Positions 1 through 64,000 of a stretch of DNA of 64,000 nt are shown here, piece by piece. The notes beneath the pieces are model-generated. The model made no database searches. It worked only from the letters and a program-made list of their open reading frames with translations, and had not been told where the DNA came from. This DNA is from Candidatus Aenigmatarchaeota archaeon (GTDB lineage Archaea; Aenigmatarchaeota; Aenigmatarchaeia; Aenigmatarchaeales; JACQIB01). Within the stretch, counting starts at the first letter, position 1. Every line of letters begins with the position of its first letter. The stretch is taken from assembly GCA_016198755.1 (NCBI GenBank), contig JACQIB010000005.1:1-64000 (forward strand), written 5' to 3'. The position numbers were made by a program, and so were the translations under genes.

Positions 1-384
1 AACATTTCTGCAAACATAACTATGAATGATGGAAGCTATCTGCGAGCAAACGGAACTATAGGATACTTTAACAGCTCAAATACCACTGCAAGCGGCTCTG
101 GGCTGCCAATACACAGCATGATAATACAGGGTGGATCTGTAAACCCAACATTTATTCAGGGGGATGGTTTTGCATCTGTAACAATAAACATGAGTAAGAG
201 CTTTAGGGATGGTGGAACATATGCTCTTTCAGTAAACAGAATATATAACTTTACAGGCACTCCAACGATACTTCCAACACAGGGCTTTACAATATTGCCT
301 ATTAATGGATCCTCGTTTAACATAACTTATAATATTACAAGTAATGCTATCGTATCTTTCAGCTGGATAGCTATAGGGTATTAG
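1..384 (+). CDS. 5'-truncated surface protein with a C-terminus resembling phage tail-fibre (gp53-like) / H-type lectin modules
   Basis: Frame is open from base 1 (NISANITMND...). N/S/T/G-rich with many NxS/T sequons; ends IIQGG...FSWIAIGY*. Confidence 0.5.
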   Translation, partial: NISANITMNDGSYLRANGTIGYFNSSNTTASGSGLPIHSMIIQGGSVNPTFIQGDGFASVTINMSKSFRDGGTYALSVNRIYNFTGTPTILPTQGFTILPINGSSFNITYNITSNAIVSFSWIAIGY

Positions 385-387
385 TTG

Positions 388-1374
388 ATGGCGATGAAAA
401 ATGATTTGTTGGCTCTGTTTGCGGGTTTGCTTATAGTTTTGCCAGCTGCAGCTCTTGCTTTGAATGAACTTGGGGGCTCTTCTAACAGCTTTATTTTAAA
501 CAATAGTCAGGGATTTGGAGTTGGCTCTGGAGGGGGGGCGAGTGGCAGTTTTAATGTGAATATGTCAGGTGAGGTTGTTACTGGAAGTAACCTAAGCTCA
601 AATAGTTTTCTTGTCTGGCTTGGAATGATAGCCGGAGCAACTGAAACAACAACTACTACTACTACTACAACTACAACAACACAAGGGGGAAATACGAGAT
701 CTACCCCCACCGTTACAGCAGATATACAGAATGAAACTATTGTAGCTAAAGTACATTTTATCAGACCAGATGATACAACAACTGTTTCTATCCCAGCTGG
801 AACTTCAAATATGACTCAGATAAAAATTACAGCAAAAGAGCTTTTAGTGGATATTGTTGTTACAGTAAGGGTTGTACAGGGTTCTCCGGTACCATTGACA
901 GTTGAAAAAGTTTTCCAGTTCATAGAAATCAATAATACGGCTGATAACAAGGATGTGAAAGAAGCTAAACTAAGCTTTAGTGTAACAAAGAAATGGATTG
1001 CTGATAATGGAATAAATGCTGAGAGCATAAAGCTGAAAAGGCTTGTTGGAAGCACTTGGACAGACCTTACTACAACAAAAGTCAGCGAAGATTCAGATAA
1101 AATAAACTTCGAAGCTACATCTCCAGGATTCTCTATATTTGCTATCTATGGACTGCCAGTAGGTGTTACAACCACAACAACAACACTTCCAGGAGGGAAC
1201 GTAACAACAACTACAGTATCAGGCAGTACAACTACAATAGAACGCATCGTAGACAAACTACCGCAGGACCTGAGAGGGTATGCTATAGCAGGGATTGCTG
1301 TAGTTGTTATTGCAGCTGTTGGGTTTGTAGCATGGAAGAAAAGGGAAAGTAAAGGCTACTCTTTTAAAAAATAA
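388..1374 (+). CDS. PGF-pre-PGF domain surface glycoprotein with C-terminal membrane anchor
   Basis: Signal peptide, poly-Thr linkers, EATSPGFSIFAI motif, C-terminal TM helix followed by WKKR. Confidence 0.85.
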   Translation: MAMKNDLLALFAGLLIVLPAAALALNELGGSSNSFILNNSQGFGVGSGGGASGSFNVNMSGEVVTGSNLSSNSFLVWLGMIAGATETTTTTTTTTTTTQGGNTRSTPTVTADIQNETIVAKVHFIRPDDTTTVSIPAGTSNMTQIKITAKELLVDIVVTVRVVQGSPVPLTVEKVFQFIEINNTADNKDVKEAKLSFSVTKKWIADNGINAESIKLKRLVGSTWTDLTTTKVSEDSDKINFEATSPGFSIFAIYGLPVGVTTTTTTLPGGNVTTTTVSGSTTTIERIVDKLPQDLRGYAIAGIAVVVIAAVGFVAWKKRESKGYSFKK

Positions 1375-1375
1375 A

Positions 1376-2272
1376 TCAGCGTTTTCTATTAAATTTTCTT
1401 GACATTAGCAGAAGCTCTCCGCTCAGGTCAGCTCTTGGTCTATAACCCAGTTCCCTCTTTGCTTTCCCTATATTGTAAACTCTGTTTGAGATTCCTATCT
1501 CCAGCAAGTGTCTCTTCCCTATTGCTGTAGCCATCATTCTTGCAAACCATACCGGAATATACACTGGCCTCTTTCCCATGTAAGCAGCTAAAGCTTCCAT
1601 AAACTCTCTTAATCTAACCGGCTGCTCATCTGCTATTATATAGGGGCCCTTTCCCTTTTTCAAAGCCAATAAAACAGCATGCGCAACATCTGAAGCATGA
1701 ACCAAATGGTTATAATTCCCAGAATTGATAACAGGAAACCCGCCTGCCATACTCCTCAGAATCATATCAAACCAACGGGAACCAACCCCATAAACAGCAG
1801 CTATTCTCAAAGAAACTGAGGGAATGCCTGAGCGCAAAACTTCCTCTTCTCCCAGCAGTTTTGTAAGCCCGTAAAAGCTATATGGACGGGGTTTATGTTT
1901 TTCAGTTATTGGTCTTGCAGATGGCCAGTGAACTGAAACTGAAGAAGCATAAACAATCCTTTTTATCTTAGCTTTTTTAGCAGCATCCACAACATTTCTG
2001 GTTCCAATAACATTTGTTTCATACACATCATCTATATTGTCAAACTCAACCAAACCAGCCATATGCACAACTCCTTCACACCCTTTCATTGCTTTTTCCA
2101 GTGCCTTTTTGTCTAATATAGATCCCTTAACAATAATTGCTTTTGGAAAAAGTTTTTTTGCTTTTGCAGGATTCCTTGCCAACAAAACTATTTTATATTT
2201 TTCTTTCAAAAGCAAAGGCACAACACTTTTTCCTATAAACCCTGTACCCCCAGTAACCAGAATGCGCTGCAT
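1376..2272 (-). CDS. NAD-dependent epimerase/dehydratase (extended SDR)
   Basis: ILVTGGTGFIG and YGLTK motifs. Start adjusted to MQRILVTG at 2272. Confidence 0.9.
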   Translation of the reverse strand: MQRILVTGGTGFIGKSVVPLLLKEKYKIVLLARNPAKAKKLFPKAIIVKGSILDKKALEKAMKGCEGVVHMAGLVEFDNIDDVYETNVIGTRNVVDAAKKAKIKRIVYASSVSVHWPSARPITEKHKPRPYSFYGLTKLLGEEEVLRSGIPSVSLRIAAVYGVGSRWFDMILRSMAGGFPVINSGNYNHLVHASDVAHAVLLALKKGKGPYIIADEQPVRLREFMEALAAYMGKRPVYIPVWFARMMATAIGKRHLLEIGISNRVYNIGKAKRELGYRPRADLSGELLLMSRKFNRKR

Positions 2273-2440
2273 AAAAATAGTTCTCTGCACCCCCATATAA
2301 ACCAATTTATACCTTTGCCAACATAACTTTACTATGCCATTCAACTGTGCACAGTGCACACAGCAGTGCTCTGAAGATCCAATAGAATTAGACGGAGTAA
2401 ACTTCTGCCCGCGCTGCGCGCGCGAGTTTGCTGAGAACCC

Positions 2441-3478
2441 CTAGTGGTAACTTAGTCCTTTGAATGAGGGATTTTTCTGCTCTGCTCCCGCAGAGCCTGG
2501 AGCGCGGGAAGCGCTTGACCAGTTTGAGAAAAATTCAGAAACAATTCCTGCAGTCCTTTTTGGCTCTCCCCTCCCATCCTTTACAACCCTAAGTATCCCA
2601 AATCCCCTATCATCCTTCTCCAGCAAATTCCATACAAAACAACCCTGCAATTCAGCTGCTGCTATCCCTTTCAACTGCTCACTCAATCCAACGATCTGTG
2701 TGTCCTCATCATACTGTGTATTAGGATGCTCTGCTAAAAACTGGGAGGCAAATGAACCCTGCTCTATAGCCCCCTTAAAACTTGCAGTCCCAAATTGGGA
2801 GAGAACAGTGGGCTTTCCAGCTGCCTTCATCCTTCTCAGAACCTCCCCAAACCTGCCCCTGTTCCAGTGGCTAAGGTAAAGGTTTGTGGAAGCAAAATCA
2901 AACTTCTCCCATTTAACTTTTTCCCATGGAGCGCATGAATATGTTAAAGGAACTTTAGCTGTTCTGGCTTTCCTTGCTAGAACAACCAGCAGCTTGTTCA
3001 GCTTTTGCTCAAGGCTCTTGCTATAGCTGTCTGCTGCTCTCATAACCCTTGGGAAAAGCTTAAGCTCCTCCTCAGGAGCCAAAACAATCTTTAGATAGGC
3101 TGAAAGAGCCTTTGCACGCTCCTCATAATTCTTCCCTTTAATTAACCCCCTGCACTCCAGTGTAAGCTCATTTCCAACTGAGAAAACTATCTGCGCTGCG
3201 GGATTTGCCTTTTTAAAATCCCTAACAAACAAAACAAAAGGCTCAATAGCTTTCAGGTACTGTGCAGGTGTTTTATTCCTGAAAATTGGAACAATCCAAA
3301 CCCCCAACTCAAGCTTTATTGCTATTTCAGCCACAGATTTTACCCTTTCCAGCTCTGTTCCAACAATCCTGACACAGTTCCCGTTCATGTTTTTCAAAAG
3401 CTGCAAATGCTGTTTCACAACCTCCGGCTCGACCGGCTCCGGCCCATCCAGCACATAGTTTGCCCCTAGAAAGCGCAT
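2441..3478 (-). CDS. Glycoside-hydrolase-like TIM barrel protein (similar to proteins annotated as abortive infection protein)
   Basis: GANY N-terminus, NCVRIVG, SVGNELTLE and GKPTVLSQFG motifs match a GH-A clan layout. Confidence 0.6.
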   Translation of the reverse strand: MRFLGANYVLDGPEPVEPEVVKQHLQLLKNMNGNCVRIVGTELERVKSVAEIAIKLELGVWIVPIFRNKTPAQYLKAIEPFVLFVRDFKKANPAAQIVFSVGNELTLECRGLIKGKNYEERAKALSAYLKIVLAPEEELKLFPRVMRAADSYSKSLEQKLNKLLVVLARKARTAKVPLTYSCAPWEKVKWEKFDFASTNLYLSHWNRGRFGEVLRRMKAAGKPTVLSQFGTASFKGAIEQGSFASQFLAEHPNTQYDEDTQIVGLSEQLKGIAAAELQGCFVWNLLEKDDRGFGILRVVKDGRGEPKRTAGIVSEFFSNWSSASRAPGSAGAEQKNPSFKGLSYH

Positions 3479-3512
3479 GCCATAAAATTACCCTTAGTAT
3501 ATAATAAAGGTT
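3454..3512. repeat. Direct repeat copy 1 (start and promoter of the GH-like gene)
   Basis: 3454-3478 matches 4044-4068 at 24/25, and 3498-3512 matches 4088-4102 at 14/15. Both are at the same 590-bp offset. Confidence 0.85.
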
Positions 3513-3536
3513 AGCTTTGCGTAGACGTTGTACATG

Positions 3537-3758
3537 CTAACCTTCCACGGCCTTTAGGAACTCCTCTCTGTCTATTTTGGCCTCTCTTATTATGGATCTT
3601 AACAACCCTCTTCCTATTTCTTCCCTATAGGGCACAACTGTGGACATGCCATCAGCATGTTTTAGTATTATATGGCTTCCTTTTTGCCTTACAACTTGAA
3701 ACCCAAATATTTCTAGAGTTTTGATTACTTTTTCTGATGAAAGGGGTATCAGCTTCAT
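3537..3758 (-). CDS. hicA: HicA family toxin (mRNA interferase)
   Basis: 73 aa with GFQVVRQKGSHIILKH and IGRGLLRSII; adjacent to hicB. Confidence 0.9.
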   Translation of the reverse strand: MKLIPLSSEKVIKTLEIFGFQVVRQKGSHIILKHADGMSTVVPYREEIGRGLLRSIIREAKIDREEFLKAVEG

Positions 3759-3768
3759 AAAAGCCCTC

Positions 3769-3990
3769 CTACCTCAAAGGAATTTCTATCCTTTGCATTC
3801 CAACGAATTCCATATGGTCTTCTATTGCCCCCTTATTCACTTCTAGATAGAGCTCTATGGCTTCCCGTATCCTTTTCATCAACTCGTCAAGATTCTTAGC
3901 TTGTGTGTGGCATCCAGGAAGTTCGGGAACAGTGGCTACGAGATAACCATCCTCATCCTTCTCTATTACCACATCAAAAATCTTGTTCAA
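3769..3990 (-). CDS. hicB: HicB family antitoxin
   Basis: VIEKDEDGYLVATVPELPGCHTQA...IREAIELYLE. Confidence 0.9.
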   Translation of the reverse strand: MNKIFDVVIEKDEDGYLVATVPELPGCHTQAKNLDELMKRIREAIELYLEVNKGAIEDHMEFVGMQRIEIPLR

Positions 3991-4043
3991 AATATCACCT
4001 TATACTTTATTGTATTCTAAGCTTATTTAAAGATTTCATAGAG

Positions 4044-4102
4044 CATAGTTTGCCCCTAGAAAACGCATACCCCTATATTTGCTTTCCTATATAATGAAGG
4101 TT
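4044..4102. repeat. Direct repeat copy 2; on the - strand it encodes a truncated MRFLGANYAL* gene start
   Basis: Partner of 3454-3512; lies just beyond the stop codon of the giant gene at 4113. Confidence 0.85.
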
Positions 4103-4112
4103 GGGGTTGACA

Positions 4113-7100
4113 TCAGCGTAACCACCAAAATTGTTTAGGCTGGTTGGAGTGGGAAAGAAGCTCAATCATGTTCTCTGCATTAAGGTGCTCTCCATACCTG
4201 ATAGATTTCCCAACATCCAGATAGGCATCCCCAACCCTTCCTTTGTCTATTGTGTTTTTCAGCCAAGTCTGTAACAATAACCTAATATTGCGTATCTGTG
4301 ATAAGCTTATTATATTATTTTCCAAAAGCTGGTCATACATACCAAGAGCCATTCTTGCGAGATTCCTGTCTCCAGTTCTGGATGCAAGCAACTCTGCAGA
4401 TATTATCTGTTCTATATCGCGGGGAGTAAATGCTTTTTTATTTTCTATTATATAATCCATTTCAGCCCCTGTTTCCAGTACCAGCCTTTTAACTCTCTCG
4501 TTGAAAGCTTGTTTTCCAACAAACCTTTTTATACTAGCATCAGCCTCCAATTCTGTAAGCCATGTCTGTCTATAGTATTTTGATGTAAAATCTGCATATT
4601 CTTTAATATCCGCAAACCTATTCTGAGCTACCCATAAATGTCCCATCTCATGCTCCACAACTCTCCCTTCCAGCATATCAATAATAGGCACAGACTCGTC
4701 AAAAACTAATGTATCATAACCTGCCATGGCAATGGAATTTTCCATTTTCTCGTAAATTATTGTATTTAGAGAAACTCCATATTTTTGTGCCCCCTCCTCC
4801 AACGACGGGACAAGCTGTGCCAAATGTACCCACTGCTCATCTGTGAGATCTGGGAGGAAACGAGACATCTCAGATCTTACAGCTGTTATTTCACCCCCGC
4901 TACCCATTTTGAACGCAGCTTTATGAAAGGGTATTTTATTGGGATCCAGCCTCCCATATCCCACAACTTCTACAACCTCTACACCCTGCTCTTCAAAGAA
5001 TTTTATAACATTCCTCGGCATATTGGATTTCGGAGTGGTTGTCACCCACTTTATTCCTGCACCCTTATCCAGAGATCTAAATCTATTGAATGTAGTTCTA
5101 TACTTGTTTATGAACTCTCCAACACCGCCCTTGCCTTTTATGTGAGTAAGCGTATCAAATTTTGACTCTACAAAAAAACGTTTTGATCCAATCTCAAAAA
5201 ACCCATCTACATCAACCTTCCCAAATAAAGAAGCTTTCTTCCAAAATGAAGGTACAGTCTTTCTGGTCACTTCCCCGGTAAATTTCAGCTCCGCTCCAGA
5301 AGCCCTGTATGCTTCATTCACATTCAATTCAAACTCATGTCCCAAAATATTTCCAGCTAGACCACGAGCTGAGCCAGACCTTGCAGTAGCCATTTCTAAC
5401 CTGTATGCGTCTCCAGCACCACCAGAAACTCTACTGGCAGTTATTGCAGCATCCCCAAACTCAACAGCTTTTTTAGCCCCGTTTCCCATTTGCATGGTTA
5501 ATTTAACATCCCTTACGGCAGTCAAGGCTTCAGCCGCGCGCGCAGCCTTCCCAACCTTGCCTACATTAGCTAATTCTGCTATAGGCGGCATTGGCGCAAG
5601 TAACTGTATTGCCTCCCCTGTGCAGTTGCCTGCCCCATAAGCAGAGCCTGTGCAATATTTCCATATGGAAGTAGCTGCCCCTGTTATAAAATTTGATGTA
5701 CCGTTGTAGTACTGCATAAATCCTGGACTATCCGCAAAATACCATATCACCCATACAGGTGTGCCGAAAACCAAGGCAGCTCTTGTCACATTTACGAGAA
5801 CTTGGCCGCCAGCATAAAGGAAGTTACCTATGGAATTACTTTTATCGTTAAGATATTGATTGAACCCATCCCTGTCCAGAAGCATCCATCCACCCATGAC
5901 GATTGGATTGCTGAGGATTAACGTATCCCTTGTTAAGTTTGTGAGAAACTGGCCGCCGTTTTGAAAGGAATCCCACATTCCATGTCCAAAACTAATGGCA
6001 GAATCGCGCTTTTCAGCTAACCATTTTGACGCTCCGTTTGGGTCAACAACAGTCCACATAGGCAGCACAGATACGGTTAGAGCATCCCTTGTCAAATCCG
6101 TGAGAAATTTCCCCCCCCCTTCAAGATTGTTCCACAAACCTCCTAGGAACCCCTGTTTATTTTTTTCTACTTGAATACGCTGCTGCTCCAGTTGCCATTT
6201 CCATTCCTGCGCAGCCTGCTGGTCTGTTATAGCATCTGAGTTAAATATTCTGACAGGATAACCATTGTGAACACGTGTTATGTTCCTGATTGATATGGAA
6301 CTTTCATTCTTTATTCTTATTATGTTGTCATTATACATATCTACATATCTATTCTGTTCAGCAACCAATTCGTCCTCGTTTTCATCTATAAACCCTTTCA
6401 AAATTCCCATACTATCCTTAATTCGGGCTTTCAGCTCAGGGTTGATGCCTGGGCGGTTGTAAATTGACTGCAACCCATAATAAAGTTCTATTGATTTCTT
6501 AGTACTATTTCCATTGTTGTTCTGTATCAGTGCATTAACATCGTCTGCAACCTGTTTGTCTGTTCTTATCTGCTCTACTGTTTTTGAGATATCTTTCTTA
6601 ACTGCAGAGTTTAGGTAAGGATCTGAAGTTAGCTTTTCAAGACTATCTACATCCGTATCAGACAGAAGGCCGTTTTTTGCCTTCTCTTGCAATCTTTCCA
6701 ACTGATCCAGCGCAGGCTGGTCCCTTCCTGTAACTTTCCCGCCAGAAAAAGTCCATCCCATTCCATTAACAGAAGGAACAGAATCTGGATGATCCCATGG
6801 GTTCTGTGCACCCGGGACAGAACTCCAGTATTTTCCATCGCGGGTATAGTAGCCATCATTTCCTTTTATCAGCGGTATCCCTCCGCCTGCTTCAGCTGCC
6901 TCCCTTTCAGCTTTCATTTGCCTCTCTTCCTGAAGTGAAGTAAATAGTGCTTCCGTGCGCGATTTAATTTCAGATAACTTCTGCCCAGTATATTCTATAA
7001 GTTTTTGCACATCCTCCTTCAGGCTCCTTGTATAAGATTTAAGTTGACCCACAACGCCTTCAGGTATTACTCCGCCATTGGATTTTGGATAAGTTTTAAT

Positions 7101-9692
7101 AGGGAGCCTGCTTGAGCGCTGGTACCTTAGTCCAGTATAAACCCCGCCTGCAGCAATAGCTGAAATTCCCAATGTGGTAGCTAATGCTGTGCCGTTTATA
7201 GGAGATGCATTGTTCGCAGGCTGAGGAGAGTTGTCTCCTGAACTAATAACAAATGGATATGCTGCGACAAAAATATTGGTATTGTTATTAACAACGACAT
7301 CCTTGGATTTTGTTTCGTATCCCATCCTCGAGCCTGAGATGGGGATTACAGAGCAAGCCACCTTGTCACCTGCTTTAAATGCAAAATCTGGAGCTGCAAC
7401 AGCTTCATCATCCCCTGTGAGCGATTGCGAAGTTGAAACTTTCGTAGCATTCACATACCAGTTTATTTCAACCAACCCTGCAGCATCAGCACTGCCCCTT
7501 CCCGCAGACTGAATATGCTGATACGCGCTCTGTATCTGAGCTGCTGTTAGTTCTCCATTCCAGATCTCAAGCTCATCTATCATTCCGCCAAAATTATAGC
7601 CATCCCCAGTTGCCCATCCACTTATCCTCGCATTTGGATTTACAAGACCGGAAGCTGTTGAGCCCAATCTTTGGGTTAGAGTTTGCTGCACACCATTAAT
7701 ATATAGCTTGTTTGTTTTCCCATTTCCATTGCTGAAAACAGCAGCAACATGAACCCACTTGTTTGCTAATCCAGCACTGCTTATTCCCCAGACATCTGTA
7801 TTGCCTGTGTTAAAGCCAAACGAACCATCCTTAAAATAAAGATCGTACCTATCAAACCCAAAAGGCATCTGTCCATGTGACCCTTCAGAACCATTCCAAT
7901 ACATCCAAAAATCAACTGTTACATAACTGCCGGGAGCTGTGTCAATCTCAGGAATTATCAAAGCAATATAATCATCTATCCCATCAAAGCTGTATGCTTC
8001 CTGTACCTTCCCCGGAACATTCGTTGTTCCCCCTTTCAAAATTCCTGTCTGCCCACCCATAAAACCATTAGGATTAACATCTCCTGACCACCAGCCCAAA
8101 AAGTTTTGTGGGGGGGTAGCTGACTGGTCAATATAACAGGATAACATATCGTCTGTTGAAGGATTATACGGCTCTATATGCGCGGAATCCACAATATTTG
8201 GTTGTGGAAGGAGCTGGATTTCCGCGGAATTTACTTTCTCCCCCTCGAATATACCAACAACCGGCACAGCTGAACAGTAAACTCTATCCCCTTTATTGAA
8301 ACTATATGTTTGCAAAATTTTTCCAGTTCCAACAGCCTGCCAATTAACATACCATATTATCTTTGTCTGCCCAGCACTCTCCACATCGCATTCCATTTTT
8401 TCCCCAACTATCGGATCTGAGGGGTAGATAGAAATAGAGTTTATCGGTAGAAAATTACTAAAAATATAAGTTTTTTCAGTTTTTGCAATGGAAGATAGCC
8501 TTGTTCCGGAAGATTGGAGAGAAAGCGCATAGCAATGATCCTCAAGTGTATAGGAAATTTTTATATGACTATTTACGCAACTATTCCATCCTGTTTTACT
8601 GTTATAATCCTCTGTCCATACCGGACCCAAACAGACTATGTTGGGATTGTGAGTGGGTGGGTTTGTGCCTGTTGTTATACAACTTCCCCCACAACTCTGT
8701 TCATATCTTCCAAGGAGCTGCGGGTTGGCTGTATACAAATCCACAACATCATCCTTTGTAAACGTCAGCTTTGCAGGTCCTTGGGGACTGTTGGGCTGAG
8801 GACCGCTAAATTGTCCTATGTTTATTCTCCTTAATGGTTGTGGTTGCCCAAGCCCATAATATCTTAGTTCTATGTTATAGGTTCCCTGTTCGTTTGCTGT
8901 TATGGATTTGTCAGGAAAACTCATCCAGGATCCGCCACACTCGTACGTGTTCGCCCAGCCAACAGGAACCTCTGTTTGTGTTTCTTGTCCGCTGGGAGAA
9001 ACAATGATACGCGTGAATTTTGTTTGGCAAGTAAAATCCTCCCCTCCATTGAAGCCTTTTGATCTTGCAAGATTCTGCAAATCCGCAAACCACCGTTTAA
9101 ATTCAGGTATATTAACTGATATGGGAGCTGTTGGTGGAGGTGGCAGTGGTTGAGCATATTTCCATACTGTTGCCCCCGGAATTTCTATATGTCGTACCTC
9201 TATTTTATACATACCAATTCCCTCTATGTACACGGATTTTTGAGGCAGACCCCTTTGGTTATAATAGTGAGCAACTGGGCACGTTATTGAAGTTGCTGTT
9301 TCATGGAACTCACTCGGAGTTTCAGATTTTGTTCTGGTATAACAATTGCTATCTGTAGCCGAGCTTGTTGGTTGATTGCCAGGGAAAAAATACTGATCTA
9401 TAATCTGCTCTGAGCCATCTGGTTTTACAAGAACCCTGTAATAAATATGGGATAACATAGCAGCTATATTATCAGCTTCAATTTTCTGCCCAAACACCCG
9501 AGCCACAGAGCAGGTTTCCTCCCATGCCCCGTTTACGGGCTTCCAGTATCTATCTGTTGACTCTCTGTTAAAAGAATAGGGAGAGAACCATTCGTTCAAC
9601 GACAGGGACTCTGCAGGAGCTTCTATTATCTCAGCGAAAACAGGAAAAGAAAACAACGAGAACAGAAAAACTATCATAACAACAAAAAGCAT
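4113..9692 (-). CDS. Giant protein A: secreted, membrane-anchored, polymorphic-toxin-like (LamG, Ig-like repeats, TM, pre-toxin-like motif, PD-(D/E)XK-like nuclease, HEXXH domain)
   Basis: Signal peptide MLFVVMIVFLFSLFSFPVFA; LamG (AYSFDGIDDY...WVHVAAVF...FGGMIDELEIWN); TM at about 7130-7190; WKYCTGSAYGAGNCTGE; DVDG...FVESK; VEHEMGH...ELEAD. Confidence 0.75.
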   Translation of the reverse strand: MLFVVMIVFLFSLFSFPVFAEIIEAPAESLSLNEWFSPYSFNRESTDRYWKPVNGAWEETCSVARVFGQKIEADNIAAMLSHIYYRVLVKPDGSEQIIDQYFFPGNQPTSSATDSNCYTRTKSETPSEFHETATSITCPVAHYYNQRGLPQKSVYIEGIGMYKIEVRHIEIPGATVWKYAQPLPPPPTAPISVNIPEFKRWFADLQNLARSKGFNGGEDFTCQTKFTRIIVSPSGQETQTEVPVGWANTYECGGSWMSFPDKSITANEQGTYNIELRYYGLGQPQPLRRINIGQFSGPQPNSPQGPAKLTFTKDDVVDLYTANPQLLGRYEQSCGGSCITTGTNPPTHNPNIVCLGPVWTEDYNSKTGWNSCVNSHIKISYTLEDHCYALSLQSSGTRLSSIAKTEKTYIFSNFLPINSISIYPSDPIVGEKMECDVESAGQTKIIWYVNWQAVGTGKILQTYSFNKGDRVYCSAVPVVGIFEGEKVNSAEIQLLPQPNIVDSAHIEPYNPSTDDMLSCYIDQSATPPQNFLGWWSGDVNPNGFMGGQTGILKGGTTNVPGKVQEAYSFDGIDDYIALIIPEIDTAPGSYVTVDFWMYWNGSEGSHGQMPFGFDRYDLYFKDGSFGFNTGNTDVWGISSAGLANKWVHVAAVFSNGNGKTNKLYINGVQQTLTQRLGSTASGLVNPNARISGWATGDGYNFGGMIDELEIWNGELTAAQIQSAYQHIQSAGRGSADAAGLVEINWYVNATKVSTSQSLTGDDEAVAAPDFAFKAGDKVACSVIPISGSRMGYETKSKDVVVNNNTNIFVAAYPFVISSGDNSPQPANNASPINGTALATTLGISAIAAGGVYTGLRYQRSSRLPIKTYPKSNGGVIPEGVVGQLKSYTRSLKEDVQKLIEYTGQKLSEIKSRTEALFTSLQEERQMKAEREAAEAGGGIPLIKGNDGYYTRDGKYWSSVPGAQNPWDHPDSVPSVNGMGWTFSGGKVTGRDQPALDQLERLQEKAKNGLLSDTDVDSLEKLTSDPYLNSAVKKDISKTVEQIRTDKQVADDVNALIQNNNGNSTKKSIELYYGLQSIYNRPGINPELKARIKDSMGILKGFIDENEDELVAEQNRYVDMYNDNIIRIKNESSISIRNITRVHNGYPVRIFNSDAITDQQAAQEWKWQLEQQRIQVEKNKQGFLGGLWNNLEGGGKFLTDLTRDALTVSVLPMWTVVDPNGASKWLAEKRDSAISFGHGMWDSFQNGGQFLTNLTRDTLILSNPIVMGGWMLLDRDGFNQYLNDKSNSIGNFLYAGGQVLVNVTRAALVFGTPVWVIWYFADSPGFMQYYNGTSNFITGAATSIWKYCTGSAYGAGNCTGEAIQLLAPMPPIAELANVGKVGKAARAAEALTAVRDVKLTMQMGNGAKKAVEFGDAAITASRVSGGAGDAYRLEMATARSGSARGLAGNILGHEFELNVNEAYRASGAELKFTGEVTRKTVPSFWKKASLFGKVDVDGFFEIGSKRFFVESKFDTLTHIKGKGGVGEFINKYRTTFNRFRSLDKGAGIKWVTTTPKSNMPRNVIKFFEEQGVEVVEVVGYGRLDPNKIPFHKAAFKMGSGGEITAVRSEMSRFLPDLTDEQWVHLAQLVPSLEEGAQKYGVSLNTIIYEKMENSIAMAGYDTLVFDESVPIIDMLEGRVVEHEMGHLWVAQNRFADIKEYADFTSKYYRQTWLTELEADASIKRFVGKQAFNERVKRLVLETGAEMDYIIENKKAFTPRDIEQIISAELLASRTGDRNLARMALGMYDQLLENNIISLSQIRNIRLLLQTWLKNTIDKGRVGDAYLDVGKSIRYGEHLNAENMIELLSHSNQPKQFWWLR

Positions 9693-9788
9693 ATATTTTG
9701 TAAACAATTGTCCCCGCCATTTAATTGTATGGGTGACAATATAAACGGGAGTGATAGTTTGATATAGTAGTATGTATACTGTTATACT

Positions 9789-10754
9789 ATGCACCACATA
9801 AACTTGGAGGCTGCTGGATTAACAAAACAGCAGGGTGATATTATAAGGTCTATACTTTTCCTGAAGTCTAATGGAATAAAAATTGCACCTATAGAGATTT
9901 ACACAGCATACCAGAAAGTTGCAGGAAAAGCCATACAAAAACCAAATCTTTTTGCACAATTAAGGACCATGGCAGATTTGGGTTTTCTTGTTAAAACTTT
10001 AGGGGAGTATCATGTAAATATGCAGGCTGTTGTAAAAGCTGCCAGAGAGAAAAAGAAAAATCTAGAAGCTGAACTTGAAAGGCTAAAGGAGGAAACAGGA
10101 AAGCTGGAAAAGTTTTCCAAAAATCCAGAATTCCAGTCAAACCTTCCTGTCTTGCAGTATCTAGACCAAAATTCATACTTTGATGCCGCAGCATATCAGA
10201 TGGCAGAATCAGAAGAAATTTACACAAACAGCGTATTTCCATGGATATGCTTCCCCTACCCCATGGCAGAAGCTGCAAAATCCATAAACTACTGTGTACA
10301 GATGCAGAAACTCTGTGAGAAACGCTCGCTTAATGTGAAGTATATTTCCGCATTTAACTGCGAATACTTTGCAGGCTTGGCTTTGAAAGCAGCTAATGGA
10401 AATAGGAAAGGTGCATTAGATTTGTGTTCACAAGCTTTGCAGAACATGAGGAATATGCTTAAACTATACCCGACACTTTCAGTCAGGTTTATGCCCCGTT
10501 CATTCGATATGCACTTTATTGTTACAAAACCTAAGGTGGGAAATCCCTATAATGCATACTTTTATTTTTACGCCGGTCCCGGAGTTATACAGAGCGGTGT
10601 TGTAATTAACTCCCCTGAGCTTGCCTGCAATCTTTACAATGCATTTAACAGGGAATTTGACCGTGCAGTGGATTTGCGCTCTGCGCGCGGTAAACATATT
10701 TTAGATTCAATTGGAAAGGAGCTTAGAAAGCTGATAATAAAAAAGCTGGTTTAA
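9789..10754 (+). CDS. TrmB-like transcriptional regulator (winged HTH, coiled coil, effector-binding domain)
   Basis: LEAAGLTKQQ N-terminus, NLFAQLRTMADLGFL wHTH, and C-terminal VINSPELACNLYNAFNREFDRA, which is typical of TrmB-type domains. Confidence 0.6.
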   Translation: MHHINLEAAGLTKQQGDIIRSILFLKSNGIKIAPIEIYTAYQKVAGKAIQKPNLFAQLRTMADLGFLVKTLGEYHVNMQAVVKAAREKKKNLEAELERLKEETGKLEKFSKNPEFQSNLPVLQYLDQNSYFDAAAYQMAESEEIYTNSVFPWICFPYPMAEAAKSINYCVQMQKLCEKRSLNVKYISAFNCEYFAGLALKAANGNRKGALDLCSQALQNMRNMLKLYPTLSVRFMPRSFDMHFIVTKPKVGNPYNAYFYFYAGPGVIQSGVVINSPELACNLYNAFNREFDRAVDLRSARGKHILDSIGKELRKLIIKKLV

Positions 10755-11230
10755 TCCTGGGCTTTAAGCGGCAGCACATGCGTGTCTTTTGATTTGTGAA
10801 GGGCAAACATTGTTACAGTTCTGGCCACTTCAGGCATGTTCCAGAGACTGTCCACAACCCAGCTCCCAACAGCTTTTTCATCCTTCCCCCTTACTTTTAT
10901 CAACGCATCATAATCTCCGCTTATTACATGCACCTCCTCTGCTTCAGGTATCTTTGCTAGAGTTTCTCCTATATTCTCTGATTTTATCCCACCCTTTTTG
11001 TGGTATGCTCTCCTCACAAGAATAAATGCTGTTGTAGGCAAACCAACCTTTTCCGGATCCAGAATTGCAGAAAATCCCGTTATAACTCCGGTCTGCACAA
11101 GTTTTTTTATTCTCAAATGGATTGTTGTAGCTGGGATTTTCAGCTTCTTTCCCAACTCCCTTGTAGACTGCCTGCAGTCTTTCTGCAATTCCACCAGTAT
11201 TGCCCTGTCCAGCCTGTCTAAATTGTCCAT
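10751..11230 (-). CDS. Lrp/AsnC family transcriptional regulator
   Basis: LDRLDRAILVELQKDCR...RIKKLVQTGVITGF; EVHVISGDYD. Confidence 0.95.
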   Translation of the reverse strand: MDNLDRLDRAILVELQKDCRQSTRELGKKLKIPATTIHLRIKKLVQTGVITGFSAILDPEKVGLPTTAFILVRRAYHKKGGIKSENIGETLAKIPEAEEVHVISGDYDALIKVRGKDEKAVGSWVVDSLWNMPEVARTVTMFALHKSKDTHVLPLKAQD

Positions 11231-11370
11231 TTATTTACCTCTTTTACTGTACAAAATACATATAAACTGCCGTATATTTAAAGCTTCTGTGTACATTTGT
11301 TCAATTGAAAGTACAGTTATATACCTGCCTGCACAAACTCTGGGTGGGGGAAGTGCACCACAAAAATAAT

Positions 11371-14300
11371 ATGTTCATTCTTATCTTCTTTTTCACTTTA
11401 ATTGCTGCGCTGCCTTCTGCTGTTATTGCTGCTGATGTTGTATATACTGCAGACAACACTCCAGAGCAGGCTGGCTGGAGCGGTTCCGGCGGGGGTTCTG
11501 TTTCTGTAAGCAGCGGCATATTGGATGTAAACAAGCCTGCTAATACACATTATTATTTTAACAAAAATGTTCCTGAACTGGACAATTCTATAGGAACAAC
11601 GTTCGAGGCAAGAGTAAAAATTGTTTTCGGAGGAATGACAAGTGGCTATTTGTCTGAACATGGGACAGAACATGCTTATGGAGCCTATTTTGATATAAGG
11701 GACGGGACAAGACTGGGTGGAGTGGCTATTGGGGATAATAAAATAGAATTTGGAAAACAGTTCTTTGCAATGGACACAAAAAGTGATTTCCATGTTTACA
11801 GGCTTACTCTACGGGGAGATTCTATGCTGTTGTATATTGATGGAAACTTTGTTGCAACTGAAAAAGCTTCCACAGCTTCTGGTAGTGTTATAACTGCTGC
11901 TGTTTCAACAAGCAGCTGGACTGGTAATGGGGAATCTTTGTGGGATTATATAGCTTACACATCTACTGGAGCATACCCTGCAAATTCTTATTCATTTCCT
12001 GGGCTGCCTGTAATCATTAAAAATATCTTAATAACTCCTATTGCTGTTGAAACTACAGCATCCACAACAAGCACTACCACAACTACTATAGCTCTTACAA
12101 CACCAGCATTCCCAGTTAATGAAATAACACCAAAAAGCTGTCCTATATACATTACAAACCCATGCAGCGCAAGCGAAGTATACGATGATAAAACATGTTC
12201 GTGTGTTAAAAAGCCTGAGCTTGATATGATAGAATATTCCGGAGATCTTCTGCCAGCCAAGTCAACCCCTGCATGGACAGATATAGCTGCTACATGGGCA
12301 AATTCTGTTTCAGACGGGGTGTTAAAAATAGCTGGCCCACCAGGGGAAATGAACGGATATAAGCTGAAGTTAGAAATAACACCTTACGATGATTTTACAA
12401 TAGAAGCTAGGCTGAAGATTGAGGAAGCAGACCCTGTATATGGATTGTTATTGGAGTTCTGGGATGGAAAAAAGAATGAAGGGCTTATTCTGCATAAAGA
12501 TAGAATAAGGCTTATGATGGGAAAAACAGAATACAGGATGGATACAACAAGCTACCATACCTACAGGATAGAATTTACGCAGAGGGATAAAAAAACAAGG
12601 GTTTTTGTGGATGGGAAAGAGGTGCTGAGCGGGACAGGTGTTTACTATACTGATGCATACAAAGGAATAGCAATAGGGCATATAGTAACAAACGTTGGAA
12701 CAAGCAAAAGTTATTGGGATTATGTAAAATTCTGGTATGGGGCTTCAGAAACACCGCCGGAAAAAGAAAAGGATGGATTTGTTTCCACAGGAACTTTCTG
12801 TTCAGACAAGGAACCCTCGGCCTTAATTTATGCTCCTTATACAGCCTCAACATCTGCTTTCCGGGCTGATTACTATGTAAATAGTGTTCCGATGGATTAT
12901 ACGGGTCAGGCATGCGATTCCCCAACGCCTTCAACAGGCTTATACACATACAATTTCAAAGTTGCTGTCGGGTCAGGAGTAGAAAAAACTACACACCAGT
13001 ATAGGGGGCAGGTTTGCCTTCCAACTTCCTGTAAAGAGTATATTTCCAGCTTCAAAAAATCCAAAACATTAGAACTGCCAGAGGGAAAGTACATGCTTTC
13101 CCTTTCAGCTTTCGTTAATGATATTGCAGCCAGATCACAAATAGATTCTGCAGCTGAAATTTATACAGCAAATAGGCTGCCTGGCAAGGAAGGGTGGAAC
13201 ATTGTGGGAGGTGTTGATAGTCTTTCTGTAAACGGCGGTATACTTTACTACAATGGCCCAGCAGGTATCCACTACCTATCCAGAGATATAGCTGCTGACA
13301 ACTCCATTGGAACTACTGTTGAGGCCAATATGAGAGGTATTCCCAAGTCTCCCCTTGCAGCTATAATAGATGTGGCTGATGGGAAAGGCTATATTGAAAT
13401 GGAGTTGAAACCCAGTTGGATAGTTTTTGGCGGGCAGCAATATGATTTTGATGCAAGAGACAGCTTCAATACATATAGGATAACGTTGAAGGGTAATGTA
13501 GCAACTCTCTATCTAAACGGAAAATACTTTGCTACTGCAACACCCATAGAGACCAATGAAAATGAGGTTATTTTTGGAAAATCCACAAAAGAGTCTTCAG
13601 CTGCTGCAAACTCCCAATGGGAATATATTGATTATACAACCTCAGGCGCCTACTCACCCGATGATTATTCATTCCCGCAGATTTCATATACGCATACTAT
13701 AGAGGTTTCTGCTGATTATCCTGTTATATATCCACAAATAACGGAGCATATTTCCATACCATCTGAAAAAATTTCCCTTGATTCTTGGACAGACCCTTAT
13801 GATATTAACACACATACTTCAACTGGCGGCTGCGGCGCAAACAGCTGCAACAGCAATGAACAGAAAGAAACGTCCCCATCCATAAAAATCGCATCTTCCA
13901 ATAAGTACACTTTAGACACATATATTTTTTACAGGGTTTTAGTAAAGCCTGATGGTTCAGAGGAAATAATAGACCAGTACAAGTATAACAACCATATATC
14001 AACTAGGTCTGAGCCTGTACAAGGGCAAACTGGAGTTAACAGGTATTTTGCTGAGTATACCCTGCCAGAGAAGATTTTGGAACTGAAAGGGGCTGGGGAT
14101 TACACGGTAGAGGTAAGAAGGATAAGAATACCGGCTCTGACTGCAGAAAAAAACCCAAACATCGGCATAGATTCTGTTGTAAACTTGTACGATGCGGAAC
14201 TTATAAACAACCATACATTTGAAACAGGTTGGGAAAAGTTTCCAGGACAAGAGCGCAGCTGGAATCATGACTACTATATGTGTACCAAAACTCCGGCGAG

Positions 14301-17300
14301 TATATTTAGCTCAACTGGTTCCTTAGACCTGACAAAAGTGACAGACAATGCATGCGTAAACCTGAATATGTTCCAAGTCAATGAAAGCTATTGCAAATTC
14401 CCTTACCAGTCCTACAGGTACCTGCATACCAGCTACCAGAGTCTTGTATATAACGACTATTATGATCTTATACAAGATTGGAAATATCAGAGCTGCTGGC
14501 TTGAGCTGCTAACCAATAAAAGTATAAGCACAAAGTCTCTAGGAGAGAACATAGCAGCTTATGTTTATAGTGCAAACGATGGGGGCGTGGATGTTGCCCC
14601 AGCATACGAATACAGGAAACTTGCTGTGGGTGACAGGTTTTCAATAACGCTATCTAATGGCTGGAAAATAGAAAAGCTGGACACAAACTATATTTCTGCA
14701 ACCCACGAAGGCGGCCTTTGCACAGACAGCATACCTCCAGTATGCTCCATACCCTATGAATTTAAGGCGCTGAAAGAAGGGAACACAAAAATTGTCTTGA
14801 GCAGTGTTGGAGCAGGTATAATAGAAATAAAGGTGGTGGAGCTGGATATAGAAGGAAGTCCTGCTGCATTCCCATTTGTGCTGGATGCCGGGCATGGTAA
14901 TGGTACTTCCGGTGCTACAGGGGACAGCACGAGCAATACAGGAACAGCTCCGCTTGCTTTTGTTATAACACTTGCTGCTGGGGCTGGAGGAATTTATGCT
15001 GTTTCCCGTGGGGCTTTGGCTGGCAAAAAGCTTTTCGGAGACGATACTCTAGGAACTGGAGAGAGAAGGAAAGTGCCGCTGGAGATAAAAATTGACGATA
15101 GCAAAAGAAAACCTGCGCACGTGATTTATACTGGAGATGGGGAGGTAAGATTAAGAGGGGAATTTTTAGCTAAGAATGGTATACAGGTTTGGAACGCGAA
15201 TGAAAATACATATGTTTCTCCGCTCCTAACTCTTCCCTTTGCAGAAAATGCAAACGACATGCTTCCCCCTCACTCAAAGCCCACATACCAGCCAGCCCCG
15301 CCTATAAAAACCGTGCCCGGAGGAAACTGGGGAATGAAAGGAGCTGCGCCTGTGCAACGCCCACCAGAAACAAAGGCTAGCAAAGCAACTGCTGCGATTG
15401 TGAACAGCGCCAAAATAGCGTTGGGTCTAACTGGTTCTGCAAAAACTTTTGGCCCTAATAAAATAGTAAACGCAGCAATTCTCGGCTCTTTTGCTGGTAT
15501 ACAAAACAACACTAACAAGAAATTAATCACCATGAAAGATAAAATTATTAATGGTGTCGGCTCTTTATTTGGAAAAATAGGTGGAATGTTTGGAAATATA
15601 AAAAATCCAGAAGAATTTATGGATAAAAATGGTCCCTATATAGCTCTGGGACCAAGTGGAATAGGATTCAAAGCTGCAAGGTCGCTTACGCAGCTTTTTG
15701 AAAATAAAGCTTCTGGCATCCCAATCTTAGGCAAGATAGCAGGCGGTTTAAGGGCAGTTGGAGACTTTGGCTATGGTTTTGGTAAATCCCTATATAATAC
15801 TGCTAAAGGACTCGTTTATGACTTACCTAAAGCTGTTTACAACTGGGCTACCACAAGCAAGGACCATTGGGGAGATATTAAGAATGCTGGTAAATTCATT
15901 GCTAATGGAGTTTCTTGGATGGCTATCCATCCAGCAGAAACCGGGGGAATGATTAAAAACCTGGCCCAGCAGGCCTGGAATTACTGCACAGGTTCTTTTA
16001 TGAATGCTGGTGAGTGTACTGGAGAGATTGCACAATTATTTGTTGGGGGTGGAACCGTAGGAACTGTTTCAAAGATCGGGAAGGTTGCTAAGGTTGTTGA
16101 GGGAGTAGAAACAATTACAAAAGCTGAACGGGCTTTAAATGTCGCTGGAAAAGCCGGAGGTATTGCAAGAAAAACGGAAACTGCTACAACCGTTATAAAA
16201 ACAATAAAAGTTAATTACGGAAAGCGCATAGGGGAGATTGTAGAAGGTATAGCAAAAAACAGCAAATATAATAATCCTGAGAAGTTGGAAAACCTAGCAA
16301 AGAAAATACAGGCTCTGACCAAGAGTGACGAGGCTGGGGCTTCAATGGAACTCAGGAAACTTAGGGAAGCTATTAAAAATGGGGATGAAATTTACGACAT
16401 CAACATGAGGGGAAAGATTACAAAAAATATCATAGATATAGATAGACTTGGCAAAGAAGCCAAAGGAGCCAAATATGCAGCTGAAGTAAAGTCTGTTACA
16501 CCCCAAATGATGCAGGACGCAAAATCGTGGAAAAATTGGATACGAAAGGATATATTAGATACAGGCAGAAAGTTGTCGGATGCAAAAAAAGAGATACCAG
16601 AACTTCGTGATATAACCAAGCTGAAATTTGAGCTTCCAACAGATTCTTTAAAAGCCAGGCTGCCAGATGGTACATCCTTTGAGAAACTATTGAAAGAAGA
16701 GTTAAAGAAAAGCTTAAAGATGGACAAACCTGATTTTGAAGTGGTTCTGAATGGGAAGGTAGTAACTGCAGAAAGTGGCTTGTCTCCCGCTGCAGAGGCA
16801 AATCTCTGGAGGGCTCTATTTCCTATGGAAAAATCTAGTGAAATAACGAAAATTGAAAAGGTTACTAGCAGCATAAGCAGAATAGAAAAACCTACCGGTA
16901 AGATTTCAAATTTAGGCAAAACTATAGAAGCGGAAGAGTTAACAAAACTATCATCATATAAAAAAGCAACCCTATCTGCAGAAAAGATTGAAAAAACCTT
17001 TAATCAGGAATACAGAAAAGCCCTTCTGAAAGAGTTTCCTGATATGAAAAAGACAAAGCTAAAAGTAGAAGATATAACAGAAAAGTTCGTGGGACATATA
17101 ACGCAAAAAATGCCGCTTGCCTCAACTAGGGATGTCGAAGGCCTTTGGCAGAAATTTGGGGGCAGGATAACTGATATAACTGTTTATAGAAAAAGGGTAC
17201 AGGGATTGGTGAAAAATGGATTGGATGGTGTGCCAGAGCTGACAAAAACAGAGAGCACAAAGTGGATTGTACAGCACGAATTAATGCACCAAGCGAGCAA

Positions 17301-17544
17301 AGAGAGTGATATATTCTGGCAAAAGTACTGGAGACTGCTATTTAACGAGAAGGCTCCTTCAGCTCAAGTAAGGGCTGAGATACTGAAGGATACGTACATG
17401 GGAGAGGTAATAGCTGATATAGCAACAGTAGATAGGTATCCAAAATACAAGAAATTCGCTGATGTAAGATATGGGAGGGATTTTAACAAAGTAGTAAATG
17501 ATTTTAAAGATACTTTTAAGGGCAGAAATACTGTTCTAGGATAA
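11371..17544 (+). CDS. Giant protein B: secreted, membrane-anchored, polymorphic-toxin-like (three ConA/LamG-like repeats, chagasin-like Ig domain, TM, pre-toxin-like motif, PD-(D/E)XK-like nuclease, HEXXH domain)
   Basis: Signal peptide MFILIFFFTLIAALPSAVIA; TM LAFVITLAAGAGGIY; WNYCTGSFMNAGECTGE; DIDRLG...AAEVKS; QHELMH...EVIAD. Shares several blocks with protein A. Confidence 0.75.
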   Translation: MFILIFFFTLIAALPSAVIAADVVYTADNTPEQAGWSGSGGGSVSVSSGILDVNKPANTHYYFNKNVPELDNSIGTTFEARVKIVFGGMTSGYLSEHGTEHAYGAYFDIRDGTRLGGVAIGDNKIEFGKQFFAMDTKSDFHVYRLTLRGDSMLLYIDGNFVATEKASTASGSVITAAVSTSSWTGNGESLWDYIAYTSTGAYPANSYSFPGLPVIIKNILITPIAVETTASTTSTTTTTIALTTPAFPVNEITPKSCPIYITNPCSASEVYDDKTCSCVKKPELDMIEYSGDLLPAKSTPAWTDIAATWANSVSDGVLKIAGPPGEMNGYKLKLEITPYDDFTIEARLKIEEADPVYGLLLEFWDGKKNEGLILHKDRIRLMMGKTEYRMDTTSYHTYRIEFTQRDKKTRVFVDGKEVLSGTGVYYTDAYKGIAIGHIVTNVGTSKSYWDYVKFWYGASETPPEKEKDGFVSTGTFCSDKEPSALIYAPYTASTSAFRADYYVNSVPMDYTGQACDSPTPSTGLYTYNFKVAVGSGVEKTTHQYRGQVCLPTSCKEYISSFKKSKTLELPEGKYMLSLSAFVNDIAARSQIDSAAEIYTANRLPGKEGWNIVGGVDSLSVNGGILYYNGPAGIHYLSRDIAADNSIGTTVEANMRGIPKSPLAAIIDVADGKGYIEMELKPSWIVFGGQQYDFDARDSFNTYRITLKGNVATLYLNGKYFATATPIETNENEVIFGKSTKESSAAANSQWEYIDYTTSGAYSPDDYSFPQISYTHTIEVSADYPVIYPQITEHISIPSEKISLDSWTDPYDINTHTSTGGCGANSCNSNEQKETSPSIKIASSNKYTLDTYIFYRVLVKPDGSEEIIDQYKYNNHISTRSEPVQGQTGVNRYFAEYTLPEKILELKGAGDYTVEVRRIRIPALTAEKNPNIGIDSVVNLYDAELINNHTFETGWEKFPGQERSWNHDYYMCTKTPASIFSSTGSLDLTKVTDNACVNLNMFQVNESYCKFPYQSYRYLHTSYQSLVYNDYYDLIQDWKYQSCWLELLTNKSISTKSLGENIAAYVYSANDGGVDVAPAYEYRKLAVGDRFSITLSNGWKIEKLDTNYISATHEGGLCTDSIPPVCSIPYEFKALKEGNTKIVLSSVGAGIIEIKVVELDIEGSPAAFPFVLDAGHGNGTSGATGDSTSNTGTAPLAFVITLAAGAGGIYAVSRGALAGKKLFGDDTLGTGERRKVPLEIKIDDSKRKPAHVIYTGDGEVRLRGEFLAKNGIQVWNANENTYVSPLLTLPFAENANDMLPPHSKPTYQPAPPIKTVPGGNWGMKGAAPVQRPPETKASKATAAIVNSAKIALGLTGSAKTFGPNKIVNAAILGSFAGIQNNTNKKLITMKDKIINGVGSLFGKIGGMFGNIKNPEEFMDKNGPYIALGPSGIGFKAARSLTQLFENKASGIPILGKIAGGLRAVGDFGYGFGKSLYNTAKGLVYDLPKAVYNWATTSKDHWGDIKNAGKFIANGVSWMAIHPAETGGMIKNLAQQAWNYCTGSFMNAGECTGEIAQLFVGGGTVGTVSKIGKVAKVVEGVETITKAERALNVAGKAGGIARKTETATTVIKTIKVNYGKRIGEIVEGIAKNSKYNNPEKLENLAKKIQALTKSDEAGASMELRKLREAIKNGDEIYDINMRGKITKNIIDIDRLGKEAKGAKYAAEVKSVTPQMMQDAKSWKNWIRKDILDTGRKLSDAKKEIPELRDITKLKFELPTDSLKARLPDGTSFEKLLKEELKKSLKMDKPDFEVVLNGKVVTAESGLSPAAEANLWRALFPMEKSSEITKIEKVTSSISRIEKPTGKISNLGKTIEAEELTKLSSYKKATLSAEKIEKTFNQEYRKALLKEFPDMKKTKLKVEDITEKFVGHITQKMPLASTRDVEGLWQKFGGRITDITVYRKRVQGLVKNGLDGVPELTKTESTKWIVQHELMHQASKESDIFWQKYWRLLFNEKAPSAQVRAEILKDTYMGEVIADIATVDRYPKYKKFADVRYGRDFNKVVNDFKDTFKGRNTVLG

Positions 17545-17596
17545 CGAAGTAAATATACATCATGCGAGGTGAAATAGCTTCATTTTGTGCTTTGCG

Positions 17597-17640
17597 TATG
17601 TTACAATTTAACATATTGTATGTTATATAATATTAACATA
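17597..17640. repeat. Two TATGTTA..TAACATA inverted repeats overlapping a dif-like 28-mer
   Basis: TATGTTA-N5-TAACATA (17597-17615) and TATGTTA-N8-TAACATA (17619-17640). ATTTAACATAT-TGTATG-TTATATAATAT at 17606-17633. Confidence 0.45.
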
Positions 17641-17643
17641 AAA

Positions 17644-17827
17644 TGGTGCCCCCAATGGGATTTTCTCCCTAGTTTTGAATTCATGCTACGCGGAAAATTT
17701 GCTCCGCGCAGTCCCATGTGTCAAGCTTGAGAAGCTTGCATCCTTCTCCGTGCCCTGGCTACCTGAGGGGGTAGGCCGGTAGGGGGAAACTTCCCCCTGC
17801 GGGCGGACCGGACTAGACGATGGGGGC
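17644..17827 (-). tRNA. tRNA-Glu(CTC) with three predicted introns (17745-17806, 17680-17712, 17661-17673) and encoded CCA
   Basis: Removing the 62, 33 and 13 nt inserts gives a 76-nt cloverleaf: GCCCCCATCGTCTAGTCCGGTAGGATGCAAGCTTCTCAAGCTTGACACATGGGTTCAAATCCCATTGGGGGCACCA. BHB central helices TCCG/CGGA and CATG/CATG. Confidence 0.88.
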
Positions 17828-17926
17828 AAGAGTTGTTTGGGGAGAAGAAGTTTAAAAGCCTTATGTTTAGGCCTGCGCCCCTATAGGAAGAAAAGGGATT
17901 TAAGCCTTCTGTGCAAGGCATTTGCT

Positions 17927-18370
17927 ATGGGAGAAGAGGTTGTTCTTGCCGGTGTAGTTGGCGTATCCTTGGGCTGCGCTGGCGCTGCTCTATATGCTAA
18001 CTATAGAAGGAGTTTAAAATTCGCTTCAGGAATTATGGATAATCTGGAAAGAGAATATAAAAGTATTATTGGAGACCCGGCATATCGCGGATTTGATAGG
18101 TTCCCAAGCAGAGAGTGGGCAAGGGGAAGTTTGCAGAGAATGCGGGGTGTAACTGCTATAAAGCTGTCTGAAGTGAAAGAGGCATGGCTCATAAACTGGA
18201 CTGTAAGGTATAGGTTAGAGGAGGATTTTGGGATTATGGGGAGGGCACTGGATAGGATGTATGATCAAGCCGGAAGCAACGCTGGGTTAGAACCTGTTTG
18301 GACTTATCTGAAAAACTTGAATGAAACTGGAGAAGTAGCTGGTGTACTTATAAGAAAAGGGAGGTTGTAA
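17927..18370 (+). CDS. Hypothetical protein with N-terminal TM helix
   Basis: MGEEVVLAGVVGVSLGCAGAALY; start moved to the ATG at 17927. Confidence 0.6.
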   Translation: MGEEVVLAGVVGVSLGCAGAALYANYRRSLKFASGIMDNLEREYKSIIGDPAYRGFDRFPSREWARGSLQRMRGVTAIKLSEVKEAWLINWTVRYRLEEDFGIMGRALDRMYDQAGSNAGLEPVWTYLKNLNETGEVAGVLIRKGRL

Positions 18371-18375
18371 TGGAA

Positions 18376-19419
18376 TTAGAACAACCTTCTGTTATCTTCA
18401 ATCCACTTGTACAGTTTGCCTATTCCCTCTTCTAAAGAAATTTTCGGTTCCCAGCCCAGCAATTCTTTGGCTTTAGAAATGCCGGAAACATAAACTTTCT
18501 GGTCGTTTGGCCACCAGTCACCCCAGTTTATTTTCACTGTTTTCCCGCTTATTTTCTCCAAAAGCTCCTTAAGCTCTAAAATTGAAAGATTCTGCTTTGG
18601 CCCGCCGCCTAAATTGAACACTTGTCCTGAAAGTTTGTCTGCTTTATCTATAAACATCTGCCAAGCTCTGATTAAATCTTCAACAAAAATTGGATCTCTT
18701 ACCTGTTTACCATCACCAAAAACAGGCCATACTCTTCCCAGAGCTGTGGAAATTGTGAAATTAGCAATCCAACCCTGCTCTGCATTCCCAAACTGATTTA
18801 AACCATAGATAGTAGACATGCGGAAAATTCCAGAGCGGATCCATCCCCTCAGCCCATAATCCTGAACATACAAATCAGCTGCTGCTTTAGAACAGCCATA
18901 TGGAGTTCTTCCGCAGCCGTCTATTGGAAAGGTTTCCGGTATCCCTTCTGCATCCAGTTTTTTATCTGAAAAAGAATAGCGTTTCTCCCCTTCTGTTACA
19001 GGCAGTTTATTGACATTATCCCCATAAACCTTGTTTGTGGAGCAGAAAATAAAAATCGGCTTTCTCCCACCCTTCCTTGCTCCTTCCAGAACATTAAAAG
19101 TTCCAAGAGTGTTTGTTTCAAAGTCTGTTCTCGGATCCTCTATACTTTTAATTGCTGCCACTTGAGCTGCTGTATGGATTATTAGATCTGCCTCTGCAGC
19201 TAGCTTTTCTGTTAAAGCTGTATCTGTTGTGGAGCCTTCTATTTTCTTTATTTCCTTAGGCAAACGGTTCCAGTTCCAGTTTGCAGCTTCAGCAGGGAGA
19301 TTAGAGTTCTTGTGACGCGAAAGATTGTCCAGAACAGTTACAGAATGCCCCTGCTGGGCAAAATAAATTGCAGCATGGGAACCTATAAAACCGCCCCCGC
19401 CTGTTACAAGCACTTTCAT
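18376..19419 (-). CDS. NAD-dependent sugar-nucleotide epimerase (CDP-paratose 2-epimerase/RfbE-like)
   Basis: VLVTGGGGFIG, STNKVYG, PYGCSKAAADLYVQDY, GDGKQVRD. Confidence 0.9.
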   Translation of the reverse strand: MKVLVTGGGGFIGSHAAIYFAQQGHSVTVLDNLSRHKNSNLPAEAANWNWNRLPKEIKKIEGSTTDTALTEKLAAEADLIIHTAAQVAAIKSIEDPRTDFETNTLGTFNVLEGARKGGRKPIFIFCSTNKVYGDNVNKLPVTEGEKRYSFSDKKLDAEGIPETFPIDGCGRTPYGCSKAAADLYVQDYGLRGWIRSGIFRMSTIYGLNQFGNAEQGWIANFTISTALGRVWPVFGDGKQVRDPIFVEDLIRAWQMFIDKADKLSGQVFNLGGGPKQNLSILELKELLEKISGKTVKINWGDWWPNDQKVYVSGISKAKELLGWEPKISLEEGIGKLYKWIEDNRRLF

Positions 19420-19458
19420 GCTACCAGTTTCTAGGGTAAGCTTTTAAAGCTTTTGGGC

Positions 19459-19764
19459 TTAGAGGTAGGTTTCAATCCAGCTTTTCAGTTCAGCCTTTCC
19501 CCTCAAACCTATAAGCCTGGAAACCTGCTTTCCATTCTGGAACAAAACCAGAGTTGGTATGCTCATTACCATGAACTGCTGAGCTATTACAGGATTTGAG
19601 TCCACATCCAACTCGAGAAACTTTACTTTTTTCATTTCCTTCTCCAACTCCAAAAGAAGCGGGTGGAGAGCATGGCAGGGACCGCACCAATCTGCTGAAA
19701 AGTCCACAAGAACTAATCCTGTTCCAGTATCTTTGCTAAATGTTGCATCCACTGTATTTTCCAT
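19459..19764 (-). CDS. trxA: Thioredoxin
   Basis: DFSADWCGPC and MSIPTL. Confidence 0.95.
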   Translation of the reverse strand: MENTVDATFSKDTGTGLVLVDFSADWCGPCHALHPLLLELEKEMKKVKFLELDVDSNPVIAQQFMVMSIPTLVLFQNGKQVSRLIGLRGKAELKSWIETYL

Positions 19765-19823
19765 GAGCTAGAATAGTGTTTAAGCTAAATAAAAAGGGTT
19801 ATGTTTCTGTTTTTTTGAGTTTA

Positions 19824-20393
19824 CTAGGAAATTACTGCTATCTTTGCCCCTGCCAGCTTAATCAAATCCCCTACAGAAAGTTCAAGTCCAAATTTTGGAT
19901 TGCCTGAGCTAATGCTTACTTTTCCTTTTGCAGCCAGCTTTTTATCCACAATAACAGGAAGTATTTGTTTTATTCCTATAGGAGCTGTTGTGCCAGCTGG
20001 CATTCCTGTAAGCTTTTTCAGCAAGGCCTCGGAAGCAAACTGCAGCTTTCCTGTTCCTACAATATCCCTTACAAGCCCAGCCTTTACTTTCCTATCACCT
20101 GAAACACAGGCTATACAGCTATTTTCCCCGTCTGTCAGTACAATGCACTTTACAATTGAAGAAGCTGGCCTGTGTCTTTCTTTTGCAATTTCCTCAGAGG
20201 TATAGGCTGCCCTGCTATGGGGAAGAGGGCTAAAAGCCACACCATGCTCAAGCAGGTATCTTGTAACTGGTGTTGAGGGTACTTTTGGTAGTTTTTCTTT
20301 TACTCTCTTTACTGCTTTCAGAACTTTCTTAACTGCTTTTTTAGCAGTTTTAACTGTTCTCTTAACACCCTTTTTGGAGTGTCTTTTTGCCAT
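19824..20393 (-). CDS. YbaK/EbsC family aminoacyl-tRNA editing protein with Lys-rich N-terminal extension
   Basis: IVKCIVL, TGMPAGTTAPIG, ISSGNPKFGLEL. Confidence 0.85.
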   Translation of the reverse strand: MAKRHSKKGVKRTVKTAKKAVKKVLKAVKRVKEKLPKVPSTPVTRYLLEHGVAFSPLPHSRAAYTSEEIAKERHRPASSIVKCIVLTDGENSCIACVSGDRKVKAGLVRDIVGTGKLQFASEALLKKLTGMPAGTTAPIGIKQILPVIVDKKLAAKGKVSISSGNPKFGLELSVGDLIKLAGAKIAVIS

Positions 20394-20479
20394 ATATAAT
20401 ATTCTGTTTTGGGAATTAAAAGCTTCTTTTTTTCCCCTTAAAAATCGGGTTTTATAAAACTTACTTTCCTAACTTTACC

Positions 20480-21220
20480 ATGCTGCAAACTCTTAGAATG
20501 AGAAATGGTAGCACACTCCAGCATGGAAGTATAACATTGCTTGATGCAAATGTTTTAGTTGGTGCAGCAACTGGACGACACAAGTATGATACAGGATTTG
20601 TAGATGACATTAAAAGCGGGCTGTATTCTACTCCTGTTGCTATAGCTGATGTTACATTGGATGAAGCCAACGCAGTTTGTAAAAGACCTGATGTTGGAGG
20701 AGATTCAAACAGTATTTGGAGAGATATATCAAGTAGCAATATTCCGTGCTATTTGATAGATACAGGACTTTTGGATGCTTGGAGGCAGCCAACCACAGTT
20801 GTTTTAAAAGAACTTTCAAGGTACGAAACTTCCATAAATCCCGCTTACAGGCAGCTTGTGCAAAGAATGCCGCTGCATAATAACAATAACAAACCCAGAA
20901 ACTCCTGCGGTGACAGGATAGTTGCATATGCTGCCCTATATTTGAGAGAAAAAGTAGCTGGTAGTGTCAGCCTTCTTACATGGGACTCTGATTTTAATGT
21001 TATTGCACAGGACATGAAAAGGCTTGGAATTTGTGTGAATAATACTAAAGATCACATAAAAGGGATTGGAATGAAACCAGAAGCATTTAATGGCAGACCT
21101 CTTTGTAAAGAGCGGGCAGATAGCTTATCTCCTAAACCGGAAGATCTAGACAGAATGACTGTAACAGAAGCCCTTAGAGCCAGTGGAATTACTGTAACAA
21201 TAAAAAATAAAACATCTTAG
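20480..21220 (+). CDS. PIN-domain protein (paralog 1)
   Basis: LLDANV, SCGDRIVAYAALYL and LLTWDSDF acidic motifs. Confidence 0.7.
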   Translation: MLQTLRMRNGSTLQHGSITLLDANVLVGAATGRHKYDTGFVDDIKSGLYSTPVAIADVTLDEANAVCKRPDVGGDSNSIWRDISSSNIPCYLIDTGLLDAWRQPTTVVLKELSRYETSINPAYRQLVQRMPLHNNNNKPRNSCGDRIVAYAALYLREKVAGSVSLLTWDSDFNVIAQDMKRLGICVNNTKDHIKGIGMKPEAFNGRPLCKERADSLSPKPEDLDRMTVTEALRASGITVTIKNKTS

Positions 21221-21258
21221 AAAATCATGCTTTTAAAACTTACATTCCAATTCTACAC

Positions 21259-21885
21259 ATGCTGCGAAATGTATATATGAGAAAAAACAACGATCAACCA
21301 CACTACAATTCAGTGGCACTTTTAGATGCGAATACATTTGTGAGTGCGGCCTGTGGAAGAGGAGGAAAAGCCTATAATTTGTTAACATCATCCTTTCTAA
21401 AAACTGCTTCGGGCGCATTGGCTATGGCTGATATTACAATGAGAGAGGCAGAAGGTGTGTGCGAAAGAACGGTTAATCAACAACCATTTGGTAGATTAGT
21501 TGGCTCTATTAAAGGTTCTCCAATGCCTTTCCTGCTGATAGAAACAGGATTCTTGAGTGCATGGTATAGAAGTGTGGAAGCCACAATAAAAGAGTTAAAT
21601 GAATACGGAAGCCTTGTAGACTCTACACACAGAGAAATTGTACAAAAAATGCCTGTAGATATTAGAAGGCTGAGAGCTTCATGCGGGGATAGGATTGTTG
21701 CATACTCTGCTCTTTATTTAAGGAAAAGTGTTGCAGATTCTGTTTCGATTGTTACATGGGATTCTGATTTCGATGGTATAAAAGAGGACTTGAGAACACT
21801 TGGAATTGAAGTCTACAATGCAAGAGAATATTTAAATCATAAAAAAGCAGTGGCGGGCCCGGAGGGATTTGAACCCCCGGTCTGA
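21259..21885 (+). CDS. PIN-domain protein (paralog 2); 3' end overlaps tRNA-Arg
   Basis: LLDANT, SCGDRIVAYSALYL, IVTWDSDF. Confidence 0.7.
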   Translation: MLRNVYMRKNNDQPHYNSVALLDANTFVSAACGRGGKAYNLLTSSFLKTASGALAMADITMREAEGVCERTVNQQPFGRLVGSIKGSPMPFLLIETGFLSAWYRSVEATIKELNEYGSLVDSTHREIVQKMPVDIRRLRASCGDRIVAYSALYLRKSVADSVSIVTWDSDFDGIKEDLRTLGIEVYNAREYLNHKKAVAGPEGFEPPV

Positions 21886-21980
21886 TGGTTTCTTCTGCGC
21901 CTCCTGATTGGGGAGGTGCCGGAACCGTTAAGGTTCTGGCTCCGAAGCCATCTGCTCTATCCAGGCTAAGCCACGGGCCC
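21851..21980 (-). tRNA. tRNA-Arg(TCG) with canonical 37/38 intron (21890-21941)
   Basis: GGGCCCG acceptor stem, GATGG/CCATC anticodon stem, TTCAAAT T-loop, CCA end, BHB helix CTTC/GAAG. Confidence 0.92.
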
Positions 21981-22055
21981 AAATTGTTTTGTTAGTGCGC
22001 AGTTTTAAAGCTGCGTTCTGATGAGCTTAAATAGATTTATTTTAATGGAGTATAC

Positions 22056-22682
22056 ATGGTATCAAGTGGGAGAAAAAGCATTATTTATGAAGGGTGGGCA
22101 GGAGCACGAACCGTGGACACACCTTTTGTTGTTGAACGGCAGCTAGGTCCAGATCCTAGAAAATATACTATATTCCCGAGGTATATGTTAGAAGCTGGCG
22201 TGTACACACCGGAAAATATATATACACATATAAGAATGCCCAAGGAAATAAAAGAAACTGTACTTACAGGACAGCTTATTCAGGATATAAGAACTGGATT
22301 TGAGTCTAACAATAAAAACGGTCTGAACATGATTGGATATATAGTCTGCCACTATAGAGAGGGGGAAATAAAAATGAGGGTTGTTGCTCTTTCACCTATA
22401 CACACGGGTTCGCCTATAAGCACACGCGAGCATGGTAGAAAACTTGTTGCACTTAGCAGAACAAATAGTGATCTTAGATTTGAGGGTATGATACCATTAC
22501 ATGATTTTGAAATTTATGAATATGGGAAAGCTCTTGAAATGGCTGCTGCAGACGTAGTTAGAGATGCAGATAGGTTGACTGAACTGGCAGCTGAGTTAAC
22601 AGGAATAAGAGATGAATATTCCAGAATGTATGGATATAGGTATGATGAACCTCACAATCTTTTAGTACCTGCCAGAGCTTAA
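22056..22682 (+). CDS. Hypothetical protein
   Basis: 208-aa ORF with upstream TATA-like and GGAG sequences; no recognised motif. Confidence 0.6.
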   Translation: MVSSGRKSIIYEGWAGARTVDTPFVVERQLGPDPRKYTIFPRYMLEAGVYTPENIYTHIRMPKEIKETVLTGQLIQDIRTGFESNNKNGLNMIGYIVCHYREGEIKMRVVALSPIHTGSPISTREHGRKLVALSRTNSDLRFEGMIPLHDFEIYEYGKALEMAAADVVRDADRLTELAAELTGIRDEYSRMYGYRYDEPHNLLVPARA

Positions 22683-23926
22683 GGTTTAATCCTATCCATT
22701 GTTCTTGGGAATGGTATAGTATCCATTATGTGTGCTGAGCCTGTAAGCCACATTACTAATCTTTCTATTCCTAACCCAAAGCCAGAGTGCGGAACAGAAC
22801 CATATTTTTGCAGGTCAATATACCATTCATAGTCTTTTTTGTTCAGCCCAAACTTTTCCATAGCTTCTGTCAGGTCCTCTAACTTATCAATCCTCTGCGA
22901 TCCCCCAATAACCTCACCCACTCCAGACAAAAGCAAATCAGCAGCCAGAACAGTTTTCTTGTCTGCAGGCTTCATATAGAAGGCTTTCATCTCCCTTGGG
23001 AAATGTGTAAGGAAAATTGGCTTGTTCCCAAGTTTTTTAACAAGCTCCCTTTCCTCAGCATCTGTTATATCATCCCCCCATTTCTTCCCCATTTCCTTTA
23101 GCATTTCCTCATAAGTCATTCTTTGGAAAGGGGCTTTCAGCCCTCTTAATTCCTCCAAATCTTTTCCAAGGGCTTTCAGCTCCTGCTCGTTTTTCTCTAA
23201 AACATACTTAGCTACAAAAATCACAAGCTCCTCCTCCAGCTTTAGCATACCCTCAAAGTCCATCCAAGCAACCTCTGCCTCATGGTGCCAGTATTCAGAC
23301 AAATGCCTTATTGTCCTGGACTTTTCAGCCCTGAAACTGGGGGCTATTGTAAATATTTTTTCCAAAGAATAAATCAAAGCCTCAGCATGCAGCTGCCAGC
23401 TCTGGGCAAGATAGACTTTCTCCGGCTTTCCATACTTCACTTCGAAAAGCGTTGTCGCCCCTTCACAGGCATTTGTTGTGAAAATCGGGGACTGTATCTC
23501 ATAAAAACCGCGAGCAGTATAGAACTCGCGTATAGCTTGGAACACAGAAGAACGGATTTTAAAAATATTTGTAAGCTTTTGCGAGCGCACCCATAAGTGC
23601 CTAACATCTCTTAGAAACTCCTCGCTCTGGTCCTTTGTTATTGGAAACCTTTCAGCCAGCCCAACTATCTTTATATTTGTTCCGGCAATCTCTGCCCCTC
23701 CCGGAGCTCTTGGATCTTCCTTAACAACCCCTTCAATTTCCAGTGAACTCTCTATAGTAACTTTTTTTGCTTCTTCAGAATCCTTGAAAATACACTGCAT
23801 AAGGCCTGAGCTATCCCTGAGAATAATGAAAACCGCACCCTTCTGCTCCCTTACTCTATGTGCCCATCCTCTAATCTTAATGGTTTTTCCGTTGCTTTTC
23901 AAAGCCTCTGTTACGGGGATAAACAT
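22679..23926 (-). CDS. asnS: Asparaginyl-tRNA synthetase
   Basis: OB fold (IRGWAHRVR), FRAEKSRTIRHLSEYWHHEAE, GEVIGGSQR, PHSGFGLGIERL. Confidence 0.88.
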   Translation of the reverse strand: MFIPVTEALKSNGKTIKIRGWAHRVREQKGAVFIILRDSSGLMQCIFKDSEEAKKVTIESSLEIEGVVKEDPRAPGGAEIAGTNIKIVGLAERFPITKDQSEEFLRDVRHLWVRSQKLTNIFKIRSSVFQAIREFYTARGFYEIQSPIFTTNACEGATTLFEVKYGKPEKVYLAQSWQLHAEALIYSLEKIFTIAPSFRAEKSRTIRHLSEYWHHEAEVAWMDFEGMLKLEEELVIFVAKYVLEKNEQELKALGKDLEELRGLKAPFQRMTYEEMLKEMGKKWGDDITDAEERELVKKLGNKPIFLTHFPREMKAFYMKPADKKTVLAADLLLSGVGEVIGGSQRIDKLEDLTEAMEKFGLNKKDYEWYIDLQKYGSVPHSGFGLGIERLVMWLTGSAHIMDTIPFPRTMDRIKP

Positions 23927-24008
23927 GGAAAATCTCTGGTTTCTGCAGAATAAATAGGTTGCTGGCTGCGCGCAAAGCTATTTTAACTGGAAAAAACAAA
24001 GCTGAAGC

Positions 24009-24701
24009 ATGAATAAACATGAGCGCAGGCATGTGCCGTCTTCAGCAGGAGCAATAAAAGACATTGTTTTTGGGGTTGAAGATGGAGTTGTAACAGCCCT
24101 CGGAACTGTTTTGGGGGTGGGAGCTGCTGTTTCTGATGTAAGCATTGTTATAATAGCAGGAGTAGCAGCGTTGTTTGCAGAAGCTGTTTCAATGTTCTTC
24201 GGCTCTTATCTCTCTGCAAAAGCTGAGAAGGAGATACAGGAAAGAAACATTATAACAGAGAGAGAGGAAATAAAAGAAAAGCCTAAAATGGAATTTAGGG
24301 AAATGGTTGGATTCTATATGCGGAGGGGCTTAACAAGAACCGAAGCTGTAAAAGTTATAAAAAGGCTGGGCAAAGAAAAGTTCTTTAAAATAATGCTGGA
24401 TGAGGAATTTGGGCTTAGAGACGGGATACTAAAGAATCCACTGAGAGTTGCAACAGTATTTTGGTTAGCAACCATGGTTGGTATAATGGCTGTGGTTCCC
24501 TTTGCATTTACAGCTAATGTAAAGCTTGGAATAACTATAGCTGTTGGGTTAAGCATAGGAACTTTGTTTATTGTAGGGGCGCTGAAAAGCAGGTTTACAA
24601 AAAGGAACTGGGTTATTAGCGGGGCTGAGATGGCTGCAATTGGAATGGTTGCTGCAATGGTAGGGTTTATTGTTGGTTCGGTTTTCCATGTTGCTGCCTA
24701 A
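24009..24701 (+). CDS. VIT1/CCC1 family Fe/Mn transporter
   Basis: KDIVFGVEDGVVT, AEAVSMFFGSYLS, five TM segments. Confidence 0.9.
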   Translation: MNKHERRHVPSSAGAIKDIVFGVEDGVVTALGTVLGVGAAVSDVSIVIIAGVAALFAEAVSMFFGSYLSAKAEKEIQERNIITEREEIKEKPKMEFREMVGFYMRRGLTRTEAVKVIKRLGKEKFFKIMLDEEFGLRDGILKNPLRVATVFWLATMVGIMAVVPFAFTANVKLGITIAVGLSIGTLFIVGALKSRFTKRNWVISGAEMAAIGMVAAMVGFIVGSVFHVAA

Positions 24702-26074
24702 AGCTTTCTTAGCATTTTCTTTACATTTTTAGGTTCTGCCTTTCTGTCTGAAGCTTTCATTACTTTTCCAACAAGAAACTCCAGTGCTTTCCTGTTTCCT
24801 TTTCTCAGGATTTTTGCAGCGCTCTTTTCTTTCTTTATAACTTCTGAAATAATTTTCTTTAACTCCTTTTCAGATAAAGTTCTATTATCTTCTATAAGCT
24901 TTGTTAACTTTTCAGGCTTTAGAATTGCTTCCCTTAAAATAAGCTCACCTGCGCGCTCGCTTAACTCCCCTTTCTCAACAGCCACAATCAACTTCTCAAA
25001 CTGTTCAGGGCTGAGTTTTATTTCAGAAACTAAAATATCATTATAATTCAGGGTTTTTTTCAGTAGCAGCATCCAGCGCGGAGCGCTCTTTGATTTAAGT
25101 TTCTCAAAAAACAGTGCAAGCTGCAAATCTCCTGCAATTGATTTTGCAATTTCCCTCGGCACACCAGATTTAATAAACCGCGCTATCTTTTCCCTTGGAA
25201 GCTCTGGCAGGGTTTTAGATATTATTTTCATGGATTCTTTGGATATTGAAAACCTTGGTAAGTCTGGATCAAAAATATAGCCATAGTCCTCTTCAGTTTC
25301 CTTCTTCCTCATTGTCCTTGTAACTTTTGCCTGTGCATCCCATAGTCTTGTCTCCCTCTCAACCTTCTCCCCTCTTCTGACTAAATTGTTCTGCCTTACA
25401 ATCTCAAACTGCAGTGCTCTTTCAACTTCCCTATAGCCTGTAACGTTCTTTACTTCCACCCTCTCTCCTCCAGTTACAGAAATGTTTGCATCAGCTTTCA
25501 GGGAAAATAAAGGATGGAGAGCGCCAATATACCTTAGCACTGCTTCCAAATTTTGCAAAAACAAGCGGGCTTGTCTGGGTGTTTTGAAAACTGGATCAGT
25601 TACAATCTCGCATAAAGGCAAACCAGAGCGGTTATAGTCGAGCAAAGTATACTTTGCCTCTGTTATCGAACCTCCAACGTGCTCTATTTTCGCTGGATCC
25701 TCTTCTAGGTTTAACCTTGTTATAGAAACTGAAAAAGGCTTTCCAGATTCGTCAGCACTCTCCATTTTTCCTTTCGATGCAATGGGTATCTCATATTGGG
25801 TTATTTGATAATTCTTGCTCATGTCTGGGTAAAAATAGGTTTTTCTGGAAAAGAACATCTCTTTGGGCAGCTTGCACTGCAGTGATAAAGCTATTTTCAA
25901 ACCAACATTTATTGCACTGCTGTTTAGCACCGGCTTTGAGCCTGGCAGACCTAAACATGTTGGACAGACCCTGCTGTTTTCTACAGCTTCTGTTATGCCA
26001 ATAGTCGAACAGGAGCAAAACAGCTTTGTATGAGTATTCAGGTAAGCATGAACCTCTAACCCAATCTTAACCAT
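24698..26074 (-). CDS. gatB: Asp/Glu-tRNA amidotransferase subunit B
   Basis: KIGLEVH, TKLFCSC, RKTYFYPDMSKNYQITQ, RVEVKN. Confidence 0.95.
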   Translation of the reverse strand: MVKIGLEVHAYLNTHTKLFCSCSTIGITEAVENSRVCPTCLGLPGSKPVLNSSAINVGLKIALSLQCKLPKEMFFSRKTYFYPDMSKNYQITQYEIPIASKGKMESADESGKPFSVSITRLNLEEDPAKIEHVGGSITEAKYTLLDYNRSGLPLCEIVTDPVFKTPRQARLFLQNLEAVLRYIGALHPLFSLKADANISVTGGERVEVKNVTGYREVERALQFEIVRQNNLVRRGEKVERETRLWDAQAKVTRTMRKKETEEDYGYIFDPDLPRFSISKESMKIISKTLPELPREKIARFIKSGVPREIAKSIAGDLQLALFFEKLKSKSAPRWMLLLKKTLNYNDILVSEIKLSPEQFEKLIVAVEKGELSERAGELILREAILKPEKLTKLIEDNRTLSEKELKKIISEVIKKEKSAAKILRKGNRKALEFLVGKVMKASDRKAEPKNVKKMLRKL

Positions 26075-27371
26075 GTTTACCACCAAAAATTTTCTCAGCA
26101 AACCAGCCTGCAGATATTATTTTATTTTCAGCCAGATGATTGCCTATAAAATGCAGGCCTACAGGCATTCCTTCTGATTTTCCGCAGGGAACTGAAATCT
26201 GTGGCAAACCTGCTAAATTTGCCGGAACTGTTAGAACATCGCTTGTATAGTGCTGTAAGGGAGTTAAGGAAGCTATTTCTGAAAAGCGCGGAGCAATCAT
26301 GGGCATTGTTGGAGCTGCCAGAACATCCACGCTTTTCAAAACTCTTTTAAACTCAGCAATAACATTTGCACGCACTTTCAATGCTTTAAGATAGTAAGCT
26401 TCTCTATAGCCAGCCATGCGCGCGAAAGTTCCCATCAATATCCTTCTTTTAACTTCCTGACCAAAACCTTTTGTCCTGACAGAAGAAAAATATTCATTAA
26501 AACTGCGTCCTTCTGGATTTTCTGATAAACCATATCGCAGCCCGCAGTACTTTGCAAGGTTTGTGCTTGCCTCACACATTGCTATAATATAGTAGGAAAA
26601 GAGTGCGGATTTTGTAGAGGGAAGGGAAACTTCCCTATATTCTATACCTTCGGCTTCAAGCTTTTTTATAGCAACCCAAACTGCTTTCTCAACTCCTGTT
26701 TCAACACTTTCAAAATATTCTTTTGGAACCCCGATTTTCAAATCTTGTGGTATGCAGTGTTTTGCATATCCTCTGCGTTCTAATGGGAGGGAAGTTGAAT
26801 CCTTTGGATCATGCCCTGCAATAATTCCAAGAGCAAAAGCAGCATCCTCAACTGTTTTTGCAAGCAGCCCAATTTTGTCCAGACTGTTGCCATAATCTAT
26901 CAGCCCATACCTGCTTACCAGTCCATAGGTAGGAGTTAGTCCAACAACACCGCAAAAAGCTGCAGGACAGCTTATAGATCCCCCAGTGCTCTGGCCTAAA
27001 GCAAATTTTGCATGTTTGCTTGCAGCAATATAGGCTGCTGAACCACCCGAGCTTCCTCCGCAGCTGCGATCAGTATTCAAAGGGTTTTTTGGAACCTTGT
27101 AAGCGCAGTTTACAGAAAAAGTTCCAAAACCAAATTCATCCATTGCTGTTTTCCCAACAACAGCAGCCCCAACAGCCTTCAGCCTTTGCACAACGGTTGC
27201 ATCAAACGGAGGTATATAGTTATGCAGTATTTTTGAGCCAGCTGTTGTCCTTAACCCATCTGTGCAAATATTGTCCTTAACAGCCAAGGGAAACTTTCCC
27301 TCTGCTTTCTCAGCTAAAGTAATAAAAATGTTATATTTTTTATCCAGTTCCTGCGCTTCTTTTATCCACAT
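26067..27371 (-). CDS. gatA: Asp/Glu-tRNA amidotransferase subunit A
   Basis: AVKDNI, GGSSGGSAA and TGGSI amidase signature. Confidence 0.95.
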   Translation of the reverse strand: MWIKEAQELDKKYNIFITLAEKAEGKFPLAVKDNICTDGLRTTAGSKILHNYIPPFDATVVQRLKAVGAAVVGKTAMDEFGFGTFSVNCAYKVPKNPLNTDRSCGGSSGGSAAYIAASKHAKFALGQSTGGSISCPAAFCGVVGLTPTYGLVSRYGLIDYGNSLDKIGLLAKTVEDAAFALGIIAGHDPKDSTSLPLERRGYAKHCIPQDLKIGVPKEYFESVETGVEKAVWVAIKKLEAEGIEYREVSLPSTKSALFSYYIIAMCEASTNLAKYCGLRYGLSENPEGRSFNEYFSSVRTKGFGQEVKRRILMGTFARMAGYREAYYLKALKVRANVIAEFKRVLKSVDVLAAPTMPMIAPRFSEIASLTPLQHYTSDVLTVPANLAGLPQISVPCGKSEGMPVGLHFIGNHLAENKIISAGWFAEKIFGGKHG

Positions 27372-27659
27372 TTAAACCGCCCTCGGTCCTTTAATGAATT
27401 TTCCCTCTTTCTGTTCTGCATTCTGGAGAGCTTTATCTTCAGTCAGGCAATGCTCTGCAATATCTGCACGTACACTATCCCTGAGAACTATTGGATGGAA
27501 AGCAGGTTCTTTCCCGGCTTTCGCTTTCTTAAGCTCTTCAAAAGCTTCCATAATAGAAGATAATTCATGGGAAAATTTTTCCAGTTCTTCCTCTGTAAGA
27601 TTAAGCCTGGCAACCTTTGCAACGCGGCCAACTGTTTCTTTTGTTATCATAGCTACCAC
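27372..27659 (-). CDS. gatC: Asp/Glu-tRNA amidotransferase subunit C
   Basis: VAKVARLNLTEEE...FIKGPRAV; in an operon with gatA and gatB. Confidence 0.92.
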   Translation of the reverse strand: MVAMITKETVGRVAKVARLNLTEEELEKFSHELSSIMEAFEELKKAKAGKEPAFHPIVLRDSVRADIAEHCLTEDKALQNAEQKEGKFIKGPRAV

Positions 27660-27694
27660 TGGAAATTTGATCTGCCAGAATAAAAAGTACTGGC

Positions 27695-28066
27695 TTAAGA
27701 TATATTGCCGTTCTTTAGGAAGCTTAGAAGCCTTTTTGAAAAGTCTGCTCTGCTCAAAACCAAATCACAGCCTACGCGCTGCGCATCATCAATTAAGCTC
27801 TGTTGGGTATGCTGCAAATAACCCACAATCTGTATTCCCCTAGTAGCAGGATTCAGTTTAAGCTTGCGTATTGTTTCTATAGGATAGTGGGCTCCTGAGT
27901 TTAAATCTAAAATAATAAGTGTTGGGGGCTCTGCTCCGTTTATAACAAGCTCCAGCTCTGCGCGCTTTGTAGAGTAAACTGTTGGAAGCTGCAGCGCAGT
28001 GGAAACCTCCTCTATACGGGATCTGAAAAATAAATCCTCTGATGCAAATAAAACCTTCCCTGCCAT
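27695..28066 (-). CDS. Stand-alone response-regulator receiver-like domain
   Basis: SEDLFF, PTLIILDLN, IQIVGY, GCDLVLSR. Confidence 0.7.
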   Translation of the reverse strand: MAGKVLFASEDLFFRSRIEEVSTALQLPTVYSTKRAELELVINGAEPPTLIILDLNSGAHYPIETIRKLKLNPATRGIQIVGYLQHTQQSLIDDAQRVGCDLVLSRADFSKRLLSFLKNGNIS

Positions 28067-28218
28067 GGGAAAATGTCTGCCTTTCCTAGGATTTAAACGT
28101 TTCTGATGCCCTGTAAATTTTAGAAAATATTATATTTTAGAGAAAAATTTCCTAAAAAAGTTTTATATGTGTGCAATGTGTATTATTTATCAATAAAATT
28201 GATAGATGTGATTAAAAA

Positions 28219-29517
28219 GTGAATGCAGGAAATGTATTTGGTAAGAAAAAGTTTCTTTTTGTCTCTTGGGAAAGCCTTAGCGGAGATGTTGCATGGCAGC
28301 TGAAAAAAGAAGGACATGAAGTTAAGTGCTATATTAAGGCAGAGGAAGATAAAGATGTTTATGATGGATTTTTGGAAAAAGTGGATGACTGGAAGAAATG
28401 GGTGGACTGGGCTGATTGTATATTTTTTGATGATATATGGTTTGGGAAGGAGGCAGAAGAATTAAGAAAGAGGGGGAAGCTTGTTTTTGGCGGCTCTGTT
28501 TATACTGATAAGCTGGAGGATGACAGGGAGTTTGGACAACAGGAGATGCAGTCCGTTGGGATAAACACGCTGCCGCGCTGGAAATTTACTAATTTTGACG
28601 AGGCAATTGAATTTATAAAGAAAAATCCTGACAGATATGTTTTCAAGCCTGCTGGTAGGGCGCAGAATGAGAAAGAACTGCTTTTTGTAGGGAATGAGGA
28701 TGATGGGAGCGATGTAGTAGGTATTTTTGAGAGGAGTAAAAAAGCATGGTCAAATAAAATAAAGACTTTCCAGTTGCAGAAGTTTGCCTCTGGGGTGGAA
28801 GTTGCTGTCGGAGCTTTTTTCAACGGGAAAGAATTTATCTATCCTATAAACATAAACTTCGAGCACAAGAGGATGTTTCCTGGGGATTTGGGCCCGCAAA
28901 CCGGAGAAATGGGTACCTTAATGTATTTTTCTGAACCTAATGCCTTGTTCGATATGACACTGCAGAGGATGAAACCAAAACTTGCAAAATCCGGATATGT
29001 TGGATATGTGGATATAAACTGTATTGCAAATGCAAAAGGCATTTACCCGCTTGAATTTACATGCAGGACAGGATACCCCCACATAAGCATAGCAATGGAG
29101 GGTATATCCATGCCTATTGGAGAACTGATTTTCAGGCTTGCGAGCGGAGAAAACTTTGATTTAAAAACCAAAAAAGGGTTCCAAGTTGGGGTTGTGCTGG
29201 CTGTACCACCCTTCCCTTTTGATGACCAGAAAGTTTTTGCCATGTATAAAGACTCTACAATTTATTTCAAGAAACCCAATTTTGATGGTGTACATTTGGG
29301 AGATGTGAAAACAGAAGATGGGGACTGGAAAGTTGCTGGAGCTTCCGGATATGTTTTGGTTATAACCGGCTCTGGAACAACTGTAGAGGAAGCCAGAAAA
29401 CAGGCTTACTCAAGGGTTCAAAATATTTTCATGCCAAACATGTTCTATCGCACAGATATCGGTACAAAATGGTATGGAGAATCTGACAAGCTCCAAACAT
29501 GGGGATACATGTACTAA
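28219..29517 (+). CDS. purD: Phosphoribosylamine--glycine ligase-like ATP-grasp protein
   Basis: LEDDREFG, NFEHKRMFPGDLGPQTGEMG, LEFTCRTGYP, FYRTDIG. Confidence 0.8.
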   Translation: MNAGNVFGKKKFLFVSWESLSGDVAWQLKKEGHEVKCYIKAEEDKDVYDGFLEKVDDWKKWVDWADCIFFDDIWFGKEAEELRKRGKLVFGGSVYTDKLEDDREFGQQEMQSVGINTLPRWKFTNFDEAIEFIKKNPDRYVFKPAGRAQNEKELLFVGNEDDGSDVVGIFERSKKAWSNKIKTFQLQKFASGVEVAVGAFFNGKEFIYPININFEHKRMFPGDLGPQTGEMGTLMYFSEPNALFDMTLQRMKPKLAKSGYVGYVDINCIANAKGIYPLEFTCRTGYPHISIAMEGISMPIGELIFRLASGENFDLKTKKGFQVGVVLAVPPFPFDDQKVFAMYKDSTIYFKKPNFDGVHLGDVKTEDGDWKVAGASGYVLVITGSGTTVEEARKQAYSRVQNIFMPNMFYRTDIGTKWYGESDKLQTWGYMY

Positions 29518-29547
29518 TTTATAAACTAGGAAAGGAAGTTTTGATTT

Positions 29548-30246
29548 ATGCACTTGAGCGTTGCTGTAGTTGGGAAGAACAGAAATATACTTTCTGCTGC
29601 AGAAATGGGAAAATATGGGTTGAAACTAAGCAAAAAGCCAAAGTACGTTATTGCAATTGGAGGGGATGGGAGCCTGCTATACTCTGAAAGGGCTTTTCCA
29701 AGCCTACCTAAATTTTTTATAAATCATAAATGTGCAGGCTGCAAAAAACATGATTTTTCTTCTCTGTTGAAAAAGCTGAGAAAAGGAGTATATAAGAAAA
29801 CTGAAATTTTAAAGCTGGAAACTACAGTAAAGAGAAGAAAGCTGCGTGGGATAAACGAAATTGCTGTGCATTTCGAACCCCCGAGTGCACTGAGGTTTGA
29901 GGTTTTTATAAACAGTAAAAGTGTGGGAAAAGCTGTCGGGGATGGGGTTGTTGTTTCAACCCCTTTAGGTTCAAATGCCTATTTTCATTCTATAACAAGG
30001 AAGAGCTTTTCCAGCGGAATTGGTATTGCTTTCAACAATTCAATTGAAAAAATAAAGCCAAAAACTGTTTCAGAGCAATCAAAAATAGAAATAAGGATAA
30101 CTCGCGGGATAGGGAGAGTTTTCGCAGATAATAACCCAAACCCAATTTGGGTGAGCAAGGGGGACAGGATTGTTGTAAAAAAGAGCTCTCCAGCCTTTCT
30201 TTTAACAGAAGGGAAAAGGCATGTTTTTTCTCCAAAGGTTTATTAA
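29548..30246 (+). CDS. nadK: NAD(+) kinase
   Basis: IGGDGSLL, INE, GDGVVVSTPLGSNAY. Confidence 0.88.
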   Translation: MHLSVAVVGKNRNILSAAEMGKYGLKLSKKPKYVIAIGGDGSLLYSERAFPSLPKFFINHKCAGCKKHDFSSLLKKLRKGVYKKTEILKLETTVKRRKLRGINEIAVHFEPPSALRFEVFINSKSVGKAVGDGVVVSTPLGSNAYFHSITRKSFSSGIGIAFNNSIEKIKPKTVSEQSKIEIRITRGIGRVFADNNPNPIWVSKGDRIVVKKSSPAFLLTEGKRHVFSPKVY

Positions 30247-30253
30247 GTAATCC

Positions 30254-31438
30254 ATGGAAAGATTTGATATGAAGTTTGTTATTTTTCATGGGGCTTATGG
30301 AAGCCCTGAAGGGAATTGGTTCCCTGAACTGAAGGAGAGTTTAGAAAATCTGGGACAAACTGTTATTGTACCTGAGTTCCCTGTGGAAGACTGGAATAAA
30401 GTAATAGAAGCTGGGAAGGGATTCAAGACCAAGAAACAATCTTTGAAAGCATGGCTAAAAATTTTTGAGAAGACAATGAAAGTGTTCAAAAAAGGGGAGA
30501 AACTATGTTTTGTTGGGCATTCTCTGAGTCCAGTGTTTATTTTGCATATAGTAGAGAAATATAAAATAAAGCTGGATTGCGCAATATTTGTCTCCCCGTT
30601 CATGAGAGATATAGGAGACTGGAGATTTGATATTGTAAATAAAACCTTCTATAAAACAAACTTTGACTGGGAAGAAATAAGGAAATATATACCTGTTTCC
30701 TATGTGCTATATTCTGACAATGATCCTTATGTGGATAAGAAATATCCGCTTGAGTTTGCTGAAAAAATGGGAAGTTCTCTTGTTTTTGTAAAAAGAGCCG
30801 GCCATATGAACAGGGAGGTAAATCTGAATGAGTTCCCATTGGTTTTGGAGCTCTGCAAAACAAGGATTGATCTCTCATTATACCAGAAGTTTTTAGCACA
30901 TAGAAGAGAGCTCTTTGCAGTGCCCTATGTAAAGGGTAAGACAGAGGAAGTTGTATACCTGAAACCGCATGAGGTTTTTGCAGAGGGAATTTTCCATTTC
31001 AGAAACCTGAAAAACGAGGGGTTTGCAACCTTCTATACTGCCCTAAGGTTCTGGGATACACAATCCGTGTACATGGAAGAATCTAGGAAAGCCGCCCAGA
31101 GAATGGGTAACTTTACAAGAGTGTTTATAATAGACAAAACCAGCGATTTGAAGAGGAAGAACCTGCTGGAGCAGATAAAGCTGGACATAGAAGCCGGTGT
31201 AAAGGTTTACTTGTGTACGCTAAAGGATGTGAAAAATAAGATAACAGAATTAGATTTTGGTATTTGGGACAATGATTACCTCTGCACAGTGCATTTTAAC
31301 AAGAAAAAGGCTGTGAACGAAGTTAAGGTTAGTAGCAGAAGAGTGGATTTGAAAGCTGGAAACAGGTGGAAAGATACTATATTGAAGCAATCCATACGCA
31401 TTTACAAAATACGAGATGTGGAGAAATTTGCAGGGTAA
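30254..31438 (+). CDS. RBBP9/YdeN alpha/beta hydrolase fused to an unknown C-terminal domain
   Basis: IFHGAYGSPEGNWFP, VGHSLS, SDNDPYV, AGHMN; extra domain of about 190 aa containing DFGIWD. Confidence 0.8.
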   Translation: MERFDMKFVIFHGAYGSPEGNWFPELKESLENLGQTVIVPEFPVEDWNKVIEAGKGFKTKKQSLKAWLKIFEKTMKVFKKGEKLCFVGHSLSPVFILHIVEKYKIKLDCAIFVSPFMRDIGDWRFDIVNKTFYKTNFDWEEIRKYIPVSYVLYSDNDPYVDKKYPLEFAEKMGSSLVFVKRAGHMNREVNLNEFPLVLELCKTRIDLSLYQKFLAHRRELFAVPYVKGKTEEVVYLKPHEVFAEGIFHFRNLKNEGFATFYTALRFWDTQSVYMEESRKAAQRMGNFTRVFIIDKTSDLKRKNLLEQIKLDIEAGVKVYLCTLKDVKNKITELDFGIWDNDYLCTVHFNKKKAVNEVKVSSRRVDLKAGNRWKDTILKQSIRIYKIRDVEKFAG

Positions 31439-31457
31439 AACGAGAGGGGATAGGGCT

Positions 31458-31478
31458 GTAGGGGGAAACATCCCCCTG
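31458..31478. repeat. GC-rich intergenic hairpin matching a hairpin in tRNA-Glu intron 1
   Basis: GTAGGGGGAAACATCCCCCTG vs GTAGGGGGAAACTTCCCCCTG (17779-17799), 20/21 identical. Confidence 0.6.
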
Positions 31479-31514
31479 AGCAGGCTTTAAAAGCTTTTCT
31501 ATTCAAGACAAAGT

Positions 31515-32033
31515 ATGGTTGAGATAATATTTCAGGCTGCTGCGCTTGCAAGCTTTCTTGCAGGTATTCTTATAGCAGAAGCTGTGACTTATAGGGTTTT
31601 CGGGAGGCCAAAACCCACTGTTGTAATACTGGATATTGTGCTGTTCGTTGTAATTGTAACAATAGTATCAAACCTGTTTTCCTTTTCAGAGCTCTCATGG
31701 TTTGTCTATGTAGTTAACTTCCTGATTGGATTGTTTACTATCCTTATTACAAGGACAATAGAGGGAGCGCTGGGGCTGACTGAGACTACTGTTGCAAGGG
31801 ATAAGCTGCTTGTGAATGTTGTAAAGGCTTTGAGTAGAGCTGGACTGTCAGAGGAGGAGATTGAAGATATATTGAAAAGGTCAGGCTTCTCGCCGAAAGC
31901 TGTTGAACGTTTTCAAGAGCTATTGCAAAGCTCTGCACCTCCGCTTTTGGGAAAACTTGCGAAAATTTCCGAGGATTTAGAGGAAATTAAGAAAGAATTG
32001 AAAAATCTGGGAAAAAAGAAAAGACGCCTTTAA
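31515..32033 (+). CDS. Membrane protein (about 3 TM) with cytoplasmic helical tail
   Basis: Hydrophobic N-terminal half, then AGLSEEEIEDIL and a coiled coil. Confidence 0.7.
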   Translation: MVEIIFQAAALASFLAGILIAEAVTYRVFGRPKPTVVILDIVLFVVIVTIVSNLFSFSELSWFVYVVNFLIGLFTILITRTIEGALGLTETTVARDKLLVNVVKALSRAGLSEEEIEDILKRSGFSPKAVERFQELLQSSAPPLLGKLAKISEDLEEIKKELKNLGKKKRRL

Positions 32034-32059
32034 ACCTTTCTAAAACCCTTTAGTTTTAT

Positions 32060-32575
32060 GTGCTGGGAAAGACACATGCCCTAGTGGCTGTGCTCCTGAC
32101 AGCTGTTTTGGGTTTTGGGATTATAGAAGCTGGAATAGCAGCAATTTTCAGCCTTCTGCCTGATGCTGATTTGCCCTACTCCTATGCTGGAAAGGTTTTC
32201 CCCTTCTCCTTGGCTGTTAACAGAAAATATGGGCACAGAACTGTTACACACAGCCTGCTTTCTCTGGGCTGTGTATCTGCAGTTGCGTTTTTTCTATATT
32301 TTCTGGGTATAGTTGGGTTAAACTTTGCAAAAGCAGCTATACTCGGTTATAGTTCTCATTTAGTTTTGGATCTGCTAAACCCTACTGGTATCCCATTGTT
32401 ATGGCCAAAGGATTTGTGGTTTATTCTGCTTGGGGGAAGGATTGTAGTTGGGGAATTGACAGAACAGGCTGTTTTCTGGATTTTGTTAGTGCTTTCTGCC
32501 GGCTATTTTGGAATAGAATGTTTTGGATTTACAAACTTTGGTTTTGGGGGTGGGTTGATTGGTTTTTGTAGGTAG
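32060..32575 (+). CDS. YdjM-like membrane metal-dependent hydrolase
   Basis: GKTH, SLLPDAD, GHRTVTHSL, SHLVLDLLNPTGIPLLWP. Confidence 0.9.
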   Translation: MLGKTHALVAVLLTAVLGFGIIEAGIAAIFSLLPDADLPYSYAGKVFPFSLAVNRKYGHRTVTHSLLSLGCVSAVAFFLYFLGIVGLNFAKAAILGYSSHLVLDLLNPTGIPLLWPKDLWFILLGGRIVVGELTEQAVFWILLVLSAGYFGIECFGFTNFGFGGGLIGFCR

Positions 32576-33329
32576 GAGGGTGGAAATTGGGAGAATAAAG
32601 GCTGCTCTGAAAGAAGGAAGGAATTGTATAGTTATTGGACGGTCTGGAGTTGGGAAAACTGCTTTAATTAGGTTTTTCTCTAAAGGTGGAGTGTACATGA
32701 GGAGCCCGCGCTCTCCAAGGCTTTTGCTGCAGAGGCTCTGCTCTGTTTTGGATATGAAAAGCGGGAGGGGAAGCAGCGAGGAGCTGTTAGAAGCTGTTTT
32801 AGAAGCAAAAACAAAGGGAACATTGAAAATTGTTTTGGATAACTTTTCCTCCTGCCCAAAGGCTATGGTTGATGTGCTCAGGGAACTTTCCCAGTTAAAC
32901 TGGATCTGGATTTTAGCTGCTGCAGAAAGAAAGCCTAAGGGAAGGGTAAACTGGATTTTTAAAGAAAGGATTTTTATTAATCCACTCGGGAGAGAAGAGA
33001 GCAAAAAACTGGCTGAAAAGCTTTTGGGAAAGAAGGTTCCTGCTGAGCAACTGTACAACAGAACACATGGTTACCCTGCTGCTGTTCTGGATGCTGTGGA
33101 AGAAATGAGAAAGAAGGGGGTACAGAAGGGGTTAGATAGATTGAAACCACATCCTGTAACAAGGCAGGGGAGGATTGACTTACTTCCTCCGGAATATCTG
33201 ACTGTTATTGCTTATTTTCTTTTATTTGTCAGGTATGTGGCTTTAGGAGAAGGAAGCGATGCTTTATTTATTACTGCAGGAGCTTTAGGTTTTCTCACTC
33301 TTGCCTTTAGCAAACTTGGGAAGCGCTAA
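32559..33329 (+). CDS. AAA/P-loop ATPase with two C-terminal TM helices
   Basis: FVGRRVE, GRSGVGKT, IVLDN, THGYP; hydrophobic C-terminus. Confidence 0.8.
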   Translation: MVFVGRRVEIGRIKAALKEGRNCIVIGRSGVGKTALIRFFSKGGVYMRSPRSPRLLLQRLCSVLDMKSGRGSSEELLEAVLEAKTKGTLKIVLDNFSSCPKAMVDVLRELSQLNWIWILAAAERKPKGRVNWIFKERIFINPLGREESKKLAEKLLGKKVPAEQLYNRTHGYPAAVLDAVEEMRKKGVQKGLDRLKPHPVTRQGRIDLLPPEYLTVIAYFLLFVRYVALGEGSDALFITAGALGFLTLAFSKLGKR

Positions 33330-33353
33330 ACCAGTAAAAATGCAATATCACTG

Positions 33354-33635
33354 TTATATGCCGTAAGTTGGGTCATGTTTTCCATATGTAACAACATTTA
33401 TCCTATGGAATTCCTCATCAACAGAATAAATGAGTATAAAATGGGAATCTATATGTACGCTGTAATATCCCTTCCAGCGACCGACTAGCGGTTCCCCGTG
33501 AGCATATGGGTTCTGCCTGACTTTTTCCAGTTTTTTATCTATTATCCTTCGTTGATGGGGGTTTTTCCTGAAGCGCTTCTTCAAATCCTTTTCTATATCC
33601 TTCTCATAAAGAATAGAATAATCCTGGTTTTCCAA
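33354..33635 (-). CDS. RelE/ParE family toxin
   Basis: EKDLKK...NPYAHGEPLVG...YSVHIDSHFILIYSVD...GKHD. Confidence 0.85.
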   Translation of the reverse strand: MENQDYSILYEKDIEKDLKKRFRKNPHQRRIIDKKLEKVRQNPYAHGEPLVGRWKGYYSVHIDSHFILIYSVDEEFHRINVVTYGKHDPTYGI

Positions 33636-33758
33636 CGTGTGCTCAGCCAGTTTATCACCAACTGTAATAACAATGGATTTTAAACTTGCTTAAAGGCGTC
33701 GCTTTTACAAAGGTTTTTTCCAAATAAATCCGCAGGAACGCCCAAATACAGAATTAAT

Positions 33759-33944
33759 CTAGCGGGTGCGGGATACCCTAGGTGAAGACCTAAGTATGTG
33801 ATCTATCATCTCTCTTGCTGTTCTAAATGGTCCTACATAGGTACCCTTCTGTTCGGCACGCTCTAAACGCTTTACAGTACCAGAATCAAAAGGCCCATGA
33901 CTATCTCCAACATAATCCCCTCCCCGATTCCCGTATCCTTCCAT
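33759..33944 (-). CDS. Small protein, candidate antitoxin for the RelE-type toxin
   Basis: 61 aa upstream of the toxin; GPFRTAREMIDHI resembles antitoxin C-termini. Confidence 0.45.
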   Translation of the reverse strand: MEGYGNRGGDYVGDSHGPFDSGTVKRLERAEQKGTYVGPFRTAREMIDHILRSSPRVSRTR

Positions 33945-34012
33945 GCCACTTATCTGCAGGGCATATAATATAAAGGTTTACTCTACTCCTACGGCAGCAG
34001 CAAGACAACTGC

Positions 34013-34597
34013 TTATTTTTTGGCAGAAAGCTGTTGTGCAGCCTCCCGAAGGCTTACAATAGAGAGCTTTAGCTTTTCAGCAATCTCCCTTTGTGTTAAA
34101 TCAGAGCAGAGATAGAGTGCTGCAGCAGCCAATATTTTTCCGCTCCTGTTTAATTTTGCCCTTTTCAACAGCTTTGCTGCTGCTGTTTCAGCCTCTTGGC
34201 TCAAACCTAAGATAGAGGCATAGCGGGGGAGAAAAAGCTTTGCCTGAGCTGGCAGGATTTTTATTTCAAGTGCTGGAGAGAGGCGCTTTTGTATATTATA
34301 TAGCTCCTGCGGATCGCACTCTATAACAGCAGCAACCTCCTCTGCTGTGCGCGGGCTTCTGCTGTGAGCTGCCAGATAAACAAGAGTTGCACATACTGTT
34401 TCTGTCCTGAGCCCGCGTGTTTTCCCTTTTTCAGATAATTTCCTATACATATCCAAAGACTCCATAGAAACTGTCCTTGGAAGAGCAAGAGCAGAACAAT
34501 ATTTGTTTATCAGAGAACGGGCAAAGAAAATGCTCCTCTCCCTTGTTGTATAGACAAACCGCTTGATAATTTTTTCCTTATCCCTCTTTTTGCCCAC
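34013..34597 (-). CDS. TFIIB/TFB-like cyclin-fold protein lacking the Zn ribbon
   Basis: TRGLRTETVCATLVY, PRTAEEVA, LPRYASILGL, AAAALY, LTQREIA; no CxxC. Confidence 0.8.
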   Translation of the reverse strand: MGKKRDKEKIIKRFVYTTRERSIFFARSLINKYCSALALPRTVSMESLDMYRKLSEKGKTRGLRTETVCATLVYLAAHSRSPRTAEEVAAVIECDPQELYNIQKRLSPALEIKILPAQAKLFLPRYASILGLSQEAETAAAKLLKRAKLNRSGKILAAAALYLCSDLTQREIAEKLKLSIVSLREAAQQLSAKK

Positions 34598-34707
34598 AAT
34601 ATATTAGTGAAATTTATACCATATAAAGGCATCTATTTTATCTTTGTTATAATGAAGAAAATATAACATTATATTGCTGAACTGCGCTATTGTTCTGGGG
34701 GTTTCTT

Positions 34708-35295
34708 GTGAAAATTGGTATAACAGGGACGCACGGGGTTGGAAAAACTTCTCTTGCACATTCTCTTTGTGGAGAATTGAAAGAAAGAGGAATACATGCG
34801 GTTGTAAGTTCTGAGCATGAAAGACAATCTCCTTTTCCAGCTGGCACCGAATCAAGAAATAGTGTGGAAGCTCAGTGCTGGATTTTGGGAAAGCAGTTTT
34901 TGGAGGAGATAGAACTCTCCTCAAGATATCCGGTTGTTATATGTGACAGGACAATGCTCTGCAACTATGCATACTTTTTATGGAACCTGGAAAAAGCCCC
35001 GCCTGAAGTGCAAAACAGCCCAATGGTTCAGGTTATTAAAAATATGGTTAGAGAGTGGCTGAAAACCTATACATACTTCTTTAGAATACCAATTTCAGAC
35101 CAAAAAACACTAATGGAGGATAAATTCCGCAGCACAACCACTGACTGGCAGAGGGAGATTGACAGAATTATAGACAAAGCTGTGGAAGAGTTTGGGATAA
35201 AACAAATTGTTGTTCCATTAGCCACAAACACAAAAAGAGTGGATCAGATTTTAAGGGTTGTTGGGAAGGATATTGGTATAGAAACCCAACCTTAA
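34708..35295 (+). CDS. P-loop NMP-kinase-like protein (AAA_28/NadR-like)
   Basis: KIGITGTHGVGKT, VICDRT, EDKFRS. Confidence 0.8.
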   Translation: MKIGITGTHGVGKTSLAHSLCGELKERGIHAVVSSEHERQSPFPAGTESRNSVEAQCWILGKQFLEEIELSSRYPVVICDRTMLCNYAYFLWNLEKAPPEVQNSPMVQVIKNMVREWLKTYTYFFRIPISDQKTLMEDKFRSTTTDWQREIDRIIDKAVEEFGIKQIVVPLATNTKRVDQILRVVGKDIGIETQP

Positions 35296-35319
35296 GGCAG
35301 TTATTTAAAGGTTTGGTTG

Positions 35320-35901
35320 ATGAAACTTATAATGCCACTGGGATCAGTTCCAATATCAATGGATAGAAATGCGCTGAGAGTTTTCCATCTTACAACTGGA
35401 ACCAGATACAAACATGCAGTGCAGGGGGTTGTCTATGGACTTTTCAATCTGCCTGATGATGAAGGAGTTCTTGGGGTTGTAAGACCTATGCCAATAAAAG
35501 CTGGAAATTTTGACCTGTGGGAAGGGACAACTATTCCAGAGCTCTCAATTGCACTGTCTGCAAATGCCAATGCAAACCCTGTTATTTTAAGGAATGGGGG
35601 AAGGATTGTTGCGTATGTTGCTGGGAGTGATCCATTCCATGAGAATAAAACTCCATCTATTATGTACGATGCCCCGCCACTTTCGCATATGCAGCCGGGT
35701 GGGATTGCTGTTTTCAGGAACATAAGGCATGGAGCAAGAGCCTTTTATGAGCAGACTCAAGGAGAGCCTAGAATGTTCCATGTGAGGACAGAGTTGCTTG
35801 AGAAACTGGATGAGATACCCCCAGTTAGAGATGATACTCTTCTGGAGAGGTTTGAAGCAAGGGTTTTCCAGCACGCACCCGTTCCCATGCCACGTGCGTA
35901 A
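35320..35901 (+). CDS. Hypothetical protein
   Basis: ORF of about 193 aa preceded by TTTAAA; no confident motif. Confidence 0.55.
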   Translation: MKLIMPLGSVPISMDRNALRVFHLTTGTRYKHAVQGVVYGLFNLPDDEGVLGVVRPMPIKAGNFDLWEGTTIPELSIALSANANANPVILRNGGRIVAYVAGSDPFHENKTPSIMYDAPPLSHMQPGGIAVFRNIRHGARAFYEQTQGEPRMFHVRTELLEKLDEIPPVRDDTLLERFEARVFQHAPVPMPRA

Positions 35902-35912
35902 ACTGCAGAAGC

Positions 35913-35920
35913 TATAAATA
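35913..35920 (+). promoter_or_regulatory. TATA box of tRNA-Pro
   Basis: TATAAATA about 23 bp upstream of the mature tRNA 5' end, preceded by purine-rich GAAG. Confidence 0.6.
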
Positions 35921-35942
35921 TACTCTGCTTCTTTTATTGTGC

Positions 35943-36018
35943 GGGCTCGTGGTATAGCTTGGTATTATTCCAGCCTTGGGAGCTGGCGACCTGTGTTCGA
36001 ATCACAGCGAGCCCACCA
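35943..36018 (+). tRNA. tRNA-Pro(TGG), intronless, encoded CCA
   Basis: GGGCTCG/CGAGCCC acceptor stem, CCAGC-CTTGGGA-GCTGG anticodon arm, TTCGAAT T-loop. Confidence 0.95.
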
Positions 36019-36046
36019 TTTGTTTTACTGTATTAATAATTGCAAC

Positions 36047-36553
36047 CTATACAAATGGATTTTCCTCTATACCAAGATAATAAGGCTGCCTTCCAATGAA
36101 ACCTGACAATTCTCCTTCTCTGGTCCCTATTGCTTTGGGTCTTTTAAGAATTTCTAGAACCTCATATGTATTACAGTATGAAAGGTCCATTAAAGTCATC
36201 CGAACAGTTGTATCACCGTCTCTGCTAAGCTCTGCTACAGGACAGACAGAAAGCGTTGTTTTTCCTGCTTCACTCTTCTGTATCATACACCTATACATTG
36301 TATCTGAATCAGGAGCTCCCTTATCATTTGTTCTTGTAATAGGAATTAAAATGAGGGTTGCAATCTCTGTGAACCCTGGCATAGGATATTCATTAACTGA
36401 CTGGATGGGTGGCACGCCTGACCATAAAATAGCTTCAGTTGGTTTGTAAATCGTATTTCTGGATTTGTATTCTCCAGTTCTTTTAATATCGCCTAAAATC
36501 CTCCGGAACAGCGGTGGATCTATTGTTCTCACATAAGCACGCGGCATTTCCAT
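36047..36553 (-). CDS. Hypothetical protein
   Basis: 168-aa ORF; no recognised motif. Confidence 0.55.
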   Translation of the reverse strand: MEMPRAYVRTIDPPLFRRILGDIKRTGEYKSRNTIYKPTEAILWSGVPPIQSVNEYPMPGFTEIATLILIPITRTNDKGAPDSDTMYRCMIQKSEAGKTTLSVCPVAELSRDGDTTVRMTLMDLSYCNTYEVLEILKRPKAIGTREGELSGFIGRQPYYLGIEENPFV

Positions 36554-36629
36554 AGGTTTTCTTGAAGAGAAAAGCTTTTAAACCGCACACTTCTCCTCTG
36601 TTTATAAAGATTTCTTTCCACTGCTAGTT

Positions 36630-37715
36630 ATGGTTGCAAAGAGGGGAGATATTGCGAAAGACTTGAAAGGGAAAAGCCCAGCCCAGAGAGATAGATATTT
36701 GTGCACAACCTTGGGGCTGACTCCGGGAGAATTGTCTGGCTTACACACTGGTCCTGTTTATTCAAGGTTGGAAAGGGGTGTTGAACTTATTTATCATGGA
36801 GGTCATGAGAATGGAAATAGAGAAAACCTATCCTTCATAACAACCTCTTTGCTAGCATATCTTGCAGGGGTTACCGTATCTGATGTATCAACCAGTCTTA
36901 TGGGAAGATATCGTGATAGGAGAAAGGAATTATATGATGCGCATAGGTTGAATCCACCGTATATAGAGCTTTTGAGGCATGATGTTAGCGGGGAGAAACT
37001 GCCATTTACAGAGGAAAGAAATGTTTGGAAAGGATTCAAGCCAAGTGTAGATGACTGGAGAAGGGACGTTACTCTTCCGCTTCCGCCTTTCGATAGAGAA
37101 ACCTCGCAGGTTCTGGGTGTTATGTGGGGGGATGGGTACATACAACGTGGCAGGAACTTTAGTCTTATTGGGGGTACTAGAGACTCGAAGTTTTATGATA
37201 TTATCGTCTCGCGTATGTCTAAGCTTTTTAATTTACCCTTGGAAGTCAGGATTCGTGAGTATGAAGATTCTATTAGTGGGAGAAGGGTAGATGTTTCCTC
37301 TCCTGTTGTAGATGTTTCCAGCAGAGCTGTTTGTACATGGCTTGCAAATGACTTGGAGTTCCCTCTTGGAAAAAAGGAAAACTGGGGAAAGAGGAATGTA
37401 CAGCTTCCTACTACTCATTGTGACAAAGAGGGGCTTTTGGAGGGTTTGAATGCATCAATGGGAACTCTTATGAATAATAAAAAAGAGGATAGGTATATAT
37501 TTTTGATTTATGACAAGGATAGGAAATTTGTAGAGGGGGTACATAGACTTGCAAAAGAAGCGGGTTACAACCCCACAGCAGTTTTTGCAATCGATAGCCA
37601 GCTATTCAAAAGGTCATGGAAGTTTGCCTACAGAGCAATGGACACAGGACGCTTAGTCTTCCTTAACCCAAGGCACAGACAAGCTATTCAGAGCCAGCCT
37701 GTACCTGCCCCTTAA
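36630..37715 (+). CDS. Stand-alone LAGLIDADG-like endonuclease-domain protein
   Basis: QVLGVMWGDGYI (motif 1) and degenerate GLLEGLNASMGT (motif 2); SSRAVCTWL between them. Confidence 0.6.
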   Translation: MVAKRGDIAKDLKGKSPAQRDRYLCTTLGLTPGELSGLHTGPVYSRLERGVELIYHGGHENGNRENLSFITTSLLAYLAGVTVSDVSTSLMGRYRDRRKELYDAHRLNPPYIELLRHDVSGEKLPFTEERNVWKGFKPSVDDWRRDVTLPLPPFDRETSQVLGVMWGDGYIQRGRNFSLIGGTRDSKFYDIIVSRMSKLFNLPLEVRIREYEDSISGRRVDVSSPVVDVSSRAVCTWLANDLEFPLGKKENWGKRNVQLPTTHCDKEGLLEGLNASMGTLMNNKKEDRYIFLIYDKDRKFVEGVHRLAKEAGYNPTAVFAIDSQLFKRSWKFAYRAMDTGRLVFLNPRHRQAIQSQPVPAP

Positions 37716-39816
37716 CTGCGCGTGCAGTGGCAGCACCTAAAATCCTCTCTAAAACATCTTCTGGGGCTTTTTTTAGCTCTGCAATTCCCCTTAAGTTGGA
37801 AGCCCAGAGCCTGCGGGCACGAATCCTTCCAATTCCCTTCAACTTTACCAGTGGGAGAAGCTCTTCTTTAACTCCATACTTCATCCTGACCCTGAGCTTG
37901 CGGATTGATTTCTCTGCATCCCTGTTCTGGGAGAGCAGAGCCAGCTCTGAGAGAGAATAAAGAAGCCAGTCTGCAAGCTCCCTTTTACCATGGATTTCTC
38001 CGGGAGAAATTTTGTATTTCACATTCAGTTCCTCTTCTGTGCGCTCTGTGCACCAGTCCTCGAAAAAGAGTGCGGTTTTGAAAGTTTCAAGGAAGGAATC
38101 ATAGTCTGAAGACCAGTCTTCTGGAGGAACAATCAACAATTCATCGTTCCTTTTAACAACAAGCTCGTTTATGGCTTCGAGCTCTCTGCTATAAACAGAA
38201 AGGGCTGGGGAGAGCTCCTTTGCGCTGGAAATAAGCTGCAGCAGGCCAATAGAAGAGGGGAAGGTAGACAAATTGTCCAAAAAGTAATGGGCTGTTTCAG
38301 GATCTATGTATAGTTGGGAGACGCGCTTTCCTATTGTTGTAGGTTTTAGCTCCTGCCCGATCCTTATTATAAAGCCCCAGTCTGCCAATTCTCCCAAAAC
38401 AGAAGAAAGTTTTCCTTCAATATCACCTTCTTTTCCAAATTGGTGTGCATAAAAGGTTTTTGAAAAAACCTCTAAAAGATCAGTTTCTGATTTAACAGTC
38501 TCGGAAGCTATAAGGGATAAAGTGTGCATTCTGAGGACAGGCTCTGCTGCAAGCTTGCTGTATATTTCTTCGGCTTCTCCCATTACAAATTTTTCATAGA
38601 GCTCGCGCGCTTCGCGCTTATCTTTTGCAATAAGTATGGATTCTCCCCATTTATCAAAAGAAGGGCGGCCAGCCCTCCCAATCATTTGCTGGTATTCTAA
38701 AACTGGAATAAAAGTATATCCATAATGCTGGTAATACCTTTTACAGTCCCTTATAACAGCGCGGAAACAGGGTAAATCCAATCCAGCTGAAAGAGTTGGG
38801 GTGGAAGCTATTGATTTTATAATCCTGTCCCTGAAAGCCTGCTCTATTGCTTTTCTCTGTGTGTTTGTTAACCCTGCATGATGGAAGGCTGTACCTCCAC
38901 GTACGCATTCTGCAAGCCTGTGGCACTGCTTTGTTGGGGTCTCAAGAACTTTTTCAACTTCTGCAGCAAGCTTTTCCAGCTTGATTTTCTCCTCTGGGCT
39001 AAGTATTTTAGAGAGGTGGAGAGCAGAGCGCTCTGCTATTGATTCTGCACTCCTTCTTGTGCTTGCGAAAATCATGGATTGTTTTCCTTCCTTTGCTGTT
39101 TTCTCAGCTATAGAAACCTCAGGGTCCTTTTCCGTATCCAGCTCTAAAGGTTCTCTGTCTTGGAACTGGACTTTTTCCCCGTCATAAACTCCTTGGTATA
39201 GTTTAACAGGTCTCCATTCGCTTTTTACCAGTTCCCCATCTATCCAGCCTGACAAATCCTTTGAATTTTTTATTGTTGCTGACAGAAAAAGGAATACTGC
39301 ACGCGGGCAGAGTTTTCTAAGGTTTGTAATAACCATTTCAAGTGTTGGGCCGCGCGAAGGATCATTTAACAGATGTACTTCGTCTATAACAATTGCAGCT
39401 GTCTGTTCTATCCATTGTGCTTTGTGCCTTAATATAGAGTCTGTTTTTTCTGCTGTCAAAACTACAATATCATAGTCTCTCAACCAATTATCAGAACTGT
39501 CATAATCCCCAGTGCTTATACCAACCCTATAGTCTTGGAAACGTTGCTTAAAGCTCTCATACTTTTCATTTGCCAGAGCTCTCAAAGGAACAATATACAG
39601 GGCTTTCCCTTTCTTTTCTAGCAGGGTTTTGGAAATAAGCATTTCAGCCATAAGGGTTTTCCCTGAAGCTGTTGGAGCTGCTATAACAAAGCTCTTTTTC
39701 AGCTCTAACAATCCTTTATCAACAGCAGCCTCCTGAGGCGGGTTTAGTTTTTCTATTCCTCTTTCCTGCAAGTTTCTTAAAAAAGCTCCCGGAAGCTCTA
39801 GAGAAGATATTTGCAT
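37684..39816 (-). CDS. hel308: Ski2-like DNA helicase Hel308
   Basis: LNPPQ, APTASGKT, IDEVH, LSAT, AFHHAGL, QMIGRAGRP, C-terminal HhH. Start at MQISSLE. Confidence 0.93.
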   Translation of the reverse strand: MQISSLELPGAFLRNLQERGIEKLNPPQEAAVDKGLLELKKSFVIAAPTASGKTLMAEMLISKTLLEKKGKALYIVPLRALANEKYESFKQRFQDYRVGISTGDYDSSDNWLRDYDIVVLTAEKTDSILRHKAQWIEQTAAIVIDEVHLLNDPSRGPTLEMVITNLRKLCPRAVFLFLSATIKNSKDLSGWIDGELVKSEWRPVKLYQGVYDGEKVQFQDREPLELDTEKDPEVSIAEKTAKEGKQSMIFASTRRSAESIAERSALHLSKILSPEEKIKLEKLAAEVEKVLETPTKQCHRLAECVRGGTAFHHAGLTNTQRKAIEQAFRDRIIKSIASTPTLSAGLDLPCFRAVIRDCKRYYQHYGYTFIPVLEYQQMIGRAGRPSFDKWGESILIAKDKREARELYEKFVMGEAEEIYSKLAAEPVLRMHTLSLIASETVKSETDLLEVFSKTFYAHQFGKEGDIEGKLSSVLGELADWGFIIRIGQELKPTTIGKRVSQLYIDPETAHYFLDNLSTFPSSIGLLQLISSAKELSPALSVYSRELEAINELVVKRNDELLIVPPEDWSSDYDSFLETFKTALFFEDWCTERTEEELNVKYKISPGEIHGKRELADWLLYSLSELALLSQNRDAEKSIRKLRVRMKYGVKEELLPLVKLKGIGRIRARRLWASNLRGIAELKKAPEDVLERILGAATARAVKGQVQAGSE

Positions 39817-39868
39817 GGGCAAATTATGTGCACAGAACAGATAAATGCTAACGTTATATAGTATTTTC

Positions 39869-40432
39869 ATGGTTTCGGGAAAAATTGTGCATATAACATA
39901 TTTTGTGCATGGGACAACAGTGGATAATGAGAAAAATAAGTCTTCTGGCTGGTCTGATATCGGGCTTTCAGAGCTTGGGAAAGAACAGTCTATAAAGCTA
40001 AGAGCATTGATAAGGGGGAAAAAGTTTGATGTTGTATTTTGTTCTGACCTGAAAAGAGCTGTGGAGTCTGCTAAAATAGCTTTTGGTGGGCTGAAAATCG
40101 TTGTTGATAAGAGGCTGAGAGAGTGCAACTATGGGGATTTAACTGGAGCTAATTCTGAAACTGTAGATAAAATGTACTATTCCTGTATAGATAAAAAGTT
40201 TCCAAAAGGTGAGAGCATGAACGATGTTGAGAATAGGATGGGGGATTTTCTGGGAGAGTTGAAAAAACATTGGGCTGGGAAGAGAATTGCTATTGTTGCC
40301 CATAAATCACCACAGCTGGCTTTGGAGGTTTTATTAAAAGGGAGGAGCTGGGAACAGGCAATAGGAGAGGATTGGAGACTGAAAAAACCAAAGGAATGGA
40401 AACCTGGTTGGGATTACGCTCTTGTGTGGTAG
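39869..40432 (+). CDS. Histidine phosphatase (PGM) family protein
   Basis: FVHG in place of RHG, SDLKRA, LRECNYG, GES, IVAH. Confidence 0.85.
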   Translation: MVSGKIVHITYFVHGTTVDNEKNKSSGWSDIGLSELGKEQSIKLRALIRGKKFDVVFCSDLKRAVESAKIAFGGLKIVVDKRLRECNYGDLTGANSETVDKMYYSCIDKKFPKGESMNDVENRMGDFLGELKKHWAGKRIAIVAHKSPQLALEVLLKGRSWEQAIGEDWRLKKPKEWKPGWDYALVW

Positions 40433-40514
40433 GGTTGTATGACTACATGAGACTATAGATAACAGCAGAGAGAAAAAAGCATATACTTTAATATATGTTT
40501 TCCAAAACAGTGTT

Positions 40515-41093
40515 ATGGCACAGGGGAAGTTTCTTGTTTTGTACGGTATAAACCATAACCTTAAGGTTGCTGTAGGGAAGCAGATAGTGGAATTTTTAAA
40601 ACAGAAAGGAATAGAAGCTAATTTTATAAAGTATCCAATATACACTGTTGCTCCCTCAGGGTTTTTTATTGAGAAAGCTTTGAAAGGGCAGCAAACAATG
40701 AGCGAAGAAGAACTCCAACTATGGTTTGTTTTAAACAGGTACCAATACCAGCCTGTTGTTCTGAAAAATTTGAAAGAGGGGAAGTGGGTTGTAGCTGAGG
40801 ACTATATTTGGACTGGGGTTGCTTGGGGAGGAGCAAAGGGAGCTGACAGGAACTGGATTGCAAAAATAAATGAACCTTTGCTGAAAGAGGATATTTCAGT
40901 GCTTATAGATTCAAAGCAGTTTGCTGGAGCAGAAGTTACAACAGGGTATGCCAATTATGATATAACAGAAAAAGTTAGGTTAAGGCTGCAGGAGTTTGCA
41001 AAAGAACATGGCTGGCACACAGTAGACGGGAACAGACCAGCACAGGAGATTTTTTTGGATTTGATAAAAGTTATAGAAGAGAAAATGGGATAA
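40515..41093 (+). CDS. Thymidylate-kinase-like protein with degenerate P-loop
   Basis: GKFLVLYGINHNLKVAV, IKYP, ELQLWFVLNR, VAEDY. Confidence 0.75.
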   Translation: MAQGKFLVLYGINHNLKVAVGKQIVEFLKQKGIEANFIKYPIYTVAPSGFFIEKALKGQQTMSEEELQLWFVLNRYQYQPVVLKNLKEGKWVVAEDYIWTGVAWGGAKGADRNWIAKINEPLLKEDISVLIDSKQFAGAEVTTGYANYDITEKVRLRLQEFAKEHGWHTVDGNRPAQEIFLDLIKVIEEKMG

Positions 41094-41142
41094 AAACGGG
41101 AGTACAGTAAAGCATTTATCTGAGCTTTTCAAACCATAGGGA

Positions 41143-41811
41143 ATGGGAGCAAGGTTTATTGTATTCGAGGGGTTAGACTCTGCAGGGAAAAAAACGCAGA
41201 TAAAATTGTTTCTTGAAAGGCTGAAAAAACCTGTTGAGCTGTTGGATTTTCCTGCTTACAGCACAAGGTTTGGGGCTGTTGTTGGAGCTTACCTGAGAGG
41301 GGAGTTTGGGAAGAAAGAAGAGGTTGGGGCAGAGCTTTCTGCACTTCTCTATAGTTTGGATAGATACCAGTTTAAGGAGCGCATGTGGGATGCGATTGCG
41401 CAGGGAAAGATTTTGGTTTCAAACAGGTTCACACATTCAAATTTGTTTCAGGCTGCTAAGCTGCCTGAGGGGGAGTGGATAAAGTTTTTAGAATGGATAG
41501 AAATGATAGACTCGCGCATGCCAAAGCCTGATGTTGTTGTTTTTCTGGATATGCCACCTGAGGTTGGGCAGAAACTTGGGCACAAAACTGAAGGAAAGGA
41601 AGGGGGGCTGGAAGGGAGGGACTATTTGAAAGGAAAACAGTTTGATATACATGAGGAGGACAGAGAGTTCCAAGCAAAGGTAAGGAGAGCCTATTTGAAA
41701 GCTGCTGAGAAAGAGGGCTGGATTGTTGTTTTCTGTGCTGAGAATGGGACCCCAAGGAAGCCTGAGGATATAGCTGCAGATATATGGAAAAGGCTGGAAC
41801 CATTGCTTTAG
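41143..41811 (+). CDS. tmk: Thymidylate kinase
   Basis: FIVFEGLDSAGKKTQ, LYSLDR, SNRF, PDVVVFLD, DIHE. Confidence 0.9.
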   Translation: MGARFIVFEGLDSAGKKTQIKLFLERLKKPVELLDFPAYSTRFGAVVGAYLRGEFGKKEEVGAELSALLYSLDRYQFKERMWDAIAQGKILVSNRFTHSNLFQAAKLPEGEWIKFLEWIEMIDSRMPKPDVVVFLDMPPEVGQKLGHKTEGKEGGLEGRDYLKGKQFDIHEEDREFQAKVRRAYLKAAEKEGWIVVFCAENGTPRKPEDIAADIWKRLEPLL

Positions 41812-41848
41812 GTAGGCTTTAAAAGGTTTTCTCTTGTTAAAACTTTCC

Positions 41849-42277
41849 ATGGGAGAGATTGAAGTTAGCAGTATGATCGCTGATGTGGATCTAGAGCTGA
41901 ATGGGAAACCAACACCTCTATATTTGGCTGCATTTATAGAAGACCCGCAGAAAAAGGGACAATATAAGTTTAGGAGATTTGTTGGCCAGCCTTTTGAGGG
42001 TAGTGTAGACGTTAGGGATGGAAAACCAAATGTTAGAAGAAAGATGGAAATGAATTTTTTCTGGCCAACCTTCTTGGACCATTATTATGCTGAAGCAGAG
42101 CTGCCAGGAGCTGTTAAGGCTGCGATGGGGTATGAGGCAATGATGGACCCTGCTGCCAGCGCATGTGTAGGTATTGGAAAATGGAATGGTAGAACCAGTA
42201 TAGAATTTAATATTTTTTCACAGCTTGTTTGGATAAGATATCAAGAAGCTATAAACAAAGTAGATGTAAAAGGTTAG
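41849..42277 (+). CDS. Hypothetical protein
   Basis: ORF of about 142 aa from ATG 41849; no motif. Confidence 0.5.
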   Translation: MGEIEVSSMIADVDLELNGKPTPLYLAAFIEDPQKKGQYKFRRFVGQPFEGSVDVRDGKPNVRRKMEMNFFWPTFLDHYYAEAELPGAVKAAMGYEAMMDPAASACVGIGKWNGRTSIEFNIFSQLVWIRYQEAINKVDVKG

Positions 42278-42337
42278 AAAACCAGCCGTTGCATTTGTTT
42301 TTAACTTGAATTTAAGGTTTTCTATTAGATAGTAGGA

Positions 42338-42799
42338 ATGGTAAAACTAAATGTGGGGAATGGGAGACCGCTGATTGAACTCCATCTATTAGAGCCCCCG
42401 TTCTATAGGAACTTGTGTGCATTTGTCTGGAATCCGCACACTAACAACTATATTCCTTATCGTATAGTTCCGGAGAGGAAATGGGAAACAGGTAATATGG
42501 ATTATTTTTATTTGTCAGAGCTGGACATACCAGGCCTGCCTGTTGTAACAGGCAAAAACCTTAGAGAGGGATTTAGTATGTTAATCAGCGAGGAAAGAAA
42601 AGTAAGAGACTGTGGGGAAGCGCACGAATTTTCATGCATAGGAGCTGCTTTGTTTTCAGGGAATGGACATACAGACACTGATCAGATAGCTGTTATGGCT
42701 GGCAGAAAATACCTTCATTTAAGGGGTATGCTTTTGCTGGAGGAGTTTTCTGACGCTCCTGAATGGTTTGTAGATAATAGGCGGGAATTTGTTTTCTAA
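42338..42799 (+). CDS. Hypothetical protein
   Basis: 153-aa ORF; no motif. Confidence 0.5.
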   Translation: MVKLNVGNGRPLIELHLLEPPFYRNLCAFVWNPHTNNYIPYRIVPERKWETGNMDYFYLSELDIPGLPVVTGKNLREGFSMLISEERKVRDCGEAHEFSCIGAALFSGNGHTDTDQIAVMAGRKYLHLRGMLLLEEFSDAPEWFVDNRREFVF

Positions 42800-42864
42800 A
42801 GAAAATTTGCTGCTAAAACTGCCAATAGCAAAGGTTGAAAAAGGTATACATTAGAATAGTGGGT

Positions 42865-43359
42865 ATGGCAGAGTACAAAACAAGCACTACGCTGGATGAG
42901 GCAGATATTGTTTTAAACAGTGCTGGGGTAAAGGAAATTTTAGACGTTGGAAAAAGAGGACAAATAGAGGTTTTTACTTCTGAGAAGGATTTGGGGGATT
43001 TGGTTGCGGATTATAGATGGGGATATGTTTTATGGAGGGATGATGATCCTATGGATAAATTAAAGGAAATTTTATATCCTGGGGAGCTGAGGGAGGCTTT
43101 GACAAAAACCCAGTTAAAGGATGTTATTTCACTTGCTGCACATATGCTTTATCGCAGGGATATTTTTGTTACAACAAACAGGCTTATACTGGAAAAGCGG
43201 AGGGAACTTTCTGAAAAACTGGGGGTAAGGATTATGGAACCGCTGGAGTTCCTTAAGTTTATGAATATTGAACAGGGTAAAACAGAAACAGAGTATTCCA
43301 CTGGGGAGAGTAAGGAAGAGGAATTTTTGAAGGCTATGGAAGGGGAGGGAAAGGCTTAA
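42865..43359 (+). CDS. Hypothetical protein, possibly a divergent PIN fold
   Basis: TLDEAD...KDVISLAAH...DIFVTTN...IMEPLEF pattern. Confidence 0.45.
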   Translation: MAEYKTSTTLDEADIVLNSAGVKEILDVGKRGQIEVFTSEKDLGDLVADYRWGYVLWRDDDPMDKLKEILYPGELREALTKTQLKDVISLAAHMLYRRDIFVTTNRLILEKRRELSEKLGVRIMEPLEFLKFMNIEQGKTETEYSTGESKEEEFLKAMEGEGKA

Positions 43360-43383
43360 ATTGCACTGGGTTGAATTTTTCTT

Positions 43384-44040
43384 ATGGAAAGGAAACCTAT
43401 AATGGCTGCTGAGATTATAGAGCGGTACAGGAACGGGGAAAGGGATTTTTCAGGTGTTGTTCTAAAATCTGGAGACCTTTCAGGATCAAGTTTAAAGGGT
43501 ATAATACTGAAAGACTCAGATCTTTCAGACACTAATTTTTCAAATACAGACCTTACAGGAGCTGATTTTTCAGAATCTGTTTTGCAGAGGGCAATATTCC
43601 GCGGTGCAAACCTGCGCAGTACTGTTTTCTTCAAGGCTGATTTGGCTTGGGCAAACATGAGGGAAACTTTCATGGACAATACTGATTTCCGCTCTGCAAA
43701 CCTGCTTTGGGCGCACTTATGCAAGTCTGATATGGCATCTGCAAAAATAGACGGGGCAAACCTCTCCTGGTCATGTTTAGCTGACTCAAAACTTTCCCTT
43801 GAACAAATGGCTGAAATAGAAGGGGAAACAATGAAATCAATAAGAACCACAGATTATGGCTCTCATCAGTCTATAGATCAGAGGGAAGAGGAGGCTGGAG
43901 CACAGGCTCCTACAATATTGGGTATTTACAAGGGGACTGGAGGAGAAAAACATGTTACTCTGGGTATTTACAATTCCGGCGGGGAAGAGGGAACTCCTTT
44001 AGGACTGTATTTGACAAAGAAGCAGAGATGGGACGACTAG
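43384..44040 (+). CDS. Pentapeptide repeat protein
   Basis: Y..GERDFSG followed by repeated A(D/N)LxG-type pentapeptides. Confidence 0.92.
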   Translation: MERKPIMAAEIIERYRNGERDFSGVVLKSGDLSGSSLKGIILKDSDLSDTNFSNTDLTGADFSESVLQRAIFRGANLRSTVFFKADLAWANMRETFMDNTDFRSANLLWAHLCKSDMASAKIDGANLSWSCLADSKLSLEQMAEIEGETMKSIRTTDYGSHQSIDQREEEAGAQAPTILGIYKGTGGEKHVTLGIYNSGGEEGTPLGLYLTKKQRWDD

Positions 44041-44110
44041 ATTATTGCCATAATTTTGTGTAAAAAGGCGAAAGAAAAGGTTTATAAGCTTTTGTTATTA
44101 AGAAAGGAGT

Positions 44111-45601
44111 ATGGTGGATTTTACTGAACAACGGGTGGAAAAGCTCGAAGGTTCTGTGCAGGGGATAGAAGAAAGGGTTGCAGAGCTGTTCCAGCGCGCG
44201 GGCGGGAAGGATTTGGAAAAGCTTGAGGGTTTTAAAACTCTGGAAAAGAGAATTTCTGAAATTGAGAAGCAGAAAAGGGAAATAACTGTTTTAAAGGGAA
44301 GAATAAAGGAATTGGAAGGTTCTGTGGAAATAGGGGAAGAAAAAAGGACTGATATTACAAAGAGATTGGAGGGTGTAGAGGCGTCAAGCACAGCTATTGT
44401 TTCTCTTGAAAAGAAGGATAGGAAATTAATGGGAAGTATTAAACAACTGGAAGCAAGATATGGAACGCTGGATAGTTTACAGGGGAAGATTATAGGGCTG
44501 GAGAAGGGGGATAGAGTTCTTGGAAGGAAATTGGAAGCAGTAAAAGTTGGGGAAAAGGATGTTGAAAGGCTTGATAGTAAAATAGAGAAATCCAATTCAG
44601 AAACACAAAGGTTCGGCTCCACGATTTTGGTTTTCATGGAGGATATTAACAGAGTTTTGAGCGAGTTTAAATCAGGTGTTTCACGCTGGGTTGGTACAGC
44701 TGATAAGAGAATGGATAAAATAGAATTCAAAATAGAGTCTATACCTGAGCTAAGGGAAGAGCTGATTTCTGCAGACAGGAGAATATCCTCGTCACTGAGA
44801 AAACAGAACAAAAGGCTGGAAGATATGGACAGGCAGGTTGTTTCATTTGTTGGGAGGCAGGACAGGAAGCTGGAGGATATACGCGTAAATCTTTTTTCAG
44901 AACTTGAGAAAGGGGAAGGAAAATCAAAGAACAATATAGAGTTAATAGAGAGGAGAATACATGAGAGGCTGGATAGGCTGGGAAACAGCATGCTTAAAGA
45001 CTTTGATAAGCTGGAAGTTGTAACTGATAAGAGATTTTCTGAACTATCCGGAGAGATAGATTCTCTGAGAGCTGGTGCAAAGAAAGCTTTTGTGCTAGAG
45101 AAAAGGTTTGAGGACTTTGACAGGTCTGTTGTAAGGTTTGGAAAACAGCAGGAATCAGCAAAATCCGGACTGGAACGCCTACAGGAGCAGTTAAAATCAA
45201 ATATTTCTGAATTGAAGAGTGAGTTAACTGTTTCAAAGGGACTTGAGGTTTCAGTTAAACAACTTTCCGAGAAAGTGCTTGATATTGAAAAGAAGAAAGA
45301 AGAGATGCTAAAACAGTTAAATGAGAAAACACTGAGCAGGGAAGAGCTGAAAGCTCTGGAAGAAAGCTTTAACAGGTCTGTTGGAAACCTGCAGTCTGAA
45401 CTCCAGAATTGGAGAGGGGAGATTCAGAGCCTGAAAGAAAGGGCTCAAAAGTTAGAAGAGCTGGAAGGCTGGAAGATGTCTACTGAAGGAAGGGTTTTGG
45501 CTATAGAGGAGACTGTTGGAAAGGTTGATAAAACAGACTTGGAAGACCTTGTTAGGAGAGCTGTAGAAGAACAGCTTGCACCTAAAGGGACTGCTGTCTA
45601 G
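44111..45601 (+). CDS. Long coiled-coil protein
   Basis: 496 aa of E/K/L-rich heptads; no ATPase motif. Confidence 0.8.
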   Translation: MVDFTEQRVEKLEGSVQGIEERVAELFQRAGGKDLEKLEGFKTLEKRISEIEKQKREITVLKGRIKELEGSVEIGEEKRTDITKRLEGVEASSTAIVSLEKKDRKLMGSIKQLEARYGTLDSLQGKIIGLEKGDRVLGRKLEAVKVGEKDVERLDSKIEKSNSETQRFGSTILVFMEDINRVLSEFKSGVSRWVGTADKRMDKIEFKIESIPELREELISADRRISSSLRKQNKRLEDMDRQVVSFVGRQDRKLEDIRVNLFSELEKGEGKSKNNIELIERRIHERLDRLGNSMLKDFDKLEVVTDKRFSELSGEIDSLRAGAKKAFVLEKRFEDFDRSVVRFGKQQESAKSGLERLQEQLKSNISELKSELTVSKGLEVSVKQLSEKVLDIEKKKEEMLKQLNEKTLSREELKALEESFNRSVGNLQSELQNWRGEIQSLKERAQKLEELEGWKMSTEGRVLAIEETVGKVDKTDLEDLVRRAVEEQLAPKGTAV

Positions 45602-45617
45602 TTGCCTATGTTTTTAT

Positions 45618-45657
45618 TGTTCGCTTTTTCGAACATATGTTCGATTTTTCGAACATA
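45618..45657. repeat. Tandem 20-bp repeat forming the palindrome TCGAACATATGTTCGA
   Basis: TGTTCGCTTTTTCGAACATA followed by TGTTCGATTTTTCGAACATA, between convergent genes. Confidence 0.7.
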
Positions 45658-45698
45658 TATCCTTGGAGATTTGCTGAGGGGAAATGTGGGGCTGAATA

Positions 45699-45992
45699 TC
45701 ACTTGCGCCCTAAAACAATTTCTATTGAGCTTACATTCAGCATCTGCCCATCTTTGCTTTCAAGTTCCTCTGTTCCTATTACTATATTCTTAACTGAAGC
45801 GTCCTTTACAAACTTGTTCCTTACAACCTCAGCCACATCCACTGCCTGGGAAATTGTTCTCCCTCTGGCCCTTATAGTAATCTCTGAATTTCCCTCACTT
45901 AACTGGGTTATGCAGGCAAGTACATATGCCATGGTTGGTTTTTTCCCTATATAGACTGTATTTGTTTTGTTCTTTTGTTTTGTTTGATCCAT
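45699..45992 (-). CDS. albA: DNA/RNA-binding protein Alba
   Basis: [35 protein letters not shown]. Confidence 0.97.
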
Positions 45993-46054
45993 AACTGTAC
46001 ACCTCTTGTTTTACTGTAAAACTGTTAAAAACGGGAAACTATTTAAAACAAAGC

Positions 46055-46423
46055 TTATGTGGTTGCTGTTACTCCTGCTTTCTGTTTTGGTGCAGGTAAG
46101 TTAGTGCAGCCGCATACAATAACCTTGCAGTATGCTTCTGCATCTTCATATTTGCTGGAATCTGGTTTCTCTTCACAATAAGTAGACAGTGATCTTTCAG
46201 AACCTGTAGGCCAGTCTATTGTAACACCAGAAGTTGAGCCCACACACCCGCCTGTTTTCAATGTTCCGCAGGCTTTGTTAACTGCAGAAAGCTCAGCCAA
46301 AAGACCGGTTGGACCTGAGGTTGTTACAACATAAAGCAGTATCAAACCTAAAAGTACAATAACAGCTATAGCCAGAATAACCAGAACATTAACAGGGAGT
46401 TCCACTCCTTTCAGGTTTCGCAT
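46055..46423 (-). CDS. Type IV pilin-like protein (class III signal peptide)
   Basis: MRNLKG/VELPVNVLVILAIAVIVL; Cys-rich globular domain. Confidence 0.8.
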   Translation of the reverse strand: MRNLKGVELPVNVLVILAIAVIVLLGLILLYVVTTSGPTGLLAELSAVNKACGTLKTGGCVGSTSGVTIDWPTGSERSLSTYCEEKPDSSKYEDAEAYCKVIVCGCTNLPAPKQKAGVTATT

Positions 46424-46463
46424 AGCTATTCTTTTGTCAGGGTTGGTTTATAAATCTGTACCT

Positions 46464-46772
46464 TTATGCCCCTGGGCACTTGCATATAGCTTTACAGTCC
46501 TGCCCTGCGTATTTATCTGCACAGAGAGCTCCAAGGTTGTCTCCAGATCCGCCTGTCTGCCCATCTTGATTTACATCATAATCCACGCTTATTTCTGTAA
46601 GGTCAGAAACCTTACCGCAGCCAATTGTCTGCAGTTTAAAGCAGCCAGAATTAATTGCTTGCTGCCAGCCAAGATCTTTCGGGAACATTATAACAAATAT
46701 AGCAATAACTGCAATTAGGACGATAATAGCTATTAACAATATAACGGTTGTGTTTACTGGGAGCTCAGGCAT
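46464..46772 (-). CDS. Pilin-like protein
   Basis: MPELPVNTTVILLIAIIVL; Cys pattern similar to the 46055 pilin. Confidence 0.7.
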   Translation of the reverse strand: MPELPVNTTVILLIAIIVLIAVIAIFVIMFPKDLGWQQAINSGCFKLQTIGCGKVSDLTEISVDYDVNQDGQTGGSGDNLGALCADKYAGQDCKAICKCPGA

Positions 46773-46802
46773 CCTTCTGTTTTGTCCTGCCTGAATATAA
46801 GG

Positions 46803-47828
46803 CTAACCCTTTGGGAAGGTAAAGTCAGATCTGGCTTCAAACTTTAGCTCCATGTTCACAGCAGCAACCCCCTTCCCTTCTGCTACTGTTCCCTTCTCTG
46901 TGGATAGGGCAGGAGCATAGCTTTTAGGGTCTTTTATTGAAACAGAAGTTTTAACATAAAGGTTTCTATTTGCCCCTACAACAGCATCCTCAACACTGCT
47001 CGTTATTGTATACTCATATCCGTACTTTTCTTTTAACTTTTGGGCAATTGCTTTGTTTACTTCTGAAAGCAATGGTATTGCTTTTTCCCTTGTTGGATCT
47101 GAAAGGCTGGAAATACCCGGCTTATTGGAAAAACCGCAGTACTGGGAGAAATTAAGCATATCCTGTATTTTTGCTGTTGCTTCGCTGGAAACAGCTATGT
47201 CTGTTCCATTTACCCTGCATTTATCAGAGACTTGCAAAATAGAGTTAGAGACAGAAGCTGTGCCTGTCCAGTATTCACCCTCAAACAGCCTTCTGCCTGC
47301 ATCAAAAACTTGGTAGAAATTGCTGTTTACTGTTATTATATAGGCGTTGTCAAGCTTGTTTGTTATTGTTTCTTTTGAATCTGAAGCTGTAACTGGAAGG
47401 GAAGCTGAGATAAGAAAGCAGGATTTGTCTGCACAGGGTTTGGGCTGGTTGAGTTCTAAAGTTCCAAATTTCAGCTTTTTATTTCCCATATCTACAGTCT
47501 CCCTTGGAAAGCTTTCTATTATACCCCTTCTGAGTTCATCTGTAGCCAAAGCTTCTGAGGGCTCAGCCAGAGTCCAAACCCTAGGGAAGCGCAGCCCGCT
47601 GTTCTGCAGATTCTCATAAGCCTGCCTCTCAGCTACATATTCTATTGAAGCTTCTGCAGCAGAGGAAGTTGCAGCTGCAAGGTCAGAAATCTTTATTATA
47701 TTTGCTGAATTGTCTATCACTGTTACAACAACTGATTTGGTTGTTAAAAGGTATAAAAGTGTTACAGCGGAAATAAGTATTATTGCCCCGAGAATCCCCC
47801 ATACCATTATTGTTCCTTTCATTCTCAT
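46803..47828 (-). CDS. Pilus-associated protein with class III signal peptide
   Basis: MRMKG/TIMVWGILGAIILI. Confidence 0.7.
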   Translation of the reverse strand: MRMKGTIMVWGILGAIILISAVTLLYLLTTKSVVVTVIDNSANIIKISDLAAATSSAAEASIEYVAERQAYENLQNSGLRFPRVWTLAEPSEALATDELRRGIIESFPRETVDMGNKKLKFGTLELNQPKPCADKSCFLISASLPVTASDSKETITNKLDNAYIITVNSNFYQVFDAGRRLFEGEYWTGTASVSNSILQVSDKCRVNGTDIAVSSEATAKIQDMLNFSQYCGFSNKPGISSLSDPTREKAIPLLSEVNKAIAQKLKEKYGYEYTITSSVEDAVVGANRNLYVKTSVSIKDPKSYAPALSTEKGTVAEGKGVAAVNMELKFEARSDFTFPKG

Positions 47829-47832
47829 TTTT

Positions 47833-48312
47833 TCACCCCGTTAAAAGCTCCAGTTTTGTTACAGAGCCATCAGCCAGAACAACAGGAACTGAGGCACTGT
47901 TTATCCTGCGCGTTAAAAGATCAGAATCTCCTGCTATTATAACCTCAGGTTCTGTTGTACGCAGCAGGAAACTGGAAGAACCTGTAAGCTCCTTCAAATC
48001 CTCTTCCATTTCAGTTTTCGGGTTTAAAACTTTCCCTCTTACTAAAATATCCTTTCCTCTCCCTTGGCTTGCTGCAGCAACAACCAGCTCTTTCATTTGT
48101 ATCCCTTCGGGGGTTTTAACCTCTAAAAAGGAAAGTAAAGCTGCGTCTGTTTTAACAGGCTCCTGCAAAACATTTACAGTAACGCTTATCCTTACTAACT
48201 GAATATCTAAAAGCACAGCATAGAACACTGCTGTAACTATTGCTGTCCCAAATATTATCATTACCAAAAAGAGGAATGTTGCACTGAAAAGCCCAATTCC
48301 TTTCTGCTTCAT
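47833..48312 (-). CDS. Minor pilin-like protein
   Basis: MKQKG followed by a hydrophobic helix. Confidence 0.7.
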   Translation of the reverse strand: MKQKGIGLFSATFLFLVMIIFGTAIVTAVFYAVLLDIQLVRISVTVNVLQEPVKTDAALLSFLEVKTPEGIQMKELVVAAASQGRGKDILVRGKVLNPKTEMEEDLKELTGSSSFLLRTTEPEVIIAGDSDLLTRRINSASVPVVLADGSVTKLELLTG

Positions 48313-48698
48313 AGTCCCACCTTCAGCACCGCTGGGTATACCCTACCCTCGCGGGTTTTTACTGCAACAGGAAGCTCAAACCCATATGGGTTACCGAGCT
48401 GCCAGGTTTTTGTTTTCCCTGTTACGGAAAACACTATATTCTGGCTTTTCAGGCAGCTCACGCTCTGGCTTGAAACAACAGAATCAAGCTTCTCCTCAGA
48501 GAAAACACCTATTTTTTCTGTTAAGCAGGAGGCTGAACTAAGCAGCTTTGCGAAATAGATTTCCTGTACATGTTCAGTGTTTGCGTATATATTAAAATTA
48601 TAGTGTACAACAACAAGGAATATTGCAAGTATAGTAATAATGCCAAAAATCATTGCAAGCATGTTTAGTATCCTTTCATCCAAATCTGTAATGTTCAT
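48309..48698 (-). CDS. Minor pilin-like protein
   Basis: N-terminal TM; LLSSASCL...GVFSEEKLD; start at MNITDL. Confidence 0.6.
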   Translation of the reverse strand: MNITDLDERILNMLAMIFGIITILAIFLVVVHYNFNIYANTEHVQEIYFAKLLSSASCLTEKIGVFSEEKLDSVVSSQSVSCLKSQNIVFSVTGKTKTWQLGNPYGFELPVAVKTREGRVYPAVLKVGL

Positions 48699-48699
48699 T

Positions 48700-49152
48700 C
48701 TAGTCAGCCTCCACTGAAACTTTACAGCCCTCACCTGATAGTTTTGTTATCCTTATCTCATGCCCAGGCCCTTTTGGTATTATAAGTTCTGATGGGGGAA
48801 CTGGGGTTAAAGAACATTCAGCTAGGGTAAGCTGCATTGGCTGCGCAGGCTTATAGTCTATTTTAACATCAAAAATTGGCACAACCTGCACGAATTCATT
48901 TCCTCCGGTTTTTGTAAACCTTAATTTAAGCGGATTTCCCTGCCCCTTGTATACAGCTGTAAATTCTCCTGGAGAAACTGAAGCTATGCTTATTGCTGTT
49001 GAAATAAAATTCTGGGCCTGTATAGGCTCTGCATATAACTGCAGAATTGCTGCGTTGGAAGCCACACCATCCGGACCAAATACTGTCCACAAGATAACTA
49101 CAACCAGAACAACTTCTGTAACAATATTGAAGTATACTCCTGAGCTTGCCAT
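48700..49152 (-). CDS. Minor pilin-like protein
   Basis: Single N-terminal TM; lies inside the operon. Confidence 0.6.
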   Translation of the reverse strand: MASSGVYFNIVTEVVLVVVILWTVFGPDGVASNAAILQLYAEPIQAQNFISTAISIASVSPGEFTAVYKGQGNPLKLRFTKTGGNEFVQVVPIFDVKIDYKPAQPMQLTLAECSLTPVPPSELIIPKGPGHEIRITKLSGEGCKVSVEAD

Positions 49153-49155
49153 ACA

Positions 49156-49506
49156 CTAAGATTCTGCACGTGAGAACAAAAGGCTTTTGGTTGCTCCCCC
49201 CAGCATGCTGAAAATAACCATTATAGCTGGCCCAAGCAAAAGAGAGAGGAAGTCTGAGGTTGGAAGGAAAATAAAAGGTAAAAATTCAGACAAAATAGGC
49301 AGGGAAAAATAAACAATAAGGAAGAGAATGCCTCCGAAAATAGAGGCTATAAAAGCGCTGAAAATATTTTTTGTAAAAGTTGGGCCGCGAGCTCCCAAAA
49401 ATCCAGTTGCTGCACCTGCAATAATAAAGTTCCATGGATAAATAAAAAACCCTAGCAAAAAGCCCAAACCAGCTCCTGCTATAGTTCCATAAAAGATATT
49501 TTTCAT
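49156..49506 (-). CDS. Small multi-pass membrane protein
   Basis: Four Gly-rich hydrophobic segments. Confidence 0.7.
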   Translation of the reverse strand: MKNIFYGTIAGAGLGFLLGFFIYPWNFIIAGAATGFLGARGPTFTKNIFSAFIASIFGGILFLIVYFSLPILSEFLPFIFLPTSDFLSLLLGPAIMVIFSMLGGATKSLLFSRAES

Positions 49507-52043
49507 TTTACTGCCTCTTTTTTAGTTGTAGTTGTTTCTGAGGGAATAAGTGCTTCCCTCATTTTCTCTGGTGTAAGGCTTGAGAAAGTTTTTGACATAT
49601 CCTTTGGCCAGCTTATTGTACCCTCCCAGAAGGCTTGGATTAAGGTTGCAGGATCAGCCTCTGAAAACCCCGACTTAACAAGCGCTTTTGTAGCAGTGCT
49701 TTCCCCTCCTGTCAAAACCGCCTCCACAACTGTTATTATGTCACTGGTCCCCCAGATTTTCAGATACTCGCGAGCATAATCAACATCCACATAACAATAG
49801 TTTGAAGCTTTATCCCCCAAATCTGTTTTGTCCATTGCAACAAAAACTGTTGGCTCACCCTCATAATCCTGAACTTTCCAGATTTTTGCAGTGCCCATAC
49901 AGGGTCCAACCAAATGGAAGCGGGGATTGGGGGGGATTGACATTAGCGCAGCCTGTATTCCTGCAAACCTTTCTAACCCAAGCGGTCTCCAGCTGCGCAC
50001 AAAAAACTTTTTAGAATCATTGTTAAGGTAAATAGGTTTCTCAAACCTCTGCCCATGTGCATACAAACATATAGAATTATCTGTGCAGGTCTCTTCTACA
50101 GTAGCCTGTGTTATTTCTCCTTTCCACCACCAGCCGCGCACATTTGCAAACGCAGTTACATCCAGAGTCACTACTTTATTTACCTCCAGCTTACCAAACT
50201 GCATTGGTATTGTTACTGGGAGCGCATTTGTGTTCTGCTCTGCAAAACCTATGAACCGCATTCTTTCTACTGGAGCTGTGCCAACAACGTTCCCTGCATC
50301 ATCTAAAATTTCCTGCTCCTTGAAAACATAATTATCCAAATAATCCCCATAGTAAGCTTTTGACCATTCATAATTGTCAGATTTCATTGTATTTTGCGCC
50401 AGCTTGGTTATCCTGTTTATCTCCTCCTCTGTAGGTGCTGATGTCTTATACACAATTTTTACCTTCTGCCCAAGCGTTTGTTTTGAAATACGCTGCTGCA
50501 CTTCAAAAACAAAATTCTCGTCCACCACTCTCGCAGGATCTTCCTCAAACATTTCCTTTATTATTTTGTATTGCAAAAGCTTTGAGTCACGCGGAATAAA
50601 CGCTGATTGAGCAGTGTTTTCTGAAAGCTGTCGCAAGTATTTCTGGAAAACTGTATTATCTACATAACTCTCAGACTTGAAACCAAGCTTTTTGGCAACA
50701 GTTGCCTTAAGCCTTGTGTAGGGGTGGATAGCCTCCAGTTTTGCCCAATTTTCCGCAGTCATCCTGTCTCCAAGCGCATCCACAAGTCCATTCCTTTCCA
50801 CATAATCCATATTATGCCTCTCCACAGCATACCCAAGACTGCTCAATGAAATTTTAAACTTTTCCCACTTCTGTATAAGTGGTTTGTATCCTTCCTTGAA
50901 AAATTGTGTCTGGGAAATTTCAAACTCACGTACAACACGCGCAGACGTCACATCCTTGTAATGGATAAGGTCTTTGTCTTTCCAATCTGTAGAAAACATT
51001 TTCCTGAGCCTTGCAGCCTCATTAGGCTCTGCAAAATCATTCAAATACGTTTCGAAAAGCTCTGTTGGAGTATATTGAAGGGTTCCGAAGCCTGCCGGAG
51101 GTATTGGATCCATTGTTTCGGCTATTTCAATTATTTTTCCCCCCTCTTCTTTGAAGTGTATATACCTTACTGTTCCATCATTGTCTATAATCTGTAGTGG
51201 TATTTTCTTTTTTGATATTGGAATTTTCCCGTCATTTGTAAGTACTGAAAAAACCTTAATTCTCGACCCCTCTGGTATTTCTCCTGCAAGCTCTGCAGAG
51301 CCCAAATCAGCAATATACACAGAATCATCGAAAAAGCCTATTTTTGAAAGGGATCCCACTTCTGTTTTGCCTATCCTTTTGTAAGCTGTGGTTACAAGCA
51401 TGTCTATTCCTCTCTCCTGCTTTTTTGCTATTATTGATGGATCCAGATTCAAATCCTTCGAAAGAGCTTCACCCCCGCCGCGTGCATTCTTTTCAACAAA
51501 TTCCACTCTTTCAGAATTTTTTATGGCTGCTCCAGCAGAGCGGAGGAATTGATTGGTTTTGTAACCAGCTTCCGCTGCTCCGCGTCCAATTATTTTCGAA
51601 CCCCCAACCAGAAGTGCTTTTCCAGAGCGGAAAGCTCCCCAGAAAACTAACTGCCCGCCTGCTCCACCGCTCCATGGATAGCTCTCTTCCCACATTGCAG
51701 CACCACCTGAGAAAAATCCCTCCGGAAAGCGCTCATAATAAACCTGATACTGCGGAACAGAACCCCCCCAGAAAGCTCTCCAATATCCTTCAAGTCCATC
51801 AGTGTGTTCTTGGCAGAGCTTTACATCAGCTGTATCATAGTAAATAGGATCTGTTGGCTGGGAATCTCCATTCCAGTAAGGGAAATCTGGAGAGGAAACT
51901 CTATCTACTCCTCTGGAAAGCCCAAGAGCTGTCTGGTTTGCCAATCCTGTACATTCCACAGAACCGAAAACATTCATTAAAACAATAAACAAAGCAAACA
52001 AAAACAATATTCCAACAACAACCTTCATTGCTTCCTCAGGCAC
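49503..52043 (-). CDS. Large pilus-associated protein (846 aa) with N-terminal TM, Cys-containing ends and a long central charged region
   Basis: MKVVVGILFLFALFIVL; Cys in the N- and C-terminal parts; translationally coupled in the operon. Confidence 0.7.
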   Translation of the reverse strand: MPEEAMKVVVGILFLFALFIVLMNVFGSVECTGLANQTALGLSRGVDRVSSPDFPYWNGDSQPTDPIYYDTADVKLCQEHTDGLEGYWRAFWGGSVPQYQVYYERFPEGFFSGGAAMWEESYPWSGGAGGQLVFWGAFRSGKALLVGGSKIIGRGAAEAGYKTNQFLRSAGAAIKNSERVEFVEKNARGGGEALSKDLNLDPSIIAKKQERGIDMLVTTAYKRIGKTEVGSLSKIGFFDDSVYIADLGSAELAGEIPEGSRIKVFSVLTNDGKIPISKKKIPLQIIDNDGTVRYIHFKEEGGKIIEIAETMDPIPPAGFGTLQYTPTELFETYLNDFAEPNEAARLRKMFSTDWKDKDLIHYKDVTSARVVREFEISQTQFFKEGYKPLIQKWEKFKISLSSLGYAVERHNMDYVERNGLVDALGDRMTAENWAKLEAIHPYTRLKATVAKKLGFKSESYVDNTVFQKYLRQLSENTAQSAFIPRDSKLLQYKIIKEMFEEDPARVVDENFVFEVQQRISKQTLGQKVKIVYKTSAPTEEEINRITKLAQNTMKSDNYEWSKAYYGDYLDNYVFKEQEILDDAGNVVGTAPVERMRFIGFAEQNTNALPVTIPMQFGKLEVNKVVTLDVTAFANVRGWWWKGEITQATVEETCTDNSICLYAHGQRFEKPIYLNNDSKKFFVRSWRPLGLERFAGIQAALMSIPPNPRFHLVGPCMGTAKIWKVQDYEGEPTVFVAMDKTDLGDKASNYCYVDVDYAREYLKIWGTSDIITVVEAVLTGGESTATKALVKSGFSEADPATLIQAFWEGTISWPKDMSKTFSSLTPEKMREALIPSETTTTKKEAVK

Positions 52044-52047
52044 TCTA

Positions 52048-52314
52048 TCACCCTGCGCAGCCGCAGGTTTTGTTTACCTGCTGCTCAGTATATCCAAGCC
52101 TGCTTTGCAAATCCCCAAAAGTATACTGCTCATTGCACTGTATGTTATAATTTTTACAGACAGGTGCAAACTTTGAACAGCAGGCTAAAAGGGCTCCATA
52201 GTCTCCGCCCTGTGATATAGGTAAGTATACAAAAAAATAAAGTATTGCAGACAGTGCAACTATTAACACAAGCACTATTATAAGCGCTGTTGTTGTGTTT
52301 ATTGGCATCTCCAT
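52048..52314 (-). CDS. Pilin-like protein
   Basis: MEMPINTTTALIIVLVLI; CC...CGC. Confidence 0.7.
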   Translation of the reverse strand: MEMPINTTTALIIVLVLIVALSAILYFFVYLPISQGGDYGALLACCSKFAPVCKNYNIQCNEQYTFGDLQSRLGYTEQQVNKTCGCAG

Positions 52315-52318
52315 GATA

Positions 52319-52684
52319 TCACTTCACAGCAATATTTGAGCTACATATCTGCCCGCAGTTTGCCTTGCACTCATTCCATGCTGCGGAATCTGTCTCCCCA
52401 AAGTCTGAGATAGATCTTCCTGTCCTGTCAGAGCAGAACTGGCGCAGCCCAGGCTTTGTTTTATCCCCAGGAACCTCTATAAACCTCTGATCTTCAAGTA
52501 TTCCTGCAGAAACTTTACATCCAACCTGAGCCCATTTCCCGCAATAATTCACTTTATTCACATCATCCCCGGGTTTTTGGCCAAGCTGCAGGGCTATTAC
52601 AGCAATTGCCCCTACTATAATAACTATCACAGCAAAAATAACAAAGTTCTTAAGTGTGCTTGGTGCTTCAGAATCCCCTTTCAT
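52319..52684 (-). CDS. Pilin-like protein (class III signal peptide)
   Basis: MKG/DSEAP, hydrophobic helix, six Cys. Confidence 0.7.
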   Translation of the reverse strand: MKGDSEAPSTLKNFVIFAVIVIIVGAIAVIALQLGQKPGDDVNKVNYCGKWAQVGCKVSAGILEDQRFIEVPGDKTKPGLRQFCSDRTGRSISDFGETDSAAWNECKANCGQICSSNIAVK

Positions 52685-52716
52685 GGATTTAGGTAGTATT
52701 TGATAGGAGATAAACC

Positions 52717-52845
52717 TTACGCTGGGTTTAAATTTCCTAAATAAGGCAGAACAAACAGGGTTATTACAGCCACAAGCACTATTACAGCAGCTGACATTAT
52801 CAGTATTTTTGCGAGCAGCATTATATCCCCCTTTCCTATTTTCAT
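52717..52845 (-). CDS. 42-aa micro-pilin (not in the ORF track)
   Basis: MKIGKG/DIMLLAKILIMSAAVIVLVAVITLFVLPYLGNLNPA*; ATG overlaps the stop of the upstream gene. Confidence 0.65.
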   Translation of the reverse strand: MKIGKGDIMLLAKILIMSAAVIVLVAVITLFVLPYLGNLNPA

Positions 52846-53156
52846 GTGCTCACCCTTTTTGCCGGCTTGCAGTATGTGCCTTCACATACATTTCCCGCCG
52901 GACAGTCCTTTCCTGAAGCACAGCCGCACTGTTTTTCAGAAATTCCTTCACTCGCTCTTACTATACAAATGAACCCTTCTGGGTTGTCCTTACAGTTATC
53001 ATTTGTTGAGCAAGCAGCTGTCAGAGTTGTACTTGTGTTTCCATCTACAGGCCTGTTGTACAGATTCTGGGAAAAAGCTAAAACAACCATAATAAACACT
53101 AATATTCCACCAACAAGGAGTGCAGCTTGGTCAAAATCTCCCTTCATTTTATTCAC
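52842..53156 (-). CDS. Pilin-like protein with Cys-rich (knottin-like) tip
   Basis: KMKG/DFDQ, TM helix, then CSTNDNC...CGCASGKDC...C. Confidence 0.7.
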   Translation of the reverse strand: MNKMKGDFDQAALLVGGILVFIMVVLAFSQNLYNRPVDGNTSTTLTAACSTNDNCKDNPEGFICIVRASEGISEKQCGCASGKDCPAGNVCEGTYCKPAKRVST

Positions 53157-54976
53157 CCTGTTACTTTTACTGTGGCTGTGTTTATAATGTTGCCCTGTCC
53201 CGTAAGCCTTACAAATCTAAATGGATCTGCTATAAAGGTAGTATCTTTAGTGAAATTCTGCCCGCTTGTTCTGTACAGTTCTTTCCATGTTTTTCTATCA
53301 GTAGAAAACTCAACTTTAACTTCATCTCTGGAAGAGAAAGTTGCTTCTATACTGGCAGAGAGTTTTGTATATTCTTTTCTCAAATCAAACTCTATTTTAT
53401 CTTTCCCGCAATCATCTCCCAAAGGAACCCCATTACCGCAGCTGTCTGTTCCGACAATTTCCCCATCCCCCTCTGCAGGCAGTATTACTATAGACCTATC
53501 CAAAGCCCCAGCCCTTTTTGCAAATACACCAGCCTGTATAAGCTTTGGGTCATCTAGGCTGCAGCGCTGAAAATCTGATGTCTTCCGATAAAAACGTTTC
53601 CCATCAAAACAGAATGGCTTTCCATCCCCCTGTCTCTCCTCTTTGAACTCTCCTGCAATGTCCCAATTGAAAATATATATTGTATAGGTTTTCCCTGCAT
53701 CAAGAGTGGAGAGTGGAGATAACGCAGTTATGTGATTTATACCTCCCTTCCCAAGAAACTGCGCAGCTTGTGTCCCTCCACTCTTATAAAATAAGTTTAC
53801 ATTAAGCTTGTTCCCGTTCTCATCTTCCCTTAGCTGGACCTGTTGGTATTCAGTTATGTTAGAAGCTGCTTTTCCTATACACTCTTCCTTGTTATTGCAG
53901 GTTCCAATATCAAAATCAAATCCTGATTTATCCTGTATCAATCCTACAAAATCCTCTATAGAAATGCTGTTTGTTACAGAATAATCTGAAATCTCCGTTA
54001 GTCTGAGCTCAGGTATCAATGAGCCTGCTTCTTCTGTTCTCTTAAAGTTTTTCAGATAATAAGAAAGCTGGTCTGCAACAGCTCCGCTTGACAGTGAAGG
54101 CTCTGAAGAGTGCTTTGGTATGCGCAGAAAATCTATATTGTATTTACAGCCTGAACCGCATTTCTTTTCCTTTGGATTCTCATATGGAACCCATTTAACA
54201 AGGTAAAGCATGGTATTGGAACTTGGATAAAGGGAGGGGGGGCTCTTTCCTTTTTCAAGTTTGTCTGAAACAAGATAAGAACTGTTTGTTATATCAGTCT
54301 GCCAGACTGTTATTTTGTCTTCCCCGCCACAAAGAGAAGAACAGCTCTCACCCTGCAACGGGCTGGAAACAGAATCTGTTCCAAAGGTTTGTGAACCAAC
54401 AGAAACGCAGTTGCTGTTCCCAAACTTTAAGGTTTCCAAAGAATTGTGCACAAAGCGGGAAAGTGTTCCGCAGATTTTCTGACCTGAAAATTCTCTGAGG
54501 GAAAGTTGTTTTGTAAGGCATTGTTCATCTAACAGCGGGGAACACGGAGAGCATGATTGAACAGTTAACTTATCCCTTTCTTTCTGGGATAAATCATTAT
54601 AATAGACAGGCCTCTGCTTTTCAGAATTCCATGGAACATCAAATGTACCCCAGCCTACAATACTGTCTTTGCTGAAAGGAAGGGAAGCACCATGTGGATA
54701 GTTGCCGTTGGAAACAAAATCAGATGATATATCCTTTGCTATTTTACATGAAATCTGTGAACTTGTAAGCGGCTGTCCATCCTCTGTTAAATTTATCTGA
54801 GGCACAACACCAAGCATATCCAGAAATTCAAAACCATTTGGAGTTTCAACCCCTGGTTTTGTAGGGAAAGGATTAAAATCCAAGTTAATTAGCTTCAAGA
54901 AAGATCCAAAGAGTAAAAGAGCTATAACTGCTGCAACAACAATAACAAGCAGTGTTATAGTACTAATCCTGTCCAT
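53153..54976 (-). CDS. Pilus-associated adhesin-like protein with shared Cys-rich domain and C-terminal discoidin-like module
   Basis: N-terminal TM; CKIAKD...CSPC...FGNSNC; VEFSTDRKTW...FRFVRL. Confidence 0.65.
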   Translation of the reverse strand: MDRISTITLLVIVVAAVIALLLFGSFLKLINLDFNPFPTKPGVETPNGFEFLDMLGVVPQINLTEDGQPLTSSQISCKIAKDISSDFVSNGNYPHGASLPFSKDSIVGWGTFDVPWNSEKQRPVYYNDLSQKERDKLTVQSCSPCSPLLDEQCLTKQLSLREFSGQKICGTLSRFVHNSLETLKFGNSNCVSVGSQTFGTDSVSSPLQGESCSSLCGGEDKITVWQTDITNSSYLVSDKLEKGKSPPSLYPSSNTMLYLVKWVPYENPKEKKCGSGCKYNIDFLRIPKHSSEPSLSSGAVADQLSYYLKNFKRTEEAGSLIPELRLTEISDYSVTNSISIEDFVGLIQDKSGFDFDIGTCNNKEECIGKAASNITEYQQVQLREDENGNKLNVNLFYKSGGTQAAQFLGKGGINHITALSPLSTLDAGKTYTIYIFNWDIAGEFKEERQGDGKPFCFDGKRFYRKTSDFQRCSLDDPKLIQAGVFAKRAGALDRSIVILPAEGDGEIVGTDSCGNGVPLGDDCGKDKIEFDLRKEYTKLSASIEATFSSRDEVKVEFSTDRKTWKELYRTSGQNFTKDTTFIADPFRFVRLTGQGNIINTATVKVTG

Positions 54977-56325
54977 TAACCCACCTCAAATAGAGAAACA
55001 GAAACATCCCGCAGCTTGTTTTCTTTTATTATTTTCCCTTTATCCTGCCAGTTCTCCCGTATACAGTCCCTCTTTGGCTTGCATTCGCTGTCACAAGAAT
55101 TTGTATCTTTTGTGCAGGCACCGCAGGTTGGATTTCCGCCGCAAGCGCCAGTACAGTCAGTTGTTTCCCTTTCAGCTGTTATACCCCACTTCCTTATTAT
55201 AACTCTATACTGTTTTCCAGCCTGCAAAGTCCCGCTGTCCGAAACAGTTGTGTACAAGTTAAGGTCGTTATAGTTTGGATCCTCATATGTACATACACCT
55301 GTGGTTTCCTTCTTGAAAAATCCTTCAGGCTTTACATTTATACAATCCTCCCCTGTACATGCTCTGTACTTTACGTCATATTTTGTTATTTCTTTTACTT
55401 TCTGTGCAAAAGCCAAGAAAGAAATATCTGCTGAGGGTGTAAAGTAAAAATCTTTCTTTTCCCTTATACCCTCTGTATAGGCGCCTGCAGTTTCAGATCT
55501 GGCTGCTGATTTGAGAACATTACCTACAGTCTCACCTAATTGATCTGCTTCAAAATTCCCAAGCTGTTCTGTTTTTGGGACGCGGGGAAAGTGGAGATTA
55601 TATGTTTTGCTTGCGCTATCCCAGTAAAGAACATAAGAATAGGGCCTTCCATCCTGCACAAGTGCAGATTCTGTATAGGAATCTGAGGTAACCTCACTCT
55701 CAGATGTAACATCAGCTTTCCAGTCCTTTATCATATCCCCCCCAGGGCAGGTCTCTGAGCAAGCCTGACCAGAGCTGAAAGAAGCACAGTGATCGTTTCC
55801 GAACTTTACAAGATCCCCGTTCTGGCTTGATATAAAGTTTCCGCAGAGTTTTATCTCAGAAACATTCAAAATTCCAAGATTCGCAGAAACACAGGCCTCA
55901 TCAAAAACCGAAGGACAGGGAGCACAGATAGAATTTCTCAAAGTATTTTTCTGTTTTTCTGTGAGTGTCCAGTCTGAACTAAGGTTGAAAATCCCGCCTG
56001 AAACAATGCAGGTTCCAAGGAAACAGAATTCCCTCTGCCCCTTTGTCCCGTATTTTGAAATATCCAATGCAAGGTCCTTTGCTATTGAACATCCAACCTC
56101 TGAGGAGGCAAATGTTGGGGAGGAAGAGCTGATAGGTCTGTAAACCTCAAAAATACCGGGAAAGTCTGCACGCGGGAAAACTGGTAAGGTTGTCCTTGTT
56201 GTAACTATTGTTGTTGGAACATTGGGGGGGTGTAGAGAAAAATATGGAACTGCTATTGCTATTGTTATGCCAAGTGCAACAATGCCCATAACTACTGCGA
56301 ACAGTTCCCATTTTGTTATTTCCAT
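54976..56325 (-). CDS. Pilus-associated adhesin-like protein with shared Cys-rich domain
   Basis: N-terminal TM; CSIAKD...CAPC...FDEAC...FGNDHC. Confidence 0.65.
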   Translation of the reverse strand: MEITKWELFAVVMGIVALGITIAIAVPYFSLHPPNVPTTIVTTRTTLPVFPRADFPGIFEVYRPISSSSPTFASSEVGCSIAKDLALDISKYGTKGQREFCFLGTCIVSGGIFNLSSDWTLTEKQKNTLRNSICAPCPSVFDEACVSANLGILNVSEIKLCGNFISSQNGDLVKFGNDHCASFSSGQACSETCPGGDMIKDWKADVTSESEVTSDSYTESALVQDGRPYSYVLYWDSASKTYNLHFPRVPKTEQLGNFEADQLGETVGNVLKSAARSETAGAYTEGIREKKDFYFTPSADISFLAFAQKVKEITKYDVKYRACTGEDCINVKPEGFFKKETTGVCTYEDPNYNDLNLYTTVSDSGTLQAGKQYRVIIRKWGITAERETTDCTGACGGNPTCGACTKDTNSCDSECKPKRDCIRENWQDKGKIIKENKLRDVSVSLFEVG

Positions 56326-56445
56326 TTACCCCCACCCGAAAAGCTTTGGGATATTAGCTCCGCCAAAGACAAGGAATAATGCTGCCACAAGCACTATTAT
56401 AAAAAATACTATAATACTATAGCTCTCTGCCCAAACATTGCTCAT
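56326..56445 (-). CDS. 39-aa single-TM microprotein (not in the ORF track)
   Basis: MSNVWAESYSIIVFFIIVLVAALFLVFGGANIPKLFGWG*; fills the gap between operon genes. Confidence 0.6.
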   Translation of the reverse strand: MSNVWAESYSIIVFFIIVLVAALFLVFGGANIPKLFGWG

Positions 56446-56447
56446 AA

Positions 56448-58637
56448 TTAAACCTCTTTTATTGTCATTGTACCTGAACGCTCATTATTCTGCTCATTAA
56501 CTTCTGTGACAGAGTTTGCGCTGTCTGCGATAACTTTTATTTCCTTTACACCAGCAGTATCAGGAGTCCACTGGAAACGCACCCCAAGTTTCTCCCTGCC
56601 TGAACCAGACTGCTGCAGAATATCTATAGTCTGTGTGCTTATTGTTTTGCTGTTCACAACAAGAGCAACTAAAAAGTTTGATACTGGAATGGAACCTCTG
56701 TTCTCTATAACAGCATCTATCTGAATCTGAGATCTTACAACACCGTTTGCTGGTATTGCAAAATCTGAAACTAAAATATCTGTGCCCTCAACTGAAAATG
56801 TTGCAGAGCCTTTATTGTTCTCCTCATTTGTTTCTTCAACCTCCTCTTTTGTGTCTGCGAAAACAACAACCCTGTCTGCGCCAAGTCCTGGGCTAAGTGT
56901 AACAGTCTGCCTGATTGAACCTTTTGCTGGTATATTTGGAGCCGTTATCTTTTTCGAGTCTGCGCCAGAAGAAACAGTAACCTCAAAGGCTGAAGTTTCA
57001 ACATCCCCAATATTTGCAATATCGTATGTAATAGTAACAGAGGGGTTGGGATTTGTTGGTGTGGCTGTTAGTTTCTGTGGTTCGAGAGAAATGGATTTTA
57101 CAACAATATCAGGCCTTAATTGACCTAAATCAACCAGAACAAGAGAATAGTCTATATAGCCCCCGAACTGCTTCCAGCTGTCTAATCCCTGCCCACCGCA
57201 CCAACTGCCGCTTACTATACACATATCATCCTTTATGCAATAACCTTCATTTTTTTCAGATAGAACCGGTGTTCTTTCCCACTTGTTCAAAACAACATTA
57301 TATCTGTGGTCTGCCCTTAGTAAAGTATTAGGTTCTACAGAAGTCTTTATTTTAAATGTTCTTAAGTCTTTATTCAGGTTTTTACAATTTACTAGGTCTG
57401 AAGCTGTGTAATGAGCAAGTGCTGCATTAGTATAATATTCCTTATATTTTTTCTCTATTATAGAAGTCGCATAACACATATTCCCTTGGCATTGCTCTGT
57501 CGGAGCTATTATATAATCGCCAACACCGCTCGCTTTTCTATCTCCACCAAAATCTATGTCGGGGGCAATCCTTATTTTTCCTATACGACTTGTGAAATCT
57601 TGTGTGAAACTATTTATGTTATACTCTGTGGCTGGAACAAATGTTGTGTTGTAAATTGTCCTGAATTCTGGTTTTGCAAAACCTGCTGCTGTTGACCTTA
57701 CAGGAGTGGTTTTAAATGTATCTGCAAGACTGAGAGCCACACCCTGCGGAGCTGTTCTTCCCTTTTCATCTCCAAGAGATATTTTGGGTATCTCATAGTG
57801 ATAAGCTTTGTCGGATTTGTCCCAGTAAAGTGCCCATGAATACTGGGGAGTGCAGTCTCCTCCTTTGCACTCCGGTGGGAAAGCTGTATTTGAAAGCTTT
57901 GTATCATCCACCTCAAGCTCATCTCTTTTATTTCCAAATTTGCTTGCCTGCGCTTTCGCATTTTTAACAGAGTCTGCTGCACCACATACTCCACAATCAA
58001 AACTCCACTCTGAAGAGCTGGAACATACTTTATTTCCAAACGCAAAGGAAGCAGCTCCGGGCACTGAAAGGCTGCTGCATAATGGAACTTCAGAAGCATT
58101 TAGATGGGAGAGAGCTGCTGTTATGCAAGCCTCATCAAAATGGGAAGGACAGGGAGTAAAAGAACCTGTATCAGAGCAGTATTCTTTTAGTTTTTTCAGC
58201 TGCTCTGCTGTTAAATCCTCTGCTTTCCAGGGATTACCAGTTGCAGGATTTTTCTCTATTATAAAACGCTCTGTTGCTATAAGTGCGAGGTCTGTGCCCT
58301 GTATTTTTTTCTGCTCATCCACAACCCTTGGGTTTACACCATGTGCAAGCAAATCAGCCTGCATTGCCCTTGCTATTTTGCAGGCTATTCTGGTTGATGT
58401 TTCAGGCTGGGAATCCTGAGTAGGGTCTGATTTAGCTAAGGAACCAAAAGGTTCGCTTACGAAAACAGTAGCATCTCCGCCCCCGTTAGTACCGGGTTTA
58501 TGGCCGCTGACAATATCCTGAATCCACTTGTTTATGTTTTGCATATTTGGAATAACAACAACAAGAAGGGCAGCAGCAAGCAGAATGACTAGAATAGCTA
58601 TAATGGCTGCTGTTAAGGTATTAATTGCCCCTCTCAT
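56448..58637 (-). CDS. Pilin-like adhesin with Cys-rich domain and two CARDB (Ig-like) domains
   Basis: MRG/AINTLT; CKIARA...PCPSHFDEAC...FGNKVC; PDIVV...NIG...ETNEENN and DILV...NRG...EVNEQNN. Confidence 0.8.
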   Translation of the reverse strand: MRGAINTLTAAIIAILVILLAAALLVVVIPNMQNINKWIQDIVSGHKPGTNGGGDATVFVSEPFGSLAKSDPTQDSQPETSTRIACKIARAMQADLLAHGVNPRVVDEQKKIQGTDLALIATERFIIEKNPATGNPWKAEDLTAEQLKKLKEYCSDTGSFTPCPSHFDEACITAALSHLNASEVPLCSSLSVPGAASFAFGNKVCSSSSEWSFDCGVCGAADSVKNAKAQASKFGNKRDELEVDDTKLSNTAFPPECKGGDCTPQYSWALYWDKSDKAYHYEIPKISLGDEKGRTAPQGVALSLADTFKTTPVRSTAAGFAKPEFRTIYNTTFVPATEYNINSFTQDFTSRIGKIRIAPDIDFGGDRKASGVGDYIIAPTEQCQGNMCYATSIIEKKYKEYYTNAALAHYTASDLVNCKNLNKDLRTFKIKTSVEPNTLLRADHRYNVVLNKWERTPVLSEKNEGYCIKDDMCIVSGSWCGGQGLDSWKQFGGYIDYSLVLVDLGQLRPDIVVKSISLEPQKLTATPTNPNPSVTITYDIANIGDVETSAFEVTVSSGADSKKITAPNIPAKGSIRQTVTLSPGLGADRVVVFADTKEEVEETNEENNKGSATFSVEGTDILVSDFAIPANGVVRSQIQIDAVIENRGSIPVSNFLVALVVNSKTISTQTIDILQQSGSGREKLGVRFQWTPDTAGVKEIKVIADSANSVTEVNEQNNERSGTMTIKEV

Positions 58638-58674
58638 GGATTAGAATTAGTATAACCTGATTTATAACCCTTTT

Positions 58675-58887
58675 CTATACAGGTATGGAAGCACAGGCTC
58701 CTGATCCAAACTGAAATTGTGGGCCAAGAGGCAGCCAGAATATAACAGGGCAGATTATGCTGCTTAGTATAGTTCTGTTGAAAATTATTAATATCACAGC
58801 TATTACAATAACTGTTATTGCAACATATATCAGTATATCCGGGGATTTCTGCACAGCCTCTGTTTTTGCCTCATCTTCTTGCACCAT
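58675..58887 (-). CDS. Small single-TM pilus-cluster protein
   Basis: MVQEDE...ILIYVAITVIVIAVILII. Confidence 0.6.
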   Translation of the reverse strand: MVQEDEAKTEAVQKSPDILIYVAITVIVIAVILIIFNRTILSSIICPVIFWLPLGPQFQFGSGACASIPV

Positions 58888-58895
58888 TGAAACAC

Positions 58896-59108
58896 CTAAA
58901 TTATAAGCCAGGCGCACTGGCTCTTTGCATCAGAAAAGGGTGGGGGCTTTAAAATACCTTTCTCATGGGCCTGTATACATAATCCTCTAAAGGGCGGGGT
59001 TCCGCCAGTGGAAGAGAGAAAAAAGCCTATGAAAAGAATGGAAGCTACAAGAGCTACCAAAATTAAAATAACCAGATTCGCACCAGACATCATTGGCCAT
59101 GTAACCAT
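58896..59108 (-). CDS. Small single-TM pilus-cluster protein
   Basis: LVILILVALVASILFIGFFL with two Cys. Confidence 0.6.
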   Translation of the reverse strand: MVTWPMMSGANLVILILVALVASILFIGFFLSSTGGTPPFRGLCIQAHEKGILKPPPFSDAKSQCAWLII

Positions 59109-59258
59109 TTATCTCAACCTGCTCCCCCATTTTAAAAACTCCCAGATTTTATTCATAGGAATGACCTGTGTTAGTATAATAATAGAAATAATAACAGCAA
59201 ATACAACCAAGAGTATTACGAAAGCAGGCCTTGTTGCAAATTCTGATCTTGTCTGCAT
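59109..59258 (-). CDS. 49-aa single-TM microprotein (not in the ORF track)
   Basis: MQTRSEFATRPAFVILLVVFAVIISIIILTQVIPMNKIWEFLKWGSRLR*; abuts both neighbours. Confidence 0.6.
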   Translation of the reverse strand: MQTRSEFATRPAFVILLVVFAVIISIIILTQVIPMNKIWEFLKWGSRLR

Positions 59259-59259
59259 T

Positions 59260-59430
59260 TTAAACACCCAGAACAGCCCTTATAGGGTATAGCAGCCCTG
59301 AGGGGTTTGTTATTGTTGTTTTTTGGGAAAGTACAAAAGCCAAAATAAGTGCAACAATTATACCTAAAGCTGCCATAAGGAATATAAAATTCCATGCACC
59401 CTCATGCAAAGTTTCTATATCAAAAGCCAT
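59260..59430 (-). CDS. 56-aa single-TM microprotein (not in the ORF track)
   Basis: MAFDIETLHEGAWNFIFLMAALGIIVALILAFVL...; ATG overlaps the TAA of the TadBC-like gene. Confidence 0.6.
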   Translation of the reverse strand: MAFDIETLHEGAWNFIFLMAALGIIVALILAFVLSQKTTITNPSGLLYPIRAVLGV

Positions 59431-61733
59431 TATTTTCCACCTATTGGTACAAGCAGCGGTGCTATAGTGCTCCCAAATACAAGGGAACTTATGCCCCAGC
59501 TTACTATGTATACTATTATCCCGAATATTAATGTTGTGCCCATTGTCTCCCTTAACCCTATCTCATCCTCTCCGTTCTGTAACCTGTTAAGGAAATAAGC
59601 TAACAAAGCAACAGTTTCAATCATATACAGTCCAACAACCATCTGGAAAGCGCCTGCGGTTATTGGCACTGAACAGCCCCCAGACCCTTGGCACCATGGA
59701 AGAACTAATAATTGCTGGGGAGCTGAAACCGATGCTCCAGTGTTAAGTATGTCATTATACTGAACTCCAAACTGGGTTAAAATCTGTATTATAACCATTG
59801 CCATTGTAACAGTTATTCCTGACACTAGAGGAGCCAAAAACACTGAAAGAAACTTCATACTGGAAATTGTATCCCCTAAAATCTCCTCCAAATCCTCTTT
59901 TAGAGTGTGCAAACCTTTCAGGTAGCGGGAAATTGTAACCATTGCAACAGAAGCTGTTTGCATCCCTTTCTTTCCTGCTTCAGCTATAACTGAAAGCACA
60001 GATCTTATCAGTGCTGATGGATAGTACCAGACTGAACCAACATCCTTGTCAAACATTGCCCTTTCAAAAGTATATCCAAACTTTGTCATGTTTGCTGTGG
60101 TTGTTGTGAAAAGGTCTGCAACCTTCATTCCTTTTAAACCCTCCACTGACCTGCTCATTGCAGATTCTATTGGAACTCCTGTGCTTAACTGGTTTCCCAA
60201 CTGGAACAAAGCTACGGAGAACTCCTCTTCTATCCTCCTTATATCCTGCCTTACTTTTGTTTTTTGATAGCTGTCTAAAATTCCATAAACAGCAGCTGAC
60301 AATCCAAAGCTCAGTGGCAAAGCAAGAGACAGGCTTGTTTCAACTCCAGTTGTAAGCAAAGCATACAAACCTAAAAGAAAGAGGGGAAGGAAAACTGCAA
60401 GTGCTACCGGCCAGACAGGCGTTTCTTTTCCGGATAAAAAGAATTTTCCAAGCCGTGGAACCCCTTTAGCTAAAGAAATATCTGGCTGGGAAAAGGTTGA
60501 GGGCTGGGCTTCCAGTGTTTTGTTTATTATAATCCAGAGGAAAGCTGGGAGAGCTATATCGTACATTATAAACAGGTACTCGGGTTTTATTGATTTTGCC
60601 AAAAAAATTACAACTATTGGGAACAGAACCAGCCCCATTACCGGAAGCAGGATTCCCATAGCATGTATAAGCATTATTGGCATGCGCAGGTTTCCTATGA
60701 ACCTTTTTGCGCGCTCTCTTGTGCCATCCAGAATAACTGAGAGTGTTTCATCAAAAAGCTCATCTCTCCTTTCAGCCTGCACTGCACTTCCCCTCAAAAG
60801 GTTCAAAGCTTCTGAAAAGGGTGGGTTTCTTTCCTTCCATCTCTCCAAATACTGCCCAAGAGCAGCATCAGCATTTGAATAAGTGCCTAAATTTATTCCC
60901 CATAAAAGTTTTTTCAAATCCCAGCTTAACGGACCGCGCAGATTTTCTGAGGCAAACTTCAATGCCCCCTCTAAATTTGGGCTTCCTCTCATGTAAATAA
61001 TCATGTATAAAACACAGAGTATGCTGTCAGAACCCATTTTCATTGTTAAAACTCTTGAACGTGAAGCAGGGTAAGTTAAAACAAAATACCATGCAAAAAT
61101 TGAGGATAGGAAAAAAATAAAAAACCCAAGGAAATCGGGCTTCCCGTTTACACCCAAAAGAGCTCTTCCCTCCCAGCTATAGCTTATAGCCCTCTCATAT
61201 CTTTTGTCCTGCAAAGCCTGTTTTGCGCTCTGTAGTGTCTGTTTTGCAAAATCCAGCTTTTCCTTTGTTCCTGCTGTGCTTCTTGTACTCTTAACAAGTT
61301 CATCAAAATCACCAACCATGATTACAGCGTTCTCTTTTGTAGGAGCCGGCTGTATAATATAGCCTGAAGCAAGATAGGCGAAGGAAAAAATCATTAAAAT
61401 TAAAAGTGCTATAATGGACAGAGCATAAACTCCGCGCGCACTTGTAACCATGTACGCATCATCTATATCCTTCTGCAGGCTTTTTTCTGTTTTTTCACTG
61501 GGCTTTATTCCCAGTACTTCAGCTCTCAGCGCTATGCGCTCAAAATAGGTCTGAGGCTTCTGCCTTACTTCCTTTAAAAAATCTGTATAATCCCTCGGTC
61601 TTGCAATAACTCTCTCTTTTTTTGGAACAGAAAGCTGCTCTCTGTCCATAAGCTTTCTGAGCTTGTCCATTCTATCCTTTTCAGCCATCTCCTTTTCTAT
61701 TTTCTTTTTATCCTTTCCGTCGAAAAACCCCAT
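59430..61733 (-). CDS. Type IV pilus/Tad membrane platform protein (T2SSF / TadB-TadC-like)
   Basis: Multi-TM; YMIIYMRGSPNLEGALKFA...GPLSWDLKKLLW and ALFQLGNQLSTGVPIESA. Confidence 0.85.
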   Translation of the reverse strand: MGFFDGKDKKKIEKEMAEKDRMDKLRKLMDREQLSVPKKERVIARPRDYTDFLKEVRQKPQTYFERIALRAEVLGIKPSEKTEKSLQKDIDDAYMVTSARGVYALSIIALLILMIFSFAYLASGYIIQPAPTKENAVIMVGDFDELVKSTRSTAGTKEKLDFAKQTLQSAKQALQDKRYERAISYSWEGRALLGVNGKPDFLGFFIFFLSSIFAWYFVLTYPASRSRVLTMKMGSDSILCVLYMIIYMRGSPNLEGALKFASENLRGPLSWDLKKLLWGINLGTYSNADAALGQYLERWKERNPPFSEALNLLRGSAVQAERRDELFDETLSVILDGTRERAKRFIGNLRMPIMLIHAMGILLPVMGLVLFPIVVIFLAKSIKPEYLFIMYDIALPAFLWIIINKTLEAQPSTFSQPDISLAKGVPRLGKFFLSGKETPVWPVALAVFLPLFLLGLYALLTTGVETSLSLALPLSFGLSAAVYGILDSYQKTKVRQDIRRIEEEFSVALFQLGNQLSTGVPIESAMSRSVEGLKGMKVADLFTTTTANMTKFGYTFERAMFDKDVGSVWYYPSALIRSVLSVIAEAGKKGMQTASVAMVTISRYLKGLHTLKEDLEEILGDTISSMKFLSVFLAPLVSGITVTMAMVIIQILTQFGVQYNDILNTGASVSAPQQLLVLPWCQGSGGCSVPITAGAFQMVVGLYMIETVALLAYFLNRLQNGEDEIGLRETMGTTLIFGIIVYIVSWGISSLVFGSTIAPLLVPIGGK

Positions 61734-61851
61734 TCTATCTCCCAGTTTAGAATAGACTTTCCCAATATAAAAAAGCCCTAATTCACTTTCTGCCGTTGAG
61801 GCAACATTATTTATTCATGCAAATCCATTATTTCCCAGGGAGCATGTTAAA

Positions 61852-63477
61852 ATGGGGCGCAAATCCAGCTTAACAACAGGTCAAAAGGCAAGCATAAGGC
61901 ATTATGCTGAACAGGGTGAAGGACCTTCTGGTATCTCCTATTATACAGGCATTTCTCCGAGTAAGGTAAGTTATTATCTGAAATCACTTGAAAGAGAACA
62001 GGCTGGGAAAGGCAATGGAAATAGACAATATAGAAATAGGAATGGACCTGCTCCGGTGGCTGAGACAGCTACAGAAGCTGGGAAACACGGACGCGGTCCA
62101 GGAAGAACAAGTAACTCTACAGTGTTTATGATAGAGCAGATGGCTGCGCATGGCTATAATACTGAACAGATTTTAAATACACTGGGAGTCTCTGCTCATG
62201 TAGCAGAAAAATATTCTGATTTTGATGTTAGAGCCTATTTGGAAGCGAAAACTCCAACAGAAGCTGATGTGGAAAAGAAGGTAGATAGAAGGATATTGAG
62301 ACAGGAAACAATAGAAAAAATAAAAGCCTTGGCAAGGGAGGGACGCACTATAGCCGGTATAGTGGAGGAAACTGGAGTGAGCAATAGATCTATATCCAAA
62401 TATGCTGGCGCTGAACTGAATGAACGGTTGGGGGGAGAGAAGAGACAGGGAACAAGGCTGACTGCTGAAGAGAGGGAAACAATAATAGCTGCTATAGGAA
62501 CAGGAAAATATTCTGGCCCATCTGAAGTTGGAAGTGAGTTTGATATTTCCTATCACACAGCAAATGCGCTCTGGAAATCAACGGGTAGAAAAGTAAGAGC
62601 TATTGGGGAAAAACCCGAAACAACCAGGGAGCGAGGCATTAGGCTGACAAAAGAGGAGGCAGCAACTATGGACATGGCTATATTGTCTGGAATATACACA
62701 CACCCAGCAGATGTTGCAAGGGAGTTCCATGTTTCTTACCAGACAGCGCGCATCCACTGGGAAACAGCTAGAGTAGCTGTTACAAAGCCAACTGTCTTGA
62801 TAGAGCCTCCTAAACCAACGCCACCCAAAGATTTGAAAATAGGGATTAGTGCTGCTAATGCTGAGCGGTTGGATACATTATGGGGACAGGGAATCAGGAC
62901 AGTAAACGGGCTGCATGAGCGCACAGGGTTTAGTAGGCATATGGTTGGCAGGTATATGGAGGGGAGGGGATTGATATCAGAGAGGAGCAGGAGAGAAGAA
63001 CAGATAACAAAAGATAACAGGCCTGCTATGCCACCAGTGATTCTGGAAGATCTTTCAGCTGCGATTATACTACATGCTGGGGAGAAGAAAATGGAAAAGG
63101 AAGCTGCAGAACAGACTGCGCAGCATGTTCTTAACTTTTTTGGCTACTCTAACAGGATTATAGATAATATACTGGAGCCTGAAGACAGGGACATTTTTTA
63201 TATGTTAGAGGATGCTGGGATAGCTACAACAGAAAGAGAGGAAACAACTTTATATGATGGGAGGGAATGGAGAATACACTATTGGGTGTTTAATCATGAT
63301 AGGATAAAACAGATTTTGGCTCCTCTAAAAACTGCAAAGAGAGAGAAAAGTCCTGAAGATGTGTATGAGGAGCTGGATGATGGGTTATGGCATGGTCATG
63401 GAGCAGAACCTGTTGAAGGGGTTCATGTTACTAACGGGTTGGTAGCAGCTCAGGCTGGAGCAAGAGGCTCTGGTTAA
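61852..63477 (+). CDS. Multi-HTH protein with a conserved C-terminal domain resembling a Thermoplasmata-type DUF (recalled as DUF6015)
   Basis: About six HTH-like repeats, then HVLNFFGYSNRIIDNILEPEDRDIFYMLEDAG...TTEREETTLYDGREWRIHYW. Confidence 0.65.
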   Translation: MGRKSSLTTGQKASIRHYAEQGEGPSGISYYTGISPSKVSYYLKSLEREQAGKGNGNRQYRNRNGPAPVAETATEAGKHGRGPGRTSNSTVFMIEQMAAHGYNTEQILNTLGVSAHVAEKYSDFDVRAYLEAKTPTEADVEKKVDRRILRQETIEKIKALAREGRTIAGIVEETGVSNRSISKYAGAELNERLGGEKRQGTRLTAEERETIIAAIGTGKYSGPSEVGSEFDISYHTANALWKSTGRKVRAIGEKPETTRERGIRLTKEEAATMDMAILSGIYTHPADVAREFHVSYQTARIHWETARVAVTKPTVLIEPPKPTPPKDLKIGISAANAERLDTLWGQGIRTVNGLHERTGFSRHMVGRYMEGRGLISERSRREEQITKDNRPAMPPVILEDLSAAIILHAGEKKMEKEAAEQTAQHVLNFFGYSNRIIDNILEPEDRDIFYMLEDAGIATTEREETTLYDGREWRIHYWVFNHDRIKQILAPLKTAKREKSPEDVYEELDDGLWHGHGAEPVEGVHVTNGLVAAQAGARGSG

Positions 63478-64000
63478 GGAGCTTTCTTTGCCTGTTCTCT
63501 GAACCAGTTTTGCCATAAATTGAAAACCCTGTCAGCTTCTACAGAACCAACTTCCTGCCTTACTGTTTCTGAGAATCTGTGGAAAGCTTGGTTGCTTGCA
63601 ACCACTGTAGGGGCTTCCAAAAGGGCTGGCTTTCCTGTGGCTCCTGCCACGCGCACAATCTCACTCAAAACTTTTGCCCTTAACTGTATATTGTCCCAGA
63701 CAGAATCCCATCTGCCAGCCCATCCCGGCACTCTTTTTGCTATATCGTTCAGTATTTGGCTTTCTCCTGTTAACAGAGTATCTGTTGGTTTTAAAGAATC
63801 TGAGCGGGAGTTATATTCTAACAGATTTACAAATCCATGTTCTTCAGCAGGATCCTTTGTCCAGTGCTTTCTAACCTCAGTAACTTCTGTTACCCTTCTG
63901 AAACTTCTTAATCCATCAGCGCTGCGGATTTTGTTTGCAACAACAATTAAATCAGTGGCTTTAAAGCTTGTTGCAGGAACTCCTAAATCATTTACAACCC
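63474..64000 (-). CDS. C-terminal part of a type II/IV secretion (VirB11/TadA-like) ATPase; continues beyond the window
   Basis: Frame is open to the window end: VVNDLGVPATSFKATDLIVVAN...RRVTEVTEVRKHW...VWDNIQLRAK. Confidence 0.85.
   Translation of the reverse strand, partial: VVNDLGVPATSFKATDLIVVANKIRSADGLRSFRRVTEVTEVRKHWTKDPAEEHGFVNLLEYNSRSDSLKPTDTLLTGESQILNDIAKRVPGWAGRWDSVWDNIQLRAKVLSEIVRVAGATGKPALLEAPTVVASNQAFHRFSETVRQEVGSVEADRVFNLWQNWFREQAKKAP

Follow-up and report, generated by a model that had tools for sequence, protein, structure and literature searches.

Mosaic giant membrane proteins with lectin-like heads and exchanged, predicted cytoplasmic tails in a DPANN-type archaeon

Genes and surface-exposed parts at the locus

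The window (the whole stretch of 64,000 nucleotides analysed) comes from the 0.89-Mb (890,842 b) genome of a DPANN-type archaeon from groundwater, here called G000. Two giant genes, A and B, enclose two smaller ones:

4113..9797, minus strand: gene A, encoding a giant type-I membrane protein (1894 aa if read from the farthest start; ORF list and translation)
9789..10754, plus strand: orphan protein of 321 aa, divergent from A, no family match
10751..11230, minus strand: Lrp/AsnC-type transcription regulator, divergent from B (Pfam AsnC_trans_reg E 2.9e-13, HTH_AsnC-type E 3.1e-13)
11305..17544, plus strand: gene B, encoding a giant type-I membrane protein (2079 aa if read from the farthest start; ORF list and translation)

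The original prediction of two giant reading frames of ~1860 and ~2060 aa proved genuine: the likely starts, ATG 9692 for A and ATG 11371 for B, give about 1859 and 2057 aa. The ESM Atlas entry of gene A begins at residue 36, a separate database record of it has 1854 aa, and the record of B has 2063 aa. The two genes in between had been described as two regulators, which holds for the Lrp/AsnC gene (Pfam E 3e-13) and not for the 321-aa protein, for which no Pfam or NCBIfam family was found and which was not found in the 40 related genomes searched. Downstream of gene A lies an inserted HicAB toxin-antitoxin cassette, and downstream of gene B, after a gap of about 290 nt or more, an unrelated gene. 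No immunity-type gene was found downstream of A or B, no secretion or transfer genes adjoin them, no other defence genes cluster around them and T5/T6/T7/PVC machinery is not present.

The heads and membrane anchors of both proteins consist of the following parts:

9633..9692, minus strand: N-terminal hydrophobic signal sequence of A, residues 36-55 (Kyte-Doolittle peak 2.64 at 36-54, then FA-EII)
9159..9647, minus strand: family-specific ectodomain of A with YRVLVKPDGSE, residues 51-213 (BLASTP to B809-949; alignment A7)
7530..7982, minus strand: Laminin_G_3 / concanavalin-A-like lectin domain of A, residues 606-756 (Pfam PF13385 E 9.4e-17, 62 bits, cut-off 27.6)
7107..7265, minus strand: AAYPFV motif of A, G/S/N/P linker, Ala/Gly-rich transmembrane (TM) helix (871-890) and basic cluster RYQRSSR (translation, hydropathy)
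11428..13704, plus strand: three concanavalin-A-like/3-keto-disaccharide-hydrolase-like lectin modules of B with linkers, residues ~42-800 (Pfam 3keto-disac_hyd)
13729..14151, plus strand: family-specific ectodomain of B with YRVLVKPDGSE, residues 809-949 (BLASTP to A51-213; profile search)
14863..15030, plus strand: AAFPFV motif of B, G/S/T/N linker, Ala/Gly TM helix (1215-1233) and basic cluster (translation, hydropathy)

We infer that the signal sequence of A is cleaved. The lectin domains are the only parts of the protein family that match known families, and the Laminin_G_3 domain is the sole part of A that is matched in 40 related genomes. In B, the 3keto-disac_hyd match covers two stretches (E 3.8e-6, 27.5 bits, cut-off 26.8) and is accompanied by weak Laminin_G_3 and GH16 matches to pieces of the region. 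Elsewhere in the family, Laminin_G_3 occurs in C2_55687 (E 1e-26) and P0019 (E 7e-14), and DUF2341 in C2_50813 (E 2e-15).

The comparison of A and B confirmed the common order of motifs that had been read from the sequence: a hydrophobic N-terminus, the identical 11-mer YRVLVKPDGSE (A120-130, B876-886), AA(Y/F)PFV (A845, B1187), a G/S/N linker, a TM helix ending GG(V/I)Y (A871-890, B1215-1233), W(K/N)YCTGS..AG(N/E)CTGE (A1379-1395, B1558-1574), GKV(G/A)K (A1413, B1592) and HExxH (A1716, B1991) were all found. The likeness of the two proteins lies beyond chance for two blocks, A51-213 with B809-949 (BLASTP, 32% identity, E 4e-18) and A1322-1443 with B1484-1623 (30%, E 4e-10). The remaining ~85% of both lengths showed no significant pairwise similarity by BLASTP, including the PFV/TM region (E 0.26) and the HExxH regions (E 0.15).

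Every member of the family carries a signal sequence and a lectin/Ig ectodomain of variable make-up. A PFVxDSG motif with linker and Ala/Gly TM helix, behind which basic residues lie, is likewise present in all members and specific for the family; the combination of juxtamembrane motif and TM helix is confined to family members within this genome. These helices are marginally hydrophobic (Kyte-Doolittle 1.6-1.9), that of A lying below the threshold of 1.6 used. Together with the domain layout, the anchor supports the earlier view of cell-anchored, modular proteins. Because the helix is directly followed by the basic cluster, the tail of 650-1000 aa is predicted, by hydropathy and the positive-inside rule alone, to stay on the cytoplasmic side of the producer and not to be exported. 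On this count the earlier interpretation is not supported: the variable enzymatic part sits behind the TM helix and the basic cluster.

Tails and their HExxH domains

In the family, the tail contains a helical stretch. Next comes a Gly-rich amphipathic and Cx9C block in some members and a hydrophobic hairpin of glycine-zipper-like type in others, then a Lys/Gly-rich linker; part of the members add a nuclease-like module, and most tails end in an HExxH domain. In A and B we assigned:

5772..6119, minus strand: three Gly-rich amphipathic repeats of A, GG(K/Q)(F/V)L(T/V)(D/N)(L/V)TR(D/A)(A/T)L, residues 1227-1342 (read from the translation)
5469..5834, minus strand: conserved pre-module of A with WKYCTGSAYGAGNCTGE (Cx9C) and GKVGK, residues 1322-1443 (BLASTP to B E 4e-10; alignment A4)
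4863..5405, minus strand: putative restriction-endonuclease-like module of A, residues 1465-1645 (E..D..ExK pattern by eye)
4116..4877, minus strand: type-1 HExxH gluzincin domain of A, residues 1641-1894 (HEMGH 4638-4652, ELEADA 4536-4553; alignment A1, AF2)
15667..16104, plus strand: conserved pre-module of B, YNWATTSKDHWGD .. WNYCTGSFMNAGECTGE .. GKVAK, residues 1455-1600 (alignment A4; HMM E 1e-80)
16177..16794, plus strand: second, unrelated putative nuclease-like module, of B, residues 1625-1830 (Atlas clusters; common to C2_50813, C2_55687 and P0019)
16945..17541, plus strand: type-2 HExxH domain of B (HELMH 17275-17289, Glu of GEVIADI 17401-17421; alignment A5)

The pre-module of B is 49% identical to that of C2_80003 and likewise to that of P0006 (alignment A4).

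One or two HExxH domains are present in seven of the eight members in G000. In the type-1 domain, H76, E77, H80, R87, E109 and E111 of alignment A1 are invariant in 8/8 sequences, with an invariant Glu 29-31 residues downstream of HExxH, and the catalytic residues are preserved at 22-39% sequence identity. The domain has a conserved C-terminal helical part of its own with the end WLKNTIDKG. Neither a Pfam family above cut-off nor a PDB sequence match was found for it; single members gave weak Pfam matches to SprT-like, Peptidase_M78, Reprolysin_2 and MPTase-PolyVal. From its AF2 model (pLDDT 81.2, pTM 0.80), the C-terminal domain of A is confidently predicted to adopt a gluzincin fold, in line with the zincin that had been suspected here. 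VIA-align placed the model near LTA4H (Z 7.0, rmsd 4.3, 174 aligned), BepA (6.9, 3.6, 134), thermolysin (5.9), ZMPSTE24 (5.7) and minigluzincins (5.0), and 16 of the 20 top rows are titled zinc metallopeptidases; the matches are middling, no Z reaching 8 and the best Foldseek E being 0.033. The type-2 domain of B, found also in P0006 and P0019, has its own invariant residues (H111, E112, H115, F124, W125 and E154 of alignment A5, 3/3 sequences). With an hhalign probability of 2.2% between the two types, the HExxH domains of A and B belong to different families and are not demonstrably homologous. The extreme tips are not variable nucleases but HExxH domains, which fall into two types and keep their catalytic motifs.

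For the nuclease-like modules upstream of these tips, the proposed PD-(D/E)XK assignment is a reading by eye. The pattern is canonical in the module of A (E1488 .. D1529/D1531 .. E1544-x-K1546) and non-canonical in that of B, with E/D-x-x-K/R where (D/E)xK is expected. Their nearest ESM Atlas clusters are Tox-REase-7/-2/-5 for A (score 0.90) and CDI_toxin_EC869_like and Tox-REase-3/-5/-7 for B (0.91), scores that 4-10% of shuffled proteins also attain. Pfam gave no match at E<=1 for either module, the module of A also had no match in PDB and none when homologs were searched for, and the AF2 model of the B type is unusable (pLDDT 49). Both are putative nucleases, unverified, named from an eye-read motif and language-model leads. 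Toxin families of Pfam, NCBIfam and PADLOC do not match the proteins, and no Tox- or Imm- Pfam family was above threshold; Imm30 in B itself remained below it (E 0.004, 17.6 bits, cut-off 27).

A family with exchanged tails

The genome has eight mosaic paralogs, A and B among them, so that the description as twins was an undercount. The eight genes total 40.1 kb, or 4.5% of the 890,842 b, encode proteins of 1.3-2.1 kaa and are uniform in layout and TM/basic-cluster pattern. The initial 85 kb of contig C2 contain six of them, one of these six crossing the C5/C2 junction, where the contigs are joined by an exact 71-nt overlap. Many other giant surface proteins are encoded in the genome. The family is very rare: 8 matches at E<=0.001 were obtained among 1.84 billion protein representatives. 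Profile searches of 371 genomes of the phylum, two of them built on blocks named in the original prediction, gave a patchy picture: the YRVLVKPDGSE ectodomain (RVLVKPDGSE block) matched 3/371 with G000 counted in, the Cx9C pre-module (CTG..AG.CTGE block) matched G000 alone, and the type-1 zincin matched 4/371 including G000, strongly in just two. Membership of a known S-layer or adhesin family had been named as the case that would speak against the proposal; no such family in Pfam or NCBIfam was found to cover these proteins.

Variation of the C-termini between homologs, which had been expected, was observed. The proteins C2_16450, C2_5835 and that of the C5/C2 gene remain ~90% identical across the TM helix and for ~125 residues into the tail, beyond which they are unrelated. 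A second example is presented with the metagenomic ortholog P0006, which shares 70.7% identity with C2_55687 over 805 columns of the ectodomain and 59% across the next 436, diverges abruptly past '..PLIGQPI', carries different tail modules there and ends in a zincin just 40.6% identical. Sharp breakpoints after ~90%-identical sequence, together with this 59-71%-identical ortholog, argue for recent cassette exchange and not for slow divergence. Near-identical heads with unrelated tails and sharp breakpoints are, as judged from the sequences, the polymorphic-toxin mode of evolution, here seen in an archaeon and known elsewhere from contact-dependent toxins of bacteria. Four public runs hold one clonal sequence with 0 differences on long contigs; swapping is thus seen between paralogs and relatives and not yet within a population. 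At a related locus, G265, the giant gene is followed by an overlapping 91-aa gene and then by an overlapping stand-alone short zincin ORF. Small ORFs are tightly coupled or adjacent downstream in 4/9 family genes; they have neither mutual similarity nor a family match.

Possible roles and related systems

Our preferred reading, which we put forward tentatively, is that A and B belong to a recombining family restricted to one lineage, made up of giant type-I membrane proteins with glycan-binding heads and cytoplasmic hydrolase tails acting at a contact site. The head would bind glycans on a partner cell, host or competitor, the TM helix would keep the tail on the cytoplasmic side of the producer, and the membrane-active module and hydrolases of the tail would act where the two cells touch, on protein and DNA coming from the partner, either on the inner side of the junction or after passage through it. 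The contact-dependent effector role, as first proposed, is an inference.

A classical polymorphic toxin or contact-dependent inhibition system, in which the C-terminal modules are exported, perhaps cleaved by the built-in zincin, and kill competitors, producers being protected by immunity proteins, seems unlikely. It would account for the constant heads, variable tails and sharp breakpoints, for the conserved block before the variable part, for the Tox-REase and CdiA-CT EC869-like clusters nearest in the Atlas, for glycine-zipper-like hairpins in some tails, and for the gene order at G265 and the small coupled ORFs elsewhere. However, from the basic cluster right behind the TM helix the tail is predicted to be cytoplasmic, conserved zincins and not diverse toxins form the extreme tips, secretion-system genes are not found nearby, and the sub-threshold Imm30 lies inside B itself. 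A and B have no immunity-type neighbour and the downstream ORFs elsewhere are mutually dissimilar and family-less, although adjacent immunity genes are often missing for PVC-type toxins, according to the available text of Zhang et al. 2012 (PMC3482391). Cysteine depletion of the tails (0-2 Cys in 10 of the 11 counted) would fit the same explanation but is weak, as 111/355 control windows also have <=2 Cys.

Somewhat less probable still, in our view, are ordinary adhesins or envelope proteins, in which the tail anchors or matures the protein, HExxH acts as a peptidase for self-processing or quality control, the nuclease lead is mistaken and module differences reflect old paralog divergence instead of conflict. 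The restriction of known-family matches to lectin domains, the unverified nuclease fold, the lack of immunity or delivery genes and the many further giant surface proteins would all suit this explanation. It is at odds with breakpoints sharp enough to point to recent cassette exchange, with catalytic zincin residues retained at such low identity, and with tails that far exceed anchoring needs. The repertoire of REase-like, zincin and 2-TM hairpin modules is also typical of swappable defence effectors, and a surface-sensor-coupled, abortive-infection-type defence, with ectodomains as virus-binding decoys or sensors that trigger suicide effectors (nuclease, protease, membrane hairpin) in the cytoplasmic tail, would need no export step and fits the patchy distribution and the toxin-antitoxin cassette next to A, but is the most doubtful explanation, since PADLOC gave no meaningful match in 12 proteins (best capP, E 0.02, one ~44-residue stretch, 1902-1945, including HExxH), no other defence genes cluster at A or B, eight giant paralogs are costly for a minimal genome and lectin-rich heads suit cell adhesion better.

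The layout of a laminin-G ectodomain, a TM helix and a cytoplasmic enzymatic tail has a DPANN precedent in the SPEARE proteins of Nanohaloarchaeota, which are likewise giant and located at the surface (Hamm et al. 2019, PMC6642349; re-annotation by Reva et al. 2023, PMC10266531). As described in the available text of these papers, SPEARE proteins likewise take up ~4% of a tiny DPANN genome, combine an ectodomain of at least one laminin-G domain and further adhesion domains with one TM helix and, behind it, an enzymatic C-terminal part predicted to be cytoplasmic, and a role in host contact was proposed. They differ in size (3-8.5 kaa versus 1.3-2.1 kaa) and in their conserved VirB4/TraG-like ATPase tail with a second such ATPase gene adjoining; no ATPase domain was detected in tails or neighbours of the family, whose tails carry HExxH and nuclease-like modules exchanged between paralogs. 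For the type-1 domain itself, gluzincins (M48 BepA/Ste24, M1 LTA4H, M4 thermolysin and archaeal minigluzincins) share HExxH, the downstream Glu and the predicted fold (Z 5.0-7.0), whereas the domain lies below every Pfam cut-off and has its own helical end.

Bacterial polymorphic toxin systems (CdiA, Rhs, MafB and others), as described in the available text of Zhang et al. 2012 (PMC3482391), resemble the family in their signal sequence and adhesion or presentation domains, in a conserved block ahead of a C-terminal part that recombination exchanges while the remainder is kept, in nuclease, metallopeptidase and glycine-zipper-type modules (the nuclease being putative here), in several paralogs per genome and in a stand-alone cassette fragment, here downstream at one relative's locus. 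In contrast, a stop-transfer TM helix precedes the variable part of the family, no immunity gene is seen for A or B, no known Tox, PT or Imm family matches, and the family has no T5/T6/T7/PVC machinery and terminal domains limited to the two conserved HExxH types. The nearest language-model clusters of both nuclease-like modules are Tox-REase-7/-2/-5 and CdiA-CT EC869-like (PF15649, PF15646, PF15648, PF21111); unlike these domains, the modules give no HMM match at E<=1, and the B type replaces (D/E)xK. Classical systems are reported to be rare in archaea (PMC3482391), and DUF4157/PVC-metallopeptidase, given in part of another source as a signature of archaeal polymorphic toxins (PMC6393860), was not detected in the family. 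The VARTIG module of Thermococcales, of unknown function and itself likened to polymorphic toxin systems in the available text of Makarova et al. 2021 (PMC8416519), is similar by description as an archaeal large Ig-domain surface protein with a recombination-hypervariable C-terminal part; there, variation affects an extracellular Ig domain and also the genes downstream, whereas in the family it affects the enzymatic tail behind the TM helix. The family described here has a SPEARE-type layout and evolves like a polymorphic toxin system, and it is a member of neither.

The giant genes and their family

The two very long open reading frames in the window are divergent and are referred to here as A and B:

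4113-9797, minus strand: gene A, 1894 aa
11305-17544, plus strand: gene B, 2079 aa

The likely start codons are ATG at 9692 (A) and ATG at 11371 (B), so that a strongly hydrophobic segment (Kyte-Doolittle 2.6) becomes N-terminal. The window corresponds to C3:1-64000 of a genome (G000) that comprises 890,842 bases in 6 contigs and is 89% complete; the locus is present in 4 DNA runs, all from 1 groundwater metagenome study, and a search for RNA runs containing it found none. The original prediction had listed a series of motifs common to both proteins, and every one of them is found in A and in B in identical order. It had also described the genes as twin paralogs around two regulators. Pairwise BLASTP revealed two related blocks, one in the ectodomains (A51-213 and B809-949, E 4e-18) with the identical 11-mer YRVLVKPDGSE, the other in the tails (A1322-1443 and B1484-1623, E 4e-10) with W(K/N)YCTGS..AG(N/E)CTGE and GKV(G/A)K. 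Neither the PFV/TM region (E 0.26) nor the HExxH regions (E 0.15) reached significance in this comparison. Since just two blocks are significant, A and B are mosaic relatives rather than twins, and they are two of eight family genes. Between them lie two genes, one for a regulator of the Lrp/AsnC type (Pfam E 3e-13), the other for a 321-aa protein without a family match, for which no counterpart was found among 40 related genomes. Overall, the original description of the locus holds for the most part. In a synteny comparison aimed at an inserted island, the epimerase genes flanking the locus were only 31-36% identical to their counterparts in genomes of the same family, where these lie on different contigs.

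The family was found by searching the genome with A and B, followed by an all-against-all comparison; its members are linked by shared modules in differing combinations. Identifiers give the contig and the open reading frame.

Family members besides A and B
C2_80003: 1663 aa
C2_16450: 1279 aa
C2_55687: 2064 aa
C2_50813: 1606 aa
C2_5835: 1260 aa
C5_191767 + C2_284 (the C5/C2 gene): C2_284 is open to the contig start

The last entry is counted as one gene because C5:193107-193177 and C2:1-71 form an exact 71-nt overlap inside a family gene, which joins the two contigs. The contig break is explained by near-identical sequence at the TM helix and tail start that is common to three paralogs. Together the eight genes take up 4.5% of the genome (about 40.1 kb), and six of them lie inside the first 85 kb of contig C2.

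All full-length members consist of a hydrophobic N-terminus, an ectodomain, a membrane anchor and a tail of 650-1000 residues. The anchor begins with a (N/S/Y/F)PF(V/I)xD(S/A)G-like motif, continues with a G/S/N linker and an Ala/Gly-rich TM helix (Kyte-Doolittle 1.6-1.9) and ends in basic residues; within this genome, the motif with a following TM helix is confined to family members. An archaeosortase-type signal (PGF-CTERM kin) was considered for this arrangement and rejected: such a signal stands at the extreme C-terminus, but here 650-1000 residues come after the motif, TM helix and basic cluster. Archaeosortase PF09721 had no match in the 89% complete genome, while the control with M. jannaschii was positive.

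Pfam matches in the ectodomains are to lectin-type modules only. Laminin_G_3 was detected in A (E 9e-17), in C2_55687 (1e-26) and in the database protein P0019 (7e-14), DUF2341 in C2_50813 (E 2e-15), and the ectodomain of B carries a 3-keto-disaccharide-hydrolase/ConA-like signal barely over the cut-off. In other genomes, all matches of A fall within residues 526-775, the Laminin_G_3 region, and were obtained in 17 of 40 related genomes.

Four further features of the window were recorded:

385-1374: open reading frame of 329 aa
2441-3478: gene of a 345-aa protein
17640-17860: GC-rich stretch downstream of B
21854-21980, minus strand: tRNA of 127 nt

The 329-aa open reading frame has a weak C-terminal match to TrbC/VirB2 pilin (E 0.0023, 18.5 bits against a cut-off of 27.9). 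The 345-aa protein is without Pfam match and without signal peptide; a ..VGNE.. motif, seen by eye, suggests a putative TIM-barrel glycosidase of clan GH-A. The GC-rich stretch contains an element of about 41 nt with 7 other genomic copies, both of its ends match one place on contig C6, and contig depth is doubled. All four runs contain a joint from 17663 to 17798 that skips 134 nt. The stretch may be an intron-bearing RNA gene which is called neither by ARAGORN nor by Rfam. The tRNA is an Rfam call that ARAGORN does not report, and from its length it carries an intron.

Exchange of tails and distribution of relatives

One case of tail exchange is seen among paralogs. In C2_16450, C2_5835 and the C5/C2 gene, identity is about 90% up to a point ~125 residues into the tail, TM helix included, and the sequences are unrelated beyond. 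Past this breakpoint one continues with a HExxH domain of the kind that terminates A (type 1), one with a hydrophobic hairpin, and one with a long helical stretch that includes a hairpin, plus a HExxH domain of the kind seen in B (type 2). A second case is provided by P0006, a metagenome protein, and C2_55687: their ectodomains are 70.7% identical over 805 alignment columns and the next 436 columns 59%, until the similarity stops abruptly past '..PLIGQPI'. Here P0006 continues with a B-like block and a type-2 HExxH domain, C2_55687 with a hairpin and a B-type nuclease-like module; the terminal type-1 domains of the two are only 40.6% identical. At both sets of breakpoints the N-terminus is kept and the C-terminus replaced. 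The expectation of modular, swappable tails that bear predicted hydrolases is borne out. Both cases concern other members of the family, as no close ortholog of A or B was found.

As a check for swapped C-termini, profile searches in related genomes had been proposed along with the prediction. Among 371 genomes of the phylum, the ectodomain profile matched three, namely the genome under study, G214 and, weakly, G003, and the profile of the conserved Gly-rich/Cx9C block (pre-module) only the genome itself. The type-1 profile matched 4 of the 371, strongly only this genome and G265. The G214 protein (1354 aa) has the complete family layout, and the compact P0019, with 1282 aa, resembles B. G265, of the same class but another family, contains, in a locus on contig C40 (3-4563), the gene of the database protein P0012, a 1375-aa member. 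The stop codon of this gene is overlapped by a 91-aa, weakly wHTH-like open reading frame, itself overlapped by a short stand-alone frame that begins about 20 residues before a HExxH core closely resembling P0012's own and is cut by the contig end. Pattern scans based on one alignment (A3) of genome and metagenome contig collections yielded no further relatives.

Compared with long contigs of all four runs, the locus showed 0 differences. In the two deepest runs, X1 and X2, the stretch of A encoding the zincin (4336-4880) and the distal tail of B (16037-16329 and 16668-17742) occupy separate contigs whose depth is lower (51.7, 44.1 and 50.0 vs 73.2 in X1; 35.4 vs 47.8 in X2), and one X2 contig matches B from 16131 onward only. 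At most, this weakly hints that the population may include variant tails.

Domains of the tails

An exhaustive phmmer search with A895-1894 against 1.84 billion representatives retrieved 8 proteins at E<=0.001; seven of these matches are restricted to the final ~230 residues, and three of the eight proteins equal in length the genome's own paralogs. In the type-1 alignment of 8 proteins, H76, E77, H80, R87, E109 and E111 are invariant in all eight, which by sequence agrees with the gluzincin motif of HExxH and a downstream Glu (E109 or E111) as third zinc ligand. The AlphaFold2 model built on this alignment reached a pLDDT of 81.2 and a pTM of 0.80. Foldseek returned nothing at E<=0.001 for the model, its weak rows being mostly zinc peptidases. 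An exhaustive VIA-align search gave 21 chains with Z>=5 and none with Z>=8, and, judged by titles, zinc metallopeptidases make up 16 of the top 20 rows.

Structural neighbours of the type-1 model (VIA-align)
LTA4H: Z 7.0, rmsd 4.3, 174 aligned
BepA: Z 6.9, rmsd 3.6, 134 aligned
Thermolysin: Z 5.9
ZMPSTE24: Z 5.7
Abylysin and jannalysin: Z 5.0

On the structural neighbours and the invariant motif together, we accept the domain as a predicted gluzincin fold and a putative peptidase, in line with the zincin that had been anticipated at the C-terminus of A.

The type-2 domain of B occurs also in P0006 and P0019. An alignment of 3 of the 5 available sequences shows H, E, H, F, W and, 39 residues further downstream, a Glu in all three (3/3). 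For type 1 versus type 2 hhalign gave a probability of 2.2%, and a common family for the terminal domains of A and B was therefore no longer assumed.

The nuclease-like modules are treated here as a lead. At A1465-1645 an E..D..ExK pattern was read by eye, while in the B-type module, common to C2_50813, C2_55687 and P0019, E/D-x-x-K/R replaces (D/E)xK. In a language-model Atlas, the nearest clusters to the A module are Tox-REase-7/-2/-5 (score 0.90) and those to the B module CdiA-toxin-EC869-like and Tox-REase-3/-5/-7 (0.91), each a score that 4-10% of shuffled proteins also reach. Two unrelated sequences thus lie near clusters of one kind of toxin nuclease. The modules may be PD-(D/E)xK nucleases, a class with an alpha-beta-beta-beta-alpha-beta core and D...(D/E)xK. 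Neither Pfam HMMs nor PDB sequences support these modules, none of 71 candidates in a homolog search with the A module reached E<=10, and the AlphaFold2 model of the B-type module on a 3-row alignment was unusable (pLDDT 49.0, pTM 0.28). PDB sequence searches with five queries found nothing relevant.

The pre-module is a block of about 145 residues, 49% identical, in B, C2_80003 and P0006, with the consensus ..GKSxYNTxKxLVYDLP..YNWAxTSxDHxGD..WxYCTGSxxNAGECxGExAQLFxGG..K.GK. Weaker versions are present in A, where three Gly-rich amphipathic repeats precede it, and in C2_50813, which has neither Cys. In C2_55687, the C5/C2 gene, C2_5835, P0012 and the G214 protein, this position is taken by a Gly/Ala-rich hydrophobic hairpin of 40-50 residues.

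Topology, toxin-system features and known systems

Polymorphic toxin systems in the sense of Zhang et al. 2012 combine an N-terminal secretion signal and adhesion or presentation domains with a toxin domain exported from the producer or presented on its outside and an immunity gene immediately downstream. The first is found here, in the hydrophobic N-terminus of all full-length members and the Laminin_G_3, DUF2341 and ConA-like domains. The tail is predicted to be cytoplasmic because the TM helix is followed straight by a basic cluster (RYQRSSR in A, SRGALAGKK in B), and the hairpins would keep it on that side; by this topology the toxin domain would not reach the outside. The tail of the C5/C2 gene (G000:C2 2-3226) has a further strong TM helix beyond its type-2 domain and may recross the membrane; the region after this helix contains Cys, a third HExxH (HEYGH) and a weak match to CarboxypepD_reg. 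That the tails are poor in Cys was considered as evidence of export and demoted to a weak point, as the control showed Cys-poor sequence to be common in this genome: Cys makes up <=0.25% of 25 of 171 open reading frames of >=400 aa, and 111 of 355 windows contain no more than 2 Cys.

Neither A nor B is immediately followed by an immunity gene. Downstream of A lies a toxin-antitoxin pair between direct repeats:

3454-3519 and 4044-4109: direct repeat of 66 nt, 77% identical
3537-3758, minus strand: HicA (E 1e-17)
3769-3990, minus strand: HicB (E 2e-10)

In the repeat, the start codon region of the neighbouring 345-aa gene (2441-3478) is copied together with an upstream TATA-like sequence, which argues for HicAB as a cassette inserted between A and that gene rather than an immunity gene. 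The open reading frame that follows B, at a distance of at least about 290 nt, has 147-177 aa and no match. A coupled or adjacent small open reading frame accompanies 4 of 9 family genes; none of these frames resembles another and none matches an Imm family. No tail of the family carries a significant Pfam, NCBIfam or PADLOC family, and the flanks of A and B are without secretion or transfer genes. Of the polymorphic-toxin reading, the replacement of tails behind a kept head stands, nuclease and delivery are putative, and export and immunity do not agree with the predicted topology and the downstream genes.

A contact-dependent effector system of a DPANN symbiont that uses Sec only, with neither a dedicated secretion machine nor a known toxin family, is in our judgement an unlikely reading. 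Polymorphic hydrolase cassettes would be kept on the producer's side behind a weak stop-transfer helix; once the lectin head had bound another cell, be it a host or a rival, the module with Gly-rich or glycine-zipper sequence would enter the apposed membrane and pass nuclease and zincin cargo across. Such a logic of secretion arrest and release would resemble CdiA, but would operate across two archaeal membranes.

Among the papers covered by our literature search there is no account of this DPANN giant-protein family. The closest layout is that of the SPEARE proteins, likewise giant DPANN proteins, in which one TM helix links a laminin-G/adhesion ectodomain to a C-terminus predicted in the cytoplasm. 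However, the conserved SPEARE tail is a VirB4/TraG(HerA)-like ATPase with a second ATPase gene adjacent (PMC6642349, PMC10266531), whereas no ATPase family was found in A, B, the paralogs or neighbours within 4 kb. With polymorphic toxin systems (PMC3482391) the family shares the evolutionary mode and the kinds of modules, but not export, by the predicted topology, nor immunity; such systems are reported as rare in archaea. A further archaeal module, VARTIG, has been compared to polymorphic toxins as well (PMC8416519). We rate the tail families as undescribed, within a SPEARE-like layout and with polymorphic-toxin-like evolution. They bring a predicted gluzincin family, also undescribed, together with the conserved pre-module, both directly testable for toxicity, topology and activity, and cassette evolution of polymorphic-toxin style in a lineage where such systems are reported to be rare. 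The SPEARE proteins, whose function is disputed, are the only named candidates for DPANN cell attachment and exploitation; next to them, the present family is a second and different design, in which lectin heads on a membrane anchor are joined to swappable enzymatic tails and which takes up 4.5% of a minimal genome.
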